The notes: generated by a model not told the origin, from the letters alone. A stretch of DNA of 64,000 bases from Rhodothermales bacterium (GCA_022821845.1 JAJECT010000019.1:65814-129813); one strand, 5' to 3'; positions 1 through 64,000 are shown, counted from the stretch's first letter. Numbers and translations are program-made.

Positions 1-2074
1 CCCCGCACCCGTCCCATTCGAACGTGGACTGTTCCAGGCGCGTACGGAATACCCGGCGCCCCAGCATATCGAAAACCTCTGCTTCCGTGCCGGGAGGCAG
101 CGCAGGAATCCGCACGATATCGCTACAGGCGTAAAACGGATTGGGATACGGGGGAAGCGGATCTGCATTCGGGTCGGGCGTTTCGGGAGGCGCGACGGCG
201 GGCGGGCGCTCCCGAACCGGAATCCGGTTGCGATCCCGGTCGATCAGGGTGGCGTACCGGGGCGACTCCACCGGACCCGACAACGCAATCTCCAGCGCGC
301 CGGGCGCCAGCGCCTCCCCGTCCGCAACATACCCCACAATACGGACCTCGCCCCGCGCCGCGTCGTAGCCGCTCCCCAGCGTCACCCGGGGATTCTCGGA
401 GGCGGCCGCCGAGACGCCGGGCGACAAGGCAGGGGCAATAATCTGAAAACCCCGAATCGCGGCGTCGTACTCCAGCCGCAACGCATACCGGGCTTCGCCC
501 TGCTCGATCCGCTGCACATGCGCCACGGCGCCCCCCGCCTTTTCCGCAGACGCGGTTTCGGGCGGCAACAGGACGCCATCCGGCCACTGCCCCCGCATAA
601 CGGCTTGCGACAGGACGGTCAGGTCTCGTACGTCCAGCGTATCGTCTCCGGCGGGAAACGGAAAGAGGTCCGCGGCGGTCGCCTGCGCCGGCGTAGCCAT
701 GCGCCGCGCCAGCACAAAGTCGATGGCATGCACAATATCCATGACATCTACGGCGCCATCACCCTCGGCGTCGCCGCGACCGCCGCGCCCCTTTCCGGTT
801 ATCCATACTATCCTTGGGGAATGGTCCCCGTTATGCTCGAAGTACACCCGCGCTTCCTGCTGCCCGAAAACCGTCGGCGACGGCGTAAACAGCACATACA
901 CTTCCATGCTGTCGCCGGGCGCCACCATGCCCGAACGCGGACGTACGCTAAAAAGCGGATGCGCGCTCGCGATGTCCGTCACATGCAGGTCTGCCTGGTC
1001 GGCAGTGTTTCTCACGGGAACCCGTACGCTGTCCGCCTCGCCCACATGCACATTCCCCACATCGAAAATCGACGCGGGGACGCTGAATTCGGGCAGCGGG
1101 GGCCGCACCGTGAGCGCATATTCCGCGAGGCCGACGCCAAGACCCGCGTCCGCCCCGTCCGATACGGCCTGCGATCCCACTACGTTCGACAACACCAGCG
1201 TATCGTTTCGGGCAACCGATACCGGATCGGCGCGAAATTGCAACGTAACGAGCGGATCGTATTGCCCCGAAGGCAAGGAGGCGGCGCCCTGCCCCAGCAA
1301 CACCGCCTTCAGGGCCCCTTCCGACGTTTCGTATTGCAGCCTCCAGGACCCTTCGTCGGATACCGCGTCTCCCCGGGCGATATGCTGAAGCCGCACCGCG
1401 CCCATTTCCCAGCCTACCTCGAACTGAACGCCCGTTACGCCGGGAAGCGCCGTCAGGTTAAGGACAAGGGGCACATCGATTTCTTCGCCTCCGGATACGA
1501 GGCTTCCCCTTGTTTCGCTGAATTGCATGGCGCCGCGGACAACGCCCGCCGTAGCGTAGGAAGTCACCCGAATATCGTCGATGCGCAGATTGCCGGACGC
1601 GCTTGCCCCAAGCCCCTCGAAACGCAGCTGTACGACAGCCTGATCAAGCAGCGCGGGCGGCAGCGGAATCGTGACGTCCTGGTACCGGGACGCGACTTCG
1701 GGCGCCGCCGCGCCCGCCCCCAACACCACGACGGAGAACGTAGCCCCGCCGTCGGCGGACGCCGTAACGCGCAAATTGCCGCGGTCGTAGGCGCCGGTCC
1801 GGCGCACGGAATATTTCAGCAGGGCAAACCCGGCGCCGGTCAGGCTGAAGGCGGGCGTCGCGGCGTTGGCGACGCGGGCAGCGGCATGCTCCAGGTTATT
1901 CCCTCCGGAACCAGCAGAAGGCGTGGTCGCGCCGATAGCCCATCCCGCCTCCAGCGTCCAACCGTCCGGCGGGGATTCGGTAAAATCTTCTTCGAAAACG
2001 ACGGTCTGCGCATAGCCGACGGCTACGGGCAACAGCAACCAGAGCAAGGCGAACAAGGCAGGCGGAGCGGACAT
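1..2074 (-). CDS. Secreted multidomain protein (cohesin-like, Ig-like and dockerin-like modules) with a T9SS-type C-terminal sorting domain. The 3' end runs off the window start.
   Basis: Absent from the ORF track because the frame stays open to the window edge. My translation of the minus strand from ATG (cat at 2072-2074) gives MSAPPALFALLWLLLPVAVGYAQ (signal peptide). It continues with a cohesin-like stretch (LTALPGVTGVQFEVGWEMGAVRL), an Ig-like stretch (FDVGNVHVGEADSVRVPVRNT) and dockerin-like paired loops (GDAEGDGAVDVMDIVHAIDFVL ... DDTLDVRDLTVLSQAVM). The tail reads PYPNPFYACSD...EAEVFDMLGRRVFRT, typical of T9SS type-A sorting domains. The + ORF 518..2083 is its Arg-rich antisense shadow. 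Confidence 0.8.
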   Translation of the reverse strand, partial: MSAPPALFALLWLLLPVAVGYAQTVVFEEDFTESPPDGWTLEAGWAIGATTPSAGSGGNNLEHAAARVANAATPAFSLTGAGFALLKYSVRRTGAYDRGNLRVTASADGGATFSVVVLGAGAAAPEVASRYQDVTIPLPPALLDQAVVQLRFEGLGASASGNLRIDDIRVTSYATAGVVRGAMQFSETRGSLVSGGEEIDVPLVLNLTALPGVTGVQFEVGWEMGAVRLQHIARGDAVSDEGSWRLQYETSEGALKAVLLGQGAASLPSGQYDPLVTLQFRADPVSVARNDTLVLSNVVGSQAVSDGADAGLGVGLAEYALTVRPPLPEFSVPASIFDVGNVHVGEADSVRVPVRNTADQADLHVTDIASAHPLFSVRPRSGMVAPGDSMEVYVLFTPSPTVFGQQEARVYFEHNGDHSPRIVWITGKGRGGRGDAEGDGAVDVMDIVHAIDFVLARRMATPAQATAADLFPFPAGDDTLDVRDLTVLSQAVMRGQWPDGVLLPPETASAEKAGGAVAHVQRIEQGEARYALRLEYDAAIRGFQIIAPALSPGVSAAASENPRVTLGSGYDAARGEVRIVGYVADGEALAPGALEIALSGPVESPRYATLIDRDRNRIPVRERPPAVAPPETPDPNADPLPPYPNPFYACSDIVRIPALPPGTEAEVFDMLGRRVFRTRLEQSTFEWDGCG

Positions 2075-2264
2075 GGCGAATAGTCCAGTTATAGGGGTGG
2101 AACGAAGCATCCGGAACGGCCCGCACGGAACAAGCCGTTCAATTGCCCCCATAGACACGCAAACGCCGCAGATATAACCCCCTCCGCAAAATTTATTTTT
2201 GGACCGACGAGATCGCGCCCGCAAGGTTACAAGACGCAGACGGGAACAAGAGGGGTCCTGCGAG

Positions 2265-2347
2265 GCGCCTTTTCGCGAATACATAAGGGTGCGCAGGCCC
2301 ATGGGTTGGCATGCATATTCGGGGCCCGATGTTTCGCGAAAAGGCGC
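2265..2347. repeat. Perfect 15-bp inverted repeat (GCGCCTTTTCGCGAA / TTCGCGAAAAGGCGC) separated by 53 nt, in the 399-bp intergenic region
   Basis: Read directly: arms at 2265-2279 and 2333-2347 are exact reverse complements. Confidence 0.85.
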
Positions 2348-2473
2348 TTCACAGAACCCCAAAACCGCCCCGCCTTAATTATTTAACCTCGAAAATTTCG
2401 CGCCTTATTATTTTAACCGACCCGGAAAAAGGCGCCCCACAGGACCAATCCGCAAGCGCGAACAACAAGGGCT

Positions 2474-3883
2474 TCAAAAATCTCCGCCGCCCAGCAGCAT
2501 GACATGCTCCCGGTCCCCATCGATATCTTTTAGCGCGTTCCGCGTGTCCACAATGCAGCGAACATGTTCGGCGATCTCCGCATACGGAAAAGCGCTATGG
2601 TCCGTAACGATCACCGCCACGTCGAACGACCGAAGCGCCTCTGGAGAAAGCGAAACAGACGCCAGCGAAAGCCCGTCGGGCGTCTCGATCTCGGGAACGT
2701 GCGGGTCGCTATAGGCCAAATGCTGGACCCCGCGCCGCGTCAGCAATTCCATAATGCTGAGCGCCGGAGATTGCCTGGTGTCCGCAACATCCCGCTTGAA
2801 CGCCACGCCCAGCACAAGCACCCGCGCCTCGGACAAAGCCACCGGCAACCCCGCAATGGCCCGCATGACGGCCTCCGTCACGTAATGCGGCATCGTCTCG
2901 TTAATCCTTGCCGAAAGCGTAATGAACGCCGTCTCGAAATCGTACCGCCTCGCCATCCAGGACAGGTAATACGGGTCCACGGGAATGCAATGGCCGCCCA
3001 GTCCGGGGCCAGGCAAGAAAGGCATGAAGCCAAACGGCTTGGTGGCCGCCGCCTCCACCACTTCCCAAATAGAAATATCGCCCATTCGGTCGCATAACTG
3101 CGCCAACTCGTTCAGGAGCGCGATATTGACCGAACGAAAAATATTCTCCAGCAATTTTTCCATTTCCGCCACGCGAGGGGACGAAACGGGGTGCACCTGT
3201 TCGCATACCTGCTGCATGGCCAGCGTCGCCAGGCGCGTACAGGTTGGCGTAACGCCCCCGACCACCACCGGCGTGTTGGACGTAGTGAACGTTCGGTTGC
3301 CCGGATCGATGCGTTCGGGAGAAAAGGCCAGAAAATAATCCCGCCCCGCCGCAAAGCCCGGCGCGTCCGCCTGCCCCGACCGCTCCAGCAAGGGCTGCAC
3401 CAATTCCTGCGTGGTTCCAGGCCAGGTCGTGCTTTTCAGCACAATCAATTGGCCCTCGCGCACATGCTCCGCCAGCGCGTTCGCCGCCGCCTCGATATAT
3501 TTCGTTTCAGGATTTTTCGCCGTAGTAACCGGCGTAGGCACGCAGATAAAGACAATATCCGCTTCCCCGGCGCGCGCGAAATCGGCGCAGGCTTCCAGGA
3601 GGCCCTCCCGAACGACCCGGTGCAACACGTCCCCGGAAACCCCGTCCATCGAACGGTCCCCGGCGGCGACGCGGCGAACGCGCTCCGCATCGGGATCGAA
3701 ACCAATGGTCCGGAAGCCGCGTCCGGCGAACTCGACGGCAAGCGGAAGCCCTACGTACCCCAGCCCCGCCACGCCCACGACCGCTTGCCCGGAAGAAATT
3801 TTTTCCGCCAGGTTGCGCGCGGCGTCCGTAGCGAACGAAGCGTCGGGAGAAAATGCCTGCGGAGTTATCGCCTGATTATCCAT
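2474..3883 (-). CDS. Nucleotide-sugar dehydrogenase (UDP-GlcNAc 6-dehydrogenase WbpA/TviB-like or UDP-ManNAc dehydrogenase)
   Basis: ORF 2474..3961. The likely start is the internal MDNQ (cat at 3881-3883). Rossmann motif VVGVAGLGYVGLPLAVEFA, family-typical FICVPTP...KNPETKYIE and GGHCIPVDPYYL. Confidence 0.85.
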   Translation of the reverse strand: MDNQAITPQAFSPDASFATDAARNLAEKISSGQAVVGVAGLGYVGLPLAVEFAGRGFRTIGFDPDAERVRRVAAGDRSMDGVSGDVLHRVVREGLLEACADFARAGEADIVFICVPTPVTTAKNPETKYIEAAANALAEHVREGQLIVLKSTTWPGTTQELVQPLLERSGQADAPGFAAGRDYFLAFSPERIDPGNRTFTTSNTPVVVGGVTPTCTRLATLAMQQVCEQVHPVSSPRVAEMEKLLENIFRSVNIALLNELAQLCDRMGDISIWEVVEAAATKPFGFMPFLPGPGLGGHCIPVDPYYLSWMARRYDFETAFITLSARINETMPHYVTEAVMRAIAGLPVALSEARVLVLGVAFKRDVADTRQSPALSIMELLTRRGVQHLAYSDPHVPEIETPDGLSLASVSLSPEALRSFDVAVIVTDHSAFPYAEIAEHVRCIVDTRNALKDIDGDREHVMLLGGGDF

Positions 3884-3964
3884 ATCGAAATATAGCCCGT
3901 AATTATTATGCCGCGAAGTCAGGAAAAAACGCTGATAGGCTGTATGCGCATCTCGTTGCAAAAG

Positions 3965-4942
3965 CTAATCCAGCCGAATGGTCCGGGCCCAGTCGCGATG
4001 CTCCATATACCATGCGGCCAAACGCCGCGCCCCTTCCGCAAAATCAATCTGCGGCGACCATCCGAGCAGGGCCTTCGCCTTGGAAATATTCGCCCAGGTG
4101 CCGGGCACGTCCGCCTTGTGCCGATCCGCGAAAACAAGCCGGGCTTTCTTGCCCAGCAGTTCTTCGAACGTACGGATCGCGTCCAGCAACACGACCGGAC
4201 GATCAGAACCCAGATTGAACACGTCGCATCCGCGCAAGGCCAGCGCCCGCGCCGTGCCGCGGGCAATATCGTCGATGTACGTAAAATCCCTCGACTGGCT
4301 GCCGTCGCCGTACACGGTCAGCGGCTGTTCTTCTGCAATCCAGCGCGCGAAACGCAGGAGCGACATGTCCGGTCGGCCCGCAGGCCCGTACACCGTAAAA
4401 TACCGCAAGATCGCAATGTCCATCCCGTGCAGGCAATGGTAACTGCGGCACAGCACCTCCGCAGCCTTCTTCGAAGCGGCGTAGGGGGACAACACCCGAT
4501 CCGTCTCCTGATTTTCGCGGCAAGGCTCCGTAATCCCCTCGCCATACACGGCGGACGTAGAAACCTGCACGAATTTTCCGACCCCGAATTTCCGGCAACA
4601 TTCCAGCACAGTCAGCGCGCCCTCGACATTCGCTCGTATGTACGCATGGGGGTCCGCGACGGACGGCCGAACGCCTGCGCGAGCCGCCAGGTTAATCGCC
4701 GCGTCGAAGGACGCCCCCTCGAACGCCTGCTCCCGCAACGCATCCCGGTCGCATATGTCCAGCCGCCGGAAAACAAATCCGGGCGTCTCCTGCAAACGCT
4801 TTAGCCGCCAGTGTTTCAAACGGACGTCGTACGCCTCGTTGAGGTTATCGACCCCGACCACCGAATGCCCATCGGCAAGCAACAACTCCGCCACCTTCGA
4901 TCCAATGAACCCGGCGGCGCCGGTTACGAGATAATGGCCCAT
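3965..4942 (-). CDS. NAD-dependent nucleotide-sugar epimerase (UDP-glucuronate / UDP-GlcNAcA 4-epimerase-like, SDR family)
   Basis: MGHYLVTGAAGFIGSKVAELLLADGHSVVGVDNLNEAYDVRLKHWRL and the SDR catalytic YAASKKAAE motif. It sits directly downstream of the dehydrogenase, a TviB/TviC-like pairing. Confidence 0.85.
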   Translation of the reverse strand: MGHYLVTGAAGFIGSKVAELLLADGHSVVGVDNLNEAYDVRLKHWRLKRLQETPGFVFRRLDICDRDALREQAFEGASFDAAINLAARAGVRPSVADPHAYIRANVEGALTVLECCRKFGVGKFVQVSTSAVYGEGITEPCRENQETDRVLSPYAASKKAAEVLCRSYHCLHGMDIAILRYFTVYGPAGRPDMSLLRFARWIAEEQPLTVYGDGSQSRDFTYIDDIARGTARALALRGCDVFNLGSDRPVVLLDAIRTFEELLGKKARLVFADRHKADVPGTWANISKAKALLGWSPQIDFAEGARRLAAWYMEHRDWARTIRLD

Positions 4943-4982
4943 GATTCAATGCATGAAAATCCAGTTGCCGAAACCCGCGCCC

Positions 4983-6047
4983 TTATGCGTTCTGCGCCGC
5001 GCCGCGCTCCTCTTCCTGGCGCGCCAGCGCAAGGTCGTGCTCCATCATCTCCTCGATCATTTCCCGCACCGAGTACCGCGGAGTCCACCCCAGCTTTTCG
5101 TTCGCCTTCGAGGCGTCCCCTTGCAGCAAATGCACTTCGGCGGGACGGAAAAAACGCGGATCGACTTCCACGAGCAAATCCCCCGTCTTGCGGTCGTATC
5201 CTTTTTCCTCAAGCCCTTCTCCTTCCCAGCGCAGGTCCGCGCCCGTATAGCCAAAAGCCATATCGCACACTTGCCGCACGGTATGGGTCTTGCCCGTGGC
5301 CACGACGAAATCTTCCGGCTCGTCCTGCTGAAGAATGCGCCATATGGCGTCCACGTAATCCCTGGCGTGCCCCCAATCCCGCCGCGCATCCAGGTTGCCC
5401 AGATACAACCGCTTCTCGACGCCAAGCGCAATGCGCGCCGCCGCGCGCGTAACCTTTCGCGTAACGAACATGCCGCCGCGACGCGGGCTTTCGTGGTTAA
5501 ACAACACGCCGTTGCACGCATACATCCCGTACGCCTCCCGGTAATTCACGGTGATCCAGTAGGCGTACAACTTGGATACCCCGTACGGACTGCGCGGATA
5601 AAACGGGGTGCGCTCGCTTTGCGGCACTTCGGCGACCTTGCCGAACAATTCAGAAGTAGACGCCTGATAGAACCGGACGCGTTCGGCCATGCCAAGCAAG
5701 CGAATCGCTTCGAGCAAGCGCAACGTGCCCAGCGCATCCACGTCCGTGGTGTATTCCGGGGTTTCGAAACTGACCTGCACATGGCTTTGGGCGGCCAGGT
5801 TATACACCTCGTCCGGCTGCACCACGCGCAGCACATGGGTCAGGCGCGTCGAATCCGCCATATCGCCATAGTGCAAAACCACCCCGCCGGACGATCCGAT
5901 CAAGTGGTCGATCCGCTGCGTATTGGGACGGCTCAAACGACGATGCAGGCCATGCACCTCGTATCCTTTTTCAAGAAGCAATTCGGCCAGGTACGATCCG
6001 TCCTGCCCGGTAATACCCGTGATGAGCGCTTTTTTTGCGGTAGACAT
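4983..6047 (-). CDS. gmd: GDP-mannose 4,6-dehydratase
   Basis: [33 protein letters not shown]..., ...[37 protein letters not shown]. The likely start is MSTAKK (cat at 6045-6047). Confidence 0.95.
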
Positions 6048-6108
6048 TGCGTGTTTTTCGACTACTGGTAATAGAAAGCGGGCCAAAGCCCCTGGTTACG
6101 AAAACAGG

Positions 6109-7503
6109 TTACGAAGCGGGTTGCGGGACCCTGTCGCGCACCGGAATGCGCGGCCTCCCGACGCTGAAATAATCGAATCCGATTTCGGCCATCCGTTTCG
6201 GGTCGTACACGTTGCGCCCGTCGAAAATAACCGGACGCTTCATGTATTGCTTCATTCGTTCGAAATCGGGCCGGCGGAACTCGTGCCATTCCGTGCATAC
6301 GACCAGCGCGTCGGCGTCGCGAAGCGCCTCGTACATATCCCGCGCATACCCGATGCGGTCGCCAAGGGTTTGCCGCATCGCGTCGATCGCTTCCGGATCG
6401 AAGGCCCGCACCTGCGCGCCGTCCGCAAGCAAACGCTGAATCACCACATGGGACGGGGCCTCGCGCACGTCGTCGGTATTCGGCTTGAACGAAAGCCCCC
6501 AGACCGCAATGGTCCGGCCCGCCAGTGGCTGCCCGGAGGCGAGCAGCGCCGGATCGTCTTGCGTAAAATACGCCCGCGCGCGGTCCGCCGGAATGCTGCG
6601 CTGCCGCTCGTTCACCTCGGCTACGGCAGACAAAATCCGAAAGTCGTACGCATATTCTTCCGCCGTATGCTTGAGCGCATGAATATCCTTGGGAAAACAG
6701 CTTCCCCCAAACCCGACGCCGGCGTACAAAAAGTGCTTCCCGATGCGGTGATCCGTTCCAATTCCCGTGCGAATATGGTCCACGTTGGCGCCCACCCGCT
6801 CGCACAAGTTTGCGATCTCGTTCATAAAGGTGATTTTGGTCGCCAGAAAGGCGTTCGCGGCGTACTTCGTGAGTTCCGCCGAACGTTCGTCCATCACCAT
6901 AATGGGATTGCCCTGCCGCACGAAGGGTTCGTAAATCAGCACCATCGTTTCGGCGGCTTTGGCGGACGACGTCCCGATCACCACGCGATCCGGCTTCATA
7001 AAATCCTCCACCGCCGCGCCTTCGCGCAAAAATTCCGGGTTCGACACCACGTCGAAATCCGTGCCCGGAACCAGCCCGCCCGCCATCAGGGTCTCGCGTA
7101 CGCGATCCGCCGTGCCCACCGGCACCGTGCTTTTCGTAACCAGAATCTTGTAGGCGGGCGACGGAGCGTCGCGAAGCAACGCAGCGATCTCGTCGGCCAC
7201 GCCAAGCACATAGGAAAGGTCCGCGGAGCCGTCTTCGCGCGGCGGCGTCGGGAGCGCCAGAAAGATCACGTTGCATCCCAGCGCCGCTTCCTTCAGGTCC
7301 AGCGTAAAACGAAGGCGCCCCTCGCGGATATTCCGTTCGAAAAAGATTTCCAGGCCGGGTTCGAAGATCGGAACGCGCCCTGCGCGCAGCTGGGCCACCT
7401 TTTCCGCATCGACGTCGACGCACACGACGTCGTTGCCCATCTCCGCGAAGCAGGTGCCCGTCACCAGACCCACGTACCCTGTGCCGATTACGCCAAGTTT
7501 CAC
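6109..7503 (-). CDS. ugd: UDP-glucose 6-dehydrogenase
   Basis: GTG start. (M)KLGVIGTGYVGLVTGTCFAEMGNDVVCVDVDAEKVAQLRAGRVPIFEPGLE and GFGGSCFPKD. Confidence 0.93.
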   Translation of the reverse strand: MKLGVIGTGYVGLVTGTCFAEMGNDVVCVDVDAEKVAQLRAGRVPIFEPGLEIFFERNIREGRLRFTLDLKEAALGCNVIFLALPTPPREDGSADLSYVLGVADEIAALLRDAPSPAYKILVTKSTVPVGTADRVRETLMAGGLVPGTDFDVVSNPEFLREGAAVEDFMKPDRVVIGTSSAKAAETMVLIYEPFVRQGNPIMVMDERSAELTKYAANAFLATKITFMNEIANLCERVGANVDHIRTGIGTDHRIGKHFLYAGVGFGGSCFPKDIHALKHTAEEYAYDFRILSAVAEVNERQRSIPADRARAYFTQDDPALLASGQPLAGRTIAVWGLSFKPNTDDVREAPSHVVIQRLLADGAQVRAFDPEAIDAMRQTLGDRIGYARDMYEALRDADALVVCTEWHEFRRPDFERMKQYMKRPVIFDGRNVYDPKRMAEIGFDYFSVGRPRIPVRDRVPQPAS

Positions 7504-7545
7504 AATGCTTACCGCGTATTGGTTTTATAACCGTCGTATGATTTT

Positions 7546-7804
7546 AAGGATACTCTGATTAAATCCGCGAAGCTCAGAGGCATGCGAGGGGTGCGCTGGC
7601 AAGGAATGACGAAGCAATGTGGCAGGCCCCACATAATGAGGAATGACACAGCCAGCGTGCCCCTCGCAGCCTCCCGAAGGGCGCGTCACGTCCCCAACGA
7701 CCCGAATCTACGGTTTTTTCTGCTGATTTCATCGATACAAGCATGACGGTCTTTGCGGGCAATAGGGACGCGCTGAGCGAAGCGGCTTTGATCAGAGTAT
7801 CCTT
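7546..7804. repeat. 259-bp intergenic element bounded by a perfect 14-bp terminal inverted repeat (AAGGATACTCTGAT / ATCAGAGTATCCTT), with an internal 17-bp stem
   Basis: Arms at 7546-7559 and 7791-7804 read directly. Internal stem: 7584-7600 GCGAGGGGTGCGCTGGC pairs with 7651-7667 GCCAGCGTGCCCCTCGC. Its two non-Watson-Crick positions are G-U wobbles only in a plus-strand RNA. A nested GTGG/CCAC hairpin and a T6 run at about 7706-7711 are also present. The right arm overlaps the stop codon of the wbpB-like gene. Confidence 0.6.
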
Positions 7805-8772
7805 TATGTCCGCTGCCGCGAAACCGCGGATTTGAAACCGAGCGACATCGGGTGCGCGTCGCCCATCGGCCGTACCGGATCGACCAGCCGCATCTTGTGC
7901 ACCAGTTCGATGGCGGGCCGAATGTCCGCAATCCGAAAACCGTGTCCGAAAAGCGTCTCCTCGTACACCCGCGTATGCAAATCGTCGAACCGGTTGGAAA
8001 ACTCGACTTCGTCGCCATTCACCTGAATGGACCGATACGTTCGTTGCCCGTCCTCGACCTCTTCCGGCATATCGCGCTCGTCTATCGACAAGAACCATTG
8101 CACGTCCGCGCGTTTCAGCGCCAGCAGGCCGCCGGCCCGCTTCGGTTCCATCACATGAATGCGATGCCCTTCGACGCCGCCGAACAGCCACAAAAGCACA
8201 TCGAAAAAATGAATCCCGATATTCATGGCAATCCCGCCGGACTTTTCGGTATCCCCTTTCCAGGAATAACCATACCAGACGCCGCGCGAAGTCACATACG
8301 TCAAACGGACGCTGTAGCGTCGATCCGGATCCTCTTGCAACCGCGCGCGCAAGGACAAAATATCCGGGTGCATACGCAATTGCAGTACGGTATACACCGC
8401 GCCGGGGTGTTCTTCTTCCAATTGCTGCAAATAGTCCAGGTTGCCCGGTTTCAGCACCAGCGGCTTTTCGCAGATCGCGTTGGCGCCCAGGCGCAGCGCC
8501 AGGCGAATATGCGCGTCGTGCAGATGATTCGGCGAGCAGACGGAAAGGTAATGCAGTTGGCGGGGAGACCGTTGCCGCCGAAGTTTTTCGAGGTGGCGAT
8601 CGAATCGCTCTATCTCGGTGAAAAACGCGGCGGACGGAAAATATCGATCCAGAATGCCCACGGAATCGTGCGGATCGACGGCGGCCAGCAACTGATTGCC
8701 CGTATCCTTTATGGCTTGCAAATGCCGGGGAGCGATATAGCCGGCTACGCCGGTGATGGCAAAGTTTCGCAT
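7804..8772 (-). CDS. wbpB: Gfo/Idh/MocA oxidoreductase, WbpB-like (UDP-N-acetyl-2-amino-2-deoxy-D-glucuronate dehydrogenase)
   Basis: Internal start MRNFAITGVAGYIAPRHLQAIKDTGNQLLAAVDPHDSVGILD (cat at 8770-8772). The protein reads co-linear with my recollection of P. aeruginosa WbpB: CSPNHLH, ICEKPLV, LTYVTSRGVWY..SWKGD, TYRSIQVNGDEVEFS. The upstream part of track ORF 7804..9216 is Arg-rich read-through. Confidence 0.85.
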   Translation of the reverse strand: MRNFAITGVAGYIAPRHLQAIKDTGNQLLAAVDPHDSVGILDRYFPSAAFFTEIERFDRHLEKLRRQRSPRQLHYLSVCSPNHLHDAHIRLALRLGANAICEKPLVLKPGNLDYLQQLEEEHPGAVYTVLQLRMHPDILSLRARLQEDPDRRYSVRLTYVTSRGVWYGYSWKGDTEKSGGIAMNIGIHFFDVLLWLFGGVEGHRIHVMEPKRAGGLLALKRADVQWFLSIDERDMPEEVEDGQRTYRSIQVNGDEVEFSNRFDDLHTRVYEETLFGHGFRIADIRPAIELVHKMRLVDPVRPMGDAHPMSLGFKSAVSRQRT

Positions 8773-8810
8773 AAAAAACACGGAAGCCTGTAAAAGCGGA
8801 TTGCGCGCAT

Positions 8811-9665
8811 TCAGGAATCGCACCCGTATACGCGCACGTAATCTACCTGCATGCGCTGAGGCCAAATGTCGGGATCGACGCCCCGTTGTCCGCCCCAGGA
8901 CCCGCCCACTGCAATGTTGAAAATCAAATGGAACGGGTGGTCGAAAGGCCACTGGCTTTCGTCCGCCTCCGGGTTCGTCAACCGCTCGTTCCTGAACGTA
9001 AAATACTGCGTTTCGTTGACATAGCCGCGTATCTCCGACGGCGTCCATTCCACCGCGTACACATTGAACTCCGAACGCGCCGAGGGCACCGCGATGGAAG
9101 CGCCTCGTTGCGTGCCTTTCGTATGATTGTACGCATCCGTATGCACGGTAGAATGCACCTGGTCCGGATCGAACCCGACGTGCTCCATAATGTCGATCTC
9201 GCCCGCCCGGGGCCATCCTCCGTACTGGTCCAGGTCGGGAAGCATCCAGATGGCGGGCCAGGTGCCCCTGCCGGACGGCAAAATGGCGCGCGCCTCAAAC
9301 CGCCCGTAGGTCCACTCCTGTCTGGAAAGCAGCCGGGTGGACGTGTAGTCGCGGCCTTGCCAGGGTTCGCGGTGCGCCTCGATGATCAACCGCCCGTCTT
9401 CGACGCGAACGTTCTTCGCCCGGGCTACGGTGTAAAACTGCAATTCCTGGTTGCCCCACCCATGGCCTCCCGTGTCGTAGCGCCATCTTGAAGCGTTGGG
9501 CGGGCCGTCCTCGTCGAATTCGTCGCTCCACGCCAGATCATCGCCCGGTTCGCAAACGAGCAAGTCGGGCGCAGGATCCGGCTCCTCCTCCGACATGGCG
9601 CAGGCGGCAACAACGCACGCCAGGGCCGGCAACCACAAATATCGCATGGACCAGGTACGGATCAT
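8811..9665 (-). CDS. Glycoside hydrolase family 16 (laminarinase / beta-1,3(4)-glucanase-like) lipoprotein
   Basis: Start MIRTWSMRYLWLPALACVVAAC (lipobox VAAC), cat at 9663-9665. GH16 catalytic block GEIDIMEH, plus WPAIWMLP, FNVYAVEW and FHLIFNIAVGG. The start overlaps the fcl stop by 4 nt (ATGA). Confidence 0.9.
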   Translation of the reverse strand: MIRTWSMRYLWLPALACVVAACAMSEEEPDPAPDLLVCEPGDDLAWSDEFDEDGPPNASRWRYDTGGHGWGNQELQFYTVARAKNVRVEDGRLIIEAHREPWQGRDYTSTRLLSRQEWTYGRFEARAILPSGRGTWPAIWMLPDLDQYGGWPRAGEIDIMEHVGFDPDQVHSTVHTDAYNHTKGTQRGASIAVPSARSEFNVYAVEWTPSEIRGYVNETQYFTFRNERLTNPEADESQWPFDHPFHLIFNIAVGGSWGGQRGVDPDIWPQRMQVDYVRVYGCDS

Positions 9666-10627
9666 GCTGCCGCCGCGTTTGCCCCGTGCTCCAGATACCA
9701 GGCGTAGGTCTTTGCAAACCCGTCCCGCAAGGATGTCCGGGCGCGCCAGCCAAGCGCATGCATCCGGGAAACATCCATGAGTTTGCGCGGGGTTCCGTCC
9801 GGCCGGGTCGTATCGTAGCGTATGGCGCTTTCGCTCCCGGTAACGTCCCGGATGATTTCCGCGAGTTCCGCAATGGAAATGTCCTCCCCCACGCCCACGT
9901 TGAGCATGCCGTCGGGGGCCGCTTCGTACAACGGCCCGGCAGGCGCATTCAACACGAATACGATGGCGTCCGCCAGGTCGTCTACGTACAGGAATTCCCG
10001 GCGAGGCGTCCCGGTCCCCCAGAGCGTCACGGGGGCGTCCGGCCCCTCGGAACGCTTCGCTTCGTGAAACCTGCGCAGCAAGGCGGCGGGCACATGGGAG
10101 GTTTCCGGATCGAAATTGTCGTTCGGGCCGTACAAGTTCGTGGGCATCAGCGTCACGAAATCGTCCCCGCATTGCCTTCGATAGGCCTCGCAGGTCCTGG
10201 CCCCGGCGATTTTCGCCACGGCGTACCATTGGTTCGTCGGCTCCAGCGGCCCGGTCAGCATGCACGCTTCGGGCATGGGCTGCGGCGCATGCTTCGGGTA
10301 AATGCACGAACTTCCCAGAAAAATCAGCCTTCGCACCCCGTATTCGTGCGCCGCCCGAATCACATTCGACTGAATAGCCACGTTGTCGGAGATGAAATCC
10401 GCCGGATACCGGTCGTTGGCCAGAATGCCCCCGACCACCGCCGCGGCAAGCACCACGAACCCCGGACGCTCCTCGTCGAAAAACGCATTGACCGCCGCCT
10501 GATCGAGCAAGTCGAGCTCGTCGCGCGTACGCAACAGCAATCGCCGACCGCCCTCGGCCTGGAGGCGGCGGACGACCGCCGAGCCCACCAGGCCGCGGTG
10601 GCCTGCGACGAAAACAGAAGATTCCAT
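9662..10627 (-). CDS. fcl: GDP-L-fucose synthase (GDP-4-keto-6-deoxymannose 3,5-epimerase/4-reductase)
   Basis: MESSVFVAGHRGLVGSAVVRRL...LGSSCIYPK...YAVAKIAG...MPTNLYGPNDNFD. The start is at 10627 (MESS) or 10642 (MSSND). Confidence 0.92.
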   Translation of the reverse strand: MESSVFVAGHRGLVGSAVVRRLQAEGGRRLLLRTRDELDLLDQAAVNAFFDEERPGFVVLAAAVVGGILANDRYPADFISDNVAIQSNVIRAAHEYGVRRLIFLGSSCIYPKHAPQPMPEACMLTGPLEPTNQWYAVAKIAGARTCEAYRRQCGDDFVTLMPTNLYGPNDNFDPETSHVPAALLRRFHEAKRSEGPDAPVTLWGTGTPRREFLYVDDLADAIVFVLNAPAGPLYEAAPDGMLNVGVGEDISIAELAEIIRDVTGSESAIRYDTTRPDGTPRKLMDVSRMHALGWRARTSLRDGFAKTYAWYLEHGANAAAA

Positions 10628-10833
10628 GTCGTTCGAAGACACGCTACAAAAAATGGATGGCGCCCGTAACCAGCGTATTCCGTTGGATATTCCGGCGCCC
10701 GGAACATCGTTCGGGGCAGGTATTATGCGCAGAAGCCCGACTTGCTCCCGGAAACCCGTAATAAAATGCGGAACCCCCGCAAGATACGGCGTTTCGATTC
10801 TTTTCCGATCATAGCCCTTTGTTTATCCGGATT

Positions 10834-11910
10834 ATGGTATACGCCGTCATCATGGCTGGCGGAATCGGCAGTCGATTCTGGCCGCAAAGCCGCGAAAGCA
10901 ACCCCAAGCAATTTCTGGCGATTCACGACGAAAACACGTTGATCCAGAACACCTTGTCCCGTTTGCAGGGCATCGTTCCGGACGAACAGGTCTTCGTCGT
11001 TACGCACCGCCGATATGTGGATCGGACCCGGGAACAGCTTCCTTCCGTCCCGGAGGAAAATATTCTGGTCGAGCCGGTCGGACGCAACACGGCGCCGTGC
11101 ATCGCGCTGGCGGCCCTCCAGTTGCTTGCGCGGGATCCCGACGCGGTCATGATCGCCTTGCCCGCGGACCATGTCGTCCGCAACGCGGGCCGGTTTCACA
11201 AGGCGCTCCAGGCCGCCGTCAGGAAGGCAGAGGAGAAAGACACGCTCGTTACGATCGGCATAGAACCCACCCACCCCGAAACAGGCTACGGCTACGTCCA
11301 ATACGACAGCCAGGCCGACCGGAACGGCGACGACATGGAAGCCTTGCCGGTGCGAACCTTTGCCGAGAAGCCCGACGCCGAAACCGCCGAACGCTTTCTG
11401 GATTCCGGCGATTTTCTCTGGAACAGCGGGATTTTCGTATGGCGCGCCGACGCAATCCTGCGCGCCGTGCAACGCCACTTGCCCAAAGTCTTTCGGGCCT
11501 TCAAGCCGGTGCGGAGCGCCCTGGGCGGCCCGCAGGAAACCGAAGCCATCGCGGAAGCCTACGCCAAAAGTCCTTCCATCTCGATCGACTACGGGGTCAT
11601 GGAGCGCGCGGAAAAGGTGTTCGTCGTGCCTGCTTCGTTCGGCTGGAGCGACGTCGGCGACTGGACGGCGGTGTACGCGCTGCGCAAGAAGGACAAACAG
11701 GGCAATACGCTCAAGGGGAACGCCATCCTGAACGATTCGAGCCGATGCCTGGTCGATGCGAACCAGCGGCTTGTCGTGCTGATCGGCATGCACGACACGG
11801 TGGTGGTCGATACCGAGGACGCGCTGCTCGTCTGCAACCGGGAAAGCGCCCAGCAGGTCAAGAACGTCGTGGATTACCTGCGGGCGCACCAACTGGAAGA
11901 GTATTTTTAA
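10834..11910 (+). CDS. manC: Mannose-1-phosphate guanylyltransferase
   Basis: MVYAVIMAGGIGSRFWPQSRESNPKQFL..., GYGYVQ, FAEKPD, FLWNSGIFVW, DYGVME, GWSDVGDW. It is divergent from fcl. Confidence 0.9.
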   Translation: MVYAVIMAGGIGSRFWPQSRESNPKQFLAIHDENTLIQNTLSRLQGIVPDEQVFVVTHRRYVDRTREQLPSVPEENILVEPVGRNTAPCIALAALQLLARDPDAVMIALPADHVVRNAGRFHKALQAAVRKAEEKDTLVTIGIEPTHPETGYGYVQYDSQADRNGDDMEALPVRTFAEKPDAETAERFLDSGDFLWNSGIFVWRADAILRAVQRHLPKVFRAFKPVRSALGGPQETEAIAEAYAKSPSISIDYGVMERAEKVFVVPASFGWSDVGDWTAVYALRKKDKQGNTLKGNAILNDSSRCLVDANQRLVVLIGMHDTVVVDTEDALLVCNRESAQQVKNVVDYLRAHQLEEYF

Positions 11911-12101
11911 GCCGGAGAGGGCAGAAAAAACCGTTTTCAGCGGATCTTTACTTTTTCTTCATCTTTTTCTGAATCCCATAGCGCAATCGGTACGTATTCT
12001 TTTCGGTTGGACTTGTTTTTTTGTCCTTACCTTTGTCCCGCCGCTCCCATTTTGATACGCTGGGCCGACCCGGCAGCGACCCGCCGAAACCCCTGTCCAC
12101 G

Positions 12102-13721
12102 ATGAGACGCTCCGTTCCGATCGCAAGCGCGCTGTTCGCCGCCGCGCTGTTCGCCGCCTTGGCGCTCGCCCCGCCCTCCGCCGCCCAAACCATGCTCCCG
12201 GACGCCGGGGAACCGAGGGAACCGCTCACATTGACGCTGGACGAGGCCCTCCAGATTGCGCTCGTCCGAAACTATGCGATACGGGTCGAACGCATGAACG
12301 TCGAACAGGCCTCCGCGCAGGTTCGCGAAGCCTGGGGAGACGCGTGGCCGCTGGTCGATCTGACCTCGAGCTACACGCGGAACCTGAAAAGCGCCAATCC
12401 CTTCGCAGGGTCGGAGGCGGGCGGATTGTTCAGTTCGTTCGGCTTCACCGACTGGCTGTCCTTCAACGAACGGGCGCGCACCGACGACGACGCGGCGACG
12501 GTTCCCATCGACTTCGACGAATTCTCGGATCGGCAAGAGGACGGACTGGACGCGATCGGGGTCGGTTTCGGGGGAGACGCGAACCCCTTCGCCGTCCCCA
12601 ACGAATTTCTGAACAGCGTCTCGGTAACCCAGAAGCTTTTTTCCGCCAGCCTTTTTGTTGGCATCCGGGGAAGCAAGTATTACAAGGACCTGACCGACGA
12701 AACCCTGAAACGGCAACGGCAACTCGTGCTCCACGAAGTGCGGCGGGCATTCTATCAAGCGCTGTTGTCGCTGAAACAGGCGGAGGTCGCGCACTTGAGC
12801 GTGGAGCGAACGCGGGCTACGCTCGACGAAACCGTGCAACGGGTAGCCCAGGGTCTGGCGCCGAAGTTCCAGCGCCTGACGGCGGAAGTCGAACTGGCCA
12901 ACCTCGAAACGGAACAGGTAGAAATCGCTGGCGCGGCAGCGCAAGCGCTGGACAACCTCAAGATGCAAATAGGAATCCCGGTGGAGCAACCGATCCGGCT
13001 CCGGGGCGACCTGGAAACGGAGGATCGGGGCCGTTTCCTGACCGTCTCGACGGAAAGCGCGGTAGACCTTGCGCTGCGACATCGACCGGACCTGGAACAG
13101 GCGCGCATCGCCGTCACGTTGCAACGGGTGAACCGCCGCCTGGCCCAAATGGAGTACATGCCGGCGGTCGACGCGGTGGCCAACATCAGTTACATCGGGC
13201 GAGTGCCGGATGATCGTACGCGGATTATTACGGAGGACCGGGACAATTTCACCTACCGCAGCGAATCCGTCGATTTCTTCTCGCAGAGCTACTGGAATCC
13301 TGCGGTCAGCGCAGGCCTTCGGCTCACCTGGAACATCTTCAACGGATTTCGGACCAGCGCCCAGGTGCAACAACGCAGCGTGGCCCTGCATCAGGCCGAA
13401 CTGCAATACGACCAGACCCTGCAACAGATTCGCATGGACGTGCAGGGCGCGTTGCGGGACCTGGACGCCGCGCAGCAACGCATTCTGGCGCAAGATCAGA
13501 ATGTCCGCCGCGCAGAGCTTAATTACGAATATGCGCGGGCGCGGCTCGCCGAAGGCGTGGCCTCCCCCGTCGAGGAGCGCACCGCGTCCGAGCAACTGGA
13601 CCAGAGCCGCCTCAACCGACTTCGCGCCCTGTACGACTATCTCGTAGCCCAGAGCGCGCTCGAAACGTCCCTCGGCATGACGCAATGGAACGCCGAGGAG
13701 CCCCGGCTTACGAACAAATAA
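12102..13721 (+). CDS. TolC-family outer-membrane efflux protein
   Basis: Start MRRSVPIASALFAAALFAALALAPPSAAQ (signal peptide). It shows the LTLDEALQIALVRNYAIR opening typical of OEP-family proteins and two coiled repeats. It is the first gene of a TolC-MFP-RND operon. Confidence 0.85.
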   Translation: MRRSVPIASALFAAALFAALALAPPSAAQTMLPDAGEPREPLTLTLDEALQIALVRNYAIRVERMNVEQASAQVREAWGDAWPLVDLTSSYTRNLKSANPFAGSEAGGLFSSFGFTDWLSFNERARTDDDAATVPIDFDEFSDRQEDGLDAIGVGFGGDANPFAVPNEFLNSVSVTQKLFSASLFVGIRGSKYYKDLTDETLKRQRQLVLHEVRRAFYQALLSLKQAEVAHLSVERTRATLDETVQRVAQGLAPKFQRLTAEVELANLETEQVEIAGAAAQALDNLKMQIGIPVEQPIRLRGDLETEDRGRFLTVSTESAVDLALRHRPDLEQARIAVTLQRVNRRLAQMEYMPAVDAVANISYIGRVPDDRTRIITEDRDNFTYRSESVDFFSQSYWNPAVSAGLRLTWNIFNGFRTSAQVQQRSVALHQAELQYDQTLQQIRMDVQGALRDLDAAQQRILAQDQNVRRAELNYEYARARLAEGVASPVEERTASEQLDQSRLNRLRALYDYLVAQSALETSLGMTQWNAEEPRLTNK

Positions 13722-13769
13722 CCCTTTCCCTTTTTGGCGTACCTCATGCTTTTCGAAGATCGACTCCGG

Positions 13770-14951
13770 ATGCGTAGCCGTCGCAGCCTTGCGCGAAATA
13801 TCCTTGTGGCCGGACTGCTTCCGCTTTGCGCCGCTGCGCTTTTTGCCGGGTGCGGAACCGAACCGCCGAACGGCGCCCGCAGCGCGCCCGCCGACATGGA
13901 CGACGCGCAGGTTATCCAGGTCGAAACCCTGGTGCTCGAGACCACCGTATTTCAGGACGTTATCCAGCTGACCGGGGCGGTCGAGGCCTTCGACGACGCC
14001 CGCCTTTCGGCGCAAACAAGCGGCACGGTTATCGCCATCGAACCCCTTGGCGCCTTCGTCCGCAACGAGGGAGCCGTCGCGCAAATCAATCCTTCGGTGT
14101 CGGAAGCCGCCGTTTCGCAGGCCAGCGCCATCGTCGAGGCCGCCGACGCGCAGTTCGGGCTGGCGCGAGAGAACCTGACCCGCAACGAACCGCTTTTCGC
14201 CGATTCGGTGATCAGCGCCATCGAGTGGGAAAGCGTACAGGCGCAATACAATCAGGCGAAGGCGAACCTTGCGCAAGCCGAAGCCGCGCTTGACCAGGCC
14301 CGCACGACGCTGTCGCAAACCCGCGTGGAGGCGCCCTTCTCCGGTACGGTCGAGGAGCACTTCGTGGAGCCCGGCGAGCAAGTTACGCCCGGCATGGCGG
14401 TGGCCCGCCTTATCAATACGCGCCGCGTCAAGGTCGTTTCGGGCGTACCCGAACGGTACGCCGCGGATATTGTGCGCGGGACGCCCGTTCGCATCGGTTT
14501 CGAAGCGTACCGGGGCGACCGCATCGACGGGCAAGTTGCGTTCGTCGGACGCGCCGTCGATCCGCTCAACCGCACCTTCCCGATCGAAATCGTCATCAAC
14601 AATCCGGACGGGACCGTCAAGCCGGAAATGGTGGCGCGCGTGGAGGTGACGCGCGAAATTATCGAGAATGCGCTGGTGGTGCCGCGCGCCGCGGTCATCC
14701 GCACCGAAAACGGACACATCGCCTACCTGGTCGAAACGAGGGACGGCGCGCCGACCGCCGTACAACGCAATGTCATACCGGGGCCGGACTTCGGAGCCTA
14801 TGTCGTGGCGACGAACCTGGCGCCGGGCGACGAAGTGATCGTGCTCGGACAATCGAAGGTGATCGACGGGGACCGGGTCGAAATAGCCATGCGCCACGCC
14901 GCGTCCGGGACAATGTCCCCGGAACAGCCGGAAATTCCGACGGACGGATAA
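13770..14951 (+). CDS. Efflux RND periplasmic adaptor (membrane fusion protein), lipoprotein
   Basis: MRSRRSLARNILVAGLLPLCAAALFAGC (lipobox). Also has a coiled-coil hairpin, APFSGTVEEHFVEPGEQV (lipoyl-like half) and the beta-barrel domain RIDGQVAFVGRAVDPLNRTFPIEI. Confidence 0.85.
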   Translation: MRSRRSLARNILVAGLLPLCAAALFAGCGTEPPNGARSAPADMDDAQVIQVETLVLETTVFQDVIQLTGAVEAFDDARLSAQTSGTVIAIEPLGAFVRNEGAVAQINPSVSEAAVSQASAIVEAADAQFGLARENLTRNEPLFADSVISAIEWESVQAQYNQAKANLAQAEAALDQARTTLSQTRVEAPFSGTVEEHFVEPGEQVTPGMAVARLINTRRVKVVSGVPERYAADIVRGTPVRIGFEAYRGDRIDGQVAFVGRAVDPLNRTFPIEIVINNPDGTVKPEMVARVEVTREIIENALVVPRAAVIRTENGHIAYLVETRDGAPTAVQRNVIPGPDFGAYVVATNLAPGDEVIVLGQSKVIDGDRVEIAMRHAASGTMSPEQPEIPTDG

Positions 14952-15011
14952 ACGCCCCCCTTGCGCCTGGCCGCCCGGCCGGAGACCTCCACTCTGTTAC
15001 CCTGCCGCGTT

Positions 15012-18000
15012 ATGAAAATCACCGACGTCTCGATCAAGTATCGCACAAGCATTGTCGTCCTGACAGCGATACTCGCCATAGGCGGGCTGTATAGCTACAG
15101 AACCATTCCGAAGGAATCCAACCCCTCCATCGAGATACCGCAAATCGTCGTTACCCTGTTGTATCCCGGCGCAAGCCCCGACGACGTGGAATCCCTGATC
15201 ACGCAGCCCGTCGAACGGGAAATACAGGCCATCAACGGCATAAAGGAGATTCGTTCCACGTCTGTGCAAGGCGTATCGACCATCGTCGTGGAGTTCGAAC
15301 CGGACATTTCCATAGACGACGCCTACCAGAAGGTGCGCGACAAGGTGGACGTAGCCCGGCCTTCCCTGCCCGGCGAAGTCGAGGAACCTATCGTGAGCGA
15401 AATCGACTTCTCGGAATTTCCCATCATGACCGTCAACCTGGCGGCGAATTATTCGCTGTCGCAGCTCAAGGAGGTGGCGGAAGAGCTGGAAGAAGAGATT
15501 GAGACGGTGCAAGGCGTGCTGGAGGTGGACGTAATAGGCGGCCTGGAGCGCGAAGTGCAAATCGACGTGGACCTGAATGCGCTCCAGGGATACAACCTGG
15601 CGTTCATGGATATCGTGGACGCCATTCGCGCGGAAAACACGAACATGCCGGGCGGCTCCGTGGACGTGGACCGCCTGAACTACCTGGTCCGCGTGGACGG
15701 CGCCTTCGACGTTCCCGACGAAATAGAAAACATCGTGATCGAGGCGCCGGGCGGGCAGCCGGTCTACGTACGCGACGTGGCCCGCGTCGATTTCGGCTAC
15801 AAGGACCGATCGACGTACGCCCGCCTGCAGCGCTTCCGCACCGAAACGGAGGACGGCGAACTTGTGCGGACGGACGACCAGGATATTCTGCAAGTCATCA
15901 GCCTGAACGTCAAGAAACGATCCGGCGAAAACATCATCCTCACGGCGCGCGCCGTGCAGGAAAAGGTGGACGCTTTCGCCTTCCCGCACGGCACCCGCAT
16001 CCTCGTCACCGGCGACCAGAGCGAGGATGTGCAGAACATGATCGACGACCTCGAGAACAACATCATTAGCGGACTCATTTTCGTGGTGGCGGTGCTCTTG
16101 TTCTTTCTCGGGGTGCGCACGGCCACGCTGGTCGGCGTCGCCATTCCCCTGTCGATGTTTCTCTCGTTCATCATTTTCCAGGCGTTCGGCTACACGCTGA
16201 ACTTCATTATCCTGTTCAGCCTGATCATCGCCCTCGGCATGCTGGTGGACAACGCCGTGGTCATCGTGGAAAATATCTATCGATACCGGGAGATGGGATA
16301 TTCCCGGTTCGAGGCGGCGCGGCGCGGCACCGCCGAAGTGGGCGGACCGGTCGTCGCCTCCACGGCCACCACGGTGGCGGCGTTCGCGCCCATGCTCTTC
16401 TGGCCGGGCATCATCGGGGAATTCATGCGCAACATGCCGCTTACGCTCATTGTTACGCTGTCCGCCTCGCTCTTCGTAGCGCTGATCATCAACCCGGTCA
16501 TCACGGGCATTTTCGTGCGGCTCGAATCGGAAGAACGCACCAGGATGCGCGGGGCCGCGCGCATCGCCCGGGTCCTGATTTTCGTCCTGATTGCGGTGTT
16601 GATGGGGCTGGCCAACTACCGAATGCTGGTGGTACTGGTCGTCGCCATCCCCGCGCTGATCTGGATTCACAAGAAATTCTTCAAGCCGGTCGGGGATTAT
16701 TTCGTGGAAACGTTGTTGCCGCGCACCGTAACCATGTACCGGTCGCTCCTTGCCTGGATGCTTCAGCGCGATTACAGCGTCCGCCGGGCATGGTTGCGCA
16801 ACACCGGCGCGCTGGCTTCCCTGACCATCGGATTCGTGCTGCTGATCGGCGGCGGGCTGCTTTCGGGCGTGGGGCCGCCTGTAGCGGGCGGCATGTCGGG
16901 GGCGGGCCTGCTCCTCGTCGTACCGGGCTTCCTCCTCTTTTTGCTGGGCGTGCTGGGCGTCCTGCTGCACTGCGCCGAAAGCCTCTACCTTGGCGGCTGG
17001 AAAACCGTTCGCGCAGGCCTCGCGTTCGGCGGCGCCATGCTGGCGATCCTGTCTCTCATCTGGCTGGGACCGCAGGAAATTCCCTTCTTCGTCCTTGTCA
17101 ATCTGATGGGATTGCCCGCCGCGATTTGCGCGCTGGGCCTGCTTGGCGCCCTCCTCAACCGGCGCAAACGGACGACGCTCATCCTGACGGACAACCGGGC
17201 GCGTTTGCTGACCGGCGCCATGGGAGCCTTGATCAGTATCATAATGGTGTTTCAGACGGCGCCCACCGGCGTGGAGTTCTTCCCGGAAAACGACCCCCGC
17301 CAGGTATGGGTCACGCTCGAAGGCGCGCTGGGCACCAATGTGGACGCCAGCGACAACATAGCGACCACGGCGCACGACCGCATTCTGAACCTGCTGAGCA
17401 ACGCGCCCGAATCGGAAGCGAACCTGAAAAGCGTACTGGTGAACGTCGGCGTAGGCGGCGACGTCATGTTCGGGGGCGGATCGGAAAGCGCGGAAGTATC
17501 CCGCGTCACCCTGAACCTGGCGGATTATGCGGACCGCAAGGAACCGAGCCCGGAAACCTTGTCCAAAATCCGGGCGCGATTGCAAGGCATTCCCGGAACG
17601 GACATTACCGTGGAGCAAAGCCAGCTGGGCCCCCCGACCGGCTTGCCCGTAAATATTGAAATTTCCGGGGAAGAATTCGCCACGATCCGCCGGATTACCC
17701 GCGACGTGCGCCAGATGCTGACGGAAGGCGCGGAAAACGGCGACATTCCGGGCCTGGTGGACGTCGCGGACGACCTGAACGAGGGCCGCCCGGAAATGCA
17801 CGTGGAGATCGACCGCGAACGGGCGGGGCGCTTCGGATTGAACACAAACCAGATCGCCACCACGATCCGCGCCGCCATCAACGGCGTCGAAGCCGGTAAA
17901 TTCCGCACGGGCGAGGACGAATACGACATCACCATACGGCTCCGGGAGGCGGATCGGTCCAGCCTCGAAAGCATCAAAAACCTTACGGTCCTGCACGAAG

Positions 18001-18860
18001 GCGCCCAGATTCCTGTAACCGCCGTGGCGGATTTCGACGTGGGGAGCGGCCTCGGGTCCGTCACGCGCCTAGATTTGCAGCGCGTTTCGACAGTTACGGG
18101 GAGCGCCGCGCCCGGCGTGCCCGGCCCCCAGGTACTTTCCAACGTGCAAACATACCTGGCCGACTACGAAGCGAACCTGCCGCCCGGATACGTCATGACC
18201 TACACCGGCGAAAGCGAAGACCAGGAAGAATCCTTTGCCTTCCTGACCACCGTGCTGCTGATTGCGGTGTCGCTCATTTTCATGATCATGGTGGCCCAGT
18301 TCAATAAAGTGACGGCGCCCTTCATCATCATGCTGGCCGTAGGATTTTCGCTGATCGGCGTACTCCTGGGCCTCATCCTTACGCGCACGCCGTTCGGACT
18401 CTTCACGTTCATTGGCATTATTTCGCTGGCGGGCATTGTGGTGAACAACAATATCGTGCTGATCGATTACATCATGCAGCTGCGGGACCGGGGCATGGAA
18501 AAACACGCCGCCATCATCGAAGGCGGCGCCACGCGCTTGCGCCCGGTGCTCCTGACGGCGCTCACGACGGTGCTCGGCCTCATTCCGCTCACGTTCGGCA
18601 TCAACATAGACTTCGTAGGCCTGTTGACGGAGTGGCGGCCCAATTTCCAGCTCGGCTCCGAAAACACGCAGTTCTGGGGTCCGATGGGCACGGCCATCAT
18701 TAGCGGGCTGGCGTTCGCCACCTTCCTGACGCTGGTCATCGTGCCTGTGATGTATTCGACGTTCGATTCGCTTGCGAACCGGTTGCGAAGCCTTGTCGGA
18801 CGCAAAAAGGACGCCGCCGCGGGCGACGAACCCGAAGAAACAGGCCCGGCCGACCGGTAG
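15012..18860 (+). CDS. RND efflux pump permease (AcrB/HAE1-like), unusually long at 1282 aa, with a hydrophobic insertion in the central loop
   Basis: MKITDVSIKYRTSIVVLTAILAIGGLYSY..., ALGMLVDNAVVIVENI, GIISLAGIVVNNNIVLIDY. Extra hydrophobic segments lie between FVRLESEERTRMRG and FFPENDPRQVW. Confidence 0.9.
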   Translation: MKITDVSIKYRTSIVVLTAILAIGGLYSYRTIPKESNPSIEIPQIVVTLLYPGASPDDVESLITQPVEREIQAINGIKEIRSTSVQGVSTIVVEFEPDISIDDAYQKVRDKVDVARPSLPGEVEEPIVSEIDFSEFPIMTVNLAANYSLSQLKEVAEELEEEIETVQGVLEVDVIGGLEREVQIDVDLNALQGYNLAFMDIVDAIRAENTNMPGGSVDVDRLNYLVRVDGAFDVPDEIENIVIEAPGGQPVYVRDVARVDFGYKDRSTYARLQRFRTETEDGELVRTDDQDILQVISLNVKKRSGENIILTARAVQEKVDAFAFPHGTRILVTGDQSEDVQNMIDDLENNIISGLIFVVAVLLFFLGVRTATLVGVAIPLSMFLSFIIFQAFGYTLNFIILFSLIIALGMLVDNAVVIVENIYRYREMGYSRFEAARRGTAEVGGPVVASTATTVAAFAPMLFWPGIIGEFMRNMPLTLIVTLSASLFVALIINPVITGIFVRLESEERTRMRGAARIARVLIFVLIAVLMGLANYRMLVVLVVAIPALIWIHKKFFKPVGDYFVETLLPRTVTMYRSLLAWMLQRDYSVRRAWLRNTGALASLTIGFVLLIGGGLLSGVGPPVAGGMSGAGLLLVVPGFLLFLLGVLGVLLHCAESLYLGGWKTVRAGLAFGGAMLAILSLIWLGPQEIPFFVLVNLMGLPAAICALGLLGALLNRRKRTTLILTDNRARLLTGAMGALISIIMVFQTAPTGVEFFPENDPRQVWVTLEGALGTNVDASDNIATTAHDRILNLLSNAPESEANLKSVLVNVGVGGDVMFGGGSESAEVSRVTLNLADYADRKEPSPETLSKIRARLQGIPGTDITVEQSQLGPPTGLPVNIEISGEEFATIRRITRDVRQMLTEGAENGDIPGLVDVADDLNEGRPEMHVEIDRERAGRFGLNTNQIATTIRAAINGVEAGKFRTGEDEYDITIRLREADRSSLESIKNLTVLHEGAQIPVTAVADFDVGSGLGSVTRLDLQRVSTVTGSAAPGVPGPQVLSNVQTYLADYEANLPPGYVMTYTGESEDQEESFAFLTTVLLIAVSLIFMIMVAQFNKVTAPFIIMLAVGFSLIGVLLGLILTRTPFGLFTFIGIISLAGIVVNNNIVLIDYIMQLRDRGMEKHAAIIEGGATRLRPVLLTALTTVLGLIPLTFGINIDFVGLLTEWRPNFQLGSENTQFWGPMGTAIISGLAFATFLTLVIVPVMYSTFDSLANRLRSLVGRKKDAAAGDEPEETGPADR

Positions 18861-18890
18861 CGTACGCCCCGAAGCAGCCGGTAGCGAGAC

Positions 18891-20384
18891 ATGAAAAGGT
18901 TGCGCGATTTCGCCGACGCCCATCTGCGCATATTCGATCGGCCCGCGCCGCCTGCGCCCGACGCCGTACAAAGCGTACACCTCATCGGGATTTGCGGGGC
19001 GGGCATGGGCGCCCTCGCCGAACTCTTGCAGGAATCCGGGTACGCCGTGCAAGGGTCCGACGCGCACTATTACCCGCCCATGAGTACGCGGATCGCCGAG
19101 GCGGGCATTACCCTGCTCCAGGGGTACGACGCCCGGCGCCTGGACCCGCCCCCGGACATGACGATCGTGGGCAACGCCTGTACGCCAACCCATCCGGAGG
19201 CGGCGTACGCCAGAGAACAAGGCCTTCCGCAGTTGTCTTTGCCAGAGGCCCTTGCCCATTTCTTTCTGCGCGACCGAAAGTCGCTGGTCGTGGCGGGGAC
19301 GCACGGAAAAACGACGAGCGCCGGCATGCTGGTCCATGTGCTGCGGCGCGCCGGACGCGATCCGGGATTTCTCGTGGGCGGCTTGCCTGCGGGCGGCGGC
19401 GCCTCGTGCGCGGCAGGCTCCGGGCCGCATTTTGTCGTGGAAGGCGACGAATACGACAGCGCCTATTTCGACAAGCGCCCAAAGATGATGCACTACCGGC
19501 CCGCCTCGGCCATCGTTACGTCGCTGGAATTCGACCATGCGGACATTTACGATTCCTGGGAGGAGTACCGCGACGCTTTTCGGGAATTCGCGGCCCTCGT
19601 CGATCCCGAAGGACTGCTTGCGCTGCACGGCGGCGACCCCCATGTGCTGGCGCTGGCGGAGCATACCCGGGCGCGCGTGGCGACCGTCGGGCTGGAGGAC
19701 GAGGATATCGTGGCCCGGAACGCGCGCGCCGCGCCGGGCGGACAACGCTTTACGCTGCGGGCGTACGGACAGGAGCAAACAGAAATTTTCTTGCCCATGA
19801 GCGGGCGGCACAACCTGCTCAACGCCCTCGGCGTATGCGCCATCGCGCTGGAAGAAGGCGTAACGCCCGCGCAAATCGCAGACGGATTCGCTTCCTTCGC
19901 CGGGATGAAACGACGCCAGGAAGTGCTCGGCGAGGCGGACGGCGTACTTGTCGTGGACGACTTTGCGCACCATCCTACGGCGGTCCGCGAAACGGTGCGG
20001 GCGATCGCCGAACGCTGGCCCGACCGCCGCCTGGTGGCCATTTTCGAGCCGCGCTCCAACTCGAGCCGCCGAAAAATCTTCGAAGAACCGTACGGAGAGG
20101 CGTTCGACCAGGCCGATATGGCGTTTATCAGCGCGCCGCCCATTCGGCACAACGACCAGGCCAGCGACCTGCTGGATGCGGACCGGGTGGGCGAACTGCT
20201 CCGACGGCGCGGCGTATCGGCAAGCATCTGGCCCCATGCAGAGGCGCTCCTGCCGCCGCTGCTGGACGCGTTGCAGCCGGGAGACGTGGCGCTCATTATG
20301 AGCAACGGGAGCTTCGACGGGCTGCATGGCAGCCTGATCGAAGCGCTTGCCGGGCGCGAACCGGCCCCGCCCAGACCGGCGTAA
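18891..20384 (+). CDS. mpl: UDP-N-acetylmuramate:L-alanyl-gamma-D-glutamyl-meso-diaminopimelate ligase
   Basis: VHLIGICGAGMGALAELLQESGYAVQGSDAHYYPPMS, VAGTHGKTTSAGM, VVEGDEYDSAYFDKRPKMMHYRP, DDFAHHPTAV. Confidence 0.9.
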   Translation: MKRLRDFADAHLRIFDRPAPPAPDAVQSVHLIGICGAGMGALAELLQESGYAVQGSDAHYYPPMSTRIAEAGITLLQGYDARRLDPPPDMTIVGNACTPTHPEAAYAREQGLPQLSLPEALAHFFLRDRKSLVVAGTHGKTTSAGMLVHVLRRAGRDPGFLVGGLPAGGGASCAAGSGPHFVVEGDEYDSAYFDKRPKMMHYRPASAIVTSLEFDHADIYDSWEEYRDAFREFAALVDPEGLLALHGGDPHVLALAEHTRARVATVGLEDEDIVARNARAAPGGQRFTLRAYGQEQTEIFLPMSGRHNLLNALGVCAIALEEGVTPAQIADGFASFAGMKRRQEVLGEADGVLVVDDFAHHPTAVRETVRAIAERWPDRRLVAIFEPRSNSSRRKIFEEPYGEAFDQADMAFISAPPIRHNDQASDLLDADRVGELLRRRGVSASIWPHAEALLPPLLDALQPGDVALIMSNGSFDGLHGSLIEALAGREPAPPRPA

Positions 20385-20513
20385 CGTGGCCCTGCGCGGG
20401 CCGGACGCCTGCGCCCCGGCGCAAGCGAGATACAAACCTGAAATGCATTATTCGGAAGGGCGGCGTATTATGGTACGGATACTGCACCCGAATCAGGCTA
20501 TCCGGATACTTCC

Positions 20514-21752
20514 ATGCGCCGTTTTCTCCTCCTCCCCTGCTGCCTCCTGTTCGCCGCCATGAACTTGTCTTGCGGATCTGCACCCGCTCCCGCCCCGCCC
20601 GAATCCGACGAAGCCCTGCGCGCCCGCGCCGACTCGCTGGCGCGCGCGTTCCTTATCGTGGACGGCCACATCGACGTGCCGTACCGGCTCGACGCCTTCC
20701 ACGAAGACATTTCCGGGGAAACCTTTGGCGGAGACTTCGACTACCCGAAAGCCGCGGCGGGCGGACTGGACGCGCCGTTCATCTCCATCTACATTGCGGC
20801 GTCCTATCAGGAAACGGGCGGCGCGAAAGAAAAAGCGGATGCGCTGATCGACATGGTGGACGGATTCGTGGCGCAATGGCCCGACAAGTTTGCCCACGCG
20901 GGAACCGTAGCCGACGTCCGGGCCAATTTCGAAGCCGGACGCATCTCGCTGCCCATGGGCATGGAAAACGGGGCGCCCATAGGCGACGACCTTTCCCTCC
21001 TGCGCTATTTTTACGACCGGGGCATCCGGTACGTCACGCTTGCGCACTCCCGCGTCAACCAGCTCAGCGACTCGTCCTACGACTCGACCCGGGTCCACAA
21101 CGGGTTAAGCGCGCTCGGCAAGGAGGCGGTTCGCGAAATGAACCGCCTGGGGATCATCGTGGATGTTTCGCATATCTCGGACGAAGCGTTCTACGACGTA
21201 ATGGAAATTGCGCAAGCCCCCGCGTTCGCCAGCCACTCCTCCGCCCGCCATTTTACGCCGGGATGGGAACGCAACATGGGCGACGCCATGATCCAGCGGC
21301 TTGCCGAAAACGGCGGCGTCGTCATGGTCGTTTTCGGATCGACCTTTCTGCGGTCCGAATACGGCCCCAAGGGTAATGCAATCCGGGACAGCCTCGATTC
21401 CGCCTTGCGCACCGCCGGACACCCCGAAAATTCGGAGGCGTATGTCCGCGAATACGAGGCACACAGGAAGGCGCATCCAGTCGGCGGCATCGAGGACATT
21501 GTGGCGCATATCAACCACATCGTTGCGCTAACAAGCGTCGATCACGTGGGACTGGGGTCGGATTTCGACGGCGTTTTCGCGCTCCCGGAGGGAATGCAGG
21601 ACGCATCCATGTATCCAAACCTGATTTACCACTTGCTCAAGGAAGGGTATAGCGACGAAGATATCCGAAAGATTATGGGCGAAAACGCGCTGCGCGTGTG
21701 GTCCGGCGTGGAAGAAACAGCCCGGGCCATGCAGCAAACGGGCGAAGGATAA
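20514..21752 (+). CDS. Membrane dipeptidase (peptidase family M19), lipoprotein
   Basis: Signal/lipobox MRRFLLLPCCLLFAAMNLSC. FLIVDGHIDVPYRL, YVTLAHSRVNQ, IIVDVSHISDE, FASHSSARH, HVGLGSDFDG. Confidence 0.88.
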   Translation: MRRFLLLPCCLLFAAMNLSCGSAPAPAPPESDEALRARADSLARAFLIVDGHIDVPYRLDAFHEDISGETFGGDFDYPKAAAGGLDAPFISIYIAASYQETGGAKEKADALIDMVDGFVAQWPDKFAHAGTVADVRANFEAGRISLPMGMENGAPIGDDLSLLRYFYDRGIRYVTLAHSRVNQLSDSSYDSTRVHNGLSALGKEAVREMNRLGIIVDVSHISDEAFYDVMEIAQAPAFASHSSARHFTPGWERNMGDAMIQRLAENGGVVMVVFGSTFLRSEYGPKGNAIRDSLDSALRTAGHPENSEAYVREYEAHRKAHPVGGIEDIVAHINHIVALTSVDHVGLGSDFDGVFALPEGMQDASMYPNLIYHLLKEGYSDEDIRKIMGENALRVWSGVEETARAMQQTGEG

Positions 21753-21799
21753 AAGCCGCACGGCAAGCAGGAACTTGCGCCCGTTATCCGGTTTTCGTA

Positions 21800-21821
21800 T
21801 TGTACATATCGAAATGTACAA
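21800..21821. promoter_or_regulatory. Palindromic candidate operator TTGTACAT-N6-ATGTACAA, 48 nt upstream of the antitoxin start
   Basis: Read directly. Perfect 8-bp arms in an AT-rich patch just upstream of the SD AGGAAAGGAG and the ATG at 21869. Type II antitoxins commonly autoregulate through such palindromes. Confidence 0.4.
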
Positions 21822-21868
21822 TTCAGGAATACGCTGATCAACACCACAGGAAAGGAGCAACGAGCGCC

Positions 21869-22105
21869 ATGAAAACGATAGCCGTTTCCGCCTTCAGGGC
21901 GACCTGCCTTCGCCTGATCGGGCAAATGCACAAGGATCGGGAGCCGATCACAATCACCAAACGCGGCGAACCCGTAGCCGTGCTGTCTCCCTTGCCGCCG
22001 CCAGCGGACGAAGCTCCGCTCATCATCGGCGCGATGAAAGGTTCGGTGCTCCGCTACGACGAGCCTTTTGAACCGGCTTGCGCGCCAATGGACGTTTCAG
22101 CGTAA
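21869..22105 (+). CDS. Phd/YefM-family type II antitoxin with no adjacent toxin gene
   Basis: MKTIAVSAFRATCLRLIGQMHKDREPITITKRGEPVAVLSPL matches the Phd/YefM N-terminal fold signature (ITKRGxPVAVL). A strong SD precedes the ATG. No toxin ORF follows, only a terminator hairpin. Confidence 0.75.
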   Translation: MKTIAVSAFRATCLRLIGQMHKDREPITITKRGEPVAVLSPLPPPADEAPLIIGAMKGSVLRYDEPFEPACAPMDVSA

Positions 22106-22150
22106 ATTGGCGAAATATGGATTCTGTATGTCTTTGCAGGGCTACTACAA

Positions 22151-22186
22151 GAAACCCCCGTCCAGTCAGAGCCGAACGGGGGTTTC
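22151..22186. terminator. Hairpin between convergent genes (11-bp stem GAAACCCCCGT / ACGGGGGTTTC, 14-nt loop)
   Basis: Read directly. It lies between the antitoxin stop (22105) and the lipoprotein stop (22205). The flanking T content is modest, so its strength as an intrinsic terminator is uncertain. Confidence 0.55.
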
Positions 22187-22204
22187 TGTTCGTGCTATGA
22201 CAAT

Positions 22205-22741
22205 TTAGGCACAATTAGAATAGGTATGATATTCATCTTGAATTTTTATCGTAGTAGCACCTTCTGGACATTCCAGTACCACTTCGAAGGTACATTCATA
22301 ATACTCCCTATTCTTTACATTCGAAGCAAGAGCATCTCCACGACAATCGGGATTATTAGGAACCATTGCCTTACCAGCAAATGGATTCCAATTCGTTGCT
22401 TCTATCCATAGATCAGTTGCATGATCACCGACAAGAAACATATATTCTATGCCACTTTCTGTTTTGCCAACAAAACGGTAATCAGGGTATTGTTCAAAGT
22501 CCTCTGGCGTAGGTCTAATAAGCAGCGCTACGTCAAGTTCTCTTCCTTTTTCATTCCGAGGAGGATTATCAGTATCAAGATATGCACTGACAATCTCGCG
22601 CAATTCTTGCATGTTGCTATCACTAACTTTCGGCGAAATAGCCGTTGGGTTAGCGTGATCAGAACTATTACTCTGGCATCCAGCGAGCGCGGTCATCAGG
22701 CAGGCGAGGACGATTGGGAGTAAGAAAAAGCGTTTGGTCAT
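22205..22741 (-). CDS. Hypothetical lipoprotein, no family recognised, encoded in an AT-rich islet
   Basis: Start MTKRFFLLPIVLACLMTALAGC (classic lipobox LAGC), preceded by GAGGAAACC. The mature part has four Cys near the C-terminus. G+C in the lines I counted (22201-22380) is 30-47%, against about 58-65% in flanking genes. Confidence 0.7.
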   Translation of the reverse strand: MTKRFFLLPIVLACLMTALAGCQSNSSDHANPTAISPKVSDSNMQELREIVSAYLDTDNPPRNEKGRELDVALLIRPTPEDFEQYPDYRFVGKTESGIEYMFLVGDHATDLWIEATNWNPFAGKAMVPNNPDCRGDALASNVKNREYYECTFEVVLECPEGATTIKIQDEYHTYSNCA

Positions 22742-22978
22742 GGTTTCCTCTTGTCCTTCAGGGTGTTTGTTGTTACGAATTAAGGCAGAATCGATTTGCG
22801 ATCCGCCGTCATGCGTTTTTATGATAGGGGCTGGCCTTGAGCAACGCAATACAACCACTGGCATTTCAAGGAAAATTCATAGCCCATTATCATAAGTAAC
22901 TTATTTTCAATGCTTTAGGCATGTGCATTCCCCTTGCTTTCCACTCCCCGGCAGCCATCCCCCCATCTCCCCCACCCC

Positions 22979-23713
22979 CTAATACCGCACCTCTTCAAGC
23001 ACCAGGCCGCGGGCGGGGGCAGCGGGTCCGGCGGCGCGGCGGTCCTTCTTGGCAAGGAGGCGGGCCATATCTTCGACGGGACGTTGGCCGCGCCCTGTTT
23101 GCAGCAGGGTTCCCACTATGGCGCGCACCATGCCGTGCAGAAACCGGTTGCCTGCAATGTCGAAACAGGCGTCTTCGTCCGACTCGCGAAGCCAGCGCGC
23201 CTCGTACACCGTGCACACGCGGTTCTTCGTCTCTGATTGCGTACGGCAGAACGAATCGAAATCGTGTTCGCCTGTGAGCAGATCGGCGGCGGCCTGCATG
23301 CGCTCGAAATCCGGGGCCGGGCGAACCGGTACGCGCCAATGCCGGTCCAGCGCGCGAAACCCGGTGGTAATGTAATAGCGGTAGCGCCGCAAACGGGCGT
23401 CGTAGCGGGCATGAAAACCGTCCGGCGCCTCGGCCAGATCGCGGACCGCTACGGCGTCGGGGAGCAAACCGCTCAGCGAAGCCAAAAGGCGGCGAGCAGG
23501 CATCCGCAGGTCGTCCGCAACAAAATGCGCCACTTGCCCTCGGGCATGTACGCCCGCGTCGGTGCGCCCCGCCCCCACGACGGCGACCGGCCTGCGCAAG
23601 GCGGTGGCGAGCGCGGCTTCAAGCGCGCCTTGCACCGTGGGCCTGCCCGGCTGGATTTGCCATCCGGAAAAAGGCGTCCCGTCGTATTCTATGGTCATGC
23701 GGTATACAGGCAT
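22979..23713 (-). CDS. truA: tRNA pseudouridine(38-40) synthase
   Basis: MPVYRMTIEYDGTPFSGWQIQPGRPTVQGALEAAL...VGAGRTDAGVHARGQVAHF. An alternative start is at 23698. Confidence 0.9.
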   Translation of the reverse strand: MPVYRMTIEYDGTPFSGWQIQPGRPTVQGALEAALATALRRPVAVVGAGRTDAGVHARGQVAHFVADDLRMPARRLLASLSGLLPDAVAVRDLAEAPDGFHARYDARLRRYRYYITTGFRALDRHWRVPVRPAPDFERMQAAADLLTGEHDFDSFCRTQSETKNRVCTVYEARWLRESDEDACFDIAGNRFLHGMVRAIVGTLLQTGRGQRPVEDMARLLAKKDRRAAGPAAPARGLVLEEVRY

Positions 23714-23845
23714 CGCTTGCGCGCCGCATCGGCGGATATCGTATTTTGGGATATGCTGCGCTTTGCGGCCTTCGCGAGCGTATCCATTGCGCCGCGGGCA
23801 ACCGTCCGATTTCCGCGGCATTCCGATTTTTTCCAAGCCTTTTCA

Positions 23846-24406
23846 ATGACCGTTCCTACGCGCATCTACCTGACGGGTTTTATGGGGAGCGGCAAGAGCG
23901 CCCTCGGACCTGGCCTCGCAGCGCGGCTCGGATACGACTTCGTCGATCTGGACCGACATATCGAGCGCAAGGCGGGTTGCGCGATCCAGACCCTGTTCGC
24001 CGACCAGGGCGAAGAAGCCTTTCGCAGGCTCGAAACCGCCGCGCTGCGCGCCCTCTCGGACCGGGAGCGACTGGTTACGGCCCTTGGAGGCGGCGCGGTG
24101 GCCCGGGAGGAGAACTTGCGGCTCGTTCGGTCGCGGGGATGTTTGATCTACCTGCGCATGACGCCCGCGCGGCTGGCGGAGCGCCTTGCGCAGGGCGCCG
24201 CATCGCGTCCCATGCTGCACGAACAGGGACAGCCCCTCGCCGGCGCCGCCTTGCGCAAGCGCATCGAGGCCCTGCTGGCAGAGCGCGAACCGTTCTATGC
24301 GCAAGCGGATATCGCGCTGGAGGCGGACGCAGAAACGGTGGAAACCCTAATATCGCAGGCGACGGAAGCGCTGAAACGCTTTGCCGCGCAGGCAAATAAG
24401 GAATAA
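23846..24406 (+). CDS. aroK: Shikimate kinase
   Basis: MTVPTRIYLTGFMGSGKSALGPGLAARLGYDFVDLDRHIE...FRRLE...ALGGGAV. The longer track ORF from 23237 is antisense read-through of truA. Confidence 0.9.
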   Translation: MTVPTRIYLTGFMGSGKSALGPGLAARLGYDFVDLDRHIERKAGCAIQTLFADQGEEAFRRLETAALRALSDRERLVTALGGGAVAREENLRLVRSRGCLIYLRMTPARLAERLAQGAASRPMLHEQGQPLAGAALRKRIEALLAEREPFYAQADIALEADAETVETLISQATEALKRFAAQANKE

Positions 24407-24517
24407 ATGCCTCCCGGTCGCGCGCGCCGCCTGCCCGATCCGCCTAATCTGCGTGGTTTCTGCGGATTTCAACGCGGGAATCATGCCTTGCCTGTACGGG
24501 CGACCGCGCCGCGCTGG

Positions 24518-24559
24518 TCGAAACGGCCTGATCGAAACGGCCTGATCGAAACGACCTGG
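24518..24559. repeat. 14-bp tandem repeat x3 (TCGAAACGGCCTGA, TCGAAACGGCCTGA, TCGAAACGACCTGG)
   Basis: Read directly, in the aroK/rnhB convergent intergenic region. Confidence 0.85.
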
Positions 24560-24585
24560 GCGAAAGGTTTTGGCCAGCGTATTCC

Positions 24586-25197
24586 TTACGACAACCGGAA
24601 CGAACGACGGTGGTGCGGGCTGGGGCCGTGCCGGGCCAGCGCCGCGTAATGCTTTTTGACGGGATACCCTGCGTTCGCATTCCACGCATACGCAGGATAC
24701 GCTTCGTGGAGCTGGCGCATCATACGGTCTCGCTCCACCTTGGCGATAACAGACGCCGCCGCAACAGAGCGGCACCGGCGGTCCCCCTGCACGAGCGTTT
24801 CGGCGGGGCACGGCGGATCGGGAAAGCACCGGTTCCCGTCGATCAGCAAATAATCCGGCGCAACAGCCAAGTCCTGGACGGCGCGCCGCATGGCCTCCAG
24901 CGCGGCATGGAGAATATTCAGCCTGTCTATTTCCTGCGGCGAACACAAGCCCACGCCGACCATGGACGCACTGGCCCGAATCGCCTCGGCCACTTGTTCG
25001 CGCAGAGGCCGCGAAAGCAATTTACTGTCGGCCAGTTCCGGGAGACGCGCATCGGGCGCCAGTATGACCGCGGCGGCGACCACGGGGCCCGCCAGGCACC
25101 CCCGCCCCGCTTCGTCTACGCCGGCAATGCGTTCGTAGCCCTGCGCGCGCAGCGCCTCTTCGAAACGCCGCGAAGGAAGTCGGGACCGGGAAGCCAT
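24586..25197 (-). CDS. rnhB: Ribonuclease HII
   Basis: Start MASRSRLPS (cat at 25195-25197). IAGVDEAGRGCLAGPVVAAAVIL, LADSKLLS, IDGN, ASVIAKV. Confidence 0.9.
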   Translation of the reverse strand: MASRSRLPSRRFEEALRAQGYERIAGVDEAGRGCLAGPVVAAAVILAPDARLPELADSKLLSRPLREQVAEAIRASASMVGVGLCSPQEIDRLNILHAALEAMRRAVQDLAVAPDYLLIDGNRCFPDPPCPAETLVQGDRRCRSVAAASVIAKVERDRMMRQLHEAYPAYAWNANAGYPVKKHYAALARHGPSPHHRRSFRLS

Positions 25198-25213
25198 AGC
25201 GTGAAGGACGTTT

Positions 25214-26836
25214 TTATTCGTCGTACTGATCCGGCAGGTCGTTTTCGTACAGCACCACGTCCCCCTTCCGAAGAAACGTCGCCAGAAAGGCCTGCGCATC
25301 CCGCAAAGCGTCGAAAACATGCAGATTTTCCTCGGGAAATCCTTTGCCGCGCAGCCCTTGCTGGATGGGGGCGGTTTGCTTGCGGCCCACCAGCAGCGCC
25401 ACATCCGCATGGTCGGCGATATGTTCTCCCAGCACGCGATTTTCTCCCGCTTGCCGCTCGCCCAGCTCGATCATGCCGGGCGTTACGACAATGCGCCGCC
25501 CCGAACGGAACGCGCCCAGGATTTCCACCGCGTTCCGGGCGCCCACGGGATTGGCGTTGAACGCGTCGTCGATGACGGTTACCGGGCCTTCCCGCCGCAA
25601 CTGAAGCCGATGCGGCACGGGCGCAAGCCGCTCCACGGCATGTCTCATCTGGCGCAAACGCAATCCCGTCTCGCATCCGACCGCCAGCGCGAGCAGTATG
25701 TTGGTTACGTTGTGCGCGCCCAGAAGCCGGGTCTGAAAACGCTGCTCCGCTCCGTTGTGGCCGCGGACGACAAAGGACGTTCCGCGATGGTCGTACCGAA
25801 TATCGAAGGCGGCAAGGTCGGCCTCCGGGTTGCCCTCGGCGGAAACGCGCCATACCCGCCCGGGAGCCTGCGCCTGCATGGCCGCCACCCGCTCGTCGTC
25901 CAGGTTCAGCACGGCCACGCCGCCTGCGTCCATGCGGGCGATCATGCGGCCTTTCTCTTCCGCAATGCGGTCCATCGTGCCCATGCTCTCCAGATGCGCA
26001 ATCCCTATCGTCGTCACGACGCCAATATGCGGGCAGACAATATCGCACAGTTCGTCCATGTCGCCCGGATGCCGGATGCCCATTTCCAGGACCAGCGCCT
26101 GATGCTCCGCCCGCAGCATGGTATTGATCGCCAGGCACAGGCCCATGGGCGTATTGTAGGAGCCGGGCGTAATGAGGGTTTGGCGGCGCAGGCCAAGCAG
26201 GTCTCCCATAATGGACTTGACGCTCGTTTTTCCGTAGGAACCCGTAACGGCGACGATTTGCAGGTCTGCACGGCGGGCAAGCCGACGGCGGGCCTGTCGT
26301 TTGAATCCCTCCTGAATGCGTCGTTCCGCCGGAGCCATCAGCGCAGCGGCGGCCAGCGTCCAGCCCGGCGCCAGCAAATCCGCCAGAAAAAGCCCGCCCA
26401 GATACCAGAGGAGGTCCGCAAGGCCGCCCCGAAGCCACAGGTACGCGCCCGCCGCGACAGGCAACGCCGCCACGAGCGCGGCCATCGCCAGCAAGCGCCG
26501 CAGGCGGGGGGTGTACTTCAGGGGTTTTTTCTCGCGGTCGCTCCGGTAGCGCCGCGAGGAAGCGAACGTACCGGCCCACAGGGGCAAAAGAACCGCCAGG
26601 ACGGGAAGCGGATCGAACAGGGCGACGCAGACCGCCGCCAGAACCAGTTCCGCAAGCGCCAGCTGATGCGACCGGCGAAACGCCAGCGTCCGCAAACGAC
26701 GAACGACCCAGGCCCGAAACTCCCCGGACTTGTAGCCGTGCAACTGAAAAATATGCAGGAAATAGCGCAGCCGCCGCGCCGCGCGCCATCCCGCAAAAAG
26801 CGTTGCGACAAGAACCAGAAACGGAATAAGGAACAT
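25214..26836 (-). CDS. Mur-ligase family protein (MurF-like) with an N-terminal membrane domain of about 190 aa
   Basis: The N-terminus MFLIPFLVLVATLFAGW... carries several hydrophobic segments. These are followed by IVAVTGSYGKTSVKSIM (Mur ligase P-loop), GSYNTPMGL, VLEMGIRHPGDM, VVTTIGIAHLE and IDDAFNANP. Confidence 0.8.
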   Translation of the reverse strand: MFLIPFLVLVATLFAGWRAARRLRYFLHIFQLHGYKSGEFRAWVVRRLRTLAFRRSHQLALAELVLAAVCVALFDPLPVLAVLLPLWAGTFASSRRYRSDREKKPLKYTPRLRRLLAMAALVAALPVAAGAYLWLRGGLADLLWYLGGLFLADLLAPGWTLAAAALMAPAERRIQEGFKRQARRRLARRADLQIVAVTGSYGKTSVKSIMGDLLGLRRQTLITPGSYNTPMGLCLAINTMLRAEHQALVLEMGIRHPGDMDELCDIVCPHIGVVTTIGIAHLESMGTMDRIAEEKGRMIARMDAGGVAVLNLDDERVAAMQAQAPGRVWRVSAEGNPEADLAAFDIRYDHRGTSFVVRGHNGAEQRFQTRLLGAHNVTNILLALAVGCETGLRLRQMRHAVERLAPVPHRLQLRREGPVTVIDDAFNANPVGARNAVEILGAFRSGRRIVVTPGMIELGERQAGENRVLGEHIADHADVALLVGRKQTAPIQQGLRGKGFPEENLHVFDALRDAQAFLATFLRKGDVVLYENDLPDQYDE

Positions 26837-26920
26837 GTTCAGGAACCCGGAGCGGCGTCAGGTGTTTTGCAGCAAATCAGTTTTCGGAAGCAGCTTGCAA
26901 GCGAAGTCTGCAAGACGACG

Positions 26921-27757
26921 TCAGCGATCTGTTTCGAGAAAGCGGCGGGTGGCGGCGATAAACGTGGCGAAATCGTCCATATAGCCGTAATGTCCCGCAT
27001 TGCGGAGCGTAACAAGGCCCGCGTCGGGGATGGCGCGTACAAGATATTCCATCTGCCGTTGCGATATGGCCGTATCCCGGTCGCCTCGAAAAAGCAGGAC
27101 GGGAACATCGATTTCCTGCACCTGCTCGTCGAGATGACAGGTAACCATGCGAACGAAAACGCGGCGCATGACCCCTGTGGCGGAACGGTAATCCGACGAA
27201 CCCAGCATGCGCCAGACCAGGGAATGCCGTAACCAGTCGAGGCCGTGTGCGCGAAGCGGTTCGGGCGCCAGCCTGAACGGGGCTTTAAGCACCTGGGCCG
27301 CGGTCCGGCGGACATAATACCCGACGGACCTGCGGGGCGCGACGCCCGAAGGACTGACAAGCGCCAGACGACGAATCAACCGTTTATACGCCGGATGCGA
27401 AGCCATATAAAGCGCAATCCGCCCCCCGTTCGAATGCCCCACGATGGTGACCGGCTGCCCGATAATATGCGTATCCAGGACCTCCTTGACCAGCGCGGCG
27501 TGCTCCGGAACGCCCATCGCCTCCTCGGGCGGCGGCGAATGACCGTGTCCGGGAAGATCGACGTTTACGACCCGGCAGTCCGGGGCCAGCGCCTCGGCGA
27601 TCGGGGCCATATGGGCTGCGCTGCTTCCCCAGCCATGAAGCAGGAGCACGGGCGCGCCCTCGGCGTTGCCCGTAATCGCGCAGCCCAGCCTGTCCGCGCC
27701 GTACGACGCGGGCGCGGCGGCGCCGTTTTGCGCTTTCGACGAGCCTTTGGAACCCAT
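26921..27757 (-). CDS. Alpha/beta-fold hydrolase
   Basis: APVLLLHGWGSSAAHM, nucleophile elbow VGHSNGG, and a C-terminal GHYGYMDD. The likely start is MGSKG (cat at 27755-27757). Confidence 0.8.
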   Translation of the reverse strand: MGSKGSSKAQNGAAAPASYGADRLGCAITGNAEGAPVLLLHGWGSSAAHMAPIAEALAPDCRVVNVDLPGHGHSPPPEEAMGVPEHAALVKEVLDTHIIGQPVTIVGHSNGGRIALYMASHPAYKRLIRRLALVSPSGVAPRRSVGYYVRRTAAQVLKAPFRLAPEPLRAHGLDWLRHSLVWRMLGSSDYRSATGVMRRVFVRMVTCHLDEQVQEIDVPVLLFRGDRDTAISQRQMEYLVRAIPDAGLVTLRNAGHYGYMDDFATFIAATRRFLETDR

Positions 27758-28022
27758 TGCCCTGCTATGTTGTTTGAGTGTCGTACATCCTATCTTCCTC
27801 CAGGTTTTACGTTTTTCGGGCCGCTCGCCCTGGAAACCGGGATGCAATCGCCCGGCGCCTCTTCGTCGGACGCTTCATTGGTCGGTTTCCCGCCGCATGG
27901 CGTATGCGGTCCTAATGTACGAAGCGCGCCGCGCCCATTCCTGTTGCATCGAATTATTGTTGCCGCACCGCGTGGAATGCGCTTCACCGTAGTACGTTTT
28001 CGCGATCAATGCACTGAACTGT

Positions 28023-29141
28023 ATGCCAGAAAAAAACTTTGAAGGCATCCTCGAAATGATCGGGGGTAAAAAATTTGGCTTTATCCGCGCCTTTCGCCCG
28101 GATTTGCCAAAAGGGAACAGCGACCCCTTTACGTCGCCGCCGCTGGTGCGAAAATTTCATCTTCGGGACGGATGCCTCCTGACAGGCACCCTGCGCCCGG
28201 GCCGAAAAGGCGCCTTGCAGGTCGCCCGCATCGACAGCGTGATGGGCATGCCGCCCGAAAAATGGGCCGACGTCGCCGATTTCGACGGCGGACAAACCAT
28301 CTACCCGGACGAGAAGCTGGAGCTCGTAACCGCCCCGGGGGAGATTTCCATGCGCGTCGTGGACCTCGTTTCCCCCATCGGCAAGGGACAACGCGCCCTG
28401 ATCGTGGCGCCCCCCCGCACGGGCAAAACGATTCTGCTGAAAAAAATGGCCGCGGCGATTACGCAGAATCACCCGGACGTGGCGCTGGTGGCGCTCCTCG
28501 TCGACGAACGGCCCGAGGAAGTCACCGACTTCAAGCGCGCCACGGCGGCCCAGGTGTTCGCCTCTTCGAACGACCGGGAGGAGGACAACCATGTCCGCGT
28601 CTCCACGCTTGCGCTCGAATATTCGCGTCGCCTCGTGGAAACAGGCAAGGACGTCGTGCTGCTGCTGGATTCGTTGACCAGGCTGGGGCGGACCTTTAAC
28701 CTGTACCTGGGCGGAAGCGGACGTACGCTTTCCGGCGGCCTGGACGCGAAGGCCCTGCAAATTCCCCGACGGATATTCGGCTCGGCCCGGAATATCGAGG
28801 AGGGCGGATCGCTGACCATCGTCGCTACGGCGCTCATCGAAACGGGCAGCCGCATGGACGACGTGATTTTCGAAGAATTCAAGGGCACGGGCAATTCGGA
28901 AATCGTGCTGGACCGGGAAATGGCCGACAAACGCATTTTCCCGGCGATCAACCTGCGCAAAAGCGGTACGCGCAACGAGGAACGGCTGCTCGGGGACGCC
29001 ATCGCGCAGCATCATCGGCTGTTCCGGGCGCTGAATTCGCGTCCTCCCATCGAGGCCATGCAGGCGCTGATTCGGCATTTGCAGCAATCGCCCACGAATG
29101 CGCACCTGCTGAACGAACTGGTTCCAAGCGAGGCCTATTGA
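28023..29141 (+). CDS. rho: Transcription termination factor Rho (short form, 372 aa)
   Basis: EGILEMIGGKKFGFIRAF (CSD-like RNA-binding domain), VDLVSPIGKGQRALIVAPPRTGKTILL (Walker A), LLVDERPEEVTD, LLLDSLTRLGRTFN, FPAINLRKSGTRNEERL. An in-frame TAG at 27990-27992 rules out a longer N-terminus. Confidence 0.92.
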   Translation: MPEKNFEGILEMIGGKKFGFIRAFRPDLPKGNSDPFTSPPLVRKFHLRDGCLLTGTLRPGRKGALQVARIDSVMGMPPEKWADVADFDGGQTIYPDEKLELVTAPGEISMRVVDLVSPIGKGQRALIVAPPRTGKTILLKKMAAAITQNHPDVALVALLVDERPEEVTDFKRATAAQVFASSNDREEDNHVRVSTLALEYSRRLVETGKDVVLLLDSLTRLGRTFNLYLGGSGRTLSGGLDAKALQIPRRIFGSARNIEEGGSLTIVATALIETGSRMDDVIFEEFKGTGNSEIVLDREMADKRIFPAINLRKSGTRNEERLLGDAIAQHHRLFRALNSRPPIEAMQALIRHLQQSPTNAHLLNELVPSEAY

Positions 29142-29251
29142 GCGAGGGATACGGAGCAAGCGCATAGACAAGCGAAAACTTGCGGCGAGAGGTTATATTT
29201 CCCGCCTTGCGGTGTCTATAGGGGAAACACAACACGTTTCCGTTCCACCGC

Positions 29252-30019
29252 TTGATCCACGTTTTCGCTATCGTGCCAAACCCGCTTAAACGCATCGAAC
29301 CCGCTTCCGACCCGGATATCCGACGCCAGGTCCCCATTCGCAACTGGGCGGAAAAAGAACGCCCCAGCGAGCGCATGCTGAGCGGGCAGCACAACGACCT
29401 CTCGGACGCCGAACTGATCGGCGTGTTGTTTCGGTCGGGCACCCATACCCGTTCCGGCTCCGTATCGGCCATTCAGCTGGGCCGCACGCTGCTGCATACC
29501 TTTGGCGGATTGCGCGATCTGTCCCGCCGCGACACGCGGGAAATGATGCGCGTGGCGGGCGTCGGCCCGGCCAAGGCGGCCCAGCTTGCCGCCGCGTTCG
29601 AGATCGGGCGGCGCGTAGAAGCGCAGCAACTGGACCGCAGGGAAATCCGGGTGTCCTCGCCCAACGACGTGGCGGCGGTCTACATACCGAAACTGCGCGA
29701 TTTGCGCACGGAAGTATTCGACCTCGTTTTGCTCAATACGGCGAACGTCATTATCTCCAGTATCCGGCTAAGCGGGGGCGGCCTTTCGTCCAGCATCGTC
29801 GAGCCGAGGGCCGTTTTCCAGCAGGCCGTCCTGGAAAACGCCGCTTCGGTAATCTGCGTGCACAACCATCCGTCCGGCAGCCCGGAACCAAGCCAGGAAG
29901 ATATCCGAATCACCCGGCAACTGGTGTCCGCAGGCAAAATCATGGGCATTCCCATTCACGACCATCTCATCGTGGGCGGAAACCAGTATGTCTCCATGGC
30001 GGAACGCCAGTTGTTGTAG
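29252..30019 (+). CDS. radC: RadC/YicR-family JAB-domain protein
   Basis: ERPSERMLSGQHNDLSDAELIGVLFRSGT, HhH VAGVGPAKAAQLAAAFEIGRR, JAMM-like HNHPSGSPEPSQED. The TTG start at 29252 is uncertain. Confidence 0.85.
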   Translation: MIHVFAIVPNPLKRIEPASDPDIRRQVPIRNWAEKERPSERMLSGQHNDLSDAELIGVLFRSGTHTRSGSVSAIQLGRTLLHTFGGLRDLSRRDTREMMRVAGVGPAKAAQLAAAFEIGRRVEAQQLDRREIRVSSPNDVAAVYIPKLRDLRTEVFDLVLLNTANVIISSIRLSGGGLSSSIVEPRAVFQQAVLENAASVICVHNHPSGSPEPSQEDIRITRQLVSAGKIMGIPIHDHLIVGGNQYVSMAERQLL

Positions 30020-30139
30020 GCGTTGTTGCAGCGCAGCGAGGCGGTTTCCGGCGCTTGTGGAATCATACGGGCGCCTTTCCCGGTATGAGGGCCGCATGCC
30101 GGCTTGCCCGGACGTTTCTTCCGTACCCGTTTGCCAGCC

Positions 30140-31576
30140 ATGGACCTTCTGGAAAAAATCGTTTCCCTTTCCAAGCGCCGCGGATTCGTTTTCCCGTCTT
30201 CGGATATTTACGGCGGCCTCGCCGCTACGTACGACTACGGACCCCTCGGCGTGGAACTGAAACGCAACGCGAAGGAGCGGTGGTGGCGCGACATGGTGTA
30301 CCGGCACGACAATATCGAGGGCCTGGACGCAGCCATTCTGATGCATCCGACCGTCTGGAAGGCGTCCGGGCACGTAGACGCTTTCCACGACCCCATGATC
30401 GACGACAAGGCGTCGAAGCGGCGGTACCGGGCGGACGAACTGATCGAACGGCACATCGAAAAGCTGGAGGCTGCCGGCAAGGAGGAGCGGGCCCGCCGCG
30501 TCCGCGCACGCTTTCTCTCGGCGCTGCACAGCGAGGATATGCCGAAAGAACTCCACCAGATCATTCTCGACGAAGAAATTCGGGGACCGGACTCCGGCGC
30601 CTTCGACTGGACCGAAGTGCGGCAGTTCAATCTGATGTTCGAAACGCACGCCGGCGCGGTCGCGGACGACGAAACGCGCATCTGGCTTCGCCCCGAAACG
30701 GCCCAGGGCATCTTCGTGAATTTTCGGCTGGCGCAGGAAACGGCCCGGCAGCAAATCCCCTTCGGCATTGCGCAAATAGGGAAAGCGTTCCGCAACGAAA
30801 TCGTCGCCCGCCGCTTCATTTTCCGCATGCGCGAATTCGAGCAGATGGAGATGCAGTATTTCGTCGCGCCCGGTACGCAGATGGAGCATTTCGAGGCCTG
30901 GCGGGAGCGGCGCATGCAGTGGCATATAGACAATGGCGTCCGCCCGGAACGCTTGCGCTGGCACGAGCACGAAAAACTGGCGCACTACGCGGACGCGGCC
31001 TTCGACGTACAATACGACTTTCCGATGGGATGGCAGGAAATAGAGGGCATTCACTCGCGCACCGATTTCGACCTGAGGCGCCATCAGGAATTTTCCGGCA
31101 AAAAAATGGAATATTTCGACCCGAGGCGGCAGGAGAAATACATTCCCTACGTCGTGGAGACGTCCGCCGGGCTGGACCGCACCGTGCTCATGCTGCTGTG
31201 CGAAGCCTACGAAGAGGAGAAGGTCGAAGGCGAAGAGCGGGTCGTCATGAAGTTTCATCCTGAAATAGCCCCCGTGAAGGCGGCTGTTTTCCCCCTGGTC
31301 AAGCGGGACGGGATGCCGGAGGCGGCCCGGGCGCTCGCCGCCGACCTGCGCGAGCATTTCAAGGCGTTCTACGACGAAAGCGGGTCCATCGGGAAGCGCT
31401 ACCGCCGCATGGACGAGGCCGGTACGCCGTTCTGCGTCACGGTGGACGGCGAAACCATGGAGACGGGGGCCGTGACCATCCGGGACAGGGATTCCATGGC
31501 GCAGGAGCGCGTGGCGAAGGAACACGCGGCGACCTGGATGAAAGACCGGATGAAAGCCTGGCGGCGGTCCGCGTAA
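30140..31576 (+). CDS. glyQS: Glycine--tRNA ligase (homodimeric class II type)
   Basis: MDLLEKIVSLSKRRGFVFPSSDIYGGLAATYDYGPLGVELKRN..., FNLMFET, LRPETAQGIFVNF, GKAFRNEI, FRMREFEQMEMQYF. Confidence 0.95.
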   Translation: MDLLEKIVSLSKRRGFVFPSSDIYGGLAATYDYGPLGVELKRNAKERWWRDMVYRHDNIEGLDAAILMHPTVWKASGHVDAFHDPMIDDKASKRRYRADELIERHIEKLEAAGKEERARRVRARFLSALHSEDMPKELHQIILDEEIRGPDSGAFDWTEVRQFNLMFETHAGAVADDETRIWLRPETAQGIFVNFRLAQETARQQIPFGIAQIGKAFRNEIVARRFIFRMREFEQMEMQYFVAPGTQMEHFEAWRERRMQWHIDNGVRPERLRWHEHEKLAHYADAAFDVQYDFPMGWQEIEGIHSRTDFDLRRHQEFSGKKMEYFDPRRQEKYIPYVVETSAGLDRTVLMLLCEAYEEEKVEGEERVVMKFHPEIAPVKAAVFPLVKRDGMPEAARALAADLREHFKAFYDESGSIGKRYRRMDEAGTPFCVTVDGETMETGAVTIRDRDSMAQERVAKEHAATWMKDRMKAWRRSA

Positions 31577-31637
31577 CGGCGTCGGGGAAAAACGAAACGC
31601 CTGCGATGGCCTCGCCCGCAACGTATATTGCAACGCT

Positions 31638-32114
31638 ATGAGCCTCTCCGACTTCCTCGAACCGCATAAGAAGTGGATGCGCCTCGCCCTGAAAGAAGCC
31701 GAGGCGGCCTGGGACGAGGACGAAGTGCCCGTCGGCGCCGTGGTGGTGCACGCCGGCGAAATCGTCGGGCGGGGCCGCAACATGGTGGAGCGGCTCCAGG
31801 ACCCCACCGCCCACGCCGAAATGATCGCCCTCACGGCGGCGTGCGAAACGCTCGGAGCGAAAATCCTGCGCGGATGCACGATGTACGTTACCCTCGAACC
31901 GTGTCCCATGTGCGCCGGCGCCCTGGTGTGGGCCCGCATCGACCGGCTCGTGTTCGGCGCCTTCGACGAAAAAGCGGGCAGCGCATCCACATTGTACGAC
32001 ATTCCCCGGGACCCGCGGCTGAACCATCAGATGGAGGTGGTGTCTGGCGTAGAGGCGGACCGCGCCGCCGAACTCATGCGGGCGTTCTTTCAGAAACGCC
32101 GCATCGCCCTGTAG
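31638..32114 (+). CDS. tadA: tRNA adenosine(34) deaminase
   Basis: VPVGAVVV, HAEMIAL, TLEPCPMCAGAL (zinc-binding deaminase motifs). Confidence 0.93.
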   Translation: MSLSDFLEPHKKWMRLALKEAEAAWDEDEVPVGAVVVHAGEIVGRGRNMVERLQDPTAHAEMIALTAACETLGAKILRGCTMYVTLEPCPMCAGALVWARIDRLVFGAFDEKAGSASTLYDIPRDPRLNHQMEVVSGVEADRAAELMRAFFQKRRIAL

Positions 32115-32197
32115 CTACATTATTTGTACAATTGTCCGTGTACAATGCGCAAACGTTCCTGTACGATTTCCCTGCGTAATTTTCCTCTGCAAACGCC

Positions 32198-33202
32198 ATG
32201 ACGGACGTAGTCATCGTCGGCGGCGGCCCGGTGGGGCTGGCCTGCGCCATTCAAGCGCAACGGGAAGGGCTGCGCGCCCTCGTCGTGGAGAAAGGAACCG
32301 TCGCCCAGTCCCTCGTCGGGTATCCCGTGAAGATGGAATTTTTCTCCACGCCCGAACTGATCGAAATAGGGGGGCATCCTTTCCCGGTACACGGCCACAA
32401 GCCGCTTCGCGAGGAAGCCATCGAATACTACCGGCGCGTGGCCCAGAACGAAGGCCTTGCGCTGCGCCTGTACGAACGCGTCCTGCGCGTGGAGGGCGAA
32501 TGCGACGCCTTTCGGGTGGTAACAGACAAGGATACGATCGGCGCCCGGCGCGTGGTGGTGGCCATCGGCTTCTTCGACCACCCGAACCTCTTGCGCGTCC
32601 CCGGAGAGGATTTGCCGAAAGTAACCCATTACTACAAGGAAGCCTATCCGTATTTCGGGCAGCGCGTCGCCGTGATCGGGGCGCGCAATTCGGCGGCGAA
32701 GGCGGCCCTGGACTGTTGCCGCCACGGCGCGCGCGTAACGCTGCTGGCGCGGGGGGCGGAACTATCGCGCCGCATCAAGTACTGGATCCGCCCCGACCTC
32801 GAAAACCGCATCGCGCAGGGCGCCATCGCGGCGCGCTTCAACACCGTGGTGCGGGAAATCCGGGCGTCGTCGCTCCTCGTAGAGGGTCCCGGCGGCGTGG
32901 AAGAGATCGGGAACGACTATGTGCTGGCGCTCACGGGCTACCACCCGGACTATTCGTTGCTAAAGGCCGTCGGCGTAGCAATCGCCGACGACGAATGGAA
33001 CACCCCGGTTTTCGACGCGCAATCTTTCGAAACCACGCGCAAGGGCGTGTACGTCGCGGGGACCGTCTGCGGCGGACGGCGGACGGGCCGGTGGTTCATC
33101 GAAAACGGACGCGTCCATGCCGTGCAGATCATGCGCCATATCGCGGGACGGGACCTGGAGGCCGTCGATTTCGAGAACCGCCACTGGGTTACGGCGGAAT
33201 AA
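32198..33202 (+). CDS. ypdA: YpdA-family putative bacillithiol disulfide reductase (FAD/NAD(P) oxidoreductase)
   Basis: MTDVVIVGGGPVGLACAIQ, FFSTPELIEIGG, VPGEDLPKVTHYYKEAYPYFGQRVAVIGARNSA, LTGYHPDY, WFIENGRVH. It reads co-linear with my recollection of B. subtilis YpdA. Confidence 0.85.
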   Translation: MTDVVIVGGGPVGLACAIQAQREGLRALVVEKGTVAQSLVGYPVKMEFFSTPELIEIGGHPFPVHGHKPLREEAIEYYRRVAQNEGLALRLYERVLRVEGECDAFRVVTDKDTIGARRVVVAIGFFDHPNLLRVPGEDLPKVTHYYKEAYPYFGQRVAVIGARNSAAKAALDCCRHGARVTLLARGAELSRRIKYWIRPDLENRIAQGAIAARFNTVVREIRASSLLVEGPGGVEEIGNDYVLALTGYHPDYSLLKAVGVAIADDEWNTPVFDAQSFETTRKGVYVAGTVCGGRRTGRWFIENGRVHAVQIMRHIAGRDLEAVDFENRHWVTAE

Positions 33203-33334
33203 ACCGGCGGTTGCCGGGCGGCTTCCTGCCCTGCGCTTGCGAAAAGGGCATAAGGACGCGCTCTTTATACGGAGGGCATGGCATACTTGTTACGTCCGTC
33301 CGCGCCCGACCGACAACAAACGCATCCCCTGCGG

Positions 33335-35503
33335 TTATGAGGCGTCAAGGATTTGCCGCGCTTGCGGATGATTCGGCGCAAGGCGCAGCGCTTCCTGCGC
33401 ATACCGGCGCGCGGCGTCGTCCTCGCCCAGCAAGTACCAGGCAAGCGCCAGATTAACCAGCCCGTCCACATACGACGGATCGAGTTCCACGGCCCTCGAA
33501 AACCATTGGACGGCGATCTCCGGGCGCCCGTCGTTCATATGGAACGCGCCCAGATTCCCGTACGCAACCGGATTCTCCGGCTCGGCCCGCACCGCCTGCT
33601 CGAACAGGGCGCGGGCTTCCGTCAGGCGCCCGTCCTGCGCCAGCAGAAATCCCAGATTCCCCAATGCCTGCCCGCCGTCCGGATCCAGAAGAATGGCTTC
33701 GCGGAGCGACCGTTCGGCGGCGGCGCGATCCCCCTGCCTGAGGCGGGCCGTTCCCAAATTGAAATGGGCCGGAGCCAGCCACGGATACTCGGCGACCGCG
33801 GCCTCGTATTGCGCCGCCGCCGCGTCCAGTTCGCCCTGCGTCTCCAGATAGCGTCCGTAATTGACCCGAATATCCGCCCGGGCGGGCTGCGCGGCCAGCG
33901 CCCGCTCGTACAAATCCCGAATCGCCGCGCCCGCGCGCCCCAGCCGTTCGTACGTTTGCGCCAGGGCGTTAAGCCGCTCCGGTTTGGCTTCCAGCGCCAC
34001 GGCCTGCTCCAGCGGCTCCGCGGCGCGGGCCATTTCCCCCAGTTGCATGTACCCGTACCCCCGGAGATACTGGGCTTCGCCGAACGCGCCCGCCGCGTCG
34101 TCAAGCAACGTTACGCCCTGCCGGAGCGCCGTCGTGTCCCGATGCTGCAATCCCCGAATAACGTAGGCCATGCCTGCATAGGCGCCCGCCGAGTCGTCCC
34201 GGGCGTAGTACGGACGGAGCCGAATGCGTTCGACAGGCGCTTCGCCGTCTGGCGCGGCAGGGCCCTCTTCCCGGACCACGCGAATGTGGTGGTCCGTAAG
34301 CGTGGTATGCGGCGTGCCCGCCACGGACGCTTTCGGCATATGGCACGAAAAACAATGGGCGTCTTCGGCGTGCGCGGCGCGCATTGACGCTTCAGGCAAC
34401 GCGGCCTGCAATGCGGCCGGCGCGTGACAGGCCGTGCAGGCGGCGTTGAAATAATCGGGACCCGCCAGCCGGAACGCCTCGTGCGGATTGTGGCAGGTGG
34501 TGCAATCCATGGGCTGCGCCGATGCCTGCGTTTCGATAAAACAGGCGCTTTGCTTCATCAGGTCCGCGTGAGAAATCGCGTCGATCTCCTCCCCGGAATC
34601 TGCCGCGTCGGATACGTAGAACGCCATATGTTCGGAAAGCGGACGAGAGGGACGATAGTCGTAGGCGGCGCGCCCGTCCCGCAGCATCGACACCGTGGCG
34701 TGCAAATGGCATTGCTGGCACACGTCCAGGCGGCGTTCGAGCGAAAGGTGCGCCGGGTTCACGATGGTCTCGTCGATGTCGCCCGCCGGTTCCGGAGAAG
34801 CAAGGCGAGCCTCGACGTGCACGGACCCCGGCCCGTGGCATCGTTCGCACCCGATCCCGTGCGGCACCGCCTCGTATTTGCCGTCCACAAACGGCGTCGA
34901 GCGTGGATAACTGTTGTGGCAAGCCATGCAACGATCCGGAATAAGCCGGTCGAAACGGGTATTGGACACTTCGTATCCGGGGCTTAGGTCCCATTTTTCC
35001 TCCTGGGTATACCAGGTCAGGGGGAGTTCGAAGTACCGCCCGCCTTCTTCCACGAGATACGTCCGCGCCGCCGTGCCGCTGCCCACGACGTACTCCATTT
35101 CGCGAACCAGGACGTGCGTTTTGCTTCCGTCCGACCCCTGCCGGAATTCTTCGATCCAGAAACGGTCGCCCTCGCGGTACGGACGATAAGAGAAACCCCG
35201 GTTCGGGTCCTCCACGATCACGCCGTCGAACGCCTCGACCACGGCGGCGGCGCGCATGGGATAGAACGAATTCGCCATGCCGTGCTCCTCGAATCCGCGG
35301 TACTGCTCCTCATGGCAGTCGAAACAGGCTTCGTCCCCCGTAAAGTCGGCGGACAAGTTCCGAAAACGAATCTCTGCCTCGGCGGTCTGTCCGGCGGCGG
35401 GCCTGTCCTGGACGTCCGGAGCGTCTGCGCCGCATCCGGAAACCGCCGCGCCGCAGACCAGCGCAACCAACAGCAACAAGGCGGAACAGCGCATGGGGAC
35501 CAT
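33335..35503 (-). CDS. Multiheme c-type cytochrome (7 CXXCH) fused to a C-terminal TPR domain; lipoprotein
   Basis: Start MVPMRCSALLLLVALVCGAAVSGC (lipobox). Heme motifs are CFDCH, CMACH, CERCH, CQQCH, CTTCH, CTACH and CFSCH. The C-terminal third contains TPR-like repeats (YLRGYGYMQLGEMARAAEPLEQAVALEA..., NLGTARLRQGDRAAAERSLREAILLDP...). Confidence 0.85.
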   Translation of the reverse strand: MVPMRCSALLLLVALVCGAAVSGCGADAPDVQDRPAAGQTAEAEIRFRNLSADFTGDEACFDCHEEQYRGFEEHGMANSFYPMRAAAVVEAFDGVIVEDPNRGFSYRPYREGDRFWIEEFRQGSDGSKTHVLVREMEYVVGSGTAARTYLVEEGGRYFELPLTWYTQEEKWDLSPGYEVSNTRFDRLIPDRCMACHNSYPRSTPFVDGKYEAVPHGIGCERCHGPGSVHVEARLASPEPAGDIDETIVNPAHLSLERRLDVCQQCHLHATVSMLRDGRAAYDYRPSRPLSEHMAFYVSDAADSGEEIDAISHADLMKQSACFIETQASAQPMDCTTCHNPHEAFRLAGPDYFNAACTACHAPAALQAALPEASMRAAHAEDAHCFSCHMPKASVAGTPHTTLTDHHIRVVREEGPAAPDGEAPVERIRLRPYYARDDSAGAYAGMAYVIRGLQHRDTTALRQGVTLLDDAAGAFGEAQYLRGYGYMQLGEMARAAEPLEQAVALEAKPERLNALAQTYERLGRAGAAIRDLYERALAAQPARADIRVNYGRYLETQGELDAAAAQYEAAVAEYPWLAPAHFNLGTARLRQGDRAAAERSLREAILLDPDGGQALGNLGFLLAQDGRLTEARALFEQAVRAEPENPVAYGNLGAFHMNDGRPEIAVQWFSRAVELDPSYVDGLVNLALAWYLLGEDDAARRYAQEALRLAPNHPQARQILDAS

Positions 35504-35583
35504 ATCCAGGGCGGCGCGCAATCCGAGAAAAATTTTTCGACCTTTTCTGGCCGAACGGCGCAGGTCGCAAGCGGTAGACCGAA

Positions 35584-35835
35584 CTACCCGGCGAGAACCA
35601 CGGCGAACAAGGCAAGCGTAATCGCCAGATTTACGCCCACCATCCATTTAAGGGCATCAATCCCCGCCTTATTCGCAGCGATTTCTGCTTTCAGACCGGC
35701 AAGGTCGGAATGCGTAGCGGCTTCCTTACGGTGCTCTCCTACAGCGTTCGCAATAGCCTGGGCATGCGCGTTGGCTTGTTTCTGTTCAACACCTGCGGCG
35801 GTCAGGTTTTCTGCGATGGCAATCGTATCAAGCAT
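35584..35835 (-). CDS. DUF1640-family small coiled-coil protein with a C-terminal transmembrane helix
   Basis: MLDTIAIAENLTAAGVEQKQANAHAQAIANAV...DLAGLKAEIAANKAGIDALKWMVGVNLAITLALFAVVL matches the DUF1640 pattern (helical repeats, KWM, hydrophobic tail). Confidence 0.7.
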   Translation of the reverse strand: MLDTIAIAENLTAAGVEQKQANAHAQAIANAVGEHRKEAATHSDLAGLKAEIAANKAGIDALKWMVGVNLAITLALFAVVLAG

Positions 35836-35868
35836 GGCTTTTCGCGGAATAGTTTGACAGATATTTGA

Positions 35869-35909
35869 CAAAACCCCACGCGCCGCACAAAAGATCCCTG
35901 ATGCAAAAA
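35869..35909. repeat. Copy A of a 41-bp intergenic direct repeat (CAAAACCCCACGCGCCGCACAAAAGATCCCTGATGCAAAAA)
   Basis: Read directly. It is identical to 37706-37746 except at one position (A/G). It lies 14 nt after the stop of the 581-aa gene and 33 nt before the DUF1640 start, reading on the minus strand. Confidence 0.85.
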
Positions 35910-35923
35910 CGGGTTCCGTTCGT

Positions 35924-37669
35924 TTACCGGTTGACGACGCCGAACTTCATGACCCGCTCCCCGACGCCCGGCGCCGCAATATGAATGAAATACATGCCGC
36001 TTGCTACCGGCAAGTTGCTGTCCGTCGTGAGGTCCCAGTCCAGCGAGCGGCTCGGACCGTCCTTGGACAAGGTGCGAATGAGCGTTCCGTTCACCGTATA
36101 GACGCGAATCGTCGCCCGCCGGGGCATGTTCGCGAAACGCACCCGACGGTCCGTATACGCCGTCTCGTACGCCGAATAACCCCGGTACGGGTTCGGCGCA
36201 ATGCCGACATCGTCGAGCGAGGCTTCAAGCGCAAAAGCGTCGTCCGTCATGCGCTCCGCGCTTGTTGGCTCCATGGACGACGAAACGAACCCCGCGTCGA
36301 AAAACGCCTGGACGAACTTGTCTGCCTCCCGAAGCTGCGTAATGGAATCCAGGTTATCCGCGCCCTGCGCAAACAATATCCCGAACACGACCTCCTCGCT
36401 GTCGCCAGGCTGCATGGTAAAAGGCCCCGTGGACATTACGAAACGACGGTCGCCAGGCGTGTTCTGCCCGCCAGCGGCGTCGTTATTCACTTCACTCCAG
36501 AACTGCCCCGTCACCGGATCGCCCGGATAGGCGAATTTGACGACTTCGCCGTCCGTCTCAAAACCGGACCCATGGGCGGTGAGCGATTCTCCTCCTTTCC
36601 AGAACCCCTGTTGCATGTAGTATACCTCCTGAGCAAGCTTCGGGTCGGTCATGCCTCCAGAAATTCTGTTCACGAAATACATGAAACTGGTTACGCCCAG
36701 CGTATCGCCGTGGTCTGAAACAGGCCCCTTGAAAAAGTCATAGCCCACCGCAGGGGGAGGACCGTACACAGCATCCACAGCGTGGGCATGATACGCATAG
36801 CCAAGTCCAAGCGTCGTGTCTATACCCACGAAATCGCCTTCCTCGCCGCCAATATCGGGATCGGAAAAAATGGAAAGAAACGTATCGGTCAAGGGTTCGC
36901 TGCCCTTGTACGTAACGTTGTATTTGAAAAACGTCGTGTTGCCAAGCGCATCCGCGCGGTCGAACGCAAAGGCATGCACCCGCACTTCCACGCCGATCGG
37001 CGCAGACTCCGTGCTGCGGTGCGTATTGCCCACATCGTTCATGATCCACCACACCGCCTGATCCCCGATCAGGTCAGGACGGTCGCCGCCCGCAAGGTCG
37101 TAGTTTCCCTCGTCGCCGTCCCCGTCTATAACCGGGGCGCCCAAATCGTATGGCCAATCCGCCAGATCCGGCGCGGCCTGCCCCGTCGCCTCGTAGCTCT
37201 GAATGTCGCTCTGGTTTACCTTGTACAAGCGGTCGTACGCTATACAGTCGTCCGGATTCACCGGGCGCCCATCCGATCCCAAAGGCCCCGGCCAGAATTC
37301 GAAATCGCCGTATCGAGAGCCAGCTACCCGCAGATCGCTTCCGACCATGCCGCCTATCCAGAGGCCCATCGCATAGATGGGGGAATGCCCAGCGTCTTGC
37401 GGAACAAAATACGCCCCCATAAAACCATTTCCATAAGCCACGCTGCCGTTATTCAAAAGACGAACTTGAACGTTGTTGACGTCCAGGGCCTCATCCGCCA
37501 AACCAGCCCAACAGCTACCGGGTTCGGGGTCTGAATCGCCGGTTCGCAAAAGAACGGAGGTCTGCTCTTTCTTGTCCTCGTCGTCCTTATCCACACCCGC
37601 AAAAGCACTGGACGCAGGGATCAGGCACACAGCCAAAATCAGCGTCAGGTATCGTGGAAGATGCTTCAT
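35924..37669 (-). CDS. Secreted protein of unknown function: a conserved N-terminal module of about 460 aa plus a T9SS-type C-terminal sorting domain. Short paralog of 38881..42411.
   Basis: Start MKHLPRYLTLILAVCLIPASSAFA (signal peptide), then an acidic/lysine linker DKDDEDKKEQ. The N-module carries FEFWPGPLGSDGRPVNPDDC, WPYDLGAPVIDGDGDEGNYDL, WWIMNDVGN, NTTFFKYNVTYKG and FSDPDIG. The C-terminus reads IAPNPYRGYSAYE...ATIRVYTVNGTLIRTL...VASGMYFIHIAAPGVGERVMKFGVVNR. Confidence 0.85.
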   Translation of the reverse strand: MKHLPRYLTLILAVCLIPASSAFAGVDKDDEDKKEQTSVLLRTGDSDPEPGSCWAGLADEALDVNNVQVRLLNNGSVAYGNGFMGAYFVPQDAGHSPIYAMGLWIGGMVGSDLRVAGSRYGDFEFWPGPLGSDGRPVNPDDCIAYDRLYKVNQSDIQSYEATGQAAPDLADWPYDLGAPVIDGDGDEGNYDLAGGDRPDLIGDQAVWWIMNDVGNTHRSTESAPIGVEVRVHAFAFDRADALGNTTFFKYNVTYKGSEPLTDTFLSIFSDPDIGGEEGDFVGIDTTLGLGYAYHAHAVDAVYGPPPAVGYDFFKGPVSDHGDTLGVTSFMYFVNRISGGMTDPKLAQEVYYMQQGFWKGGESLTAHGSGFETDGEVVKFAYPGDPVTGQFWSEVNNDAAGGQNTPGDRRFVMSTGPFTMQPGDSEEVVFGILFAQGADNLDSITQLREADKFVQAFFDAGFVSSSMEPTSAERMTDDAFALEASLDDVGIAPNPYRGYSAYETAYTDRRVRFANMPRRATIRVYTVNGTLIRTLSKDGPSRSLDWDLTTDSNLPVASGMYFIHIAAPGVGERVMKFGVVNR

Positions 37670-37705
37670 GGATACAATGATGCTTTCCTGGCGTAGGTAT
37701 CCTTT

Positions 37706-37746
37706 CAAAACCCCACGCGCCGCGCAAAAGATCCCTGATGCAAAAA
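37706..37746. repeat. Copy B of the 41-bp intergenic direct repeat (CAAAACCCCACGCGCCGCGCAAAAGATCCCTGATGCAAAAA)
   Basis: Read directly. It follows the terminator hairpin after the PorV-like gene and lies 36 nt before the start of the 581-aa gene, reading on the minus strand. Confidence 0.85.
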
Positions 37747-37773
37747 AGGGCAGACCGCATATGCGGCCCGCCC
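37742..37773 (-). terminator. Rho-independent terminator after the PorV-like gene
   Basis: The minus-strand RNA reads GGGCGGGCCGC-AUAU-GCGGUCUGCCC followed by UUUUUU. This gives an 11-bp stem with two G-U wobbles. Those positions would be A-C mismatches on the plus strand, so the hairpin is strand-specific. Confidence 0.75.
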
Positions 37774-37805
37774 TTTTTCAACCATGAAAAACGGATGTCG
37801 TTCGC

Positions 37806-38846
37806 TCAAAGCGTGAACGTTGCAGCGAACACGTTGACGCTGCTGAACACCTTCGAAGGACGGTAGGCGTAATCCACCATCAACCGGCTCGGGCCGATCG
37901 GAAGCAAAAGTCCGCCGCCTATGTTCCACTCGGACCAGTGCACCAGCTCCTGTTCGGTGGCGACGTCCACGCCCCCGCGCACGAAGAGCAGGTTCTGGAA
38001 ATTCAATTCCAGCCCGCCTGCATACTGGTTCACGTCGTACGAATTAGACCGATAGTTCGCCAGCACCGTCGCGGTCATGTCGCTGGTGAACTCCCGCTCG
38101 TACACGGCCCCGAAATTCAGCATCGAAGGCAACTCCGATTTTACGTCCCGTATCTCGGCGGGCACTTCGTAGTCCCCAACCGTGCTGCTCGACGTAATGA
38201 TCGGGTCCTGAAGCCCTACGCCATTGAAACTGAACTGAGGCCCGAAGTTGCGCAAGCTGACGCCGAAGCGCAACCCGGACTCGCCCACGATGTAGGTCAT
38301 GCCCGCGTCCAGCGCCACGGTGCGGGCGTCGATATCGTCGATGCGCTGGCTAAGCCCCTTGAAGGTTATGCCCGCAGCGATGCGGTCCGTCAACTGGCGG
38401 CCATACGTGAGGCCCACGGCGATCGTGGCGGCGGACCAGGTGTTGTTCGGGTCGTTTTCGGGGTTCTCCACCGTGGTCTCGGGAATGTCCCCGTAATCCC
38501 AGCTCGTTACCGTAAGCCCGATATTGCTGGAACCGAAGCGCTGCGCCACGCCAAAGTAGTTGACGCCCGTATCCGCTATGTAATTCATGCGGCTGAACAT
38601 GGCGGTCGTGCTTTGATTGACCAGAATGGCCGCCGGATTCGAAATGAGCGCCTCTACGCCCGAAGCGCCGTTCATCCCGCCGGTCATGGTGGACGCCAGC
38701 GAAATCGTGCGCGGGGTAACCGGCACCGTCAACTCGGACAGCGCAGAGGTCCCGAACCGCTCGTTGCTTTGCCCCAGGGCCTCGAACGCAACGAGTCCCG
38801 GCAAGAGGGCCAACACGACGACAAGGTGTCGATATTGCTTTTTCAT
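37806..38846 (-). CDS. PorV/PorQ-family outer-membrane beta-barrel protein
   Basis: Signal peptide MKKQYRHLVVVLALLPGLVAFEALGQ. The N-terminal motif ...GGMNGASGVEALISNPAAI resembles the PorV G-x-G...NPA signature. The rest shows an alternating beta-strand pattern, ends in an aromatic-rich C-terminus (...VNVFAATFTL), and is 346 aa long. Confidence 0.6.
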   Translation of the reverse strand: MKKQYRHLVVVLALLPGLVAFEALGQSNERFGTSALSELTVPVTPRTISLASTMTGGMNGASGVEALISNPAAILVNQSTTAMFSRMNYIADTGVNYFGVAQRFGSSNIGLTVTSWDYGDIPETTVENPENDPNNTWSAATIAVGLTYGRQLTDRIAAGITFKGLSQRIDDIDARTVALDAGMTYIVGESGLRFGVSLRNFGPQFSFNGVGLQDPIITSSSTVGDYEVPAEIRDVKSELPSMLNFGAVYEREFTSDMTATVLANYRSNSYDVNQYAGGLELNFQNLLFVRGGVDVATEQELVHWSEWNIGGGLLLPIGPSRLMVDYAYRPSKVFSSVNVFAATFTL

Positions 38847-38880
38847 GGTTTTGAGCCTTTAGGTCTCGTGTTCGGTTCGA

Positions 38881-41800
38881 TTAGAAGATGTTGATGTTCG
38901 TTTCCCGGTTGATGACGCCGAACTTCATGACCTTCTCCCCAGCGCCCGGAACGTCGATATGCAGGAAATACATGCCGCTCGCTACCGGCAAGTTGCTGTC
39001 CGTCGTCAGGTTCCAGTCCAGCGAGGGGCTCGGACCGTCCTTGTACAACGTGCGAACCAGCGTACCGCTCACCGTATAGACGCGGATGGTCGCCGTCTGG
39101 GGCATGTTCGTGAAACGCACCCGCCGATCCTCGTTGCCCGTCTCGTACGCCGAACGGCCGCGGTACGGGTTCGGTACGATGCCGATGTCGTCGATGGAGG
39201 CCTCCAGCACGGAAGCGTCCTCCGTCGTGCGGCCCATGCCCGCCGTTACGATGCGGAACACGTCGCCTGGCTGGTGCGGCTTCGTGGTCGTGATGCGAAA
39301 CACGGTGCCCGTCTCCGGCCCGGACTGTAAGTAGCTGTCAGGACCCGTAGCCTTCGTTACGTCTCCGCCGTTCCACAATACGAACACCGTGCGGGACATG
39401 TAATTCCATACGTCGCACTCCGGTATTTTCGCATCCCCCGGCGGATAGTACCAGTCCGAACAACCGGCGTCCAACGCGCCCGCGCCCAGCTCCTCGTACT
39501 TCGCCATCGCGTCTTCGTAGCCCTGCTGCCCCGGCGTATCGTTCGTCGGATGCATTACGTACACCGGATCCGTCCACGGATCGTTGAACGCGCCGGACAC
39601 CTCGTGATCCGCCCAGTGCGCATCCGCTGTTGGATCCAGCGCATCGTACATAAGGCTCCACTTGCCGTCGTCGCCCAAATCGAACAGGAACGGCACCAGG
39701 CGCACGTCGTCCGAAGCGTCCGGGCTCGTACCCACGTTCCACCACTCGAAGGGCACGTCCACTACCTGTCCCTTGGTGACGCTTGACCATCCCGGCTTGC
39801 TCCATGCCTTGCCGTTGCCCGTGAAACGCACCTCTACGTCGTTCGGAACGATATGCCCAACCCCGTTGAACGACGCGCCAAAACCGCCCGTGAACTGAAG
39901 CGTTCTTGGCAGAAAGGCGCCGTAAGCTCTGCGATTCCCGTTCGGCCAGGTGTGAACGAACCAACCGAAATCGCTATTGTTCGTGGACTGCTGCGTAGGG
40001 ATGGCGGCTGCCTGTGGCGTTGGCACGCCGGCCGGGCCAGGAAATCCTGCCCAGTTCGCAGCGGCCCAGGCCGGGGGCGAAAGCGGGCCTGCCGCATTCG
40101 CCACCACTTGAAAAGCGTCGAACGCAGGCGTCGGCGCATCGATCGTAACCGCAAGGCCGTCGAATATCATAACGTCTTTCCCAAGCGGCGTCTCGTCGCC
40201 CGTGCGCGCAAAATAATCGACCCCGTCGATGATCACCTTCCCGTCGGAATCGCGCGTGATCGTGTAGGCCGCTTTGCCCGCGCCGACTGCGCCATCCGGG
40301 CCGGCCACTTCGTCCAGCGCCATGAACTCTACCGTGTAGCTCGCGCCGGTAACCGCCGCCGGGTCCACCACGCGCCAATAAACCACGCCCTGTCCGCTTT
40401 GCATAATCGTAACCGCCGAAGAATCCTCCGTCGCGAAATCGCTGTTCAGCGACGAACCGCCTTCCGTGGAGGCAATCTTCGACGGACGAAACGTAATGTT
40501 CGTCGGCGCGCTTTCCAGAATCTTCGGCGTGGAGTTGGGACTGTAGGCGTACGCAGAAATCCCGTAGTAATAATCCGTGTAGTTCGTCAGGTTCGGCAAT
40601 GCGAGGTTGTACCGTATCCCGCTATCCGTGCCCCGCGCCGACACCGCCGGAAGAAAATCGCCCACGTCCCCGTCGAATACATCGTCCAGCACCTTGGTGA
40701 CCCCGTTCGCCACATCGAAGGTGGCCACCAGTTCGCGCTTGTCCGAAGCAAACGACGACGTGGGGTACCGATAGATATTGAATCCCTCGAACGTATACGT
40801 CTTGTCTTCGAGCTCGAATTCGTCCAGGAACCGGTCCGCCACGTCGTACGCCAGGAGGTAGTTATCGCTATTCGACGGATAGCCCCACACGAGATGCGCC
40901 TGCCCGTCCAGTTCCGAAGCGTACAGACAATGACCCGATCCCGGGTGCAGCTCGGCATTGGAGGAATTCGAATTGCAAAGCGGCGGGGCGGGCGGCGGCA
41001 GTGGAATATCGAAGTCGGCGTCGTAGGCTGTCTGCGCCAGAATGTCCGCGGCCCGCAGCGCCGTAACGGAACTCAGGTTGTCCCCGGCCTGCGCAAACAC
41101 CACCCCGAACACGATGTCCTGGCTATCTCCAGGCTGCACCGTAAACGGCCCGGTGGATACCACCAGACGACGGTCGCCTGACTGATTTCGTCCGCCGGAA
41201 CCATCGTTGTTTACCTCGCTCCAGAACTCGCCGGTAACCGGATCGCCCGCATAGGCGAACTTGGTTGCCGGCCCATCCGTTTGAAAACCGTTTCCGCCCG
41301 TCGTAAGCGACTGTCCGCCACTCCAGAAACCCTGTTGTACGTTGTACACCTCCTGAGCGACATGCGGATCCTCCGTACCGTCGGGACCGCCGTTGATGAA
41401 ATACATGAAACTGGTTACGCCCAGCGTATCGCCATCCTCCGTAATGGGTCCCTGAAAAAAGTCGTAGCCCGCCGCGGGCGCCGGACCGTACACATTGTCC
41501 ATGGCATTGTCGTTGTACACATAGCCCAGGCTCAGCGTGGTGTCCACGCCCACGAAATCGTCCGACGCATTCCCCAAATCCGGATCGGAGAAAATGGACA
41601 GAAACGTATTGGTAAGCGGTTCCACGCCCTTGTACGTTACGTTGTACTTGAAGAATGTCGTGTTGCCCAACGCATCCGCCCGGTTGAACGCAAAGGCGTG
41701 CACCCGCACCTCTACGCCGATCGGCGCAGCCTGCGTGTTGCGGTGCGCATTCCCCACATCGTTCATAATCCACCACACCGCCTGATCGCCAATCAAGTCG

Positions 41801-42411
41801 GGACGGTCGCCTGCCGCAAGGTCGTAATTGCCCTCCGTGCCGTCCCCGTCTATCACCGGAGCGCCCAGATCGTACGGCCATTCCGCCAGATCCGCGGTCG
41901 CCTGCCCCGTCGCCTCGTAGTTCTGAATATCGCTTCGACTCACCTTGTACAGGCGATCATACGCCGAGCAATCGTCCGGATTCACCGGGCGCCCGTCCGA
42001 CCCCAAGGGACCCGGCCAGAATTCAAAGTTGCTGTACGTGGAGCCCGCGGTGCGCAACTCGTCCCCCACCATGCCGCCTATCCAGATGCCCATCGCATAG
42101 ATAGGGGAGTGCCCGGAGGCTTTGGGCACAATGTACTGCGCCTCGGCGCCGTTGCCGTAGGCAATGCTCCCGATATTGAAAAGACGAACGCGGGCATTGT
42201 TGGCGTCCAGGTCTTTCTGCGCCAGGCCCAGCGTGCACTTCCCGGGATCCGGACCCGATCCGCTGGTTCGCAGCAGGGTGGATGAAGACTCGGTTTGCCG
42301 CTTCTTCTTGTCCTTGTCGTCCTTGTCCTTATCCGTGTCTGCGAAAGCGCTGGACGCAGGGATCAGGCACGCGGCGAAAATGAACGGCAGGTATCGTGTA
42401 AGCTGCTTCAT
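38881..42411 (-). CDS. Large (1176 aa) secreted protein of unknown function: the same N-terminal module as 35924..37669, a central insertion of about 590 aa, and a T9SS-type C-terminal sorting domain
   Basis: MKQLTRYLPFIFAACLIPASSAFA, then DTDKDKDDKDKKKRQ. The N-module is co-linear with the short paralog (FEFWPGPLGSDGRPVNPDDC, WPYDLGAPVIDGDGTEGNYDL, WWIMNDVGN, NTTFFKYNVTYKG). The central region has an FN3-like stretch, YTFEGFNIYRY. The C-terminus reads VPNPYRGRSAYE...ATIRVYTVSGTLVRTL...ASGMYFLHIDVPGAGEKVMKFGVINRETNINIF. Confidence 0.85.
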   Translation of the reverse strand: MKQLTRYLPFIFAACLIPASSAFADTDKDKDDKDKKKRQTESSSTLLRTSGSGPDPGKCTLGLAQKDLDANNARVRLFNIGSIAYGNGAEAQYIVPKASGHSPIYAMGIWIGGMVGDELRTAGSTYSNFEFWPGPLGSDGRPVNPDDCSAYDRLYKVSRSDIQNYEATGQATADLAEWPYDLGAPVIDGDGTEGNYDLAAGDRPDLIGDQAVWWIMNDVGNAHRNTQAAPIGVEVRVHAFAFNRADALGNTTFFKYNVTYKGVEPLTNTFLSIFSDPDLGNASDDFVGVDTTLSLGYVYNDNAMDNVYGPAPAAGYDFFQGPITEDGDTLGVTSFMYFINGGPDGTEDPHVAQEVYNVQQGFWSGGQSLTTGGNGFQTDGPATKFAYAGDPVTGEFWSEVNNDGSGGRNQSGDRRLVVSTGPFTVQPGDSQDIVFGVVFAQAGDNLSSVTALRAADILAQTAYDADFDIPLPPPAPPLCNSNSSNAELHPGSGHCLYASELDGQAHLVWGYPSNSDNYLLAYDVADRFLDEFELEDKTYTFEGFNIYRYPTSSFASDKRELVATFDVANGVTKVLDDVFDGDVGDFLPAVSARGTDSGIRYNLALPNLTNYTDYYYGISAYAYSPNSTPKILESAPTNITFRPSKIASTEGGSSLNSDFATEDSSAVTIMQSGQGVVYWRVVDPAAVTGASYTVEFMALDEVAGPDGAVGAGKAAYTITRDSDGKVIIDGVDYFARTGDETPLGKDVMIFDGLAVTIDAPTPAFDAFQVVANAAGPLSPPAWAAANWAGFPGPAGVPTPQAAAIPTQQSTNNSDFGWFVHTWPNGNRRAYGAFLPRTLQFTGGFGASFNGVGHIVPNDVEVRFTGNGKAWSKPGWSSVTKGQVVDVPFEWWNVGTSPDASDDVRLVPFLFDLGDDGKWSLMYDALDPTADAHWADHEVSGAFNDPWTDPVYVMHPTNDTPGQQGYEDAMAKYEELGAGALDAGCSDWYYPPGDAKIPECDVWNYMSRTVFVLWNGGDVTKATGPDSYLQSGPETGTVFRITTTKPHQPGDVFRIVTAGMGRTTEDASVLEASIDDIGIVPNPYRGRSAYETGNEDRRVRFTNMPQTATIRVYTVSGTLVRTLYKDGPSPSLDWNLTTDSNLPVASGMYFLHIDVPGAGEKVMKFGVINRETNINIF

Positions 42412-42453
42412 GAGCGTATGAGGCGTTGCGTTCGGTAAAATTTCCTGATCACG

Positions 42454-45400
42454 TTAAAAGTTGAGCGCGAATCCCAGTCGGAACCGGCGGGGCCTGCTGT
42501 ACATCAGGCTGGAAGCCGACGTATGCCTGCTGCCCACATTCACCGGGCCGCCAATGTACGTATTGTACAAAAACGCCGTAGAGGCAGGATCCGGTTGCGT
42601 GGCAAGATACCCGCGTCCGCCATCGGTCATCAGATACCCGTCGGTGTTGGGCAGGCCGGTAGACCGGAAAACCGCCAGCACGTTCTGCGTATCGAACAGA
42701 TTCTGCACGATCAGGTAGGCCGTGAGCGAAGAAGTCCCCACGCGGAAGCGCCGGTCCAGCCGCACATCGATGCGCGAGGTGGACGGAAGGCGCGCCGAAT
42801 TTACGGAACCGATCGCGTCGTCGGTGAAACTGTCGTTCACATTGAACGACGAGCCGCCCAGCGCGGTGTACGCCATGCCGCTGCCATACCGGGCCAGGAT
42901 GTTCAGGCCCATGTTCTGGAGCAAGCGATTTCCCCCGATGGAAGGCCCTTCGCCTTCGCCGAAGCGATAGTCCACCGAAGCGTTCATCGTATGCCGCTGA
43001 TCGAAGTCCGCCGGGGCAATGGTGTTTGGGAACACCGATCCGCGCCAGACGATCACCGACGTGGCGCCGGCGTCCGACCCCGTGCCCTGCGCGAACGCCA
43101 GCGTATAGTTGGCCGTCACGGCCAGGTTGCGCGTCCGCCGCAGGTCAAACCCGAACTCGACGCCCTTGGTGGTCGTAAAGTCCGCGTTCAGGTACGTACC
43201 GTAGGAGGGGAAGCCCCCTATCAGGCGACGGTTGCTGATCTTGTTCTCCTGCGTCCGGTAGAACCCGGAGATCGTAAGCGCCGTGCTGGTTCCGAGCCGC
43301 TGCCGGAAGCCCAGTTCGTACTGCACGGTCCGTTCCGGCTTCAGTTTCGGATTCGCCGTACGGGAATTCTGCGTAGTGATTTCCTCGTAGGCCCGGAACG
43401 TCGTGAACGCAGCCTCCGAGGGACGCTGGCTGGTTACGTTGTAGGAGGCGAAGAACACCGCCCGGTCGGTAACCGGGAAGCTGACCCCGATGCGGGGCAT
43501 GAACGTAGCCTGCGGCGTATACTCTTCGAACGCAGTAGAAATAGGTTCGTCGGTCGGCCGCACCTGACCGGAAAGGTCGTTTACGATGCGCAGCGCATCC
43601 ACGCGGGAGCCTGCCGCATCGAAGAAATTCCCGTCCAGGTCCCGATATCCGACCACGTCGCCTGAATCGTTGAAGTACACCGCATCGCCCGAACCAATGC
43701 CGGAGGGCGCGCCATCTACCGATCCCGCCCGGATAATGGGCCGCGGGGCGTAGATGTCCTTCAGCACCGGCGTGTTGTTGTCGAACACCTCGAGGCGTAC
43801 GCCAAGGTTCAGGATCAGGTCGCGATACTCGATCTTGTCCTGCAAATACCCGCCGTAATAGATGGGCTGGCGCGGCTCGACATACAATGCCTCCTCTTCG
43901 TTCTCCCGATCAAAGTACGCCTGAATATTCTGCTCGTTCACTTCCTTCTGCCCCCGAAAATCGTAGCCGTAGTAGCTGGTGCGAGGCCGGAAGGCGTTGA
44001 ACGGCAACTCGCCGTACGTGGCGTAGCAGGCATCCTGTTCGCAATTATCGTCCTGGGCGTACCGGGACAGCCCGAAACCGCCTATGCTATACCAGCGCTG
44101 GGTAAACGTGCGGTATTCCCCGCCAAACTCCAGCTGATGCAAGCCAATCTGCGCCGTAGCGTTCCCGGATACCTGAAACGTTTTCCGGTCCTGCTTCTGG
44201 AACGTGGCCAACGGACTGCCAGGCAAAGAGAACGTAATCCCCACAGCCGATCCCCCGCCTGCCGTGCCGTCCGCCCTGTACAGCGGGCCGTACCCCGCGC
44301 TCCGCAAAGCGAAATACCGGCTTACCGTCTCCAGATAATCGCCCTGAAGGTCTCCGTAGGTAAACGCTTCTTCCACCTCGCCGGAAAATCCGTTGGGATA
44401 CAGCAGATAGTTGTAATCCTGGTACGACGCGTCGATCTGGTAGAAGAAATTCGAGGCGAAACGCTGGCGCAAGGTGCCGTAGACCCGCCAGGTATCATCC
44501 TCCCGGTGATAGAACGACTGCGTATTGAACACATGCCTGCCATACCCGAGCGACTCGGACCGCTGGGTTTCGTACGCGCCGCCTACGCGCAACGTAATGG
44601 TTTGCGTAGGCTGAATCGTGAAATTACCGGTTAAAATCGTCTGATTGAACGGGCTGTCTTTCGACGGCTCCAGCGTAAAGTCTTCCCGCCGGTACGTATC
44701 CGGCGCATTGATGAGCCCACCTCCGTCGAGTGCATACCCCTCGGGAAGGTTTAATAAGGAAGCCAGCGAATCCGGCTTAATGAGCTCCTCGTTGTCGAAG
44801 GCGGCCTGGGCCGCGTCCCACGGAAAGGGCAGATACAGAGAATCTCCGGCAGGCCCGATGGCCCGCACCACCTGCGGATTGGCGTTGAGCGCGGCCAGCT
44901 GGTCCTCGCTAAGCTGGTACGTGGACACGCCCCACGGACTGGAATCGTTTTGTCGGCCGTACTGCGCGTTCACAATGAAGCTGAGGCGTCCGGGAAGAAT
45001 GGGTCCGCCCAGCGAAATCTCGCCGAGGCTATGCCCGTAACTGTCGAGCCCTTGCGAAGTATAGGCCCCCACGGTGCCGAAAAAGCTGTCGGCGCCGCCC
45101 TTTGTCGTAATCGACACCACGCCCGCCTGGGCGTCGCCGTACTTGGCGGGAATGGTTCCGATCAGCATTTCCTGCTCCTGAATGGCGATGCGCGGAATGG
45201 CCTGCCCGCCCGATATCCGTACGCCGTCCACATAATACGCGAGCTCCTGTTCGCGACCGCCGCGCACAAAGAGTCCCGTCCCCTCCGACGTAACCACGCC
45301 GCTTTGCAAGGACGCCACATTGGCGACGCCGCGGATCGGGAGCAACACCAGATCGTCGCTGTTCATCACGCGCGGCGCCCCGATCGCATCCTTCTGGATA

Positions 45401-45771
45401 ATCGGGCGTTCGTACTCGACCACGATTTCTTCCAGTTCGGCGCCGGGCGTGAGGCTGAAATTCAACTCCCGGGTATAGCCGGCGTTGATTTCCACGTCGG
45501 ATATCGTCTGGGCCTGATACCCCACGAAGGAAGCCGTCACGTCATACGTCCCCACAGGCACGCCAATGACGAAATAGTTGCCGTCTATGTCCGAAGCCGT
45601 CCCAAGCAGGGTCCCGACCAGCACGACATTGGCGCCGGGAAGCGGTTCGCCCGTGTCGGCGTCCGTAACGACGCCAGAGAGTTTACCCGTGTTTTGCGCC
45701 AGCGCGACCGCGGGAATGACGAACAGAACGAATACGGTCGTAACGCACCGGAGCAGGGTCCGTCGCAACAT
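42454..45771 (-). CDS. TonB-dependent outer-membrane receptor with an N-terminal carboxypeptidase-regulatory-like domain (1105 aa)
   Basis: Signal peptide MLRRTLLRCVTTVFVLFVIPAVALAQ. CarboxypepD_reg: KLSGVVTDADTGEPLPGANVVLVGT...GNYFVIGVPVGTYDVTASFVGYQ. Plug: LLPIRGVANVASLQSGVV...FVRGGREQELAYYVDGVRI. Terminal barrel strand: RFRLGFALNF. SD GGAGG lies 7 nt upstream of the ATG. Confidence 0.9.
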   Translation of the reverse strand: MLRRTLLRCVTTVFVLFVIPAVALAQNTGKLSGVVTDADTGEPLPGANVVLVGTLLGTASDIDGNYFVIGVPVGTYDVTASFVGYQAQTISDVEINAGYTRELNFSLTPGAELEEIVVEYERPIIQKDAIGAPRVMNSDDLVLLPIRGVANVASLQSGVVTSEGTGLFVRGGREQELAYYVDGVRISGGQAIPRIAIQEQEMLIGTIPAKYGDAQAGVVSITTKGGADSFFGTVGAYTSQGLDSYGHSLGEISLGGPILPGRLSFIVNAQYGRQNDSSPWGVSTYQLSEDQLAALNANPQVVRAIGPAGDSLYLPFPWDAAQAAFDNEELIKPDSLASLLNLPEGYALDGGGLINAPDTYRREDFTLEPSKDSPFNQTILTGNFTIQPTQTITLRVGGAYETQRSESLGYGRHVFNTQSFYHREDDTWRVYGTLRQRFASNFFYQIDASYQDYNYLLYPNGFSGEVEEAFTYGDLQGDYLETVSRYFALRSAGYGPLYRADGTAGGGSAVGITFSLPGSPLATFQKQDRKTFQVSGNATAQIGLHQLEFGGEYRTFTQRWYSIGGFGLSRYAQDDNCEQDACYATYGELPFNAFRPRTSYYGYDFRGQKEVNEQNIQAYFDRENEEEALYVEPRQPIYYGGYLQDKIEYRDLILNLGVRLEVFDNNTPVLKDIYAPRPIIRAGSVDGAPSGIGSGDAVYFNDSGDVVGYRDLDGNFFDAAGSRVDALRIVNDLSGQVRPTDEPISTAFEEYTPQATFMPRIGVSFPVTDRAVFFASYNVTSQRPSEAAFTTFRAYEEITTQNSRTANPKLKPERTVQYELGFRQRLGTSTALTISGFYRTQENKISNRRLIGGFPSYGTYLNADFTTTKGVEFGFDLRRTRNLAVTANYTLAFAQGTGSDAGATSVIVWRGSVFPNTIAPADFDQRHTMNASVDYRFGEGEGPSIGGNRLLQNMGLNILARYGSGMAYTALGGSSFNVNDSFTDDAIGSVNSARLPSTSRIDVRLDRRFRVGTSSLTAYLIVQNLFDTQNVLAVFRSTGLPNTDGYLMTDGGRGYLATQPDPASTAFLYNTYIGGPVNVGSRHTSASSLMYSRPRRFRLGFALNF

Positions 45772-45930
45772 GTGCTACCTCCTGTGATTTGGATGATGTG
45801 TGCCTGCAACGCCAGACGCTTCGAGGGGAGCCCGCGCCGGGGGTTGCCGTGTATTAGGTGTGCATACTAATATTATTGAGGGGGCGGTTGTTCCGGGCTT
45901 ACATCTCGTATCCGGAACGAATGTTTCCCG

Positions 45931-45959
45931 ATGTTACGATATTGTTACCGTTTTGTCAA
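45931..45959 (-). promoter_or_regulatory. Sigma-70-like promoter candidate for the TonB-receptor operon (TTGACA-17 nt-TAACAT)
   Basis: The minus strand reads cTTGACAaaacggtaacaatatcgTAACATcggg. The -35 is at 45959-45954 and the -10 at 45936-45931. This implies a 5' leader of about 150 nt before the ATG at 45771. Confidence 0.45.
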
Positions 45960-46007
45960 GCGCTCCGACGATTTAACCGAAAATATTTTTGAGAAAATCC
46001 TCAAAAA

Positions 46008-47591
46008 TCACACATCCACCCTGCACACGTCCTCTACGCCGTCCAGCGACGAAATCTCCGCGACGACCGCCGCCGGAACTGCTTCGTCCACGGTAACCGC
46101 CGTCAGGGCCATTTCCCCCTTGCCGGCCCGCCCCAGCGCCAGCGCGCCTATATTAATGTCGTTGCGGGCCAGAATCCCCCCTACCGCCGCCAGCATGCCG
46201 GGCCGGTCCGCATTCTTGTACACGATCATGTGGCCTTCCGGCTTGATTTCCAGCCAGTAATTGTCGATCCGCACCAGGCGCGGCTCGTCCCGGTCGAACA
46301 CCGTGCCCGCCACCGTGCGAACGCCGTCGTCCGTCTTCAGTCCAATCTGCAATAAATTCATGTATCCGCCGGGCACCGTATCCCGCGCTTCCGTTACGCG
46401 TATGCCCATGTCCTCCGCAAGAAACGGCGCATTGATCAGGTTCACCGGCTCCGTAACCCATTTCGACAGGACGCCGCGCACGGCGGCCACGGTCAACACT
46501 TCGGAATACCGGCGCGGAACCTCCCCCCGGCACCCTACGGTAATGCCGCGAATGCGCCCGCCTCCCAACTGACCAACCAACTGTCCAAGGCGGTCCGACA
46601 AACTCAAATAGGGCTGCGCATCCGGCTGCGCCGCCATCTTGATGGCCAGCGCGTTCACCGGCGTCTGCACCGCCTCGCCGCATAGCGCGCGAATGACCTG
46701 CTCGGTAATCTGCACGGCCACCTTCTCCTGGGCCTCTTCCGTCGAGGCCGCGATATGGGGCGTAGCGATCACCTTCGGATGCCGGAGCAACGCGCGCAGT
46801 TCGGCGGGCGGCGGCTCCGCGGAATACACGTCCAGCGCCACGCCCCCCACCTGGCCGCTATCCAGCGCGGCAAGCAGGTCCTGTTCCTCGACGATGCCGC
46901 CCCGGGCGCAATTCACGATGCAAACCCCCTTGCGGCACTGCGCAAGCGTTTCCTGGCGCAGCAGGCCGCGCGTGGCGTCGTTCAGGGGCGTATGCACGGT
47001 AATGAAATCGCTCTGGGCAAGGAGTTCGTCCATGCTCGCCAGCCGCACGCCGATGCGTTCGGCGGCCTCCCGCGACAACACCGGGTCGTACCCGACGAGG
47101 TTCATTCCGAACCCGGCCATCCGCGCGGCCACTTCCCGTCCGATCTTGCCCAACCCCACGACGCCAAGCGTTTTCTCGTAGACTTCGGACCCGGTGAACG
47201 CCTTGCGCTCCCATTTGCCCTCCGCCACGGAGCGGTTCGCCTGCGGTACGCGGCGGGCCATGGAAAGCAGCAGGGCGCAGGTGTGCTCGGCGGTCGAAAT
47301 CGTATTGCCGGACGGCGCATTGATCACCAGAACGCCCCGGCGGGTGGCCGCGGCGAGGTCGATATTGTCCACGCCGACCCCGGCGCGTCCTATGACCTGA
47401 AGTTTCCCGCTCGCCTCGATCAGGTCGGCCGTAATCGTAGTGCCGCTGCGAATGATCCAGCCGTCCGCCTCCGCGGCGAGTTCCCGCAACGCGTCCCCGG
47501 ATTGCTTGAGCCGAACGACGGGCGTAATCCCGCGGGCCTCGAGCATGTCGATGCAGATCGGATCGACCGCATCGGTAATGAGCACCTTCAT
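46008..47591 (-). CDS. serA: D-3-phosphoglycerate dehydrogenase (long form with ASB and ACT domains)
   Basis: MKVLITDAVDPICIDMLEARG..., GRAGVGVDNIDLAAATRRGVLVINAP, VVGLGKIGREVA, C-terminal ACT-like DRPGMLAAVGGILARNDINI. Confidence 0.92.
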   Translation of the reverse strand: MKVLITDAVDPICIDMLEARGITPVVRLKQSGDALRELAAEADGWIIRSGTTITADLIEASGKLQVIGRAGVGVDNIDLAAATRRGVLVINAPSGNTISTAEHTCALLLSMARRVPQANRSVAEGKWERKAFTGSEVYEKTLGVVGLGKIGREVAARMAGFGMNLVGYDPVLSREAAERIGVRLASMDELLAQSDFITVHTPLNDATRGLLRQETLAQCRKGVCIVNCARGGIVEEQDLLAALDSGQVGGVALDVYSAEPPPAELRALLRHPKVIATPHIAASTEEAQEKVAVQITEQVIRALCGEAVQTPVNALAIKMAAQPDAQPYLSLSDRLGQLVGQLGGGRIRGITVGCRGEVPRRYSEVLTVAAVRGVLSKWVTEPVNLINAPFLAEDMGIRVTEARDTVPGGYMNLLQIGLKTDDGVRTVAGTVFDRDEPRLVRIDNYWLEIKPEGHMIVYKNADRPGMLAAVGGILARNDINIGALALGRAGKGEMALTAVTVDEAVPAAVVAEISSLDGVEDVCRVDV

Positions 47592-47601
47592 CGTGTGTTT
47601 G

Positions 47602-48198
47602 TCATGTATGAATGGTTGCGATCGTCCCGATCCATTCCAGCAAGGCGGACACCCCCCGCTTCGTCTGCGAAGACGTCGAAAAAACCGGGATTTCCAGTCC
47701 AAGCGCCGCAAGCGCCTCGCGTATGCCGCGTTCCGCCTTCGCGCGTTCGTTGCCGGAAAGTTTGTCGCATTTCGTAAGCGCGATAGCGTACGGAGCGTCT
47801 TGTCCGCGCATGAATTCGATAAAACTGCGGTCTATCTCGCCGGGGTCGCGGCGGCTGTCCACGAGATGCACAAGCAGTCGCAAGGGGGCGCGCTCCGTAA
47901 CATAGCGTTCGATGAGCCGGGCCCAGCGCGCGCGCTCCTGTTTCGAGGTCTTCGCATAGCCGAAGCCCGGAAGGTCCACGAAATACAGCCTGCCGTTGAC
48001 CAGGTAATAATTGAATTCCCGGGTTTTGCCGGGCGTTCCGCTCGTCCGGGCCAGCGCCCGCCGCCCCGCCAGCGCGTTCAGCAACGAACTCTTGCCCACG
48101 TTCGAGCGGCCCGCGAACGCCACTTCGGGCAGCCCGTCCGTCGGGAGTCCGCTCCAGGACGCCGCGCCCTTGACGAAAGTGATGTCCCGAATACGCAA
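47602..48198 (-). CDS. engB: Ribosome-biogenesis GTPase YihA/EngB
   Basis: PEVAFAGRSNVGKSSLLNAL, TPGKTREFNYY, FVDLPGFGYAK, LTKCDKL. The start is uncertain: TTG at 48198 ((M)RIRDITF) or TTG at 48228. The rest of track ORF 47602..48828 overlaps sucD out of frame. Confidence 0.82.
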   Translation of the reverse strand: MRIRDITFVKGAASWSGLPTDGLPEVAFAGRSNVGKSSLLNALAGRRALARTSGTPGKTREFNYYLVNGRLYFVDLPGFGYAKTSKQERARWARLIERYVTERAPLRLLVHLVDSRRDPGEIDRSFIEFMRGQDAPYAIALTKCDKLSGNERAKAERGIREALAALGLEIPVFSTSSQTKRGVSALLEWIGTIATIHT

Positions 48199-48233
48199 GG
48201 GCCTCTGCGGATCGATCCCTGATTGCAAGCCTG

Positions 48234-49109
48234 TTACGCGGTCGCCAGTCGCTCCTTCACCGTCTCGCCGATCACCGCCGGGTTCTCGATGACCGTCACG
48301 CCCGCCGCCTGCAACGCGGCGATCTTTTCCTCCGCCGTCCCCTTGCCCCCGGACACGATGGCCCCGGCGTGCCCCATCCGCCGTCCCGGAGGCGCCGTCC
48401 GGCCCGCAATGAATCCGAACACCGGCTTCGTCATATGGTCCCGCGCAAAGGCCGCGGCTTCTTCTTCCGCCGTCCCCCCTATTTCGCCGATCATTACGAC
48501 AGCCTCCGTCTCGCCGTCCGCCTCGAACAGCTGCAACACGTCCACGAAACTCGTCCCCGGCACGGGGTCCCCGCCGATGCCCACCGCCGTGCTCTGGCCA
48601 AGCCCCTGCCGCGTAAGCTGGTCCACGGCTTCGTACGTGAGGGTGCCGGAACGGGACGCCACGCCCACGGAGCCGGGCTTGAAAATCATGGCGGGCATGA
48701 TGCCGACCTTGGCCTCGTCGGGCGTCAGGGCGCCGGGGCAATTCGGCCCGACGAGCCGGACGCCCTTGCGCTGCATGGCGTGATAAACCGGAACCATATC
48801 CCCTGCGGGAATGCCTTCCGTAATGCATACTATTACTTGTATGCCCGCGTCCGCCGCCTCCAGAATGGCGTCCGGGGCGAACGCAGGGGGCACGAAAATC
48901 ACCGACGTATTCGCCCCCTCCTGCGCCACCGCCTCGGCCACCGTGTCGAACACGGGCTTGCCGAGATGTACGCGACCGCCCTTGCCGGGCGTCACGCCAG
49001 CCACCAGCGCAGTGCCGTACGCCAGCATTTGTTCGGAATGAAAAGTGCCCTCGGAACCCGTAAAGCCCTGCACGAGCAAGCGAGTGTTTTTATCGACGAG
49101 AATCGCCAT
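48234..49109 (-). CDS. sucD: Succinate--CoA ligase (ADP-forming) subunit alpha
   Basis: [66 protein letters not shown]. No sucC lies upstream in the window (gatA does), which is worth noting. Confidence 0.93.
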
Positions 49110-49223
49110 AACGATCAGAATAAGCGACGAAAAACCGGAACGCGCCCAAGATACGGACTATCCGTACGCAGAACCGGCGAAGATTTGGAAGATTCGCAAG
49201 ATGGCGCGGAGGCCCTCCGCTCC

Positions 49224-50729
49224 CTACCCCTGCAATCGCTCCGCCACGTCCCCGATGCGGAGAATCGTTTCCTCCCCGAAATGCGGCCCCAGAATCTGCA
49301 TGCCTATGGGCAAGCGGGGCGGGGCGGGATGCAGGCCCAGCGGCACGACCAGGCCGGGGACGCCCGCCAGGTTGGCCGATACGGTGTAGACGTCGCCAAG
49401 GTACATCGCCATCGGATCGTCTACCCGGCTGCCAAGGCGGAACGGCGGGGCGGGCGTAGCCGGCGTAACCAGCGCGTCCACCTCTTCGAAAACCGCGTCG
49501 AAATCGTTCCGGATGAGCGTACGCGCCTGTTGTCCTTTCGCATAATAGGCTTCGTAGTAGCCGGAGGACAGGACGTACGCGCCAAGCATGATGCGGCGCT
49601 TCGCTTCGTCCCCGAAGCCTTCCGTGCGGGAAGCCGTGTAGAATTCGCGCAGCATGGACTCCGCGTCCAGGCGTTCTCCCGCGGATTCCCCGTCCGCCCC
49701 GGAAGCCGCTTCGCGCTCGTTGCGCAGGGCGCCGCGAAGTTCGCCCGGCGCCGCCCGGTGGCCATACCGGATGCCATCGTACCGGGCCAGATTGCTGGAG
49801 GCTTCGGCGGTCGTCAGAATGTAGTACGCGGCAATGCCGTATTCCGTGCGAGGCAGGGACACCTCCCGCACGATGGCTCCCTCCCGTTCAAGGCCGCGCA
49901 CGCATTCCTCGATCATGCTCCGTATCCCGTCGTCGAGTCCGTCGGCGAAGTATTCCTTTGGCAATCCGATGCGCACGCCCCGGACGTCCCCCGTCAGCGC
50001 TTGCGCATAATCGGGAACGCGGGCGGACGCGCTGGTGGAATCCCGCTCGTCCCGCCCCGCCATGTGGTTCAGGAGCAGCGCGCAATCCTCCACGGACTGC
50101 CCGATGGGTCCCATGCAATCGAAGGACGACGCGAACGCCACCAGGCCGTTGCGGGATACGCGCCCGTAGGTGGGCTTCAGGCCCGCCACGCCGCAATGCG
50201 CGGCAGGCTGCCGGATGGAGCCGCCCGTATCGGTGCCCAGCGCAGCATGGCACAGGCCGGCGGCGACGGCGGCGGCAGACCCGCCGGAAGAACCGCCCGG
50301 CACATACTCCGCATTCACGGGATTTTGGACCGGCCCGAAATACGACGTCTCGTTGGACGAGCCCATCGCGAACTCGTCGCAATTCGTTTTCCCGATGAAA
50401 ATCGCCCCGGCGGCGCGGAGCCGTTCGATCGCGGTGGCGTCGTACAGCGATTCGAACTGTTCGAGCATGCGGGAGGAGCACGTGACCCGGCGCCCCTTCA
50501 TGCAAATCACGTCCTTGACGGCCAGCGCCAGGCCCTTCAGCGGCAAATCGGCGTCCGGGGATTGGTCCAGGCGGCGGGCCTGCGCAAGGGCGTCCGCTTC
50601 GTCCACCGAAATAAAGGCGTTCAGCGACGGGTTTCGCTCCCGAATGCGCGCCAAAAAGGAAGAGACCAGGGTTTCGCAATCGGTCTCCCCGCGCTGCAAG
50701 GCTTTCCGGGCGTCCGCAAAAGAAGTCAT
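49224..50729 (-). CDS. gatA: Asp-tRNA(Asn)/Glu-tRNA(Gln) amidotransferase subunit A
   Basis: Amidase signature GGSSGGSAAAVAAGLCHAALGTDTGGSIRQPAAHCGVAGLKPTYGRVSRNG. N-terminus: LNAFISV. Confidence 0.93.
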   Translation of the reverse strand: MTSFADARKALQRGETDCETLVSSFLARIRERNPSLNAFISVDEADALAQARRLDQSPDADLPLKGLALAVKDVICMKGRRVTCSSRMLEQFESLYDATAIERLRAAGAIFIGKTNCDEFAMGSSNETSYFGPVQNPVNAEYVPGGSSGGSAAAVAAGLCHAALGTDTGGSIRQPAAHCGVAGLKPTYGRVSRNGLVAFASSFDCMGPIGQSVEDCALLLNHMAGRDERDSTSASARVPDYAQALTGDVRGVRIGLPKEYFADGLDDGIRSMIEECVRGLEREGAIVREVSLPRTEYGIAAYYILTTAEASSNLARYDGIRYGHRAAPGELRGALRNEREAASGADGESAGERLDAESMLREFYTASRTEGFGDEAKRRIMLGAYVLSSGYYEAYYAKGQQARTLIRNDFDAVFEEVDALVTPATPAPPFRLGSRVDDPMAMYLGDVYTVSANLAGVPGLVVPLGLHPAPPRLPIGMQILGPHFGEETILRIGDVAERLQG

Positions 50730-50866
50730 CGGACGAACGAGATTCAGTGCCGACGAAAGAAAAATGGGGGCGGCAGGCGAGCGGCGCTATAGCCAGCGCC
50801 TGTGGAAAACATGCGCGGCGCAGACCCGGCAGGAGGCCGGACCAATCCCGGAGTCGCTTGCGCGGA

Positions 50867-51202
50867 TTATCCGGCGGCGGGCGGAGGAGGGTCGGCGGGC
50901 GCGGCGTCCGGAGCCGGTTGCGCGGCCGGCGGAGCGGCTTGCGCAGGCTGGACCGGTTGCGCCGGTTGCGCGGGCGGCGCCTGGGGTTGCGGGGCGGCCT
51001 GCGCAGGCGGCTGCGGACGATACGATGTATTCCGGTTGTTCGCGTCCACCGTAAGTTCGCGCTGCACGTCCTTCGTAGCGTCCTTGAATTCCCGCAAGCC
51101 CTTGCCAAGGCCGCGGGCAATCTCCGGGATGCGCTTCGCGCCGAACACAAGGAGTACGAGCAAAAGAATCAGGCCTATTTCCATTGGTCCTAACGAACCC
51201 AT
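50867..51202 (-). CDS. tatA: Twin-arginine translocase TatA/E-family protein with a long Pro/Ala/Gln-rich tail
   Basis: [42 protein letters not shown] (TM helix, FG hinge and amphipathic helix), then ...[49 protein letters not shown]. Confidence 0.85.
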
Positions 51203-51212
51203 AATCAACCCC

Positions 51213-51491
51213 TTATTGTAATGTGCGTGATCTTGCGAGCGACCTGGCGAACGGCAGGGAAGACAACGTAACGACCAGCATGTCCGCCGCGATGCGCCAG
51301 GGTACGAAAAACCTTTCAGAAAGCCTGTTCGCGGGACCGCCGCCGCACAACGCCCGCATCGAGACGCCCTGTCCCGAAACGATAGCAAAGACAACGGCCA
51401 AAAACATGGCTTTTACCCGTAAACGAAGGGCGGCGGACAGGGTTCCGCCCAAAAAATACGACCCGACAAACCGCAGGACGGACTGGAACAT
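51213..51491 (-). CDS. Possible small hydrophobic protein (92 aa) immediately upstream of tatA. Weakly supported.
   Basis: The ORF ends with TAA 10 nt before the tatA ATG. It has hydrophobic stretches ([28 protein letters not shown]). Third-position G+C looks only moderately biased, and no family is recognised. Confidence 0.3.
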
Positions 51492-51553
51492 GCCGCCCCG
51501 CCCCGCTTTTCAGAAAGGTCCGTTTTTCATGGCGATTCGCACCCGTCCGTCTC

Positions 51554-52858
51554 GTGCACATCCGATATGACAAGGCAAGCGACCAGGCTATCGTAACGCC
51601 GTGCAAGCGCGTGGCGGGCACGATCGTTCCGCCGCCGGACAAGTCGATCGCGCAGCGGGCGGCGCTCCTCGCGGCCATCGGCGACGGGACCTCCCGACTG
51701 GTCAACTATCCCTCGTCCGCCGACCCGCTCTCCACGCTGCGCTGCCTCCGGCAACTGGGCGTCCCGATAGAAAAGGACGGCAACGACCTGCTGGTGCGCG
51801 GCAAGGGACTGGACGGGTTCTCCGCGCCCGCCGCCCCGCTCGACTGCGGCAATTCCGGCACGACGATGCGCCTCCTGTCCGGCCTGCTCGCCGGACAGCC
51901 TTTCGATAGCGTCCTTACCGGCGACGCTTCCCTGCGGAGCCGCCCCATGGAGCGGGTGGCCGGGCCGCTGCGGGCCATGGGCGCGAAAATAACCCTGAAC
52001 GACGGCTGCGCCCCCATGCGCATCGCGCGCAGCGAACGGCTGCAGGGCATGGAATACCGCCTCCCGATGCCTTCGGCGCAGGTCAAATCCTGCGTGCTGC
52101 TCGCCGGGCTGCGGGCCCGGGGGCGCACTACCGTGATCGAAACCCTGCCCTCGCGCGACCACACCGAACGCATGTTGAACCTGGCGACGCAGGAAGAAAG
52201 CGGGGCGCGGCGCATTTTCGTTACGGGAAACACGCCCGTCCCGGCCCGCGCCTGGGTGGTGCCAAACGATTTTTCCTCCGCTGCTTTTTTTATGGTCGCC
52301 GCCGCGACCGCCTCGCAAGGCGCCCTCCTCCTGAAGAATGTGGGCCTGAACCCGACCCGTAGCGCGCTCGTTGGGGCGCTGGAGGACATGGGCGCCCGCA
52401 TCTGCATAAGCGACCTCAGGGAATCCGGGGGGGAGCCGGTGGGCGACGTGCACATAACAGCGTCGGCGCTCCGGGGCGCGCGCGTGGACGGAAAGCGCAT
52501 CCCCCTGCTGATCGACGAAATCCCGATCCTTGCCGTGGCGGCTGCGCGGGCGGAAGGGCGCACCGAAATACGGGATGCGCGCGAACTGCGCTTCAAGGAA
52601 ACGGACCGCATCGCCGCCATGGCGGAAAACCTCCGCCGCCTTGGCGCTTCGGTAGAAGAATTCGACGACGGCCTAAGCGTGGACGGACCTGCCGAACTAC
52701 ATGGAAGCAGGGTGTCCAGCCACCATGATCACCGCGTGGCGATGGCCATGGCCGTGGCCGGGCTGATGGCCCGCGGCGAAACGGTCATCGAAGACGCTTC
52801 GTGCGCAGGCGTGTCGTTTCCGAACTATTGGCAAACGCTTGCGTCGGTGGCCTCATGA
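51554..52858 (+). CDS. aroA: 3-phosphoshikimate 1-carboxyvinyltransferase (EPSP synthase)
   Basis: GTG start. PPDKSIAQRAALLAA, LDCGNSGTTMRLLSGLLAGQPF, RPMERV, KETDRIAAM. Its 3' end overlaps the convergent MGMT-family gene by 34 nt. Confidence 0.92.
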   Translation: MHIRYDKASDQAIVTPCKRVAGTIVPPPDKSIAQRAALLAAIGDGTSRLVNYPSSADPLSTLRCLRQLGVPIEKDGNDLLVRGKGLDGFSAPAAPLDCGNSGTTMRLLSGLLAGQPFDSVLTGDASLRSRPMERVAGPLRAMGAKITLNDGCAPMRIARSERLQGMEYRLPMPSAQVKSCVLLAGLRARGRTTVIETLPSRDHTERMLNLATQEESGARRIFVTGNTPVPARAWVVPNDFSSAAFFMVAAATASQGALLLKNVGLNPTRSALVGALEDMGARICISDLRESGGEPVGDVHITASALRGARVDGKRIPLLIDEIPILAVAAARAEGRTEIRDARELRFKETDRIAAMAENLRRLGASVEEFDDGLSVDGPAELHGSRVSSHHDHRVAMAMAVAGLMARGETVIEDASCAGVSFPNYWQTLASVAS

Positions 52859-53199
52859 TCGGTTTCCCCGGACGGATCCCACAAATGCGCCTCCAGCGCC
52901 ACGCATCCCTCTGCGTCGAACGTCACCCCCTCGGCGCGCAAGCGTTCCTCCATGACGTGCGGCCCTTCGAACCGCATCTTGCCGGTGAGGGCGCCGAACC
53001 GGTTCACCACGCGGTGGCAAGGAAGCCCCGTCCCCGCCGCCGCGCCCAGGGCCCAGCCTACCGTGCGGGCGGCGGAACGCGCGCCAAGATGCCCGGCGAT
53101 ATGTCCGTAGGTCGTAACTTTACCGGAAGGAATCCGGGCCACCACGGCCCAGACCCGTTCGAAAAAAGCATCCTCGCTATGATCCCGCGGACTGCGCAT
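52825..53199 (-). CDS. MGMT-family protein (methylated-DNA--protein-cysteine methyltransferase DNA-binding domain, PCHRV motif present)
   Basis: IPSGKVTTYGHIAGHLG...ARTVGWALG...LPCHRVVNRFGALTG. Confidence 0.85.
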   Translation of the reverse strand: MRSPRDHSEDAFFERVWAVVARIPSGKVTTYGHIAGHLGARSAARTVGWALGAAAGTGLPCHRVVNRFGALTGKMRFEGPHVMEERLRAEGVTFDAEGCVALEAHLWDPSGETDHEATDASVCQ

Positions 53200-53297
53200 A
53201 GCCCGTATACCCTGCGCCCGGCATTATGTTGTGGCGGACGGCGCGGCGGTTTTTGCGGCGGCGAAGCGGAAGCGGCCACGGCAAACCGGGCGAAACG

Positions 53298-54350
53298 ATG
53301 ACGCAAGCGCCGCTTTCGACGGATCGGTTCCATGCCGCGCTGGCGCAGGCGCTGGGGGCGGAGCGCCTTGCGAGGCGGGTGGCGCTGGCCCCCTACACGA
53401 CGTTCAAGATCGGCGGCGAAGCGGACCTGTTCTACGAGGCGCGCACGCCGGAGGAGCTTGCGCAAGCGATCCAGACCGCCCGGAACGCCGGCGTTCCGTA
53501 TTTCCTGCTTGGATGCGGCGCGAATATTCTGGTGAGCGACCGGGGCGTCCGCGGACTCGTTATCCGCAACAGGGCGCGCCAGACGGACATCGACGCCGAT
53601 ACGGGCCGGGTGCGGGCGGCCTCTGGAGCCATTATGTACCCGGATGTGATCGAGGCGGCCGTGGAGGCGGGCCTCTCCGGGCTGGAGCATTACGTGGGCA
53701 TTCCGTCCACGGTAGGCGGCGCCCTGTGGCAAAATCTGCATTTCCTGTCGCCGGCGCCGAAGCGGGAACGCACCATGTTCATAGAAGAGGTAGTGGTCGA
53801 GGCCGACCTCCTGACCGAAGAAGGCGAACGGCGGACGGTCGGGACGGACTATTTCGATTTCGGATACGACTATTCGGTGCTGCACGACCGGGACGATATC
53901 GTGCTTTCGGCCACGTTCCGGCTGGAACCGGGGGATCGGGCGCGGATGCGGGAAATCATGGCGGAGAATCTCGCATGGCGCCAGGCGCGCCACCCGCCGC
54001 TCGACACGGAACCCAGCGTAGGCTCCATTTTCAAGAAAATAGAGGGCATCGGGGCGGGGCGTCTTATCGACGAGGCAAGCCTCAAGGGCGCGCGCATCGG
54101 AGGCGTCGAAATCACGCGGCGGCACGCCAACATCATGATCAACCGGGGCGGGGCCAAGGCGACCGACGTCATTGCCCTCATCCGGCGCGTACAGGAAATC
54201 GTGGCGAGCGAGGCGGGCTATCTGCTGGAGACGGAAATCGCTTTCGTGGGCGAGTACGACGAAACGCCGGACGCGCTGCCCTACACCGCGCAAACCTTTC
54301 CAGGGCAATACATAGAACGCGCCGCCGCCCGCCGCCCCGCCCTGCCATGA
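53298..54350 (+). CDS. murB: UDP-N-acetylenolpyruvoylglucosamine reductase
   Basis: Start MTQAPLS (atg at 53298). LAPYTTFKIGGEADLFYEA, YFLLGCGANILVSD, GIPSTVGGALWQN, SVGSIFKK. Confidence 0.9.
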   Translation: MTQAPLSTDRFHAALAQALGAERLARRVALAPYTTFKIGGEADLFYEARTPEELAQAIQTARNAGVPYFLLGCGANILVSDRGVRGLVIRNRARQTDIDADTGRVRAASGAIMYPDVIEAAVEAGLSGLEHYVGIPSTVGGALWQNLHFLSPAPKRERTMFIEEVVVEADLLTEEGERRTVGTDYFDFGYDYSVLHDRDDIVLSATFRLEPGDRARMREIMAENLAWRQARHPPLDTEPSVGSIFKKIEGIGAGRLIDEASLKGARIGGVEITRRHANIMINRGGAKATDVIALIRRVQEIVASEAGYLLETEIAFVGEYDETPDALPYTAQTFPGQYIERAAARRPALP

Positions 54351-55033
54351 AAGAACCATTCGCAAGGTGGTTTGCCGGCGCGTGGGCCGTTTTCGAGAAA
54401 GACCTGCGTCTCGAACTCCGCAATCGCCATGCGGCGGGCATGTTGCTGATGTTCGTCCCCGCCTCGATCCTGCTCATCTTTTTTTCGGCGGGGCAGGAGC
54501 CGCTTTCGCCCCGCATTCAGGCGGGTCTCCTGTGGGTCGTGATTCTTTTTGCGGCGTCCATCGGCCTCGGGAGGTCGTTCGTAAGCGAGACGGACCGGGA
54601 TACGGCGCTCTTTTTGCGCATGCACGCCCGGGCCAGCATGGTGTACGCAGGCAAACTGCTCTTCAATTTCCTCCTGATCCTGGCGCTGGACGTCGTAGCC
54701 GTTCTGACGATGACGCTGTTGCTGCATCTTCAGGTGGCGCACGGGGGGTTGCTCGCCAGCGCAATCCTGCTGGGATCGCTGGGCCTGGCCGGGGCCACCA
54801 CGCTGCTTGCCGCGCTGATCGCACAGGCCGCTACGCGCGGGCCCCTGCTTCCGGTATTGCTTTTCCCCCTGCTCGTCCCGCTACTGCTGTCGGCGGCCAC
54901 GGCCACGCGCCACGCCCTCGCAGGGGGGGACGGGTGGGGCGCCAGCGCGGAATCCCTGACCACGCTGACGGCCTTCGCCGGGGTCGCCATTACCGCCGCC
55001 ACGCTCCTTTTCGATTTCATCTGGAACGATTAA
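54347..55033 (+). CDS. ccmB: Heme exporter protein CcmB
   Basis: MKEPFARWFAGAWAVFEKDLRLELRNRHA..., with six hydrophobic segments. The ATGA overlap with the murB stop was read directly at 54347-54350. Confidence 0.8.
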   Translation: MKEPFARWFAGAWAVFEKDLRLELRNRHAAGMLLMFVPASILLIFFSAGQEPLSPRIQAGLLWVVILFAASIGLGRSFVSETDRDTALFLRMHARASMVYAGKLLFNFLLILALDVVAVLTMTLLLHLQVAHGGLLASAILLGSLGLAGATTLLAALIAQAATRGPLLPVLLFPLLVPLLLSAATATRHALAGGDGWGASAESLTTLTAFAGVAITAATLLFDFIWND

Positions 55034-55124
55034 GCGTACGCTGATCAAGACCACATCGCCCAACGCTTCCTTTTCGCACGCCGCGCCGTATCTTGTAGCC
55101 TGCCAATCATTCCCTTTCCGCTTC

Positions 55125-55820
55125 ATGCCCGTTTCCGGGAAAACATACCGGCGTATCCGCAACATCGTCCTCGCATGGCTGACCCTGGTCGCGCTGGCCG
55201 GATTTCTGCTGGATATTCCCCGCATTAACATTCTGGAGCACACGGCAAGGAATCTGTATTTCCATGTGCCGATGTGGTTTACGATGATGGCTGCGTTCTT
55301 CGTATCGGCGTGGCGTTCGGGTCAGTATCTGGGGTCCCGCGACCCCCTGCGCGACACGCAGGCGCTGGAGGCCGCGCGGGTCGGGGCGGCATTCGGCGTA
55401 CTCGGACTGGCGACGGGCATCGTCTGGGCGCGCTTCACCTGGTACGTAGGGCAAGGAATCTGGTGGAATTTCGATCCCAAGCAAACCATGGCCGCCGTGC
55501 AGCTCTTGATTTACGGCGCCTACTTCACCCTGCGGTCCAGCGTGGAAGAACCTGAAAAGCGGGGGCGCATCGCTGCCGTATACAACCTGTTTGCGGCGGC
55601 CTGCGTACCGTTTCTGCTGTACGCGCTCCCCCGTCAGATGGATAGCCTGCACCCCGGCGCCGAAGGGAACCCGGCCTTCAGCGACATTACCCACCCGACC
55701 ATGCGCGTGGTGTTTTATGCGGCGGTCATCGGGTTCATCGGACTTTTCTGGGTATTTTATACGCAGCGCGTCCGGCTGGCCACCCTCAAAGAACGCGTCG
55801 AAGACGCCTTCAGGACATGA
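55125..55820 (+). CDS. ccmC: Heme exporter / cytochrome c assembly protein CcmC
   Basis: NLYFHVPMWFTMM and a Trp-rich WWD-type motif, WARFTWYVGQGIWWNFDPKQT. Confidence 0.85.
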   Translation: MPVSGKTYRRIRNIVLAWLTLVALAGFLLDIPRINILEHTARNLYFHVPMWFTMMAAFFVSAWRSGQYLGSRDPLRDTQALEAARVGAAFGVLGLATGIVWARFTWYVGQGIWWNFDPKQTMAAVQLLIYGAYFTLRSSVEEPEKRGRIAAVYNLFAAACVPFLLYALPRQMDSLHPGAEGNPAFSDITHPTMRVVFYAAVIGFIGLFWVFYTQRVRLATLKERVEDAFRT

Positions 55821-56080
55821 CGATTCACCCGATTCAGGAAGCGGATACGACGAACGCCGCCCCATACGATACGATCTGGACTTCGCAGGAAGTCCCGGTG
55901 CAACCGCCGGATGCGCTGGAGCGAACCATGCTGGCCCAGGACAAACTCTATGTCGTGCTGGCGGTCGTGCTCATCATCTGGATCGGGCTGGCGGCCTTCG
56001 TCCTTCGGACCGACCGAAAGATCGACCGGCTGGAACGGAAACTGGACGCAAGCATTTCACAGGAAACTTCCCCGGAGTAA
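55817..56080 (+). CDS. ccmD: CcmD-like small membrane protein (alternative CcmD family)
   Basis: ATGA overlap with ccmC. It has a single TM, KLYVVLAVVLIIWIGLAAFVL, followed by RTDRKIDRLERKL. The true start may be the internal MLAQDK. Confidence 0.65.
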   Translation: MTIHPIQEADTTNAAPYDTIWTSQEVPVQPPDALERTMLAQDKLYVVLAVVLIIWIGLAAFVLRTDRKIDRLERKLDASISQETSPE

Positions 56081-56121
56081 ACCGCCGCCGGGATACTCAA
56101 TAGACTACGCCGCTACGACAC

Positions 56122-56523
56122 ATGAAGCCCAAAACGATCGCCGGACTTGTCCTGATGCTTGGCTTCGCGGCCCTGTTGTTCCTGAATTTCGGGCGGCAGG
56201 TCGGGGGATACATGGATTTCGCCGAAGCCGAAAAGGCGGGCGTGGAAGCGCACGTGGTGGGGACCTGGGTAGAGGCGGAGCGGTATGCGTACGACCGCGA
56301 CCGGAATATCTTCAGTTTCCACATGCAGGACGAGGCGGGCGCCGTGCGCAAGGTGCACTACCCGCACCCGAAGCCCGCCAATTTCGAGGACGCCGAACGC
56401 CTGGTGGTGCAAGGCGCCGCGGAAGGAGAGGTGTTCGTGGCGCAACACATCCTCGTCAAATGCCCCTCCAAATACAACGACGGCTCCGAATTCGAGACGG
56501 CGTCGCAGGAATACGCCGGGTAG
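56122..56523 (+). CDS. ccmE: Cytochrome c maturation heme chaperone CcmE, CXXXY variant
   Basis: MKPKTIAGLVLMLGFAALLFLNF (membrane anchor) and an OB-fold body. HILVKCPSKYN has Cys in place of the canonical heme-binding His of the HXXXY motif. Confidence 0.85.
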   Translation: MKPKTIAGLVLMLGFAALLFLNFGRQVGGYMDFAEAEKAGVEAHVVGTWVEAERYAYDRDRNIFSFHMQDEAGAVRKVHYPHPKPANFEDAERLVVQGAAEGEVFVAQHILVKCPSKYNDGSEFETASQEYAG

Positions 56524-56544
56524 GTCAGCCGACGGCGCATTCCG

Positions 56545-57942
56545 CTACAAATAAATCAGCGTCGCCAGCAGGAAGAATACCCCCAGACCCAGAATGTCGT
56601 TGCTCGTCGTAATGAACGGGCCCGTGGCGAGCGCCGGGTCTATCTTCATGCGTTGAAGCAGCAAGGGCACCGTGGCGCCAATGATCGTGGCCAGCACAAT
56701 CACGGTCAACATGGACAGGGCGGCCGTCAACGCAAGCAATTCGAGCGTCGCGCCGCCGACCTGCAGCATCATGACCGCCGCGCCAAGGACCAGCGCCAGC
56801 GCCAGCCCGTTCAGAAGCGACACGCTCAATTCCTTGCCGAGGCGCCGCGCCACGTCGCTTGCCCACAACTCCCCGCTGGCCAGGCCCTGCACCACAATGG
56901 CCGAACTCTGAATGCCCGCGTTGCCCGCCATCGCCATGACGACGGGAATGAACGCGGCCAGAATAACCGCTTGTTCGAGCGCATTTTCGAACTGCCCGAT
57001 GACCAGGCCCGAAAGGCCCGCCCCCGCCATGCCGATAAGCAACCAGGGCAACCGCCCGCGAATCACCCGAAACACGGAATCGGAGGGTTCCTCGCTGCCG
57101 GACATGCCGCTCATGCGCTGAATGTCCTCCTCCGCCTCGTCCCGAATCACGTCCACGATGTCGTCAATGGTGATCCGGCCCAGCATTTCGCCGCTTGCGT
57201 CCGCCACGGGCAGGGACACCAGGTCGTATCGCTGCATGATGCGCCCCACTTCCTCCTGATCCATTTCCGGCGGAACCGCAACGAAATCCCGATCCATGAT
57301 GTCGGAGACGGGCGTATCCGCCAGCGTCAGCAACAGATTTTTCAGCGAAACGACGCCCTGCAATTTCCCCTCTGCGTCGCGCACGAATACGGCGAACACC
57401 GCCGCCACGGTTTCGGCGTTGCGGCGCACTTCCTCCGTCGCTTCCGCCACGGTCCACGTTTCGGGCACGATAACGTACTCCGTGCCCATGATCCCCCCGG
57501 CGGATTCCTCGTCGTAGTGGAGCAGCGACTGCACGTCCTCGCTGCGGTCCAGCAAGGGGAGCACTTCGGCGGCCAACGCCTCTGGCAAATCCGCCAGGAC
57601 GTCGGCGGCGTCGTCCGTTTCCAGATGGCTTAGCAGTTCCTTGAGCCGCTCCGGGGGCGTTTCTTCGAGCAGCCGCATGCGCAACTCGTCGTCGAGGTCG
57701 GCCAGCACCAGTCCGGCTTGTTCCCCCGGCAACCACCCGAACAGGGTTTCGCGTTCTCCCGCGGGAAGATAATTCAATAGCCGGGCCAGATCTGCCGGAT
57801 GCAAACGGGCCGCTATGCGCACCGCGGCCTCCCGATCTTCCGACGCCATCAACGTTTCGAGACGCTCGGCCAATTCGTCGTCGACCGCGGGAGGAGACGC
57901 GGCAAGCGCCTCGTCTCGAACGGTATCCTGAACATGCTCCAT
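56545..57942 (-). CDS. mgtE: Magnesium transporter MgtE
   Basis: N-domain (LHPADLARLLN), tandem CBS (IMDRDFVAVPPEMDQEEV...YDLVSLPVAD), and a membrane domain with IPVVMAMAGNAGIQSS and DPALATGPFITTSNDILG. Confidence 0.92.
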   Translation of the reverse strand: MEHVQDTVRDEALAASPPAVDDELAERLETLMASEDREAAVRIAARLHPADLARLLNYLPAGERETLFGWLPGEQAGLVLADLDDELRMRLLEETPPERLKELLSHLETDDAADVLADLPEALAAEVLPLLDRSEDVQSLLHYDEESAGGIMGTEYVIVPETWTVAEATEEVRRNAETVAAVFAVFVRDAEGKLQGVVSLKNLLLTLADTPVSDIMDRDFVAVPPEMDQEEVGRIMQRYDLVSLPVADASGEMLGRITIDDIVDVIRDEAEEDIQRMSGMSGSEEPSDSVFRVIRGRLPWLLIGMAGAGLSGLVIGQFENALEQAVILAAFIPVVMAMAGNAGIQSSAIVVQGLASGELWASDVARRLGKELSVSLLNGLALALVLGAAVMMLQVGGATLELLALTAALSMLTVIVLATIIGATVPLLLQRMKIDPALATGPFITTSNDILGLGVFFLLATLIYL

Positions 57943-57989
57943 GCGGGACGGAAAGATTACGGGGAATGAATATCGGCGGTGCAGCGGCG

Positions 57990-58775
57990 CTACGTACGGG
58001 CCTTAAGATAACGCGCCAGCGCGACAAACTCTTCAGGCGTCAATTCTTCGGGCCGCCGCGCCTCCAGCCCATCGGGAAGAACGACGCCCGCCTCGCCTTT
58101 GGTCCAGCGTTCGAGGCTATTGCGCAGCGTTTTGCGGCGGCGATTGAAAGCAGTCCGAACCACGTCGCGAAAAAACGCCGTCTCCACGCCGGCGGGCGCC
58201 GTTTCCTTGCCCGCAAAGGTCAGGCGAACCACGGCGCTGGTCACAGCGGGACGGGGATAAAACACCTGGGGAGACACCCGAAACAGCTTTTCGGGACGCG
58301 CCATCGTCTGAAAAAGCACGCTCAAAATGCCGTAGGCCCGGGTCCGGGGAACCGCCACCAGCCGCTCGGCCACCTCCCGTTGCATCATCGCAACGACTTC
58401 CTGCACGACGTCCCGCGCGTCCAGCAAGCGGAACAGAATAGGACTGGTCATATTGTACGGAAGATTCCCCAGAACGAACATCGGCGCGCCTTTCTCTTGC
58501 GCCAGCGCCCGCCAGTCCGCCTCCAGCACATCCATCTGCCGCACGTCGATCCCAGGATGCGCTTCCCGCAAGAACGCCACGGCCCGCGCGTCTATCTCGA
58601 TCGCGGTAAACGCAGCGAACCGGTCCCGGAGCAATCCGGTTAGCGCCCCCTCGCCCGGCCCGATCTCCACGACATGCGCGGCGCGCGGCGCCCGCAGCGC
58701 AGCGACGATGTTGCGCGCCACGTTCGGATCGCGAAGAAAATGTTGTCCGAGCGATTTTCTGGGGGCGAAAGACAT
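57990..58775 (-). CDS. rsmA: 16S rRNA (adenine1518/1519-N6)-dimethyltransferase
   Basis: Start MSFAPRKSLGQHFLRDPNVARNIV (cat at 58773-58775). VVEIGPGEGALT, VLGNLPYNMTSPILF. Confidence 0.92.
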   Translation of the reverse strand: MSFAPRKSLGQHFLRDPNVARNIVAALRAPRAAHVVEIGPGEGALTGLLRDRFAAFTAIEIDARAVAFLREAHPGIDVRQMDVLEADWRALAQEKGAPMFVLGNLPYNMTSPILFRLLDARDVVQEVVAMMQREVAERLVAVPRTRAYGILSVLFQTMARPEKLFRVSPQVFYPRPAVTSAVVRLTFAGKETAPAGVETAFFRDVVRTAFNRRRKTLRNSLERWTKGEAGVVLPDGLEARRPEELTPEEFVALARYLKART

Positions 58776-58806
58776 GCATTCGGGCGGCTGTTGTCCATAA
58801 TGGACA

Positions 58807-59967
58807 CTACTGTCCGTAAGGATTTTCAAGATACTGCCTTGCCCGCTTGTGCGCACGGGACCAGTCTTTCCCGTCCAGCGCCTCCCGGTAGGCCGCCACG
58901 GCCTCGCTGCGCCGCCCCAGCGCGTCGTGGGCCATGCCCGCGTACAGCCGCCCCATCGTAACGAACCGGTAGTCCGCCGCGTCCCGTATCGCGGGTTCCT
59001 GCAAGGCGTTCAGATGCGGAAGGGCCGCTTCGTAATCGCCGTACGCCATGCGGCTGCGCGCCAGAAAAAAAAGCGCCTGCCCGCCCAGCGAAGGATTGTA
59101 TCCCGCGCGCCCGGCCCGGTAGCGGGCGTAAACCTCCTCGAAAACGGGGTCCGACAACGTCCATCTCCCCCACCGGGCGTACACGCGCCCTTCGATCGCA
59201 TGAAAAAAAGAATTGTCGGGGTACCGCTCGCGAAGCCAGGCTGCATATTCCACGCTCTTGTCGAAATCGTTCTCGAATATATAATGTATCTGGAGCAGGA
59301 AATAGACGGCTTCGGCGCGCACGAGCCGCCCGTCCTGCATGGTGCGCTGGAGCGCTTCGATGCCTCGCTGCCGATCCCCGTCCGGGAAAAACAGGGCGAA
59401 CGGCCTCAGAAAAGGGTATTTCTCTGGAATCGCTGCGGCGTAGTAGTCGTACATGCCTTTTCCGAAAGCGTAATCCGCCACGTCCGGCTCCCGCTCCACC
59501 ACGTCCAGCACGTAGTCCATGGCCCGGAGGCCGTCCCGCGCCGCCTTGAGCCATTTCCCGCGATTCGACCGAAGGCGCCCCCGAAACCCCAGCGCGGCCC
59601 CTTTGAAAAACATGGCGTCGAACGCGTCGTCATCCTGCTTGAGCAACCGATCCGAACGTTCGATCACCTCCTCCATGGCCGCAAAGAAGGCCTCGTCGTG
59701 CGCCTCGTTCGCAAGGTCGGGAAGAATTTTCCACCACAGATTGAGCGCTTCCAGAAAAGGTCCGGCGGGATGTTCCGGATACCGCTCGGCTATGCGCTCG
59801 AAACGACGGGCCGCCGCCTCGAATTTCATATTGTAGAGCTCGTCCAGCCCTTCGCGTACTTCGGCCTGCGTGACGGGATCGTCGAAAATGGATCCGGCAG
59901 GCTGCGCCCGGGCGGACCCAAACCCCAGCAACAAGACTACAGCCAGCCCGACCGTGGCAGGTCGCAT
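58807..59967 (-). CDS. Secreted helical-repeat (TPR-like) protein of unknown function
   Basis: Signal peptide MRPATVGLAVVLLLGFGSARAQ. TPR-like helices follow (YNMKFEAAARRFERIAERYPEHP, GDYEAALPHLNAL, GRRSEAVAAYREAL). Coding quality is good but no specific family is recognised. Confidence 0.7.
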   Translation of the reverse strand: MRPATVGLAVVLLLGFGSARAQPAGSIFDDPVTQAEVREGLDELYNMKFEAAARRFERIAERYPEHPAGPFLEALNLWWKILPDLANEAHDEAFFAAMEEVIERSDRLLKQDDDAFDAMFFKGAALGFRGRLRSNRGKWLKAARDGLRAMDYVLDVVEREPDVADYAFGKGMYDYYAAAIPEKYPFLRPFALFFPDGDRQRGIEALQRTMQDGRLVRAEAVYFLLQIHYIFENDFDKSVEYAAWLRERYPDNSFFHAIEGRVYARWGRWTLSDPVFEEVYARYRAGRAGYNPSLGGQALFFLARSRMAYGDYEAALPHLNALQEPAIRDAADYRFVTMGRLYAGMAHDALGRRSEAVAAYREALDGKDWSRAHKRARQYLENPYGQ

Positions 59968-60037
59968 CGAAAACCCTGATAAAGAATGCTTGGACTCAGG
60001 ATACGCGGATCAAAACTGCTGCGTTTGGCGCGGCGGC

Positions 60038-60625
60038 CTATGCGCGCGGCTTCCCGAGCCGGCGCGTTCCGGAATAAAGCATGGCGACCAGCGCCACCTT
60101 GGCCAGGTCCGCGGGGATGAAACGCACGAACCCCTTGTCGATGGATTCTATCCAGGTGGCGTGGTCGGCGGCGTAGTGCAGCCACACGACGCCCGTAGCA
60201 AAGAATACCAGCGACCCGATCAGCATGGCCAGCCCGCTGCCCGGCAGCGTATTCCATCTCCTCGAAAGCCTGCCCACGGCCAGCGCGGCCAGCGGGTACC
60301 CCAGCAAATACCCCGCGCTAACCGCCCCGACGAGATAGGAAAGTCCGTATCCGTTCCCTGCGAACACGGGCGCGAAAAGCCCCAGCGCAAGGTACAGCAC
60401 CTGGGCGAGCATGCCGTTGCGCGCGCCCAGAAAAAGGCCGCTGCCGAATACGAACAGCGTCTGGAGCGTGAAGGGCACCTCCCACAAATAGACGCGGAGT
60501 TGGGCCCCGAGGGCGGTAAGCAAGGCGAATCCGACGATCCCAAGCGCCTGTACCAGCGTGGAGGCGCGTTCCTCCCGAAGGGCGTCGATCAGCGAAGGGG
60601 CGGGCGCGTGCAGGCGTAGCAGCAT
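60038..60625 (-). CDS. bioY: Biotin transporter BioY (ECF S-component-like)
   Basis: VPFTLQTLFVFGSGLFLGARNGMLAQVLYLALGLFAPVFAG...GYLLGYPLAALAVG matches BioY hallmarks. Confidence 0.85.
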   Translation of the reverse strand: MLLRLHAPAPSLIDALREERASTLVQALGIVGFALLTALGAQLRVYLWEVPFTLQTLFVFGSGLFLGARNGMLAQVLYLALGLFAPVFAGNGYGLSYLVGAVSAGYLLGYPLAALAVGRLSRRWNTLPGSGLAMLIGSLVFFATGVVWLHYAADHATWIESIDKGFVRFIPADLAKVALVAMLYSGTRRLGKPRA

Positions 60626-60793
60626 GGAAAAGGGTATGTTAACGAGTGAGCGAAACGAGAGAACGATAGCGCAGGGGAAGCATGTCCTGATATCCCGTAA
60701 TATCGGCTTTTTCGGGGCGTCCGCGCAAGTCCGACATGCAGGGAACCGGCAAATCGCAGCGCGCGGCGATCCGAATCCGCCCCGGCGCTACCG

Positions 60794-60809
60794 CCTGGAA
60801 CGTTCCAGG
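60794..60809. promoter_or_regulatory. Perfect 16-bp palindrome CCTGGAACGTTCCAGG in the bioY / CPBP-protease divergent intergenic region (candidate operator)
   Basis: Read directly and self-complementary over all 16 positions. A second inverted repeat, CGAAACG-N13-CGTTTCG, follows at 60814-60840. Confidence 0.4.
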
Positions 60810-60950
60810 CAAGCGAAACGTTTTGTGGTCAGGCGTTTCGAGGCGATATTAGCAGGATATTCAGATTGTATTCGTTTTTCCGCAAGGCGTCCGCCCTCGC
60901 CGCAGCCAGCGAACCCTCCCCGCATCCGTCCCGCGCACTTTTTCTCCGCC

Positions 60951-61739
60951 ATGCGTACCTGGATCCGACTGGAAACAGCGCGTCTGGCGAATGCGCTCAG
61001 GCGGCTCGACCGCCAGGCGGCAACCGTCCTCGTAGCAGTCGGCGCGCTGGTCATCCTGCAGGACGCCATCGGAAGCCGCCGGTTCTTTTACGCCCATGCG
61101 GCCCATATTTTCCCGGCGGAATACGCCGACCTGCTCTCCTGGATATGGCGATTCGTCGTGCAGGGCGCGACGGGATTCGCGCTTCCGCTGGCGATCCTGC
61201 GCGGCCTGTTCCGGCAATCTCCGGGCAAGGCGGGCCTGGGGCGAGGAGACTGGAAGTTCGCGAGCATGGCCATGGCGTGCTACCTGCCGGCGGTCATGGC
61301 GGGCACATGGATTCTTTCGGCCAGCCCGGCGTTTCAGGCGCAATACCCGCACTACGCCCCCGCAGCAACGGACTGGACCCTTTTCCTCGTCTACGAAGCC
61401 TGCTTTCTGTTTTACTGGATCGGCTGGGAATACCTGTGGCGCGGCTTCATGCTTTTCGGGACGGCCCCGGCGATCGGGCCGTACGCCATCTTCGCGCAAG
61501 CCATCCCGTTCGCCTTGCTGCACCTGAACAAGCCGTTGCCGGAAACCGTGCTGTCCCTGATAGGGGGCATCGTCCTGGGCGCCCTCGTATGGCGCTGCCG
61601 ATCCTTCTGGATCGCCGTGCCCATTCACGCCGCCCAAATGATGGCGATCGACTTCTGGTGCGCGTTGCGCGCCCGCTCCGGCGCAGACGGGGTGGGACTG
61701 GAGGCGCTGGGAAACGCGCTCGGCAGCCTCGGCGGATAA
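60951..61739 (+). CDS. CPBP-family (CAAX / Abi) intramembrane metalloprotease
   Basis: Start MRTWIRLE (atg at 60951). Multi-pass membrane protein with the motif-1-like WEYLWRGFML (EExxxR variant), FALLH and IHAAQM. The part of the track ORF upstream of 60951 is read-through. Confidence 0.75.
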   Translation: MRTWIRLETARLANALRRLDRQAATVLVAVGALVILQDAIGSRRFFYAHAAHIFPAEYADLLSWIWRFVVQGATGFALPLAILRGLFRQSPGKAGLGRGDWKFASMAMACYLPAVMAGTWILSASPAFQAQYPHYAPAATDWTLFLVYEACFLFYWIGWEYLWRGFMLFGTAPAIGPYAIFAQAIPFALLHLNKPLPETVLSLIGGIVLGALVWRCRSFWIAVPIHAAQMMAIDFWCALRARSGADGVGLEALGNALGSLGG

Positions 61740-61784
61740 CCTGCCGAATAAGGGGCGCCTGGAGCCGAACCTTCGACGGACAGT

Positions 61785-62705
61785 TCACCACTGGTAGGTG
61801 AGCGTCAGGATATGGCCCGGCCCTTCGTAGCCGCTCTGAAACGCCACATAGGCGTAATCGAAGAGCGCCTTGTCCAGGTTCAGCCCGATCCCGAAAGACG
61901 GCCCGCGAAGCGCGTCGTTGGTGATGAAGCCGCTGCGCAGCGTAACCATGTCCAGCGCCTCCGCTCCCAAACCGAAATGCCATTGCGTACGGTTCGAATC
62001 CAGAAATCGGGAAATTTCCACCGTGGCGAACAGCTGCGCCAGCGTCGCGTCGTCGTCTTGCAGCCGGATATGGAAAGGGTGCGCCGCCACCCCCGCCCGC
62101 AGCGCGCGCGGCAGCCGGGTAGCCTCTGATGCAAGGCGGGACATTTTGCCTATGTTCTGCACCGCCGCGCCGAACCGCATGCCCCGGATCGGCAGGTCGG
62201 CCTGCACGCCTGCGTCGAAAGCATACCCCCGGGAAGAATTCGTAAAAATGCGCTCAAGCAAATATTTGGCCGTGATTCCCGCCCGAAAGGGTCCGAACCG
62301 GCGACCATAGGACGCCCCGCTGCTTACGAATTGCACATCGAAAAACCCTTCCGGCTCGCCGGGACCGGAGCGGGCTTCCAGGTCGCCGCTTTCCATCGCC
62401 GTAACGAACAATCCGACCGCCGCCTTCTCGCCCACGCCCAGCCGCGAAGCCGCCGCGTAACTCCCTGTGCCCAGCACCCACGAATAGTAAGACAGCGAGG
62501 CCGTATTTCGTTCGGCGGCGGCCAATCCCGCCGGATTCCAGAACGTGCTGAACGCATCCTGGCTCCATGCCACCTGTCCGTCGCCCAGGGCGCCTGCTTC
62601 GGCATTGACGCCATTGCGCAAAAACGCAAACCCGCCGTTCTGCGCCGCCGCCGACCCGGCGGCGAAAAACGCAACGATTCCCAATATGCACAAACGCCTG
62701 GCCAT
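61785..62705 (-). CDS. PorQ/PorV-family outer-membrane beta-barrel protein
   Basis: MARRLCILGIVAFFAAGSAAAQ (signal peptide). AGALGDGQVAWSQDAFSTFWNPAGLA (G-x-G...NPA motif), then a beta-strand pattern ending ...GHILTLTYQW. An alternative GTG start at 62717 would overlap the upstream stop. Confidence 0.6.
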   Translation of the reverse strand: MARRLCILGIVAFFAAGSAAAQNGGFAFLRNGVNAEAGALGDGQVAWSQDAFSTFWNPAGLAAAERNTASLSYYSWVLGTGSYAAASRLGVGEKAAVGLFVTAMESGDLEARSGPGEPEGFFDVQFVSSGASYGRRFGPFRAGITAKYLLERIFTNSSRGYAFDAGVQADLPIRGMRFGAAVQNIGKMSRLASEATRLPRALRAGVAAHPFHIRLQDDDATLAQLFATVEISRFLDSNRTQWHFGLGAEALDMVTLRSGFITNDALRGPSFGIGLNLDKALFDYAYVAFQSGYEGPGHILTLTYQW

Positions 62706-62713
62706 GGATTGCG

Positions 62714-63751
62714 TCACAAAAGGATACGGAGGGTAACAAGGTGCAGCATGCCTGCGTCGTGCGGCTCCAGAAGCAGGCCGTACTCGGCTCGCAAGGTCAG
62801 GTTTCCTATGGGCTTGGCAATGGCGAACCCGGCGGAAGGCGCCTGCCCCGAAAGGGCGCGGCCCATGCGATCCAGCCCGGCGCGCAAGGTCAGGAATTCC
62901 GCGATTTCGTACTCGGCCCCTGCCCGAAGACCCGCTTCGTGCACGGTTGCGCGCCGCGCCTCGAACGCTTCGAGCGGCACGGAGCCGACCCGTTGCGTAC
63001 TGCGAACCCGGTATTCCAGATCCGAAACGCGCGATTCGTATTCGGCGAGCACTTGCAAACGATACGCCGGAAAACGGTACGACGCGCCCACGCGCAAACG
63101 CAGGGGAAACCGGTCGGAGGTGGCGCCGCCCTCCGAACCGTACAGGCCGGACGTGTCCCAGGAATAACGGGCAAGGAGATCGTCCATCGCAAAAGCAACG
63201 CGAAGGCGATCCGTGGCGTCGAACAACAGGCCCGCATCGACGCCGATGCTGTTCTCCGGGTCGAGGCCCTCATTCAGGTCCGTACGGAAAATCTGCAACC
63301 CGAGGCCTGCCGTCAAGCGAGACCCGAGGCGGGCGCCGAAAGCAAGGAAAAACGCGAATTCGTCCGTCGAATACGTTTGCGTGTGGTATCCGCTGGCGTC
63401 CCGCCCGTCGATATCGGACACCCCGGCATGGATCAATCCCGCGGCCAGGCCCGCATGGGGCTGAATGGGCGTGGCGAACTGCACAAACTGCATCTCCCGA
63501 TCAAACCGCATGAATGCGGACGAAAGGAGTATCTGCTGTTGCATGGTTTGCGGAGCGAGGGCCGGATTGTAGTACGGCGAGGCGTTGCCGCTCGCGTCCG
63601 CAACCAGCGCATTCCCCATCGCAATGCCCCGCGCGCCAAAGCCCATGCGCGAAAAAGCCCCCGCCGCCGATTGTCCCCATGCGGCGGCGACCGGAAGCAG
63701 CGCCAGCGCGCAGGCGGCGCAAATCGTTATGTACGCCCTGCGCAGCGTCAT
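62714..63751 (-). CDS. PorV/PorQ-family outer-membrane beta-barrel protein
   Basis: MTLRRAYITICAACALALLPVAAAWGQ (signal peptide). GARGIAMGNALVADASGNASPYYNPALAP, then a beta-strand pattern ending ...LHLVTLRILL. Its ATG overlaps the upstream gene's TGA (ATGA at 63748-63751). Confidence 0.6.
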   Translation of the reverse strand: MTLRRAYITICAACALALLPVAAAWGQSAAGAFSRMGFGARGIAMGNALVADASGNASPYYNPALAPQTMQQQILLSSAFMRFDREMQFVQFATPIQPHAGLAAGLIHAGVSDIDGRDASGYHTQTYSTDEFAFFLAFGARLGSRLTAGLGLQIFRTDLNEGLDPENSIGVDAGLLFDATDRLRVAFAMDDLLARYSWDTSGLYGSEGGATSDRFPLRLRVGASYRFPAYRLQVLAEYESRVSDLEYRVRSTQRVGSVPLEAFEARRATVHEAGLRAGAEYEIAEFLTLRAGLDRMGRALSGQAPSAGFAIAKPIGNLTLRAEYGLLLEPHDAGMLHLVTLRILL

Positions 63752-64000
63752 TCGAGCACCTGAATTTTGCCGTGCGCGGCGCGCTTGCCCGCGACGGTAT
63801 AGAAATACACGCCGTTCGCCACGCGAAAGCCGTTGCGGTCGGTTCCGTCCCAGGTTGCTTCCCGCTCGCCTGCCGATCCGGCGTTCGCCGTCAGTTCGCG
63901 GACGAGATGCATCTGAAAATCGAATATGCGAATGCGGTCGGCGCCGCCGTCCGAATCGTACCGGATGCGCACGAACCGGTCGCTGGCGGGCGAAAACGGA
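63748..64000 (-). CDS. C-terminal T9SS-type sorting domain (FlgD-Ig-like) of a larger secreted protein. The 5' end lies beyond the window end.
   Basis: ...IRIFDFQMHLVRELTANAGSAGEREATWDGTDRNGFRVANGVYFYTVAGKRAAHGKIQVLE fits the type-A sorting-domain pattern (VYD..G..V, WDG.d..G..v.sGvYfy, K..ll.). The frame stays open upstream to position 64000. Confidence 0.75.
   Translation of the reverse strand, partial: PFSPASDRFVRIRYDSDGGADRIRIFDFQMHLVRELTANAGSAGEREATWDGTDRNGFRVANGVYFYTVAGKRAAHGKIQVLE

Follow-up and report, generated by a model that had tools for sequence, protein, structure and literature searches.

A conserved triad of TonB-dependent receptor, sorting-domain protein and PorV/PorQ-family barrel as a candidate SusD-less outer-membrane uptake unit in Rhodothermales

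Three adjacent genes of a Rhodothermales bacterium, which encode a TonB-dependent receptor, a 1176-aa secreted protein and a PorV/PorQ-family barrel, probably form an outer-membrane uptake unit without SusD, in which the partner of the receptor would be exported by the T9SS and held by a barrel of its own. The genes belong to a cluster at positions 35924-45771 of a stretch of 64,000 nt (GCA_022821845.1 JAJECT010000019.1:65814-129813), hereafter the window. More tentative is the wider proposal that the triad represents a widespread and ancient third route to TonB-dependent uptake, with a T9SS cargo as non-lipoprotein partner and a PorV/PorQ-type barrel docked to the transporter. In the searchable literature, the triad is not described as a system.

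The cluster had been outlined in a preliminary description as four genes on the minus strand, and open reading frames in this orientation were found at all four positions, with the claimed gaps of 42 nt between receptor and large protein and 34 nt between large protein and barrel (Table 1). The sequence motifs quoted for the large protein and its short paralog also occur in both proteins. All four genes thus exist, but the conserved unit comprises only the receptor, the 1176-aa protein and the barrel. The host, a member of Rhodothermales, falls under the phylum Rhodothermota in NCBI taxonomy and not under Bacteroidota in the strict sense. The promoter candidate upstream of the receptor gene is the sole promoter-like site in 35000-47000, where shuffled sequences lead one to expect 3.9, and it is a consensus match only. 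With a folding energy of -33.6 kcal/mol (z = -5.4), the hairpin that follows the barrel gene folds better than any of 200 shuffled sequences; a consensus terminator scan did not pick it up. The hairpin is real, as described, but its strand specificity is not strict, since an A-run upstream accompanies the U-run downstream.

Table 1 Features of the cluster and its surroundings, in window coordinates
Feature	Position	Strand	Details
Sigma-70-like promoter candidate, upstream of receptor gene	45931..45959	-	TTGACA / 17 nt / TAACAT
TonB-dependent receptor, 1105 aa	42454..45771	-	PF00593 2.7e-26; PF13715 1.1e-19
Secreted surface protein, 1176 aa	38881..42411	-	Signal peptide / Lys/Asp-rich linker / N-module / central insertion / sorting domain / tail
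N-module, residues 56-467	41011..42246	-	Beta-supersandwich by predicted structure
Central insertion, residues 468-1060 (~590 aa)	39232..41010	-	String of Ig/fn3-like beta-sandwich domains (predicted)
T9SS type-A-like C-terminal sorting domain, triad-specific subfamily	38905..39231	-	Profile matches
C-terminal tail ETNINIF, 7 residues	38884..38904	-	Hydrophobic last residue; predicted disordered alone, pLDDT <50
PorV/PorQ-family outer-membrane barrel, 346 aa	37806..38846	-	NF033709
Intrinsic terminator hairpin, 3' of barrel gene	37742..37776	-	GGGCGGGCCGC / ATAT loop / GCGGUCUGCCC / U6; A-run upstream
Short paralog, 581 aa from ATG	35924..37669	-	N-module and triad-type sorting domain
Lineage-specific insertion, 2.2 kb	35501..37733 (about)		Carries short paralog and 83-aa gene

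The triad is syntenic in 40 Rhodothermales species genomes as well as in distant lineages, as the preliminary description would lead one to expect; in the 40 genomes it occurs once per genome, in constant order and with tight spacing, and identity drops to minima of 42% (receptor), 45% (N-module) and 44% (barrel). Every barrel stands after an N-module protein (45 of 45 barrel-bearing loci), and a receptor precedes wherever the contig reaches upstream, with a fragmentary receptor match in one case (L047). The intergenic gaps of 5-126 nt suggest that the three genes are on one transcript. About 38 of the 45 loci are flanked by serA upstream and a cytochrome-TPR gene downstream. A further nine or ten triads were found in metagenome loci with GC contents of 0.39-0.68 and differing flanks, where identities to the window fall to 25-36% for the receptor, 28-45% for the sorting-domain protein and 23-31% for the barrel. 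Because the order is kept outside Rhodothermales with different flanks, it is not due to shared genome layout. Among metagenome loci with enough upstream DNA, a linked receptor is present in 24 of 38, again with unrelated flanks and very different GC, a frequency that is biased because the barrel from which the sample was built up itself stood next to a receptor gene. The same sample contains, as controls, porU-porV-like and porZ-porQ-like pairs (L151, L161).

The receptor consists of a signal peptide, a CarboxypepD_reg N-terminal extension (residues 31-118), a TonB-box region (EEIVVEYERP), a plug, a 22-strand-type barrel and a terminal Phe; judged from sequence, it thus appears to have the general features of TonB-dependent transporters (plug, TonB box and 22-strand barrel domain). 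The match to the Plug model is weak (21.6 bits, below the cutoff of 23.9). In 30 receptor orthologs the N-terminal extension, the plug motifs (RGG, YVDG) and the terminal Phe are conserved, and the TonB-box region moderately so. Membership of the SusC subfamily was rejected, as TIGR04056 (SusC/RagA) is matched with 63.7 bits against a cutoff of 368.25, and by residues 30-227 only. The absence of SusD from the cluster was borne out: there is no SusD-like gene, and the protein encoded downstream of the receptor has no SusD family match, carries a signal-peptidase-I leader and is predicted to be all-beta.

The barrel passes the PorV/PorQ family model NF033709 (106.8 bits, cutoff 90), with residues 35-344 aligned to model positions 3-324 of 326, and its orthologs are named 'PorV/PorQ family protein' by NCBI. 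Pfam searches gave no FadL (Toluene_X) or PorP/SprF match, in agreement with the earlier assignment to PorV/PorQ rather than FadL/OmpP1. It is nearer PorQ (NF033711, 80.3 bits, cutoff 220) than PorV (NF033710, 21.8 bits, cutoff 250); as both equivalog cutoffs are missed, it was rejected as a housekeeping PorQ or PorV. The preliminary description had assigned it the role of a PorV-like shuttle; a permanent anchor, as PorQ is for PorZ, accounts for the data at least equally well.

The 1176-aa protein has no Pfam family and was modelled by AlphaFold2 with a mean pLDDT of 84.2 and a pTM of 0.68. Its leader is of the signal-peptidase-I type, in line with the original reading; a Cys at position 15 lies within the hydrophobic core and is not conserved. 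The N-module, modelled mostly with pLDDT >90, contains conserved aromatic and acidic residues and a conserved Cys pair (59 and 148) that probably forms a disulfide. As first reported, it could be assigned to no family, having neither a family match nor a Pfam family, and its own family comprises 6,695 cluster representatives. Foldseek matched the model to N-terminal supersandwich domains of GH116, GH94 and dextran dextrinase (E = 1e-8 to 1e-5), with weak TM-scores of 0.2-0.3 and ~9% identity; this weak resemblance of the predicted fold to supersandwich domains of carbohydrate-active enzymes would be in keeping with uptake. The fusion partners of the N-module in other proteins are confined to adhesin-like domains (Big_9, cadherin-like, LRR, DUF5122) and sorting domains, with no case of a fused enzyme domain observed. 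Most of its paralogs are solitary or stand in tandem arrays of 4-7 copies without a neighbouring receptor, and the view that the N-module itself is the receptor-partner domain therefore had to be abandoned. The central insertion is the most variable region across orthologs, with 26-45% identity in more distant ones, and its Foldseek matches, to fibronectin, alpha-2-macroglobulin and an S-layer protein, are of low probability.

The sorting domain, which forms a beta sandwich in the AlphaFold2 model (residues 1077-1166), would link the large protein both to the T9SS and to the barrel. The window tail remains just under the TIGR04183 cutoff of 23 (16.7 bits for the full-length protein, 21.8 bits for the isolated tail), and a Pfam search of the large protein gave no significant PF18962 match, while the model of the PorZ C-terminus is matched with 27.7 bits. 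The T9SS-like character claimed for the domain is nevertheless upheld by the type-A motifs, with P1080, N1081 and P1082 (PNP), G1146 and Y1148 (GxY) and K1163 invariant across 66 sequences, and by the orthologous tails, all 22 of which match the PorZ, PorU and TIGR04183 models (TIGR04183 E <= 0.01, best 2.4e-6). Their best model matches are the C-termini of PorZ (best 7e-12) and PorU. A PF18962 match is present in 34 of 61 short-form family members. A Lys near the C-terminus of type A sorting domains contacts PorV (PMC10994853), and Rhodothermus marinus and Salinibacter ruber are among the species listed as CTD-positive (PMC5053529).

Within the type-A-like domains, that of the triad constitutes a subfamily of its own. 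Comparison of the window tail with those of distant triads gave 100, 80, 69 and 54 bits, whereas 58 canonical paralog tails from its own order reached at most 31 bits. All 41 barrel-linked N-module proteins carry the special tail, whereas 63 paralogs without a barrel carry canonical ones, and the subfamily is found with barrel-linked genes or duplicates of these. The same 41 proteins end in the 7-residue extension (37 recognized by regular expression, four read by eye), which is absent from every canonical-tail paralog.

The neighbours of the cluster in the window are serA and genes for a GTPase, a cytochrome-TPR protein and a flavin (pyridine nucleotide-disulphide) oxidoreductase. The statement that no regulator, glycoside hydrolase or peptidase adjoins the cluster proved correct, and tested as a polysaccharide utilisation locus, the window lacks glycan-degrading enzymes, a regulator and an inner-membrane transporter next to the triad. 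T9SS core genes (SprA/Sov, GldKLMN) were not identified among the scanned part of the window's open reading frames. A glycan context is found at one distant locus (L129), which encodes a receptor, a 1065-aa protein, a barrel, a GH16 beta-glucanase with a sorting domain (match 3axd, 4e-55), a 272-aa open reading frame and a GH3 beta-glucosidase (match 5jp0, 4e-206); no SusD-like protein was found among the open reading frames examined there. The 1065-aa protein is a full-length homolog of the large protein of the window (hhalign 99.95%, E = 2.6e-38, 725 columns), and the GH16 and GH3 genes provide the co-located enzymes by which a polysaccharide locus is recognized. In R. marinus, the alginate locus is annotated with genes for a TonB-dependent receptor, for a protein with a T9SS type A sorting domain and for a member of the PorV/PorQ family, after which come one hypothetical gene and the alginate lyases (PMC9530828, Fig. 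2), and the xylan locus contains Rmar_1070 (receptor), Rmar_1071 (sorting domain) and Rmar_1072 (PMC6987092). The authors left these triad-like genes uninterpreted or hypothetical in both cases (PMC9530828, PMC6987092). The beta-glucan locus L129 and the polysaccharide loci of R. marinus lend indirect support to the idea of an uptake unit.

We propose that all three proteins would cross the inner membrane via Sec, as signal peptides read from their sequences indicate, and that the large protein would pass the outer membrane through the T9SS by means of its type-A-like C-terminal domain. The neighbouring barrel would then capture and hold this special domain, with neither cleavage nor lipopolysaccharide linkage, and so fix the protein at the cell surface, as the gene pairing and the co-occurrence of tail and barrel suggest. 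This is modelled on PorQ and PorV, which bind PorZ and PorU, respectively, two T9SS proteins that keep their tails (PMC10202324). The barrel would stand next to the receptor, and the N-module together with the Ig-like domains may capture an oligo- or polysaccharide, the most likely ligand, and hand it over for TonB-powered import; the conserved gene order and the glycan-degrading neighbours of distant homologs point in this direction. If the wider and more tentative proposal holds, a subfamily of type A sorting domains would circumvent the usual route by way of PorV and the sortase and anchor proteins permanently in the membrane, and the unit would replace SusC/SusD in polysaccharide loci of Rhodothermota and other lineages.

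With SusC/SusD (RagA/RagB), the triad shares a TonB-dependent transporter with a CarboxypepD_reg-type extension, encoded directly upstream of a surface-exposed partner, as well as the occurrence of distant or published examples in loci that also encode glycan-degrading enzymes, namely GH16 and GH3 at L129 and alginate lyases at the R. marinus locus. The partner, however, is an all-beta protein with a signal-peptidase-I leader and a T9SS sorting domain instead of a TPR-like lipoprotein, a PorV/PorQ-type barrel gene is always added, and the window copy has no enzymes or regulator alongside. The PorZ-PorQ and PorU-PorV couples of Porphyromonas gingivalis likewise pair a type-A sorting-domain protein with a PorV/PorQ-family barrel encoded by an adjacent gene; by sequence comparison the triad tail appears specific to the pairing, with PorZ and PorU tails as best matches and PorQ as the nearest barrel. 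The triad cargo is neither a sortase nor a lipopolysaccharide-delivery protein but combines a new N-module with Ig-like domains, the barrel is no equivalog of PorQ or PorV, and a TonB-dependent receptor belongs to the unit. A private barrel beside its cargo, with specificity in the sorting domain, is also known from SprB-SprF of Flavobacterium johnsoniae (PMC12618676), where the domain is of type B (TIGR04131) and the barrel of the PorP/SprF family, in contrast to the type-A-like domain and the PorV/PorQ barrel of the triad. According to the same paper (PMC12618676), type A sorting domains are all recognized by PorV, a rule to which the triad would be an exception.

A structural parallel may be drawn to BamG-BamH of the Bacteroides BAM complex, in which a small FadL/PorV-like barrel lies against a large barrel and holds a surface protein with its extracellular loops (PMC12578637); there the large barrel is BamA, the partner a lipoprotein and the function membrane-protein assembly, and the likeness would be one of structure only. 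Within the same order, Rhodothermales, the tonB-hypA-hypB genes of the R. marinus alginate locus have an annotated order identical to that of the triad, and Rmar_1070-1072 show, also by annotation, a similar order of receptor and sorting-domain genes. Those copies lie within loci of characterised lyases and xylanases, whereas the window triad lies among housekeeping genes.

The large protein and the barrel might alternatively be a T9SS cargo, adhesive or structural, with its private carrier or anchor, while the receptor imports something unrelated and is linked to them by co-expression or history only. The adhesin-like fusion partners of the N-module, its many receptor-free paralogs, alone or in arrays, and the lack of catabolic genes near the window's triad are all compatible with this reading, as are receptor-free pairs of sorting-domain protein and barrel, one of which lies at the window edge and others of which resemble porU-porV and porZ-porQ. 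We regard it as unlikely, however, given that the receptor precedes the pair wherever upstream sequence exists among the 45 barrel-bearing loci, is linked in most loci with enough upstream DNA in the (biased) metagenome sample despite unrelated flanks and very different GC, and is separated by gaps that suggest a single transcript; furthermore, the distant homolog and the R. marinus examples are found within polysaccharide loci, where a receptor partner is expected.

Still less probable, in our estimate, is a barrel that acts as a transient dedicated shuttle from the T9SS translocon, after which the cargo would be cleaved and then either attached to lipopolysaccharide or released, and no lasting complex would form. 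For sorting domains of type B, genes for a cargo and its cognate shuttle are known to occur in pairs (PMC12618676), PorV itself is a carrier (PMC10994853), and the PorV-contacting Lys is invariant here (K1163), yet the tails best match the retained ones of PorZ and PorU, the barrel is nearer PorQ, an anchor, and the retention of the receptor gene with the pair across lineages is left unexplained. We give hardly any credence to an outward-directed receptor, comparable to Oar of Myxococcus xanthus, through which the large protein would be exported, with the barrel aiding assembly and no T9SS involved. Its Oar-type architecture of CarboxypepD_reg extension, plug and barrel (PMC6434023), together with PF25183 among the precomputed Pfam matches on orthologs, would suit such a role, but SusC shares this architecture, which is the prevailing one in Bacteroidetes (PMC6434023) and hence non-discriminating; in addition, every conserved motif is present in the T9SS-type sorting domain of the cargo, paralogs of the cargo have bona fide PF18962, and the barrel belongs to the T9SS PorV/PorQ family.

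The fourth gene of the cluster stands apart from the conserved unit, as the short paralog and the 83-aa gene are an insertion particular to the window's own sublineage. The 2.2-kb segment is missing from the relative L009, whose triad proteins are 97-99% identical to those of the window, and from L006, L010, L011 and L016. On either side of the paralog, whose reading frame opens upstream of the ATG, at TTG 37708, lies a copy of a 44-nt direct repeat (37706-37749 and 35870-35913). The two proteins are 72% identical in residues 1-467 and 77% identical in the C-terminal domain, while the short form has neither the central segment nor the 7-residue tail; being alike at both ends, they differ by what is therefore a ~590-aa insertion in the large protein. 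The short paralog would be a later duplicate that probably shares the barrel or competes for it. Its AlphaFold2 model has a mean pLDDT of 83.9.

All four minus-strand genes that the preliminary description had placed in this part of the window (GC ~62%) are present in the ORF calls at the coordinates it gave, its spacing is borne out by intergenic gaps of 42 and 34 nt between receptor, large secreted protein and barrel, and all the motifs it quoted were found in the sequence. A Sec leader can be read on each of these three proteins. A strong hairpin (-33.6 kcal/mol, z = -5.4) lies 3' of the barrel gene, in agreement with the terminator claimed there; the claim that it is strand-specific is less secure, since an A-run upstream accompanies the U-run downstream and the hairpin could therefore terminate transcription in both directions. 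The consensus terminator scan did not report this hairpin.

Coordinates of the features discussed, in window positions
Feature	Position	Strand	Description
TonB-dependent receptor	42454-45771	minus	ORF, 1105 aa
Large protein	38881-42411	minus	ORF, 1176 aa
Barrel	37806-38846	minus	ORF, 346 aa
Short paralog	35924-37669	minus	ORF, 581 aa counted from ATG
Insertion segment	35501-37733		2.2 kb; short paralog and 83-aa gene
83-aa gene	35584-35835		coiled-coil/TM
Direct repeat, 44 nt	37706-37749 and 35870-35913		flanks short paralog
Cytochrome-TPR lipoprotein	33335-35503	minus	seven CXXCH haem motifs (DmsE/GSU2203-like region), C-terminal TPR domain
744-aa ORF	29768-32002	minus	Pfam and NCBIfam without match
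807-aa ORF	48369-50792	plus	Pfam and NCBIfam without match
Amidase gene	49224-50729		opposite strand to the 807-aa ORF
Tandem barrel	61785-62717	minus	PorV/PorQ family, 128.7 bits (cutoff 90)
Tandem barrel	62714-63751	minus	PorV/PorQ family, 97.2 bits (cutoff 90)

The receptor has a CarboxypepD_reg extension at its N-terminus and matches the TonB-dependent barrel domain and, weakly, Plug. In a set of 30 orthologs, extension, plug motifs and terminal Phe are all conserved, the TonB-box region to a moderate degree; these features are consistent with TonB coupling. Against the SusC/RagA subfamily model the receptor scores 63.7 bits (cutoff 368), with a match to its N-terminal part only; it lies outside that subfamily, and its partner is not of the SusD type, as had been proposed. 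The earlier assignment of the third protein as a PorV/PorQ-like barrel holds as well: it scores 106.8 bits against the NCBIfam PorV/PorQ family model (cutoff 90), the search with family models gave no FadL or PorP/SprF match, and NCBI names its orthologs 'PorV/PorQ family protein'. It is neither of the housekeeping barrels, scoring below the equivalog cutoffs for PorQ (80.3 vs 220 bits) and PorV (21.8 vs 250 bits), and its cargo is new.

Residues 1-467 are 72% identical between the large protein and the short paralog, and the last 109 residues 77%; because the identity is confined to both ends, the ~590 aa between them (residues 468-1060) are an insertion in the large protein. Neither paralog has a Pfam family, and Pfam and NCBIfam searches gave no match to the N-module (residues 56-467) or the insertion, in line with the statement that the module belongs to no assignable family; a profile search against PDB sequences returned only weak FlgD and sorting-domain matches. 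The AlphaFold2 models are confident (mean pLDDT 83.9 for the short paralog, 84.2 for the large protein) and predict a β-supersandwich for the N-module, a string of Ig/fn3-like sandwiches for the insertion and disorder for the final seven residues of the large protein. In Foldseek the N-module resembles non-catalytic N-terminal domains of GH116, GH94, dextran dextrinase and a polysaccharide lyase with E-values to 1e-8, yet with TM-scores of only 0.2-0.3 and ~9% identity, a likeness at the level of the fold only. A glycoside hydrolase or lyase reading was rejected, as the similarity lies in the non-catalytic supersandwich and the catalytic (α/α)6 domain is absent; so was a lipoprotein reading of the large protein, whose Cys15 is unconserved and lies inside the hydrophobic core.

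A scan with one genome per species returned 175 N-module relatives, the named ones all from Rhodothermales or Rubricoccaceae and including two cultured Rubrivirga strains. Of the 77 loci retained, 40 have receptor, N-module protein and barrel in this order on one strand, at identities down to 42%, 45% and 44%, respectively, and the predicted synteny in related genomes is thus observed; five further look-up loci bring the total to 45. In the barrel-bearing loci of this sample the barrel is always preceded by an N-module protein, and the receptor lies upstream in all loci whose contig extends that far, in L047 (6320-9456) as several broken fragment matches only, through assembly error or as a pseudogene. 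At L004 (5258-8787) the large gene is split into ORFs of 869 and 307 aa, with the same two explanations. Each triad locus belongs to a different species genome, with one per genome in this sample, and cultured Rubrivirga and Rubricoccus carry a window-type triad or its large protein.

The conserved unit has three genes and not the four originally grouped together: the 2.2-kb segment that holds the short paralog is missing from a relative with triad proteins 97-99% identical to those of the window, and from four others. The 44-nt repeat flanking the short paralog points to gain or loss by recombination. With only 72% identity to the large gene next to it, the short paralog is not a recent local copy. 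In one Rhodothermales genome (L008, 14861-21388), two additional full-length copies of the large protein (N-module identity 77-81%) lie after the triad; at least the first has the special tail described below, a parallel to the extra short paralog of the window.

The C-terminal domains of the large protein and the short paralog match the PorZ C-terminus best. On TIGR04183 the large protein scores 16.7 bits at full length and 21.8 bits as an isolated tail, below the cutoff of 23; all 22 tails tested match the PorZ C-terminus (best 7e-12), the PorU C-terminus and TIGR04183, and a PNP motif, a GxY motif and a near-terminal Lys are invariant in 66 orthologs. The suggestion of a T9SS-like sorting domain is supported by these tails and motifs, the window's own TIGR04183 score being the part that falls short. 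The near-terminal Lys is the one type A residue reported to contact PorV in every structure solved in an earlier study (PMC10994853). N-module proteins followed by a barrel gene all share one tail subfamily (41/41), reading ...ASGMY.IHV..GVGE.V.KFGVVNR plus seven residues, the last hydrophobic, and paralogs without a barrel (n=63) have canonical type A ends. A few proteins have the special tail without an adjacent barrel: a second copy in L008, L065, and the short paralog of the window, which has lost the last seven residues. Against four distant metagenome triad tails the window tail reaches 100, 80, 69 and 54 bits, and no more than 31 bits against 58 canonical tails, which belong to paralogs in its own order.

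We think it probable, with moderate confidence, that the triad is a SusD-independent uptake unit. The part of this reading taken from the sequences comprises the leaders, the receptor features, the T9SS-type tail, the barrel family, the strict gene pairing and the pairing-specific tail subfamily. The large protein would be exported by the T9SS, and its tail would be captured and lastingly retained by the adjacent barrel, as PorZ is by PorQ; held in this way, it would dock beside the receptor, where the N-module and the Ig-like domains may capture a ligand and hand it over. The triad is proposed to work like a SusC/SusD pair, although neither its receptor nor its partner belongs to those families, and its cargo and barrel like PorZ-PorQ, PorU-PorV and type B cargo with PorP/SprF. 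BamG, which holds BamH beside BamA in Bacteroides (PMC12578637), offers a structural analogy.

The cargo and barrel could instead be a private-anchor pair with no functional relation to the receptor. In Rhodothermales the surroundings of the triad are themselves conserved: serA precedes it in about half of the loci, a gene for a seven-haem cytochrome-TPR lipoprotein follows the barrel gene on the same strand in about 38 of 45, and an oxidoreductase gene likewise flanks it in many. Gene order shared inside this group is for that reason weak evidence by itself. Genome collinearity as the sole cause was rejected, as the triad also occurs on metagenome contigs with other flanks and a GC of 0.39-0.68, at 25-36% identity to the window receptor and 23-31% to its barrel. 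The metagenome scan was seeded with a different PorV/PorQ barrel, which directly follows another receptor in L043, and is biased by that seed. HMM classing of its 80 loci gave a receptor directly upstream of the barrel in 15, receptor, sorting-domain protein and barrel in nine, sorting-domain protein and barrel in 15 (13 with too short upstream DNA), a barrel only in 39 (27 with too short upstream DNA) and no full barrel ORF in two; a receptor is thus linked in 24 of the 38 loci of this seed-biased sample with sufficient upstream DNA. Positive controls in this sample, from uncultured bacteria, were a C25 peptidase (porU-porV-like) and Reg_prop propellers (porZ-porQ-like), each with a sorting domain and immediately before a PorV/PorQ-family barrel gene, at the loci L151 (3916-7908) and L161 (4185-7400). 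We regard the unrelated pair as unlikely.

Still less likely, in our judgement, is a barrel that acts as a transient shuttle only. Type A domains are all stated to use PorV, in the same paper that presents cognate barrel-cargo gene pairs established by experiment for type B domains (PMC12618676); PorZ and PorU are the two T9SS proteins with retained tails, bound by PorQ and PorV, and cognate PorV-like barrels have been proposed, in a 2023 review, to shield such tails against cleavage (PMC10202324). Oar-like export through the receptor seems very improbable; the Oar architecture does not discriminate, because SusC shares it (PMC6434023).

For the uptake unit, a glycan is our best guess as ligand, as suggested by the predicted fold and by analogy with two other contexts. 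At the metagenome locus L129 (GC 0.39) the triad genes, coding in turn for a receptor of 928 aa, a protein of 1065 aa and a barrel of 341 aa, are preceded by a gene for a CBM-like protein (possibly CBM9, from inspection of the sequence by eye) that bears a canonical sorting domain. They are followed by genes for a GH16 β-1,3-1,4-glucanase with malectin-like module and sorting domain (3axd, 4e-55), a 272-aa ORF and a GH3 β-glucosidase (5jp0, 4e-206), with no SusD-like protein among the ORFs examined. Homology between the 1065-aa protein and the large protein of the window covers the full length, N-module, insertion and tail included (hhalign probability 99.95%, E = 2.6e-38, 725 columns). The other context is provided by the genetically tractable Rhodothermus marinus, whose loci were compared with the window triad by annotation and gene order alone. 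Its alginate locus is published with characterised lyases, and the annotation there shows the gene order of the triad, namely TonB-dependent receptor, T9SS type A sorting domain protein and PorV/PorQ family protein, with the genes left as hypothetical by the authors (PMC9530828); in its xylan locus, genes for a sorting-domain protein and two further hypothetical proteins come after the receptor gene Rmar_1070, with a separate SusC/SusD pair alongside (PMC6987092). N-module proteins of ~700 aa were rejected as equivalents of hypA, the sorting-domain gene of the alginate locus, as both that were looked up stand alone. The window triad has no catabolic neighbour genes, and a more basic nutrient may be indicated by its conservation as a single copy across the order.

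A literature search found no paper describing the triad as a system, and NCBI annotates its genes piecemeal; the unit is conserved and widespread, and it can be tested in cultured organisms. For Bacteroidota and related lineages the textbook model of nutrient capture is SusC/SusD, and polysaccharide-locus predictors rely on such pairs. The triad bears on this SusCD-centred view of uptake and on PorV as sole type A carrier. If the uptake reading is correct, a partner delivered by the T9SS onto a private barrel would be a conserved alternative that changes how uptake loci are recognized in genomes and that predictors keyed to SusC/SusD overlook, PorV/PorQ-type barrels would have a second job, and the view of a general PorV for all type A sorting domains would be challenged.

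The triad also provides a first testable context for the N-module family, ~6,700 clusters without a Pfam model (6,695 representatives at 50% identity with E <= 1e-3, 1,945 with E <= 1e-30). Many members are solitary or in tandem arrays of 4-7 copies without a receptor; elsewhere the module is fused to Big_9, cadherin-like, LRR, DUF5122 or lamin-tail domains plus a sorting domain, and none of seven multidomain members scanned has an enzyme domain. In other Rhodothermales genomes (L046, L080, L081, L055, L037, L070, L072), tandem arrays of 3-7 paralogs lack both receptor and barrel. Identity to the window module is roughly 35-50%, every paralog has a canonical T9SS sorting domain, and the pattern resembles that of a diversifying surface-protein family.

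In a second conserved architecture, at L043 (1495-8594), a receptor is directly paired with a PorV/PorQ-family barrel (171.8 bits) between two lipoproteins, one of them NHL-like (448 aa); homologs of one or both were detected in most of the 15 metagenome receptor-barrel loci (L089-L106, L112-L120). The association of PorV/PorQ-type barrels with receptors may therefore be a more general one. Within 64 kb of the window genome, PorV/PorQ paralogs number at least three, two of them in tandem. Upstream of these two, outside the window and with a 4-nt overlap, lies a 529-aa BNR-type β-propeller protein with a PorZ-like sorting domain (L085, 8415-10004), making up a second unit of sorting-domain protein and barrel, without a receptor. 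The window's cytochrome-TPR lipoprotein gene is on the same strand as the triad barrel, with the terminator and the insertion segment between them. The 744-aa ORF may be a real gene, and the 807-aa ORF, which overlaps the well-supported amidase gene, is probably a spurious ORF of high-GC DNA.
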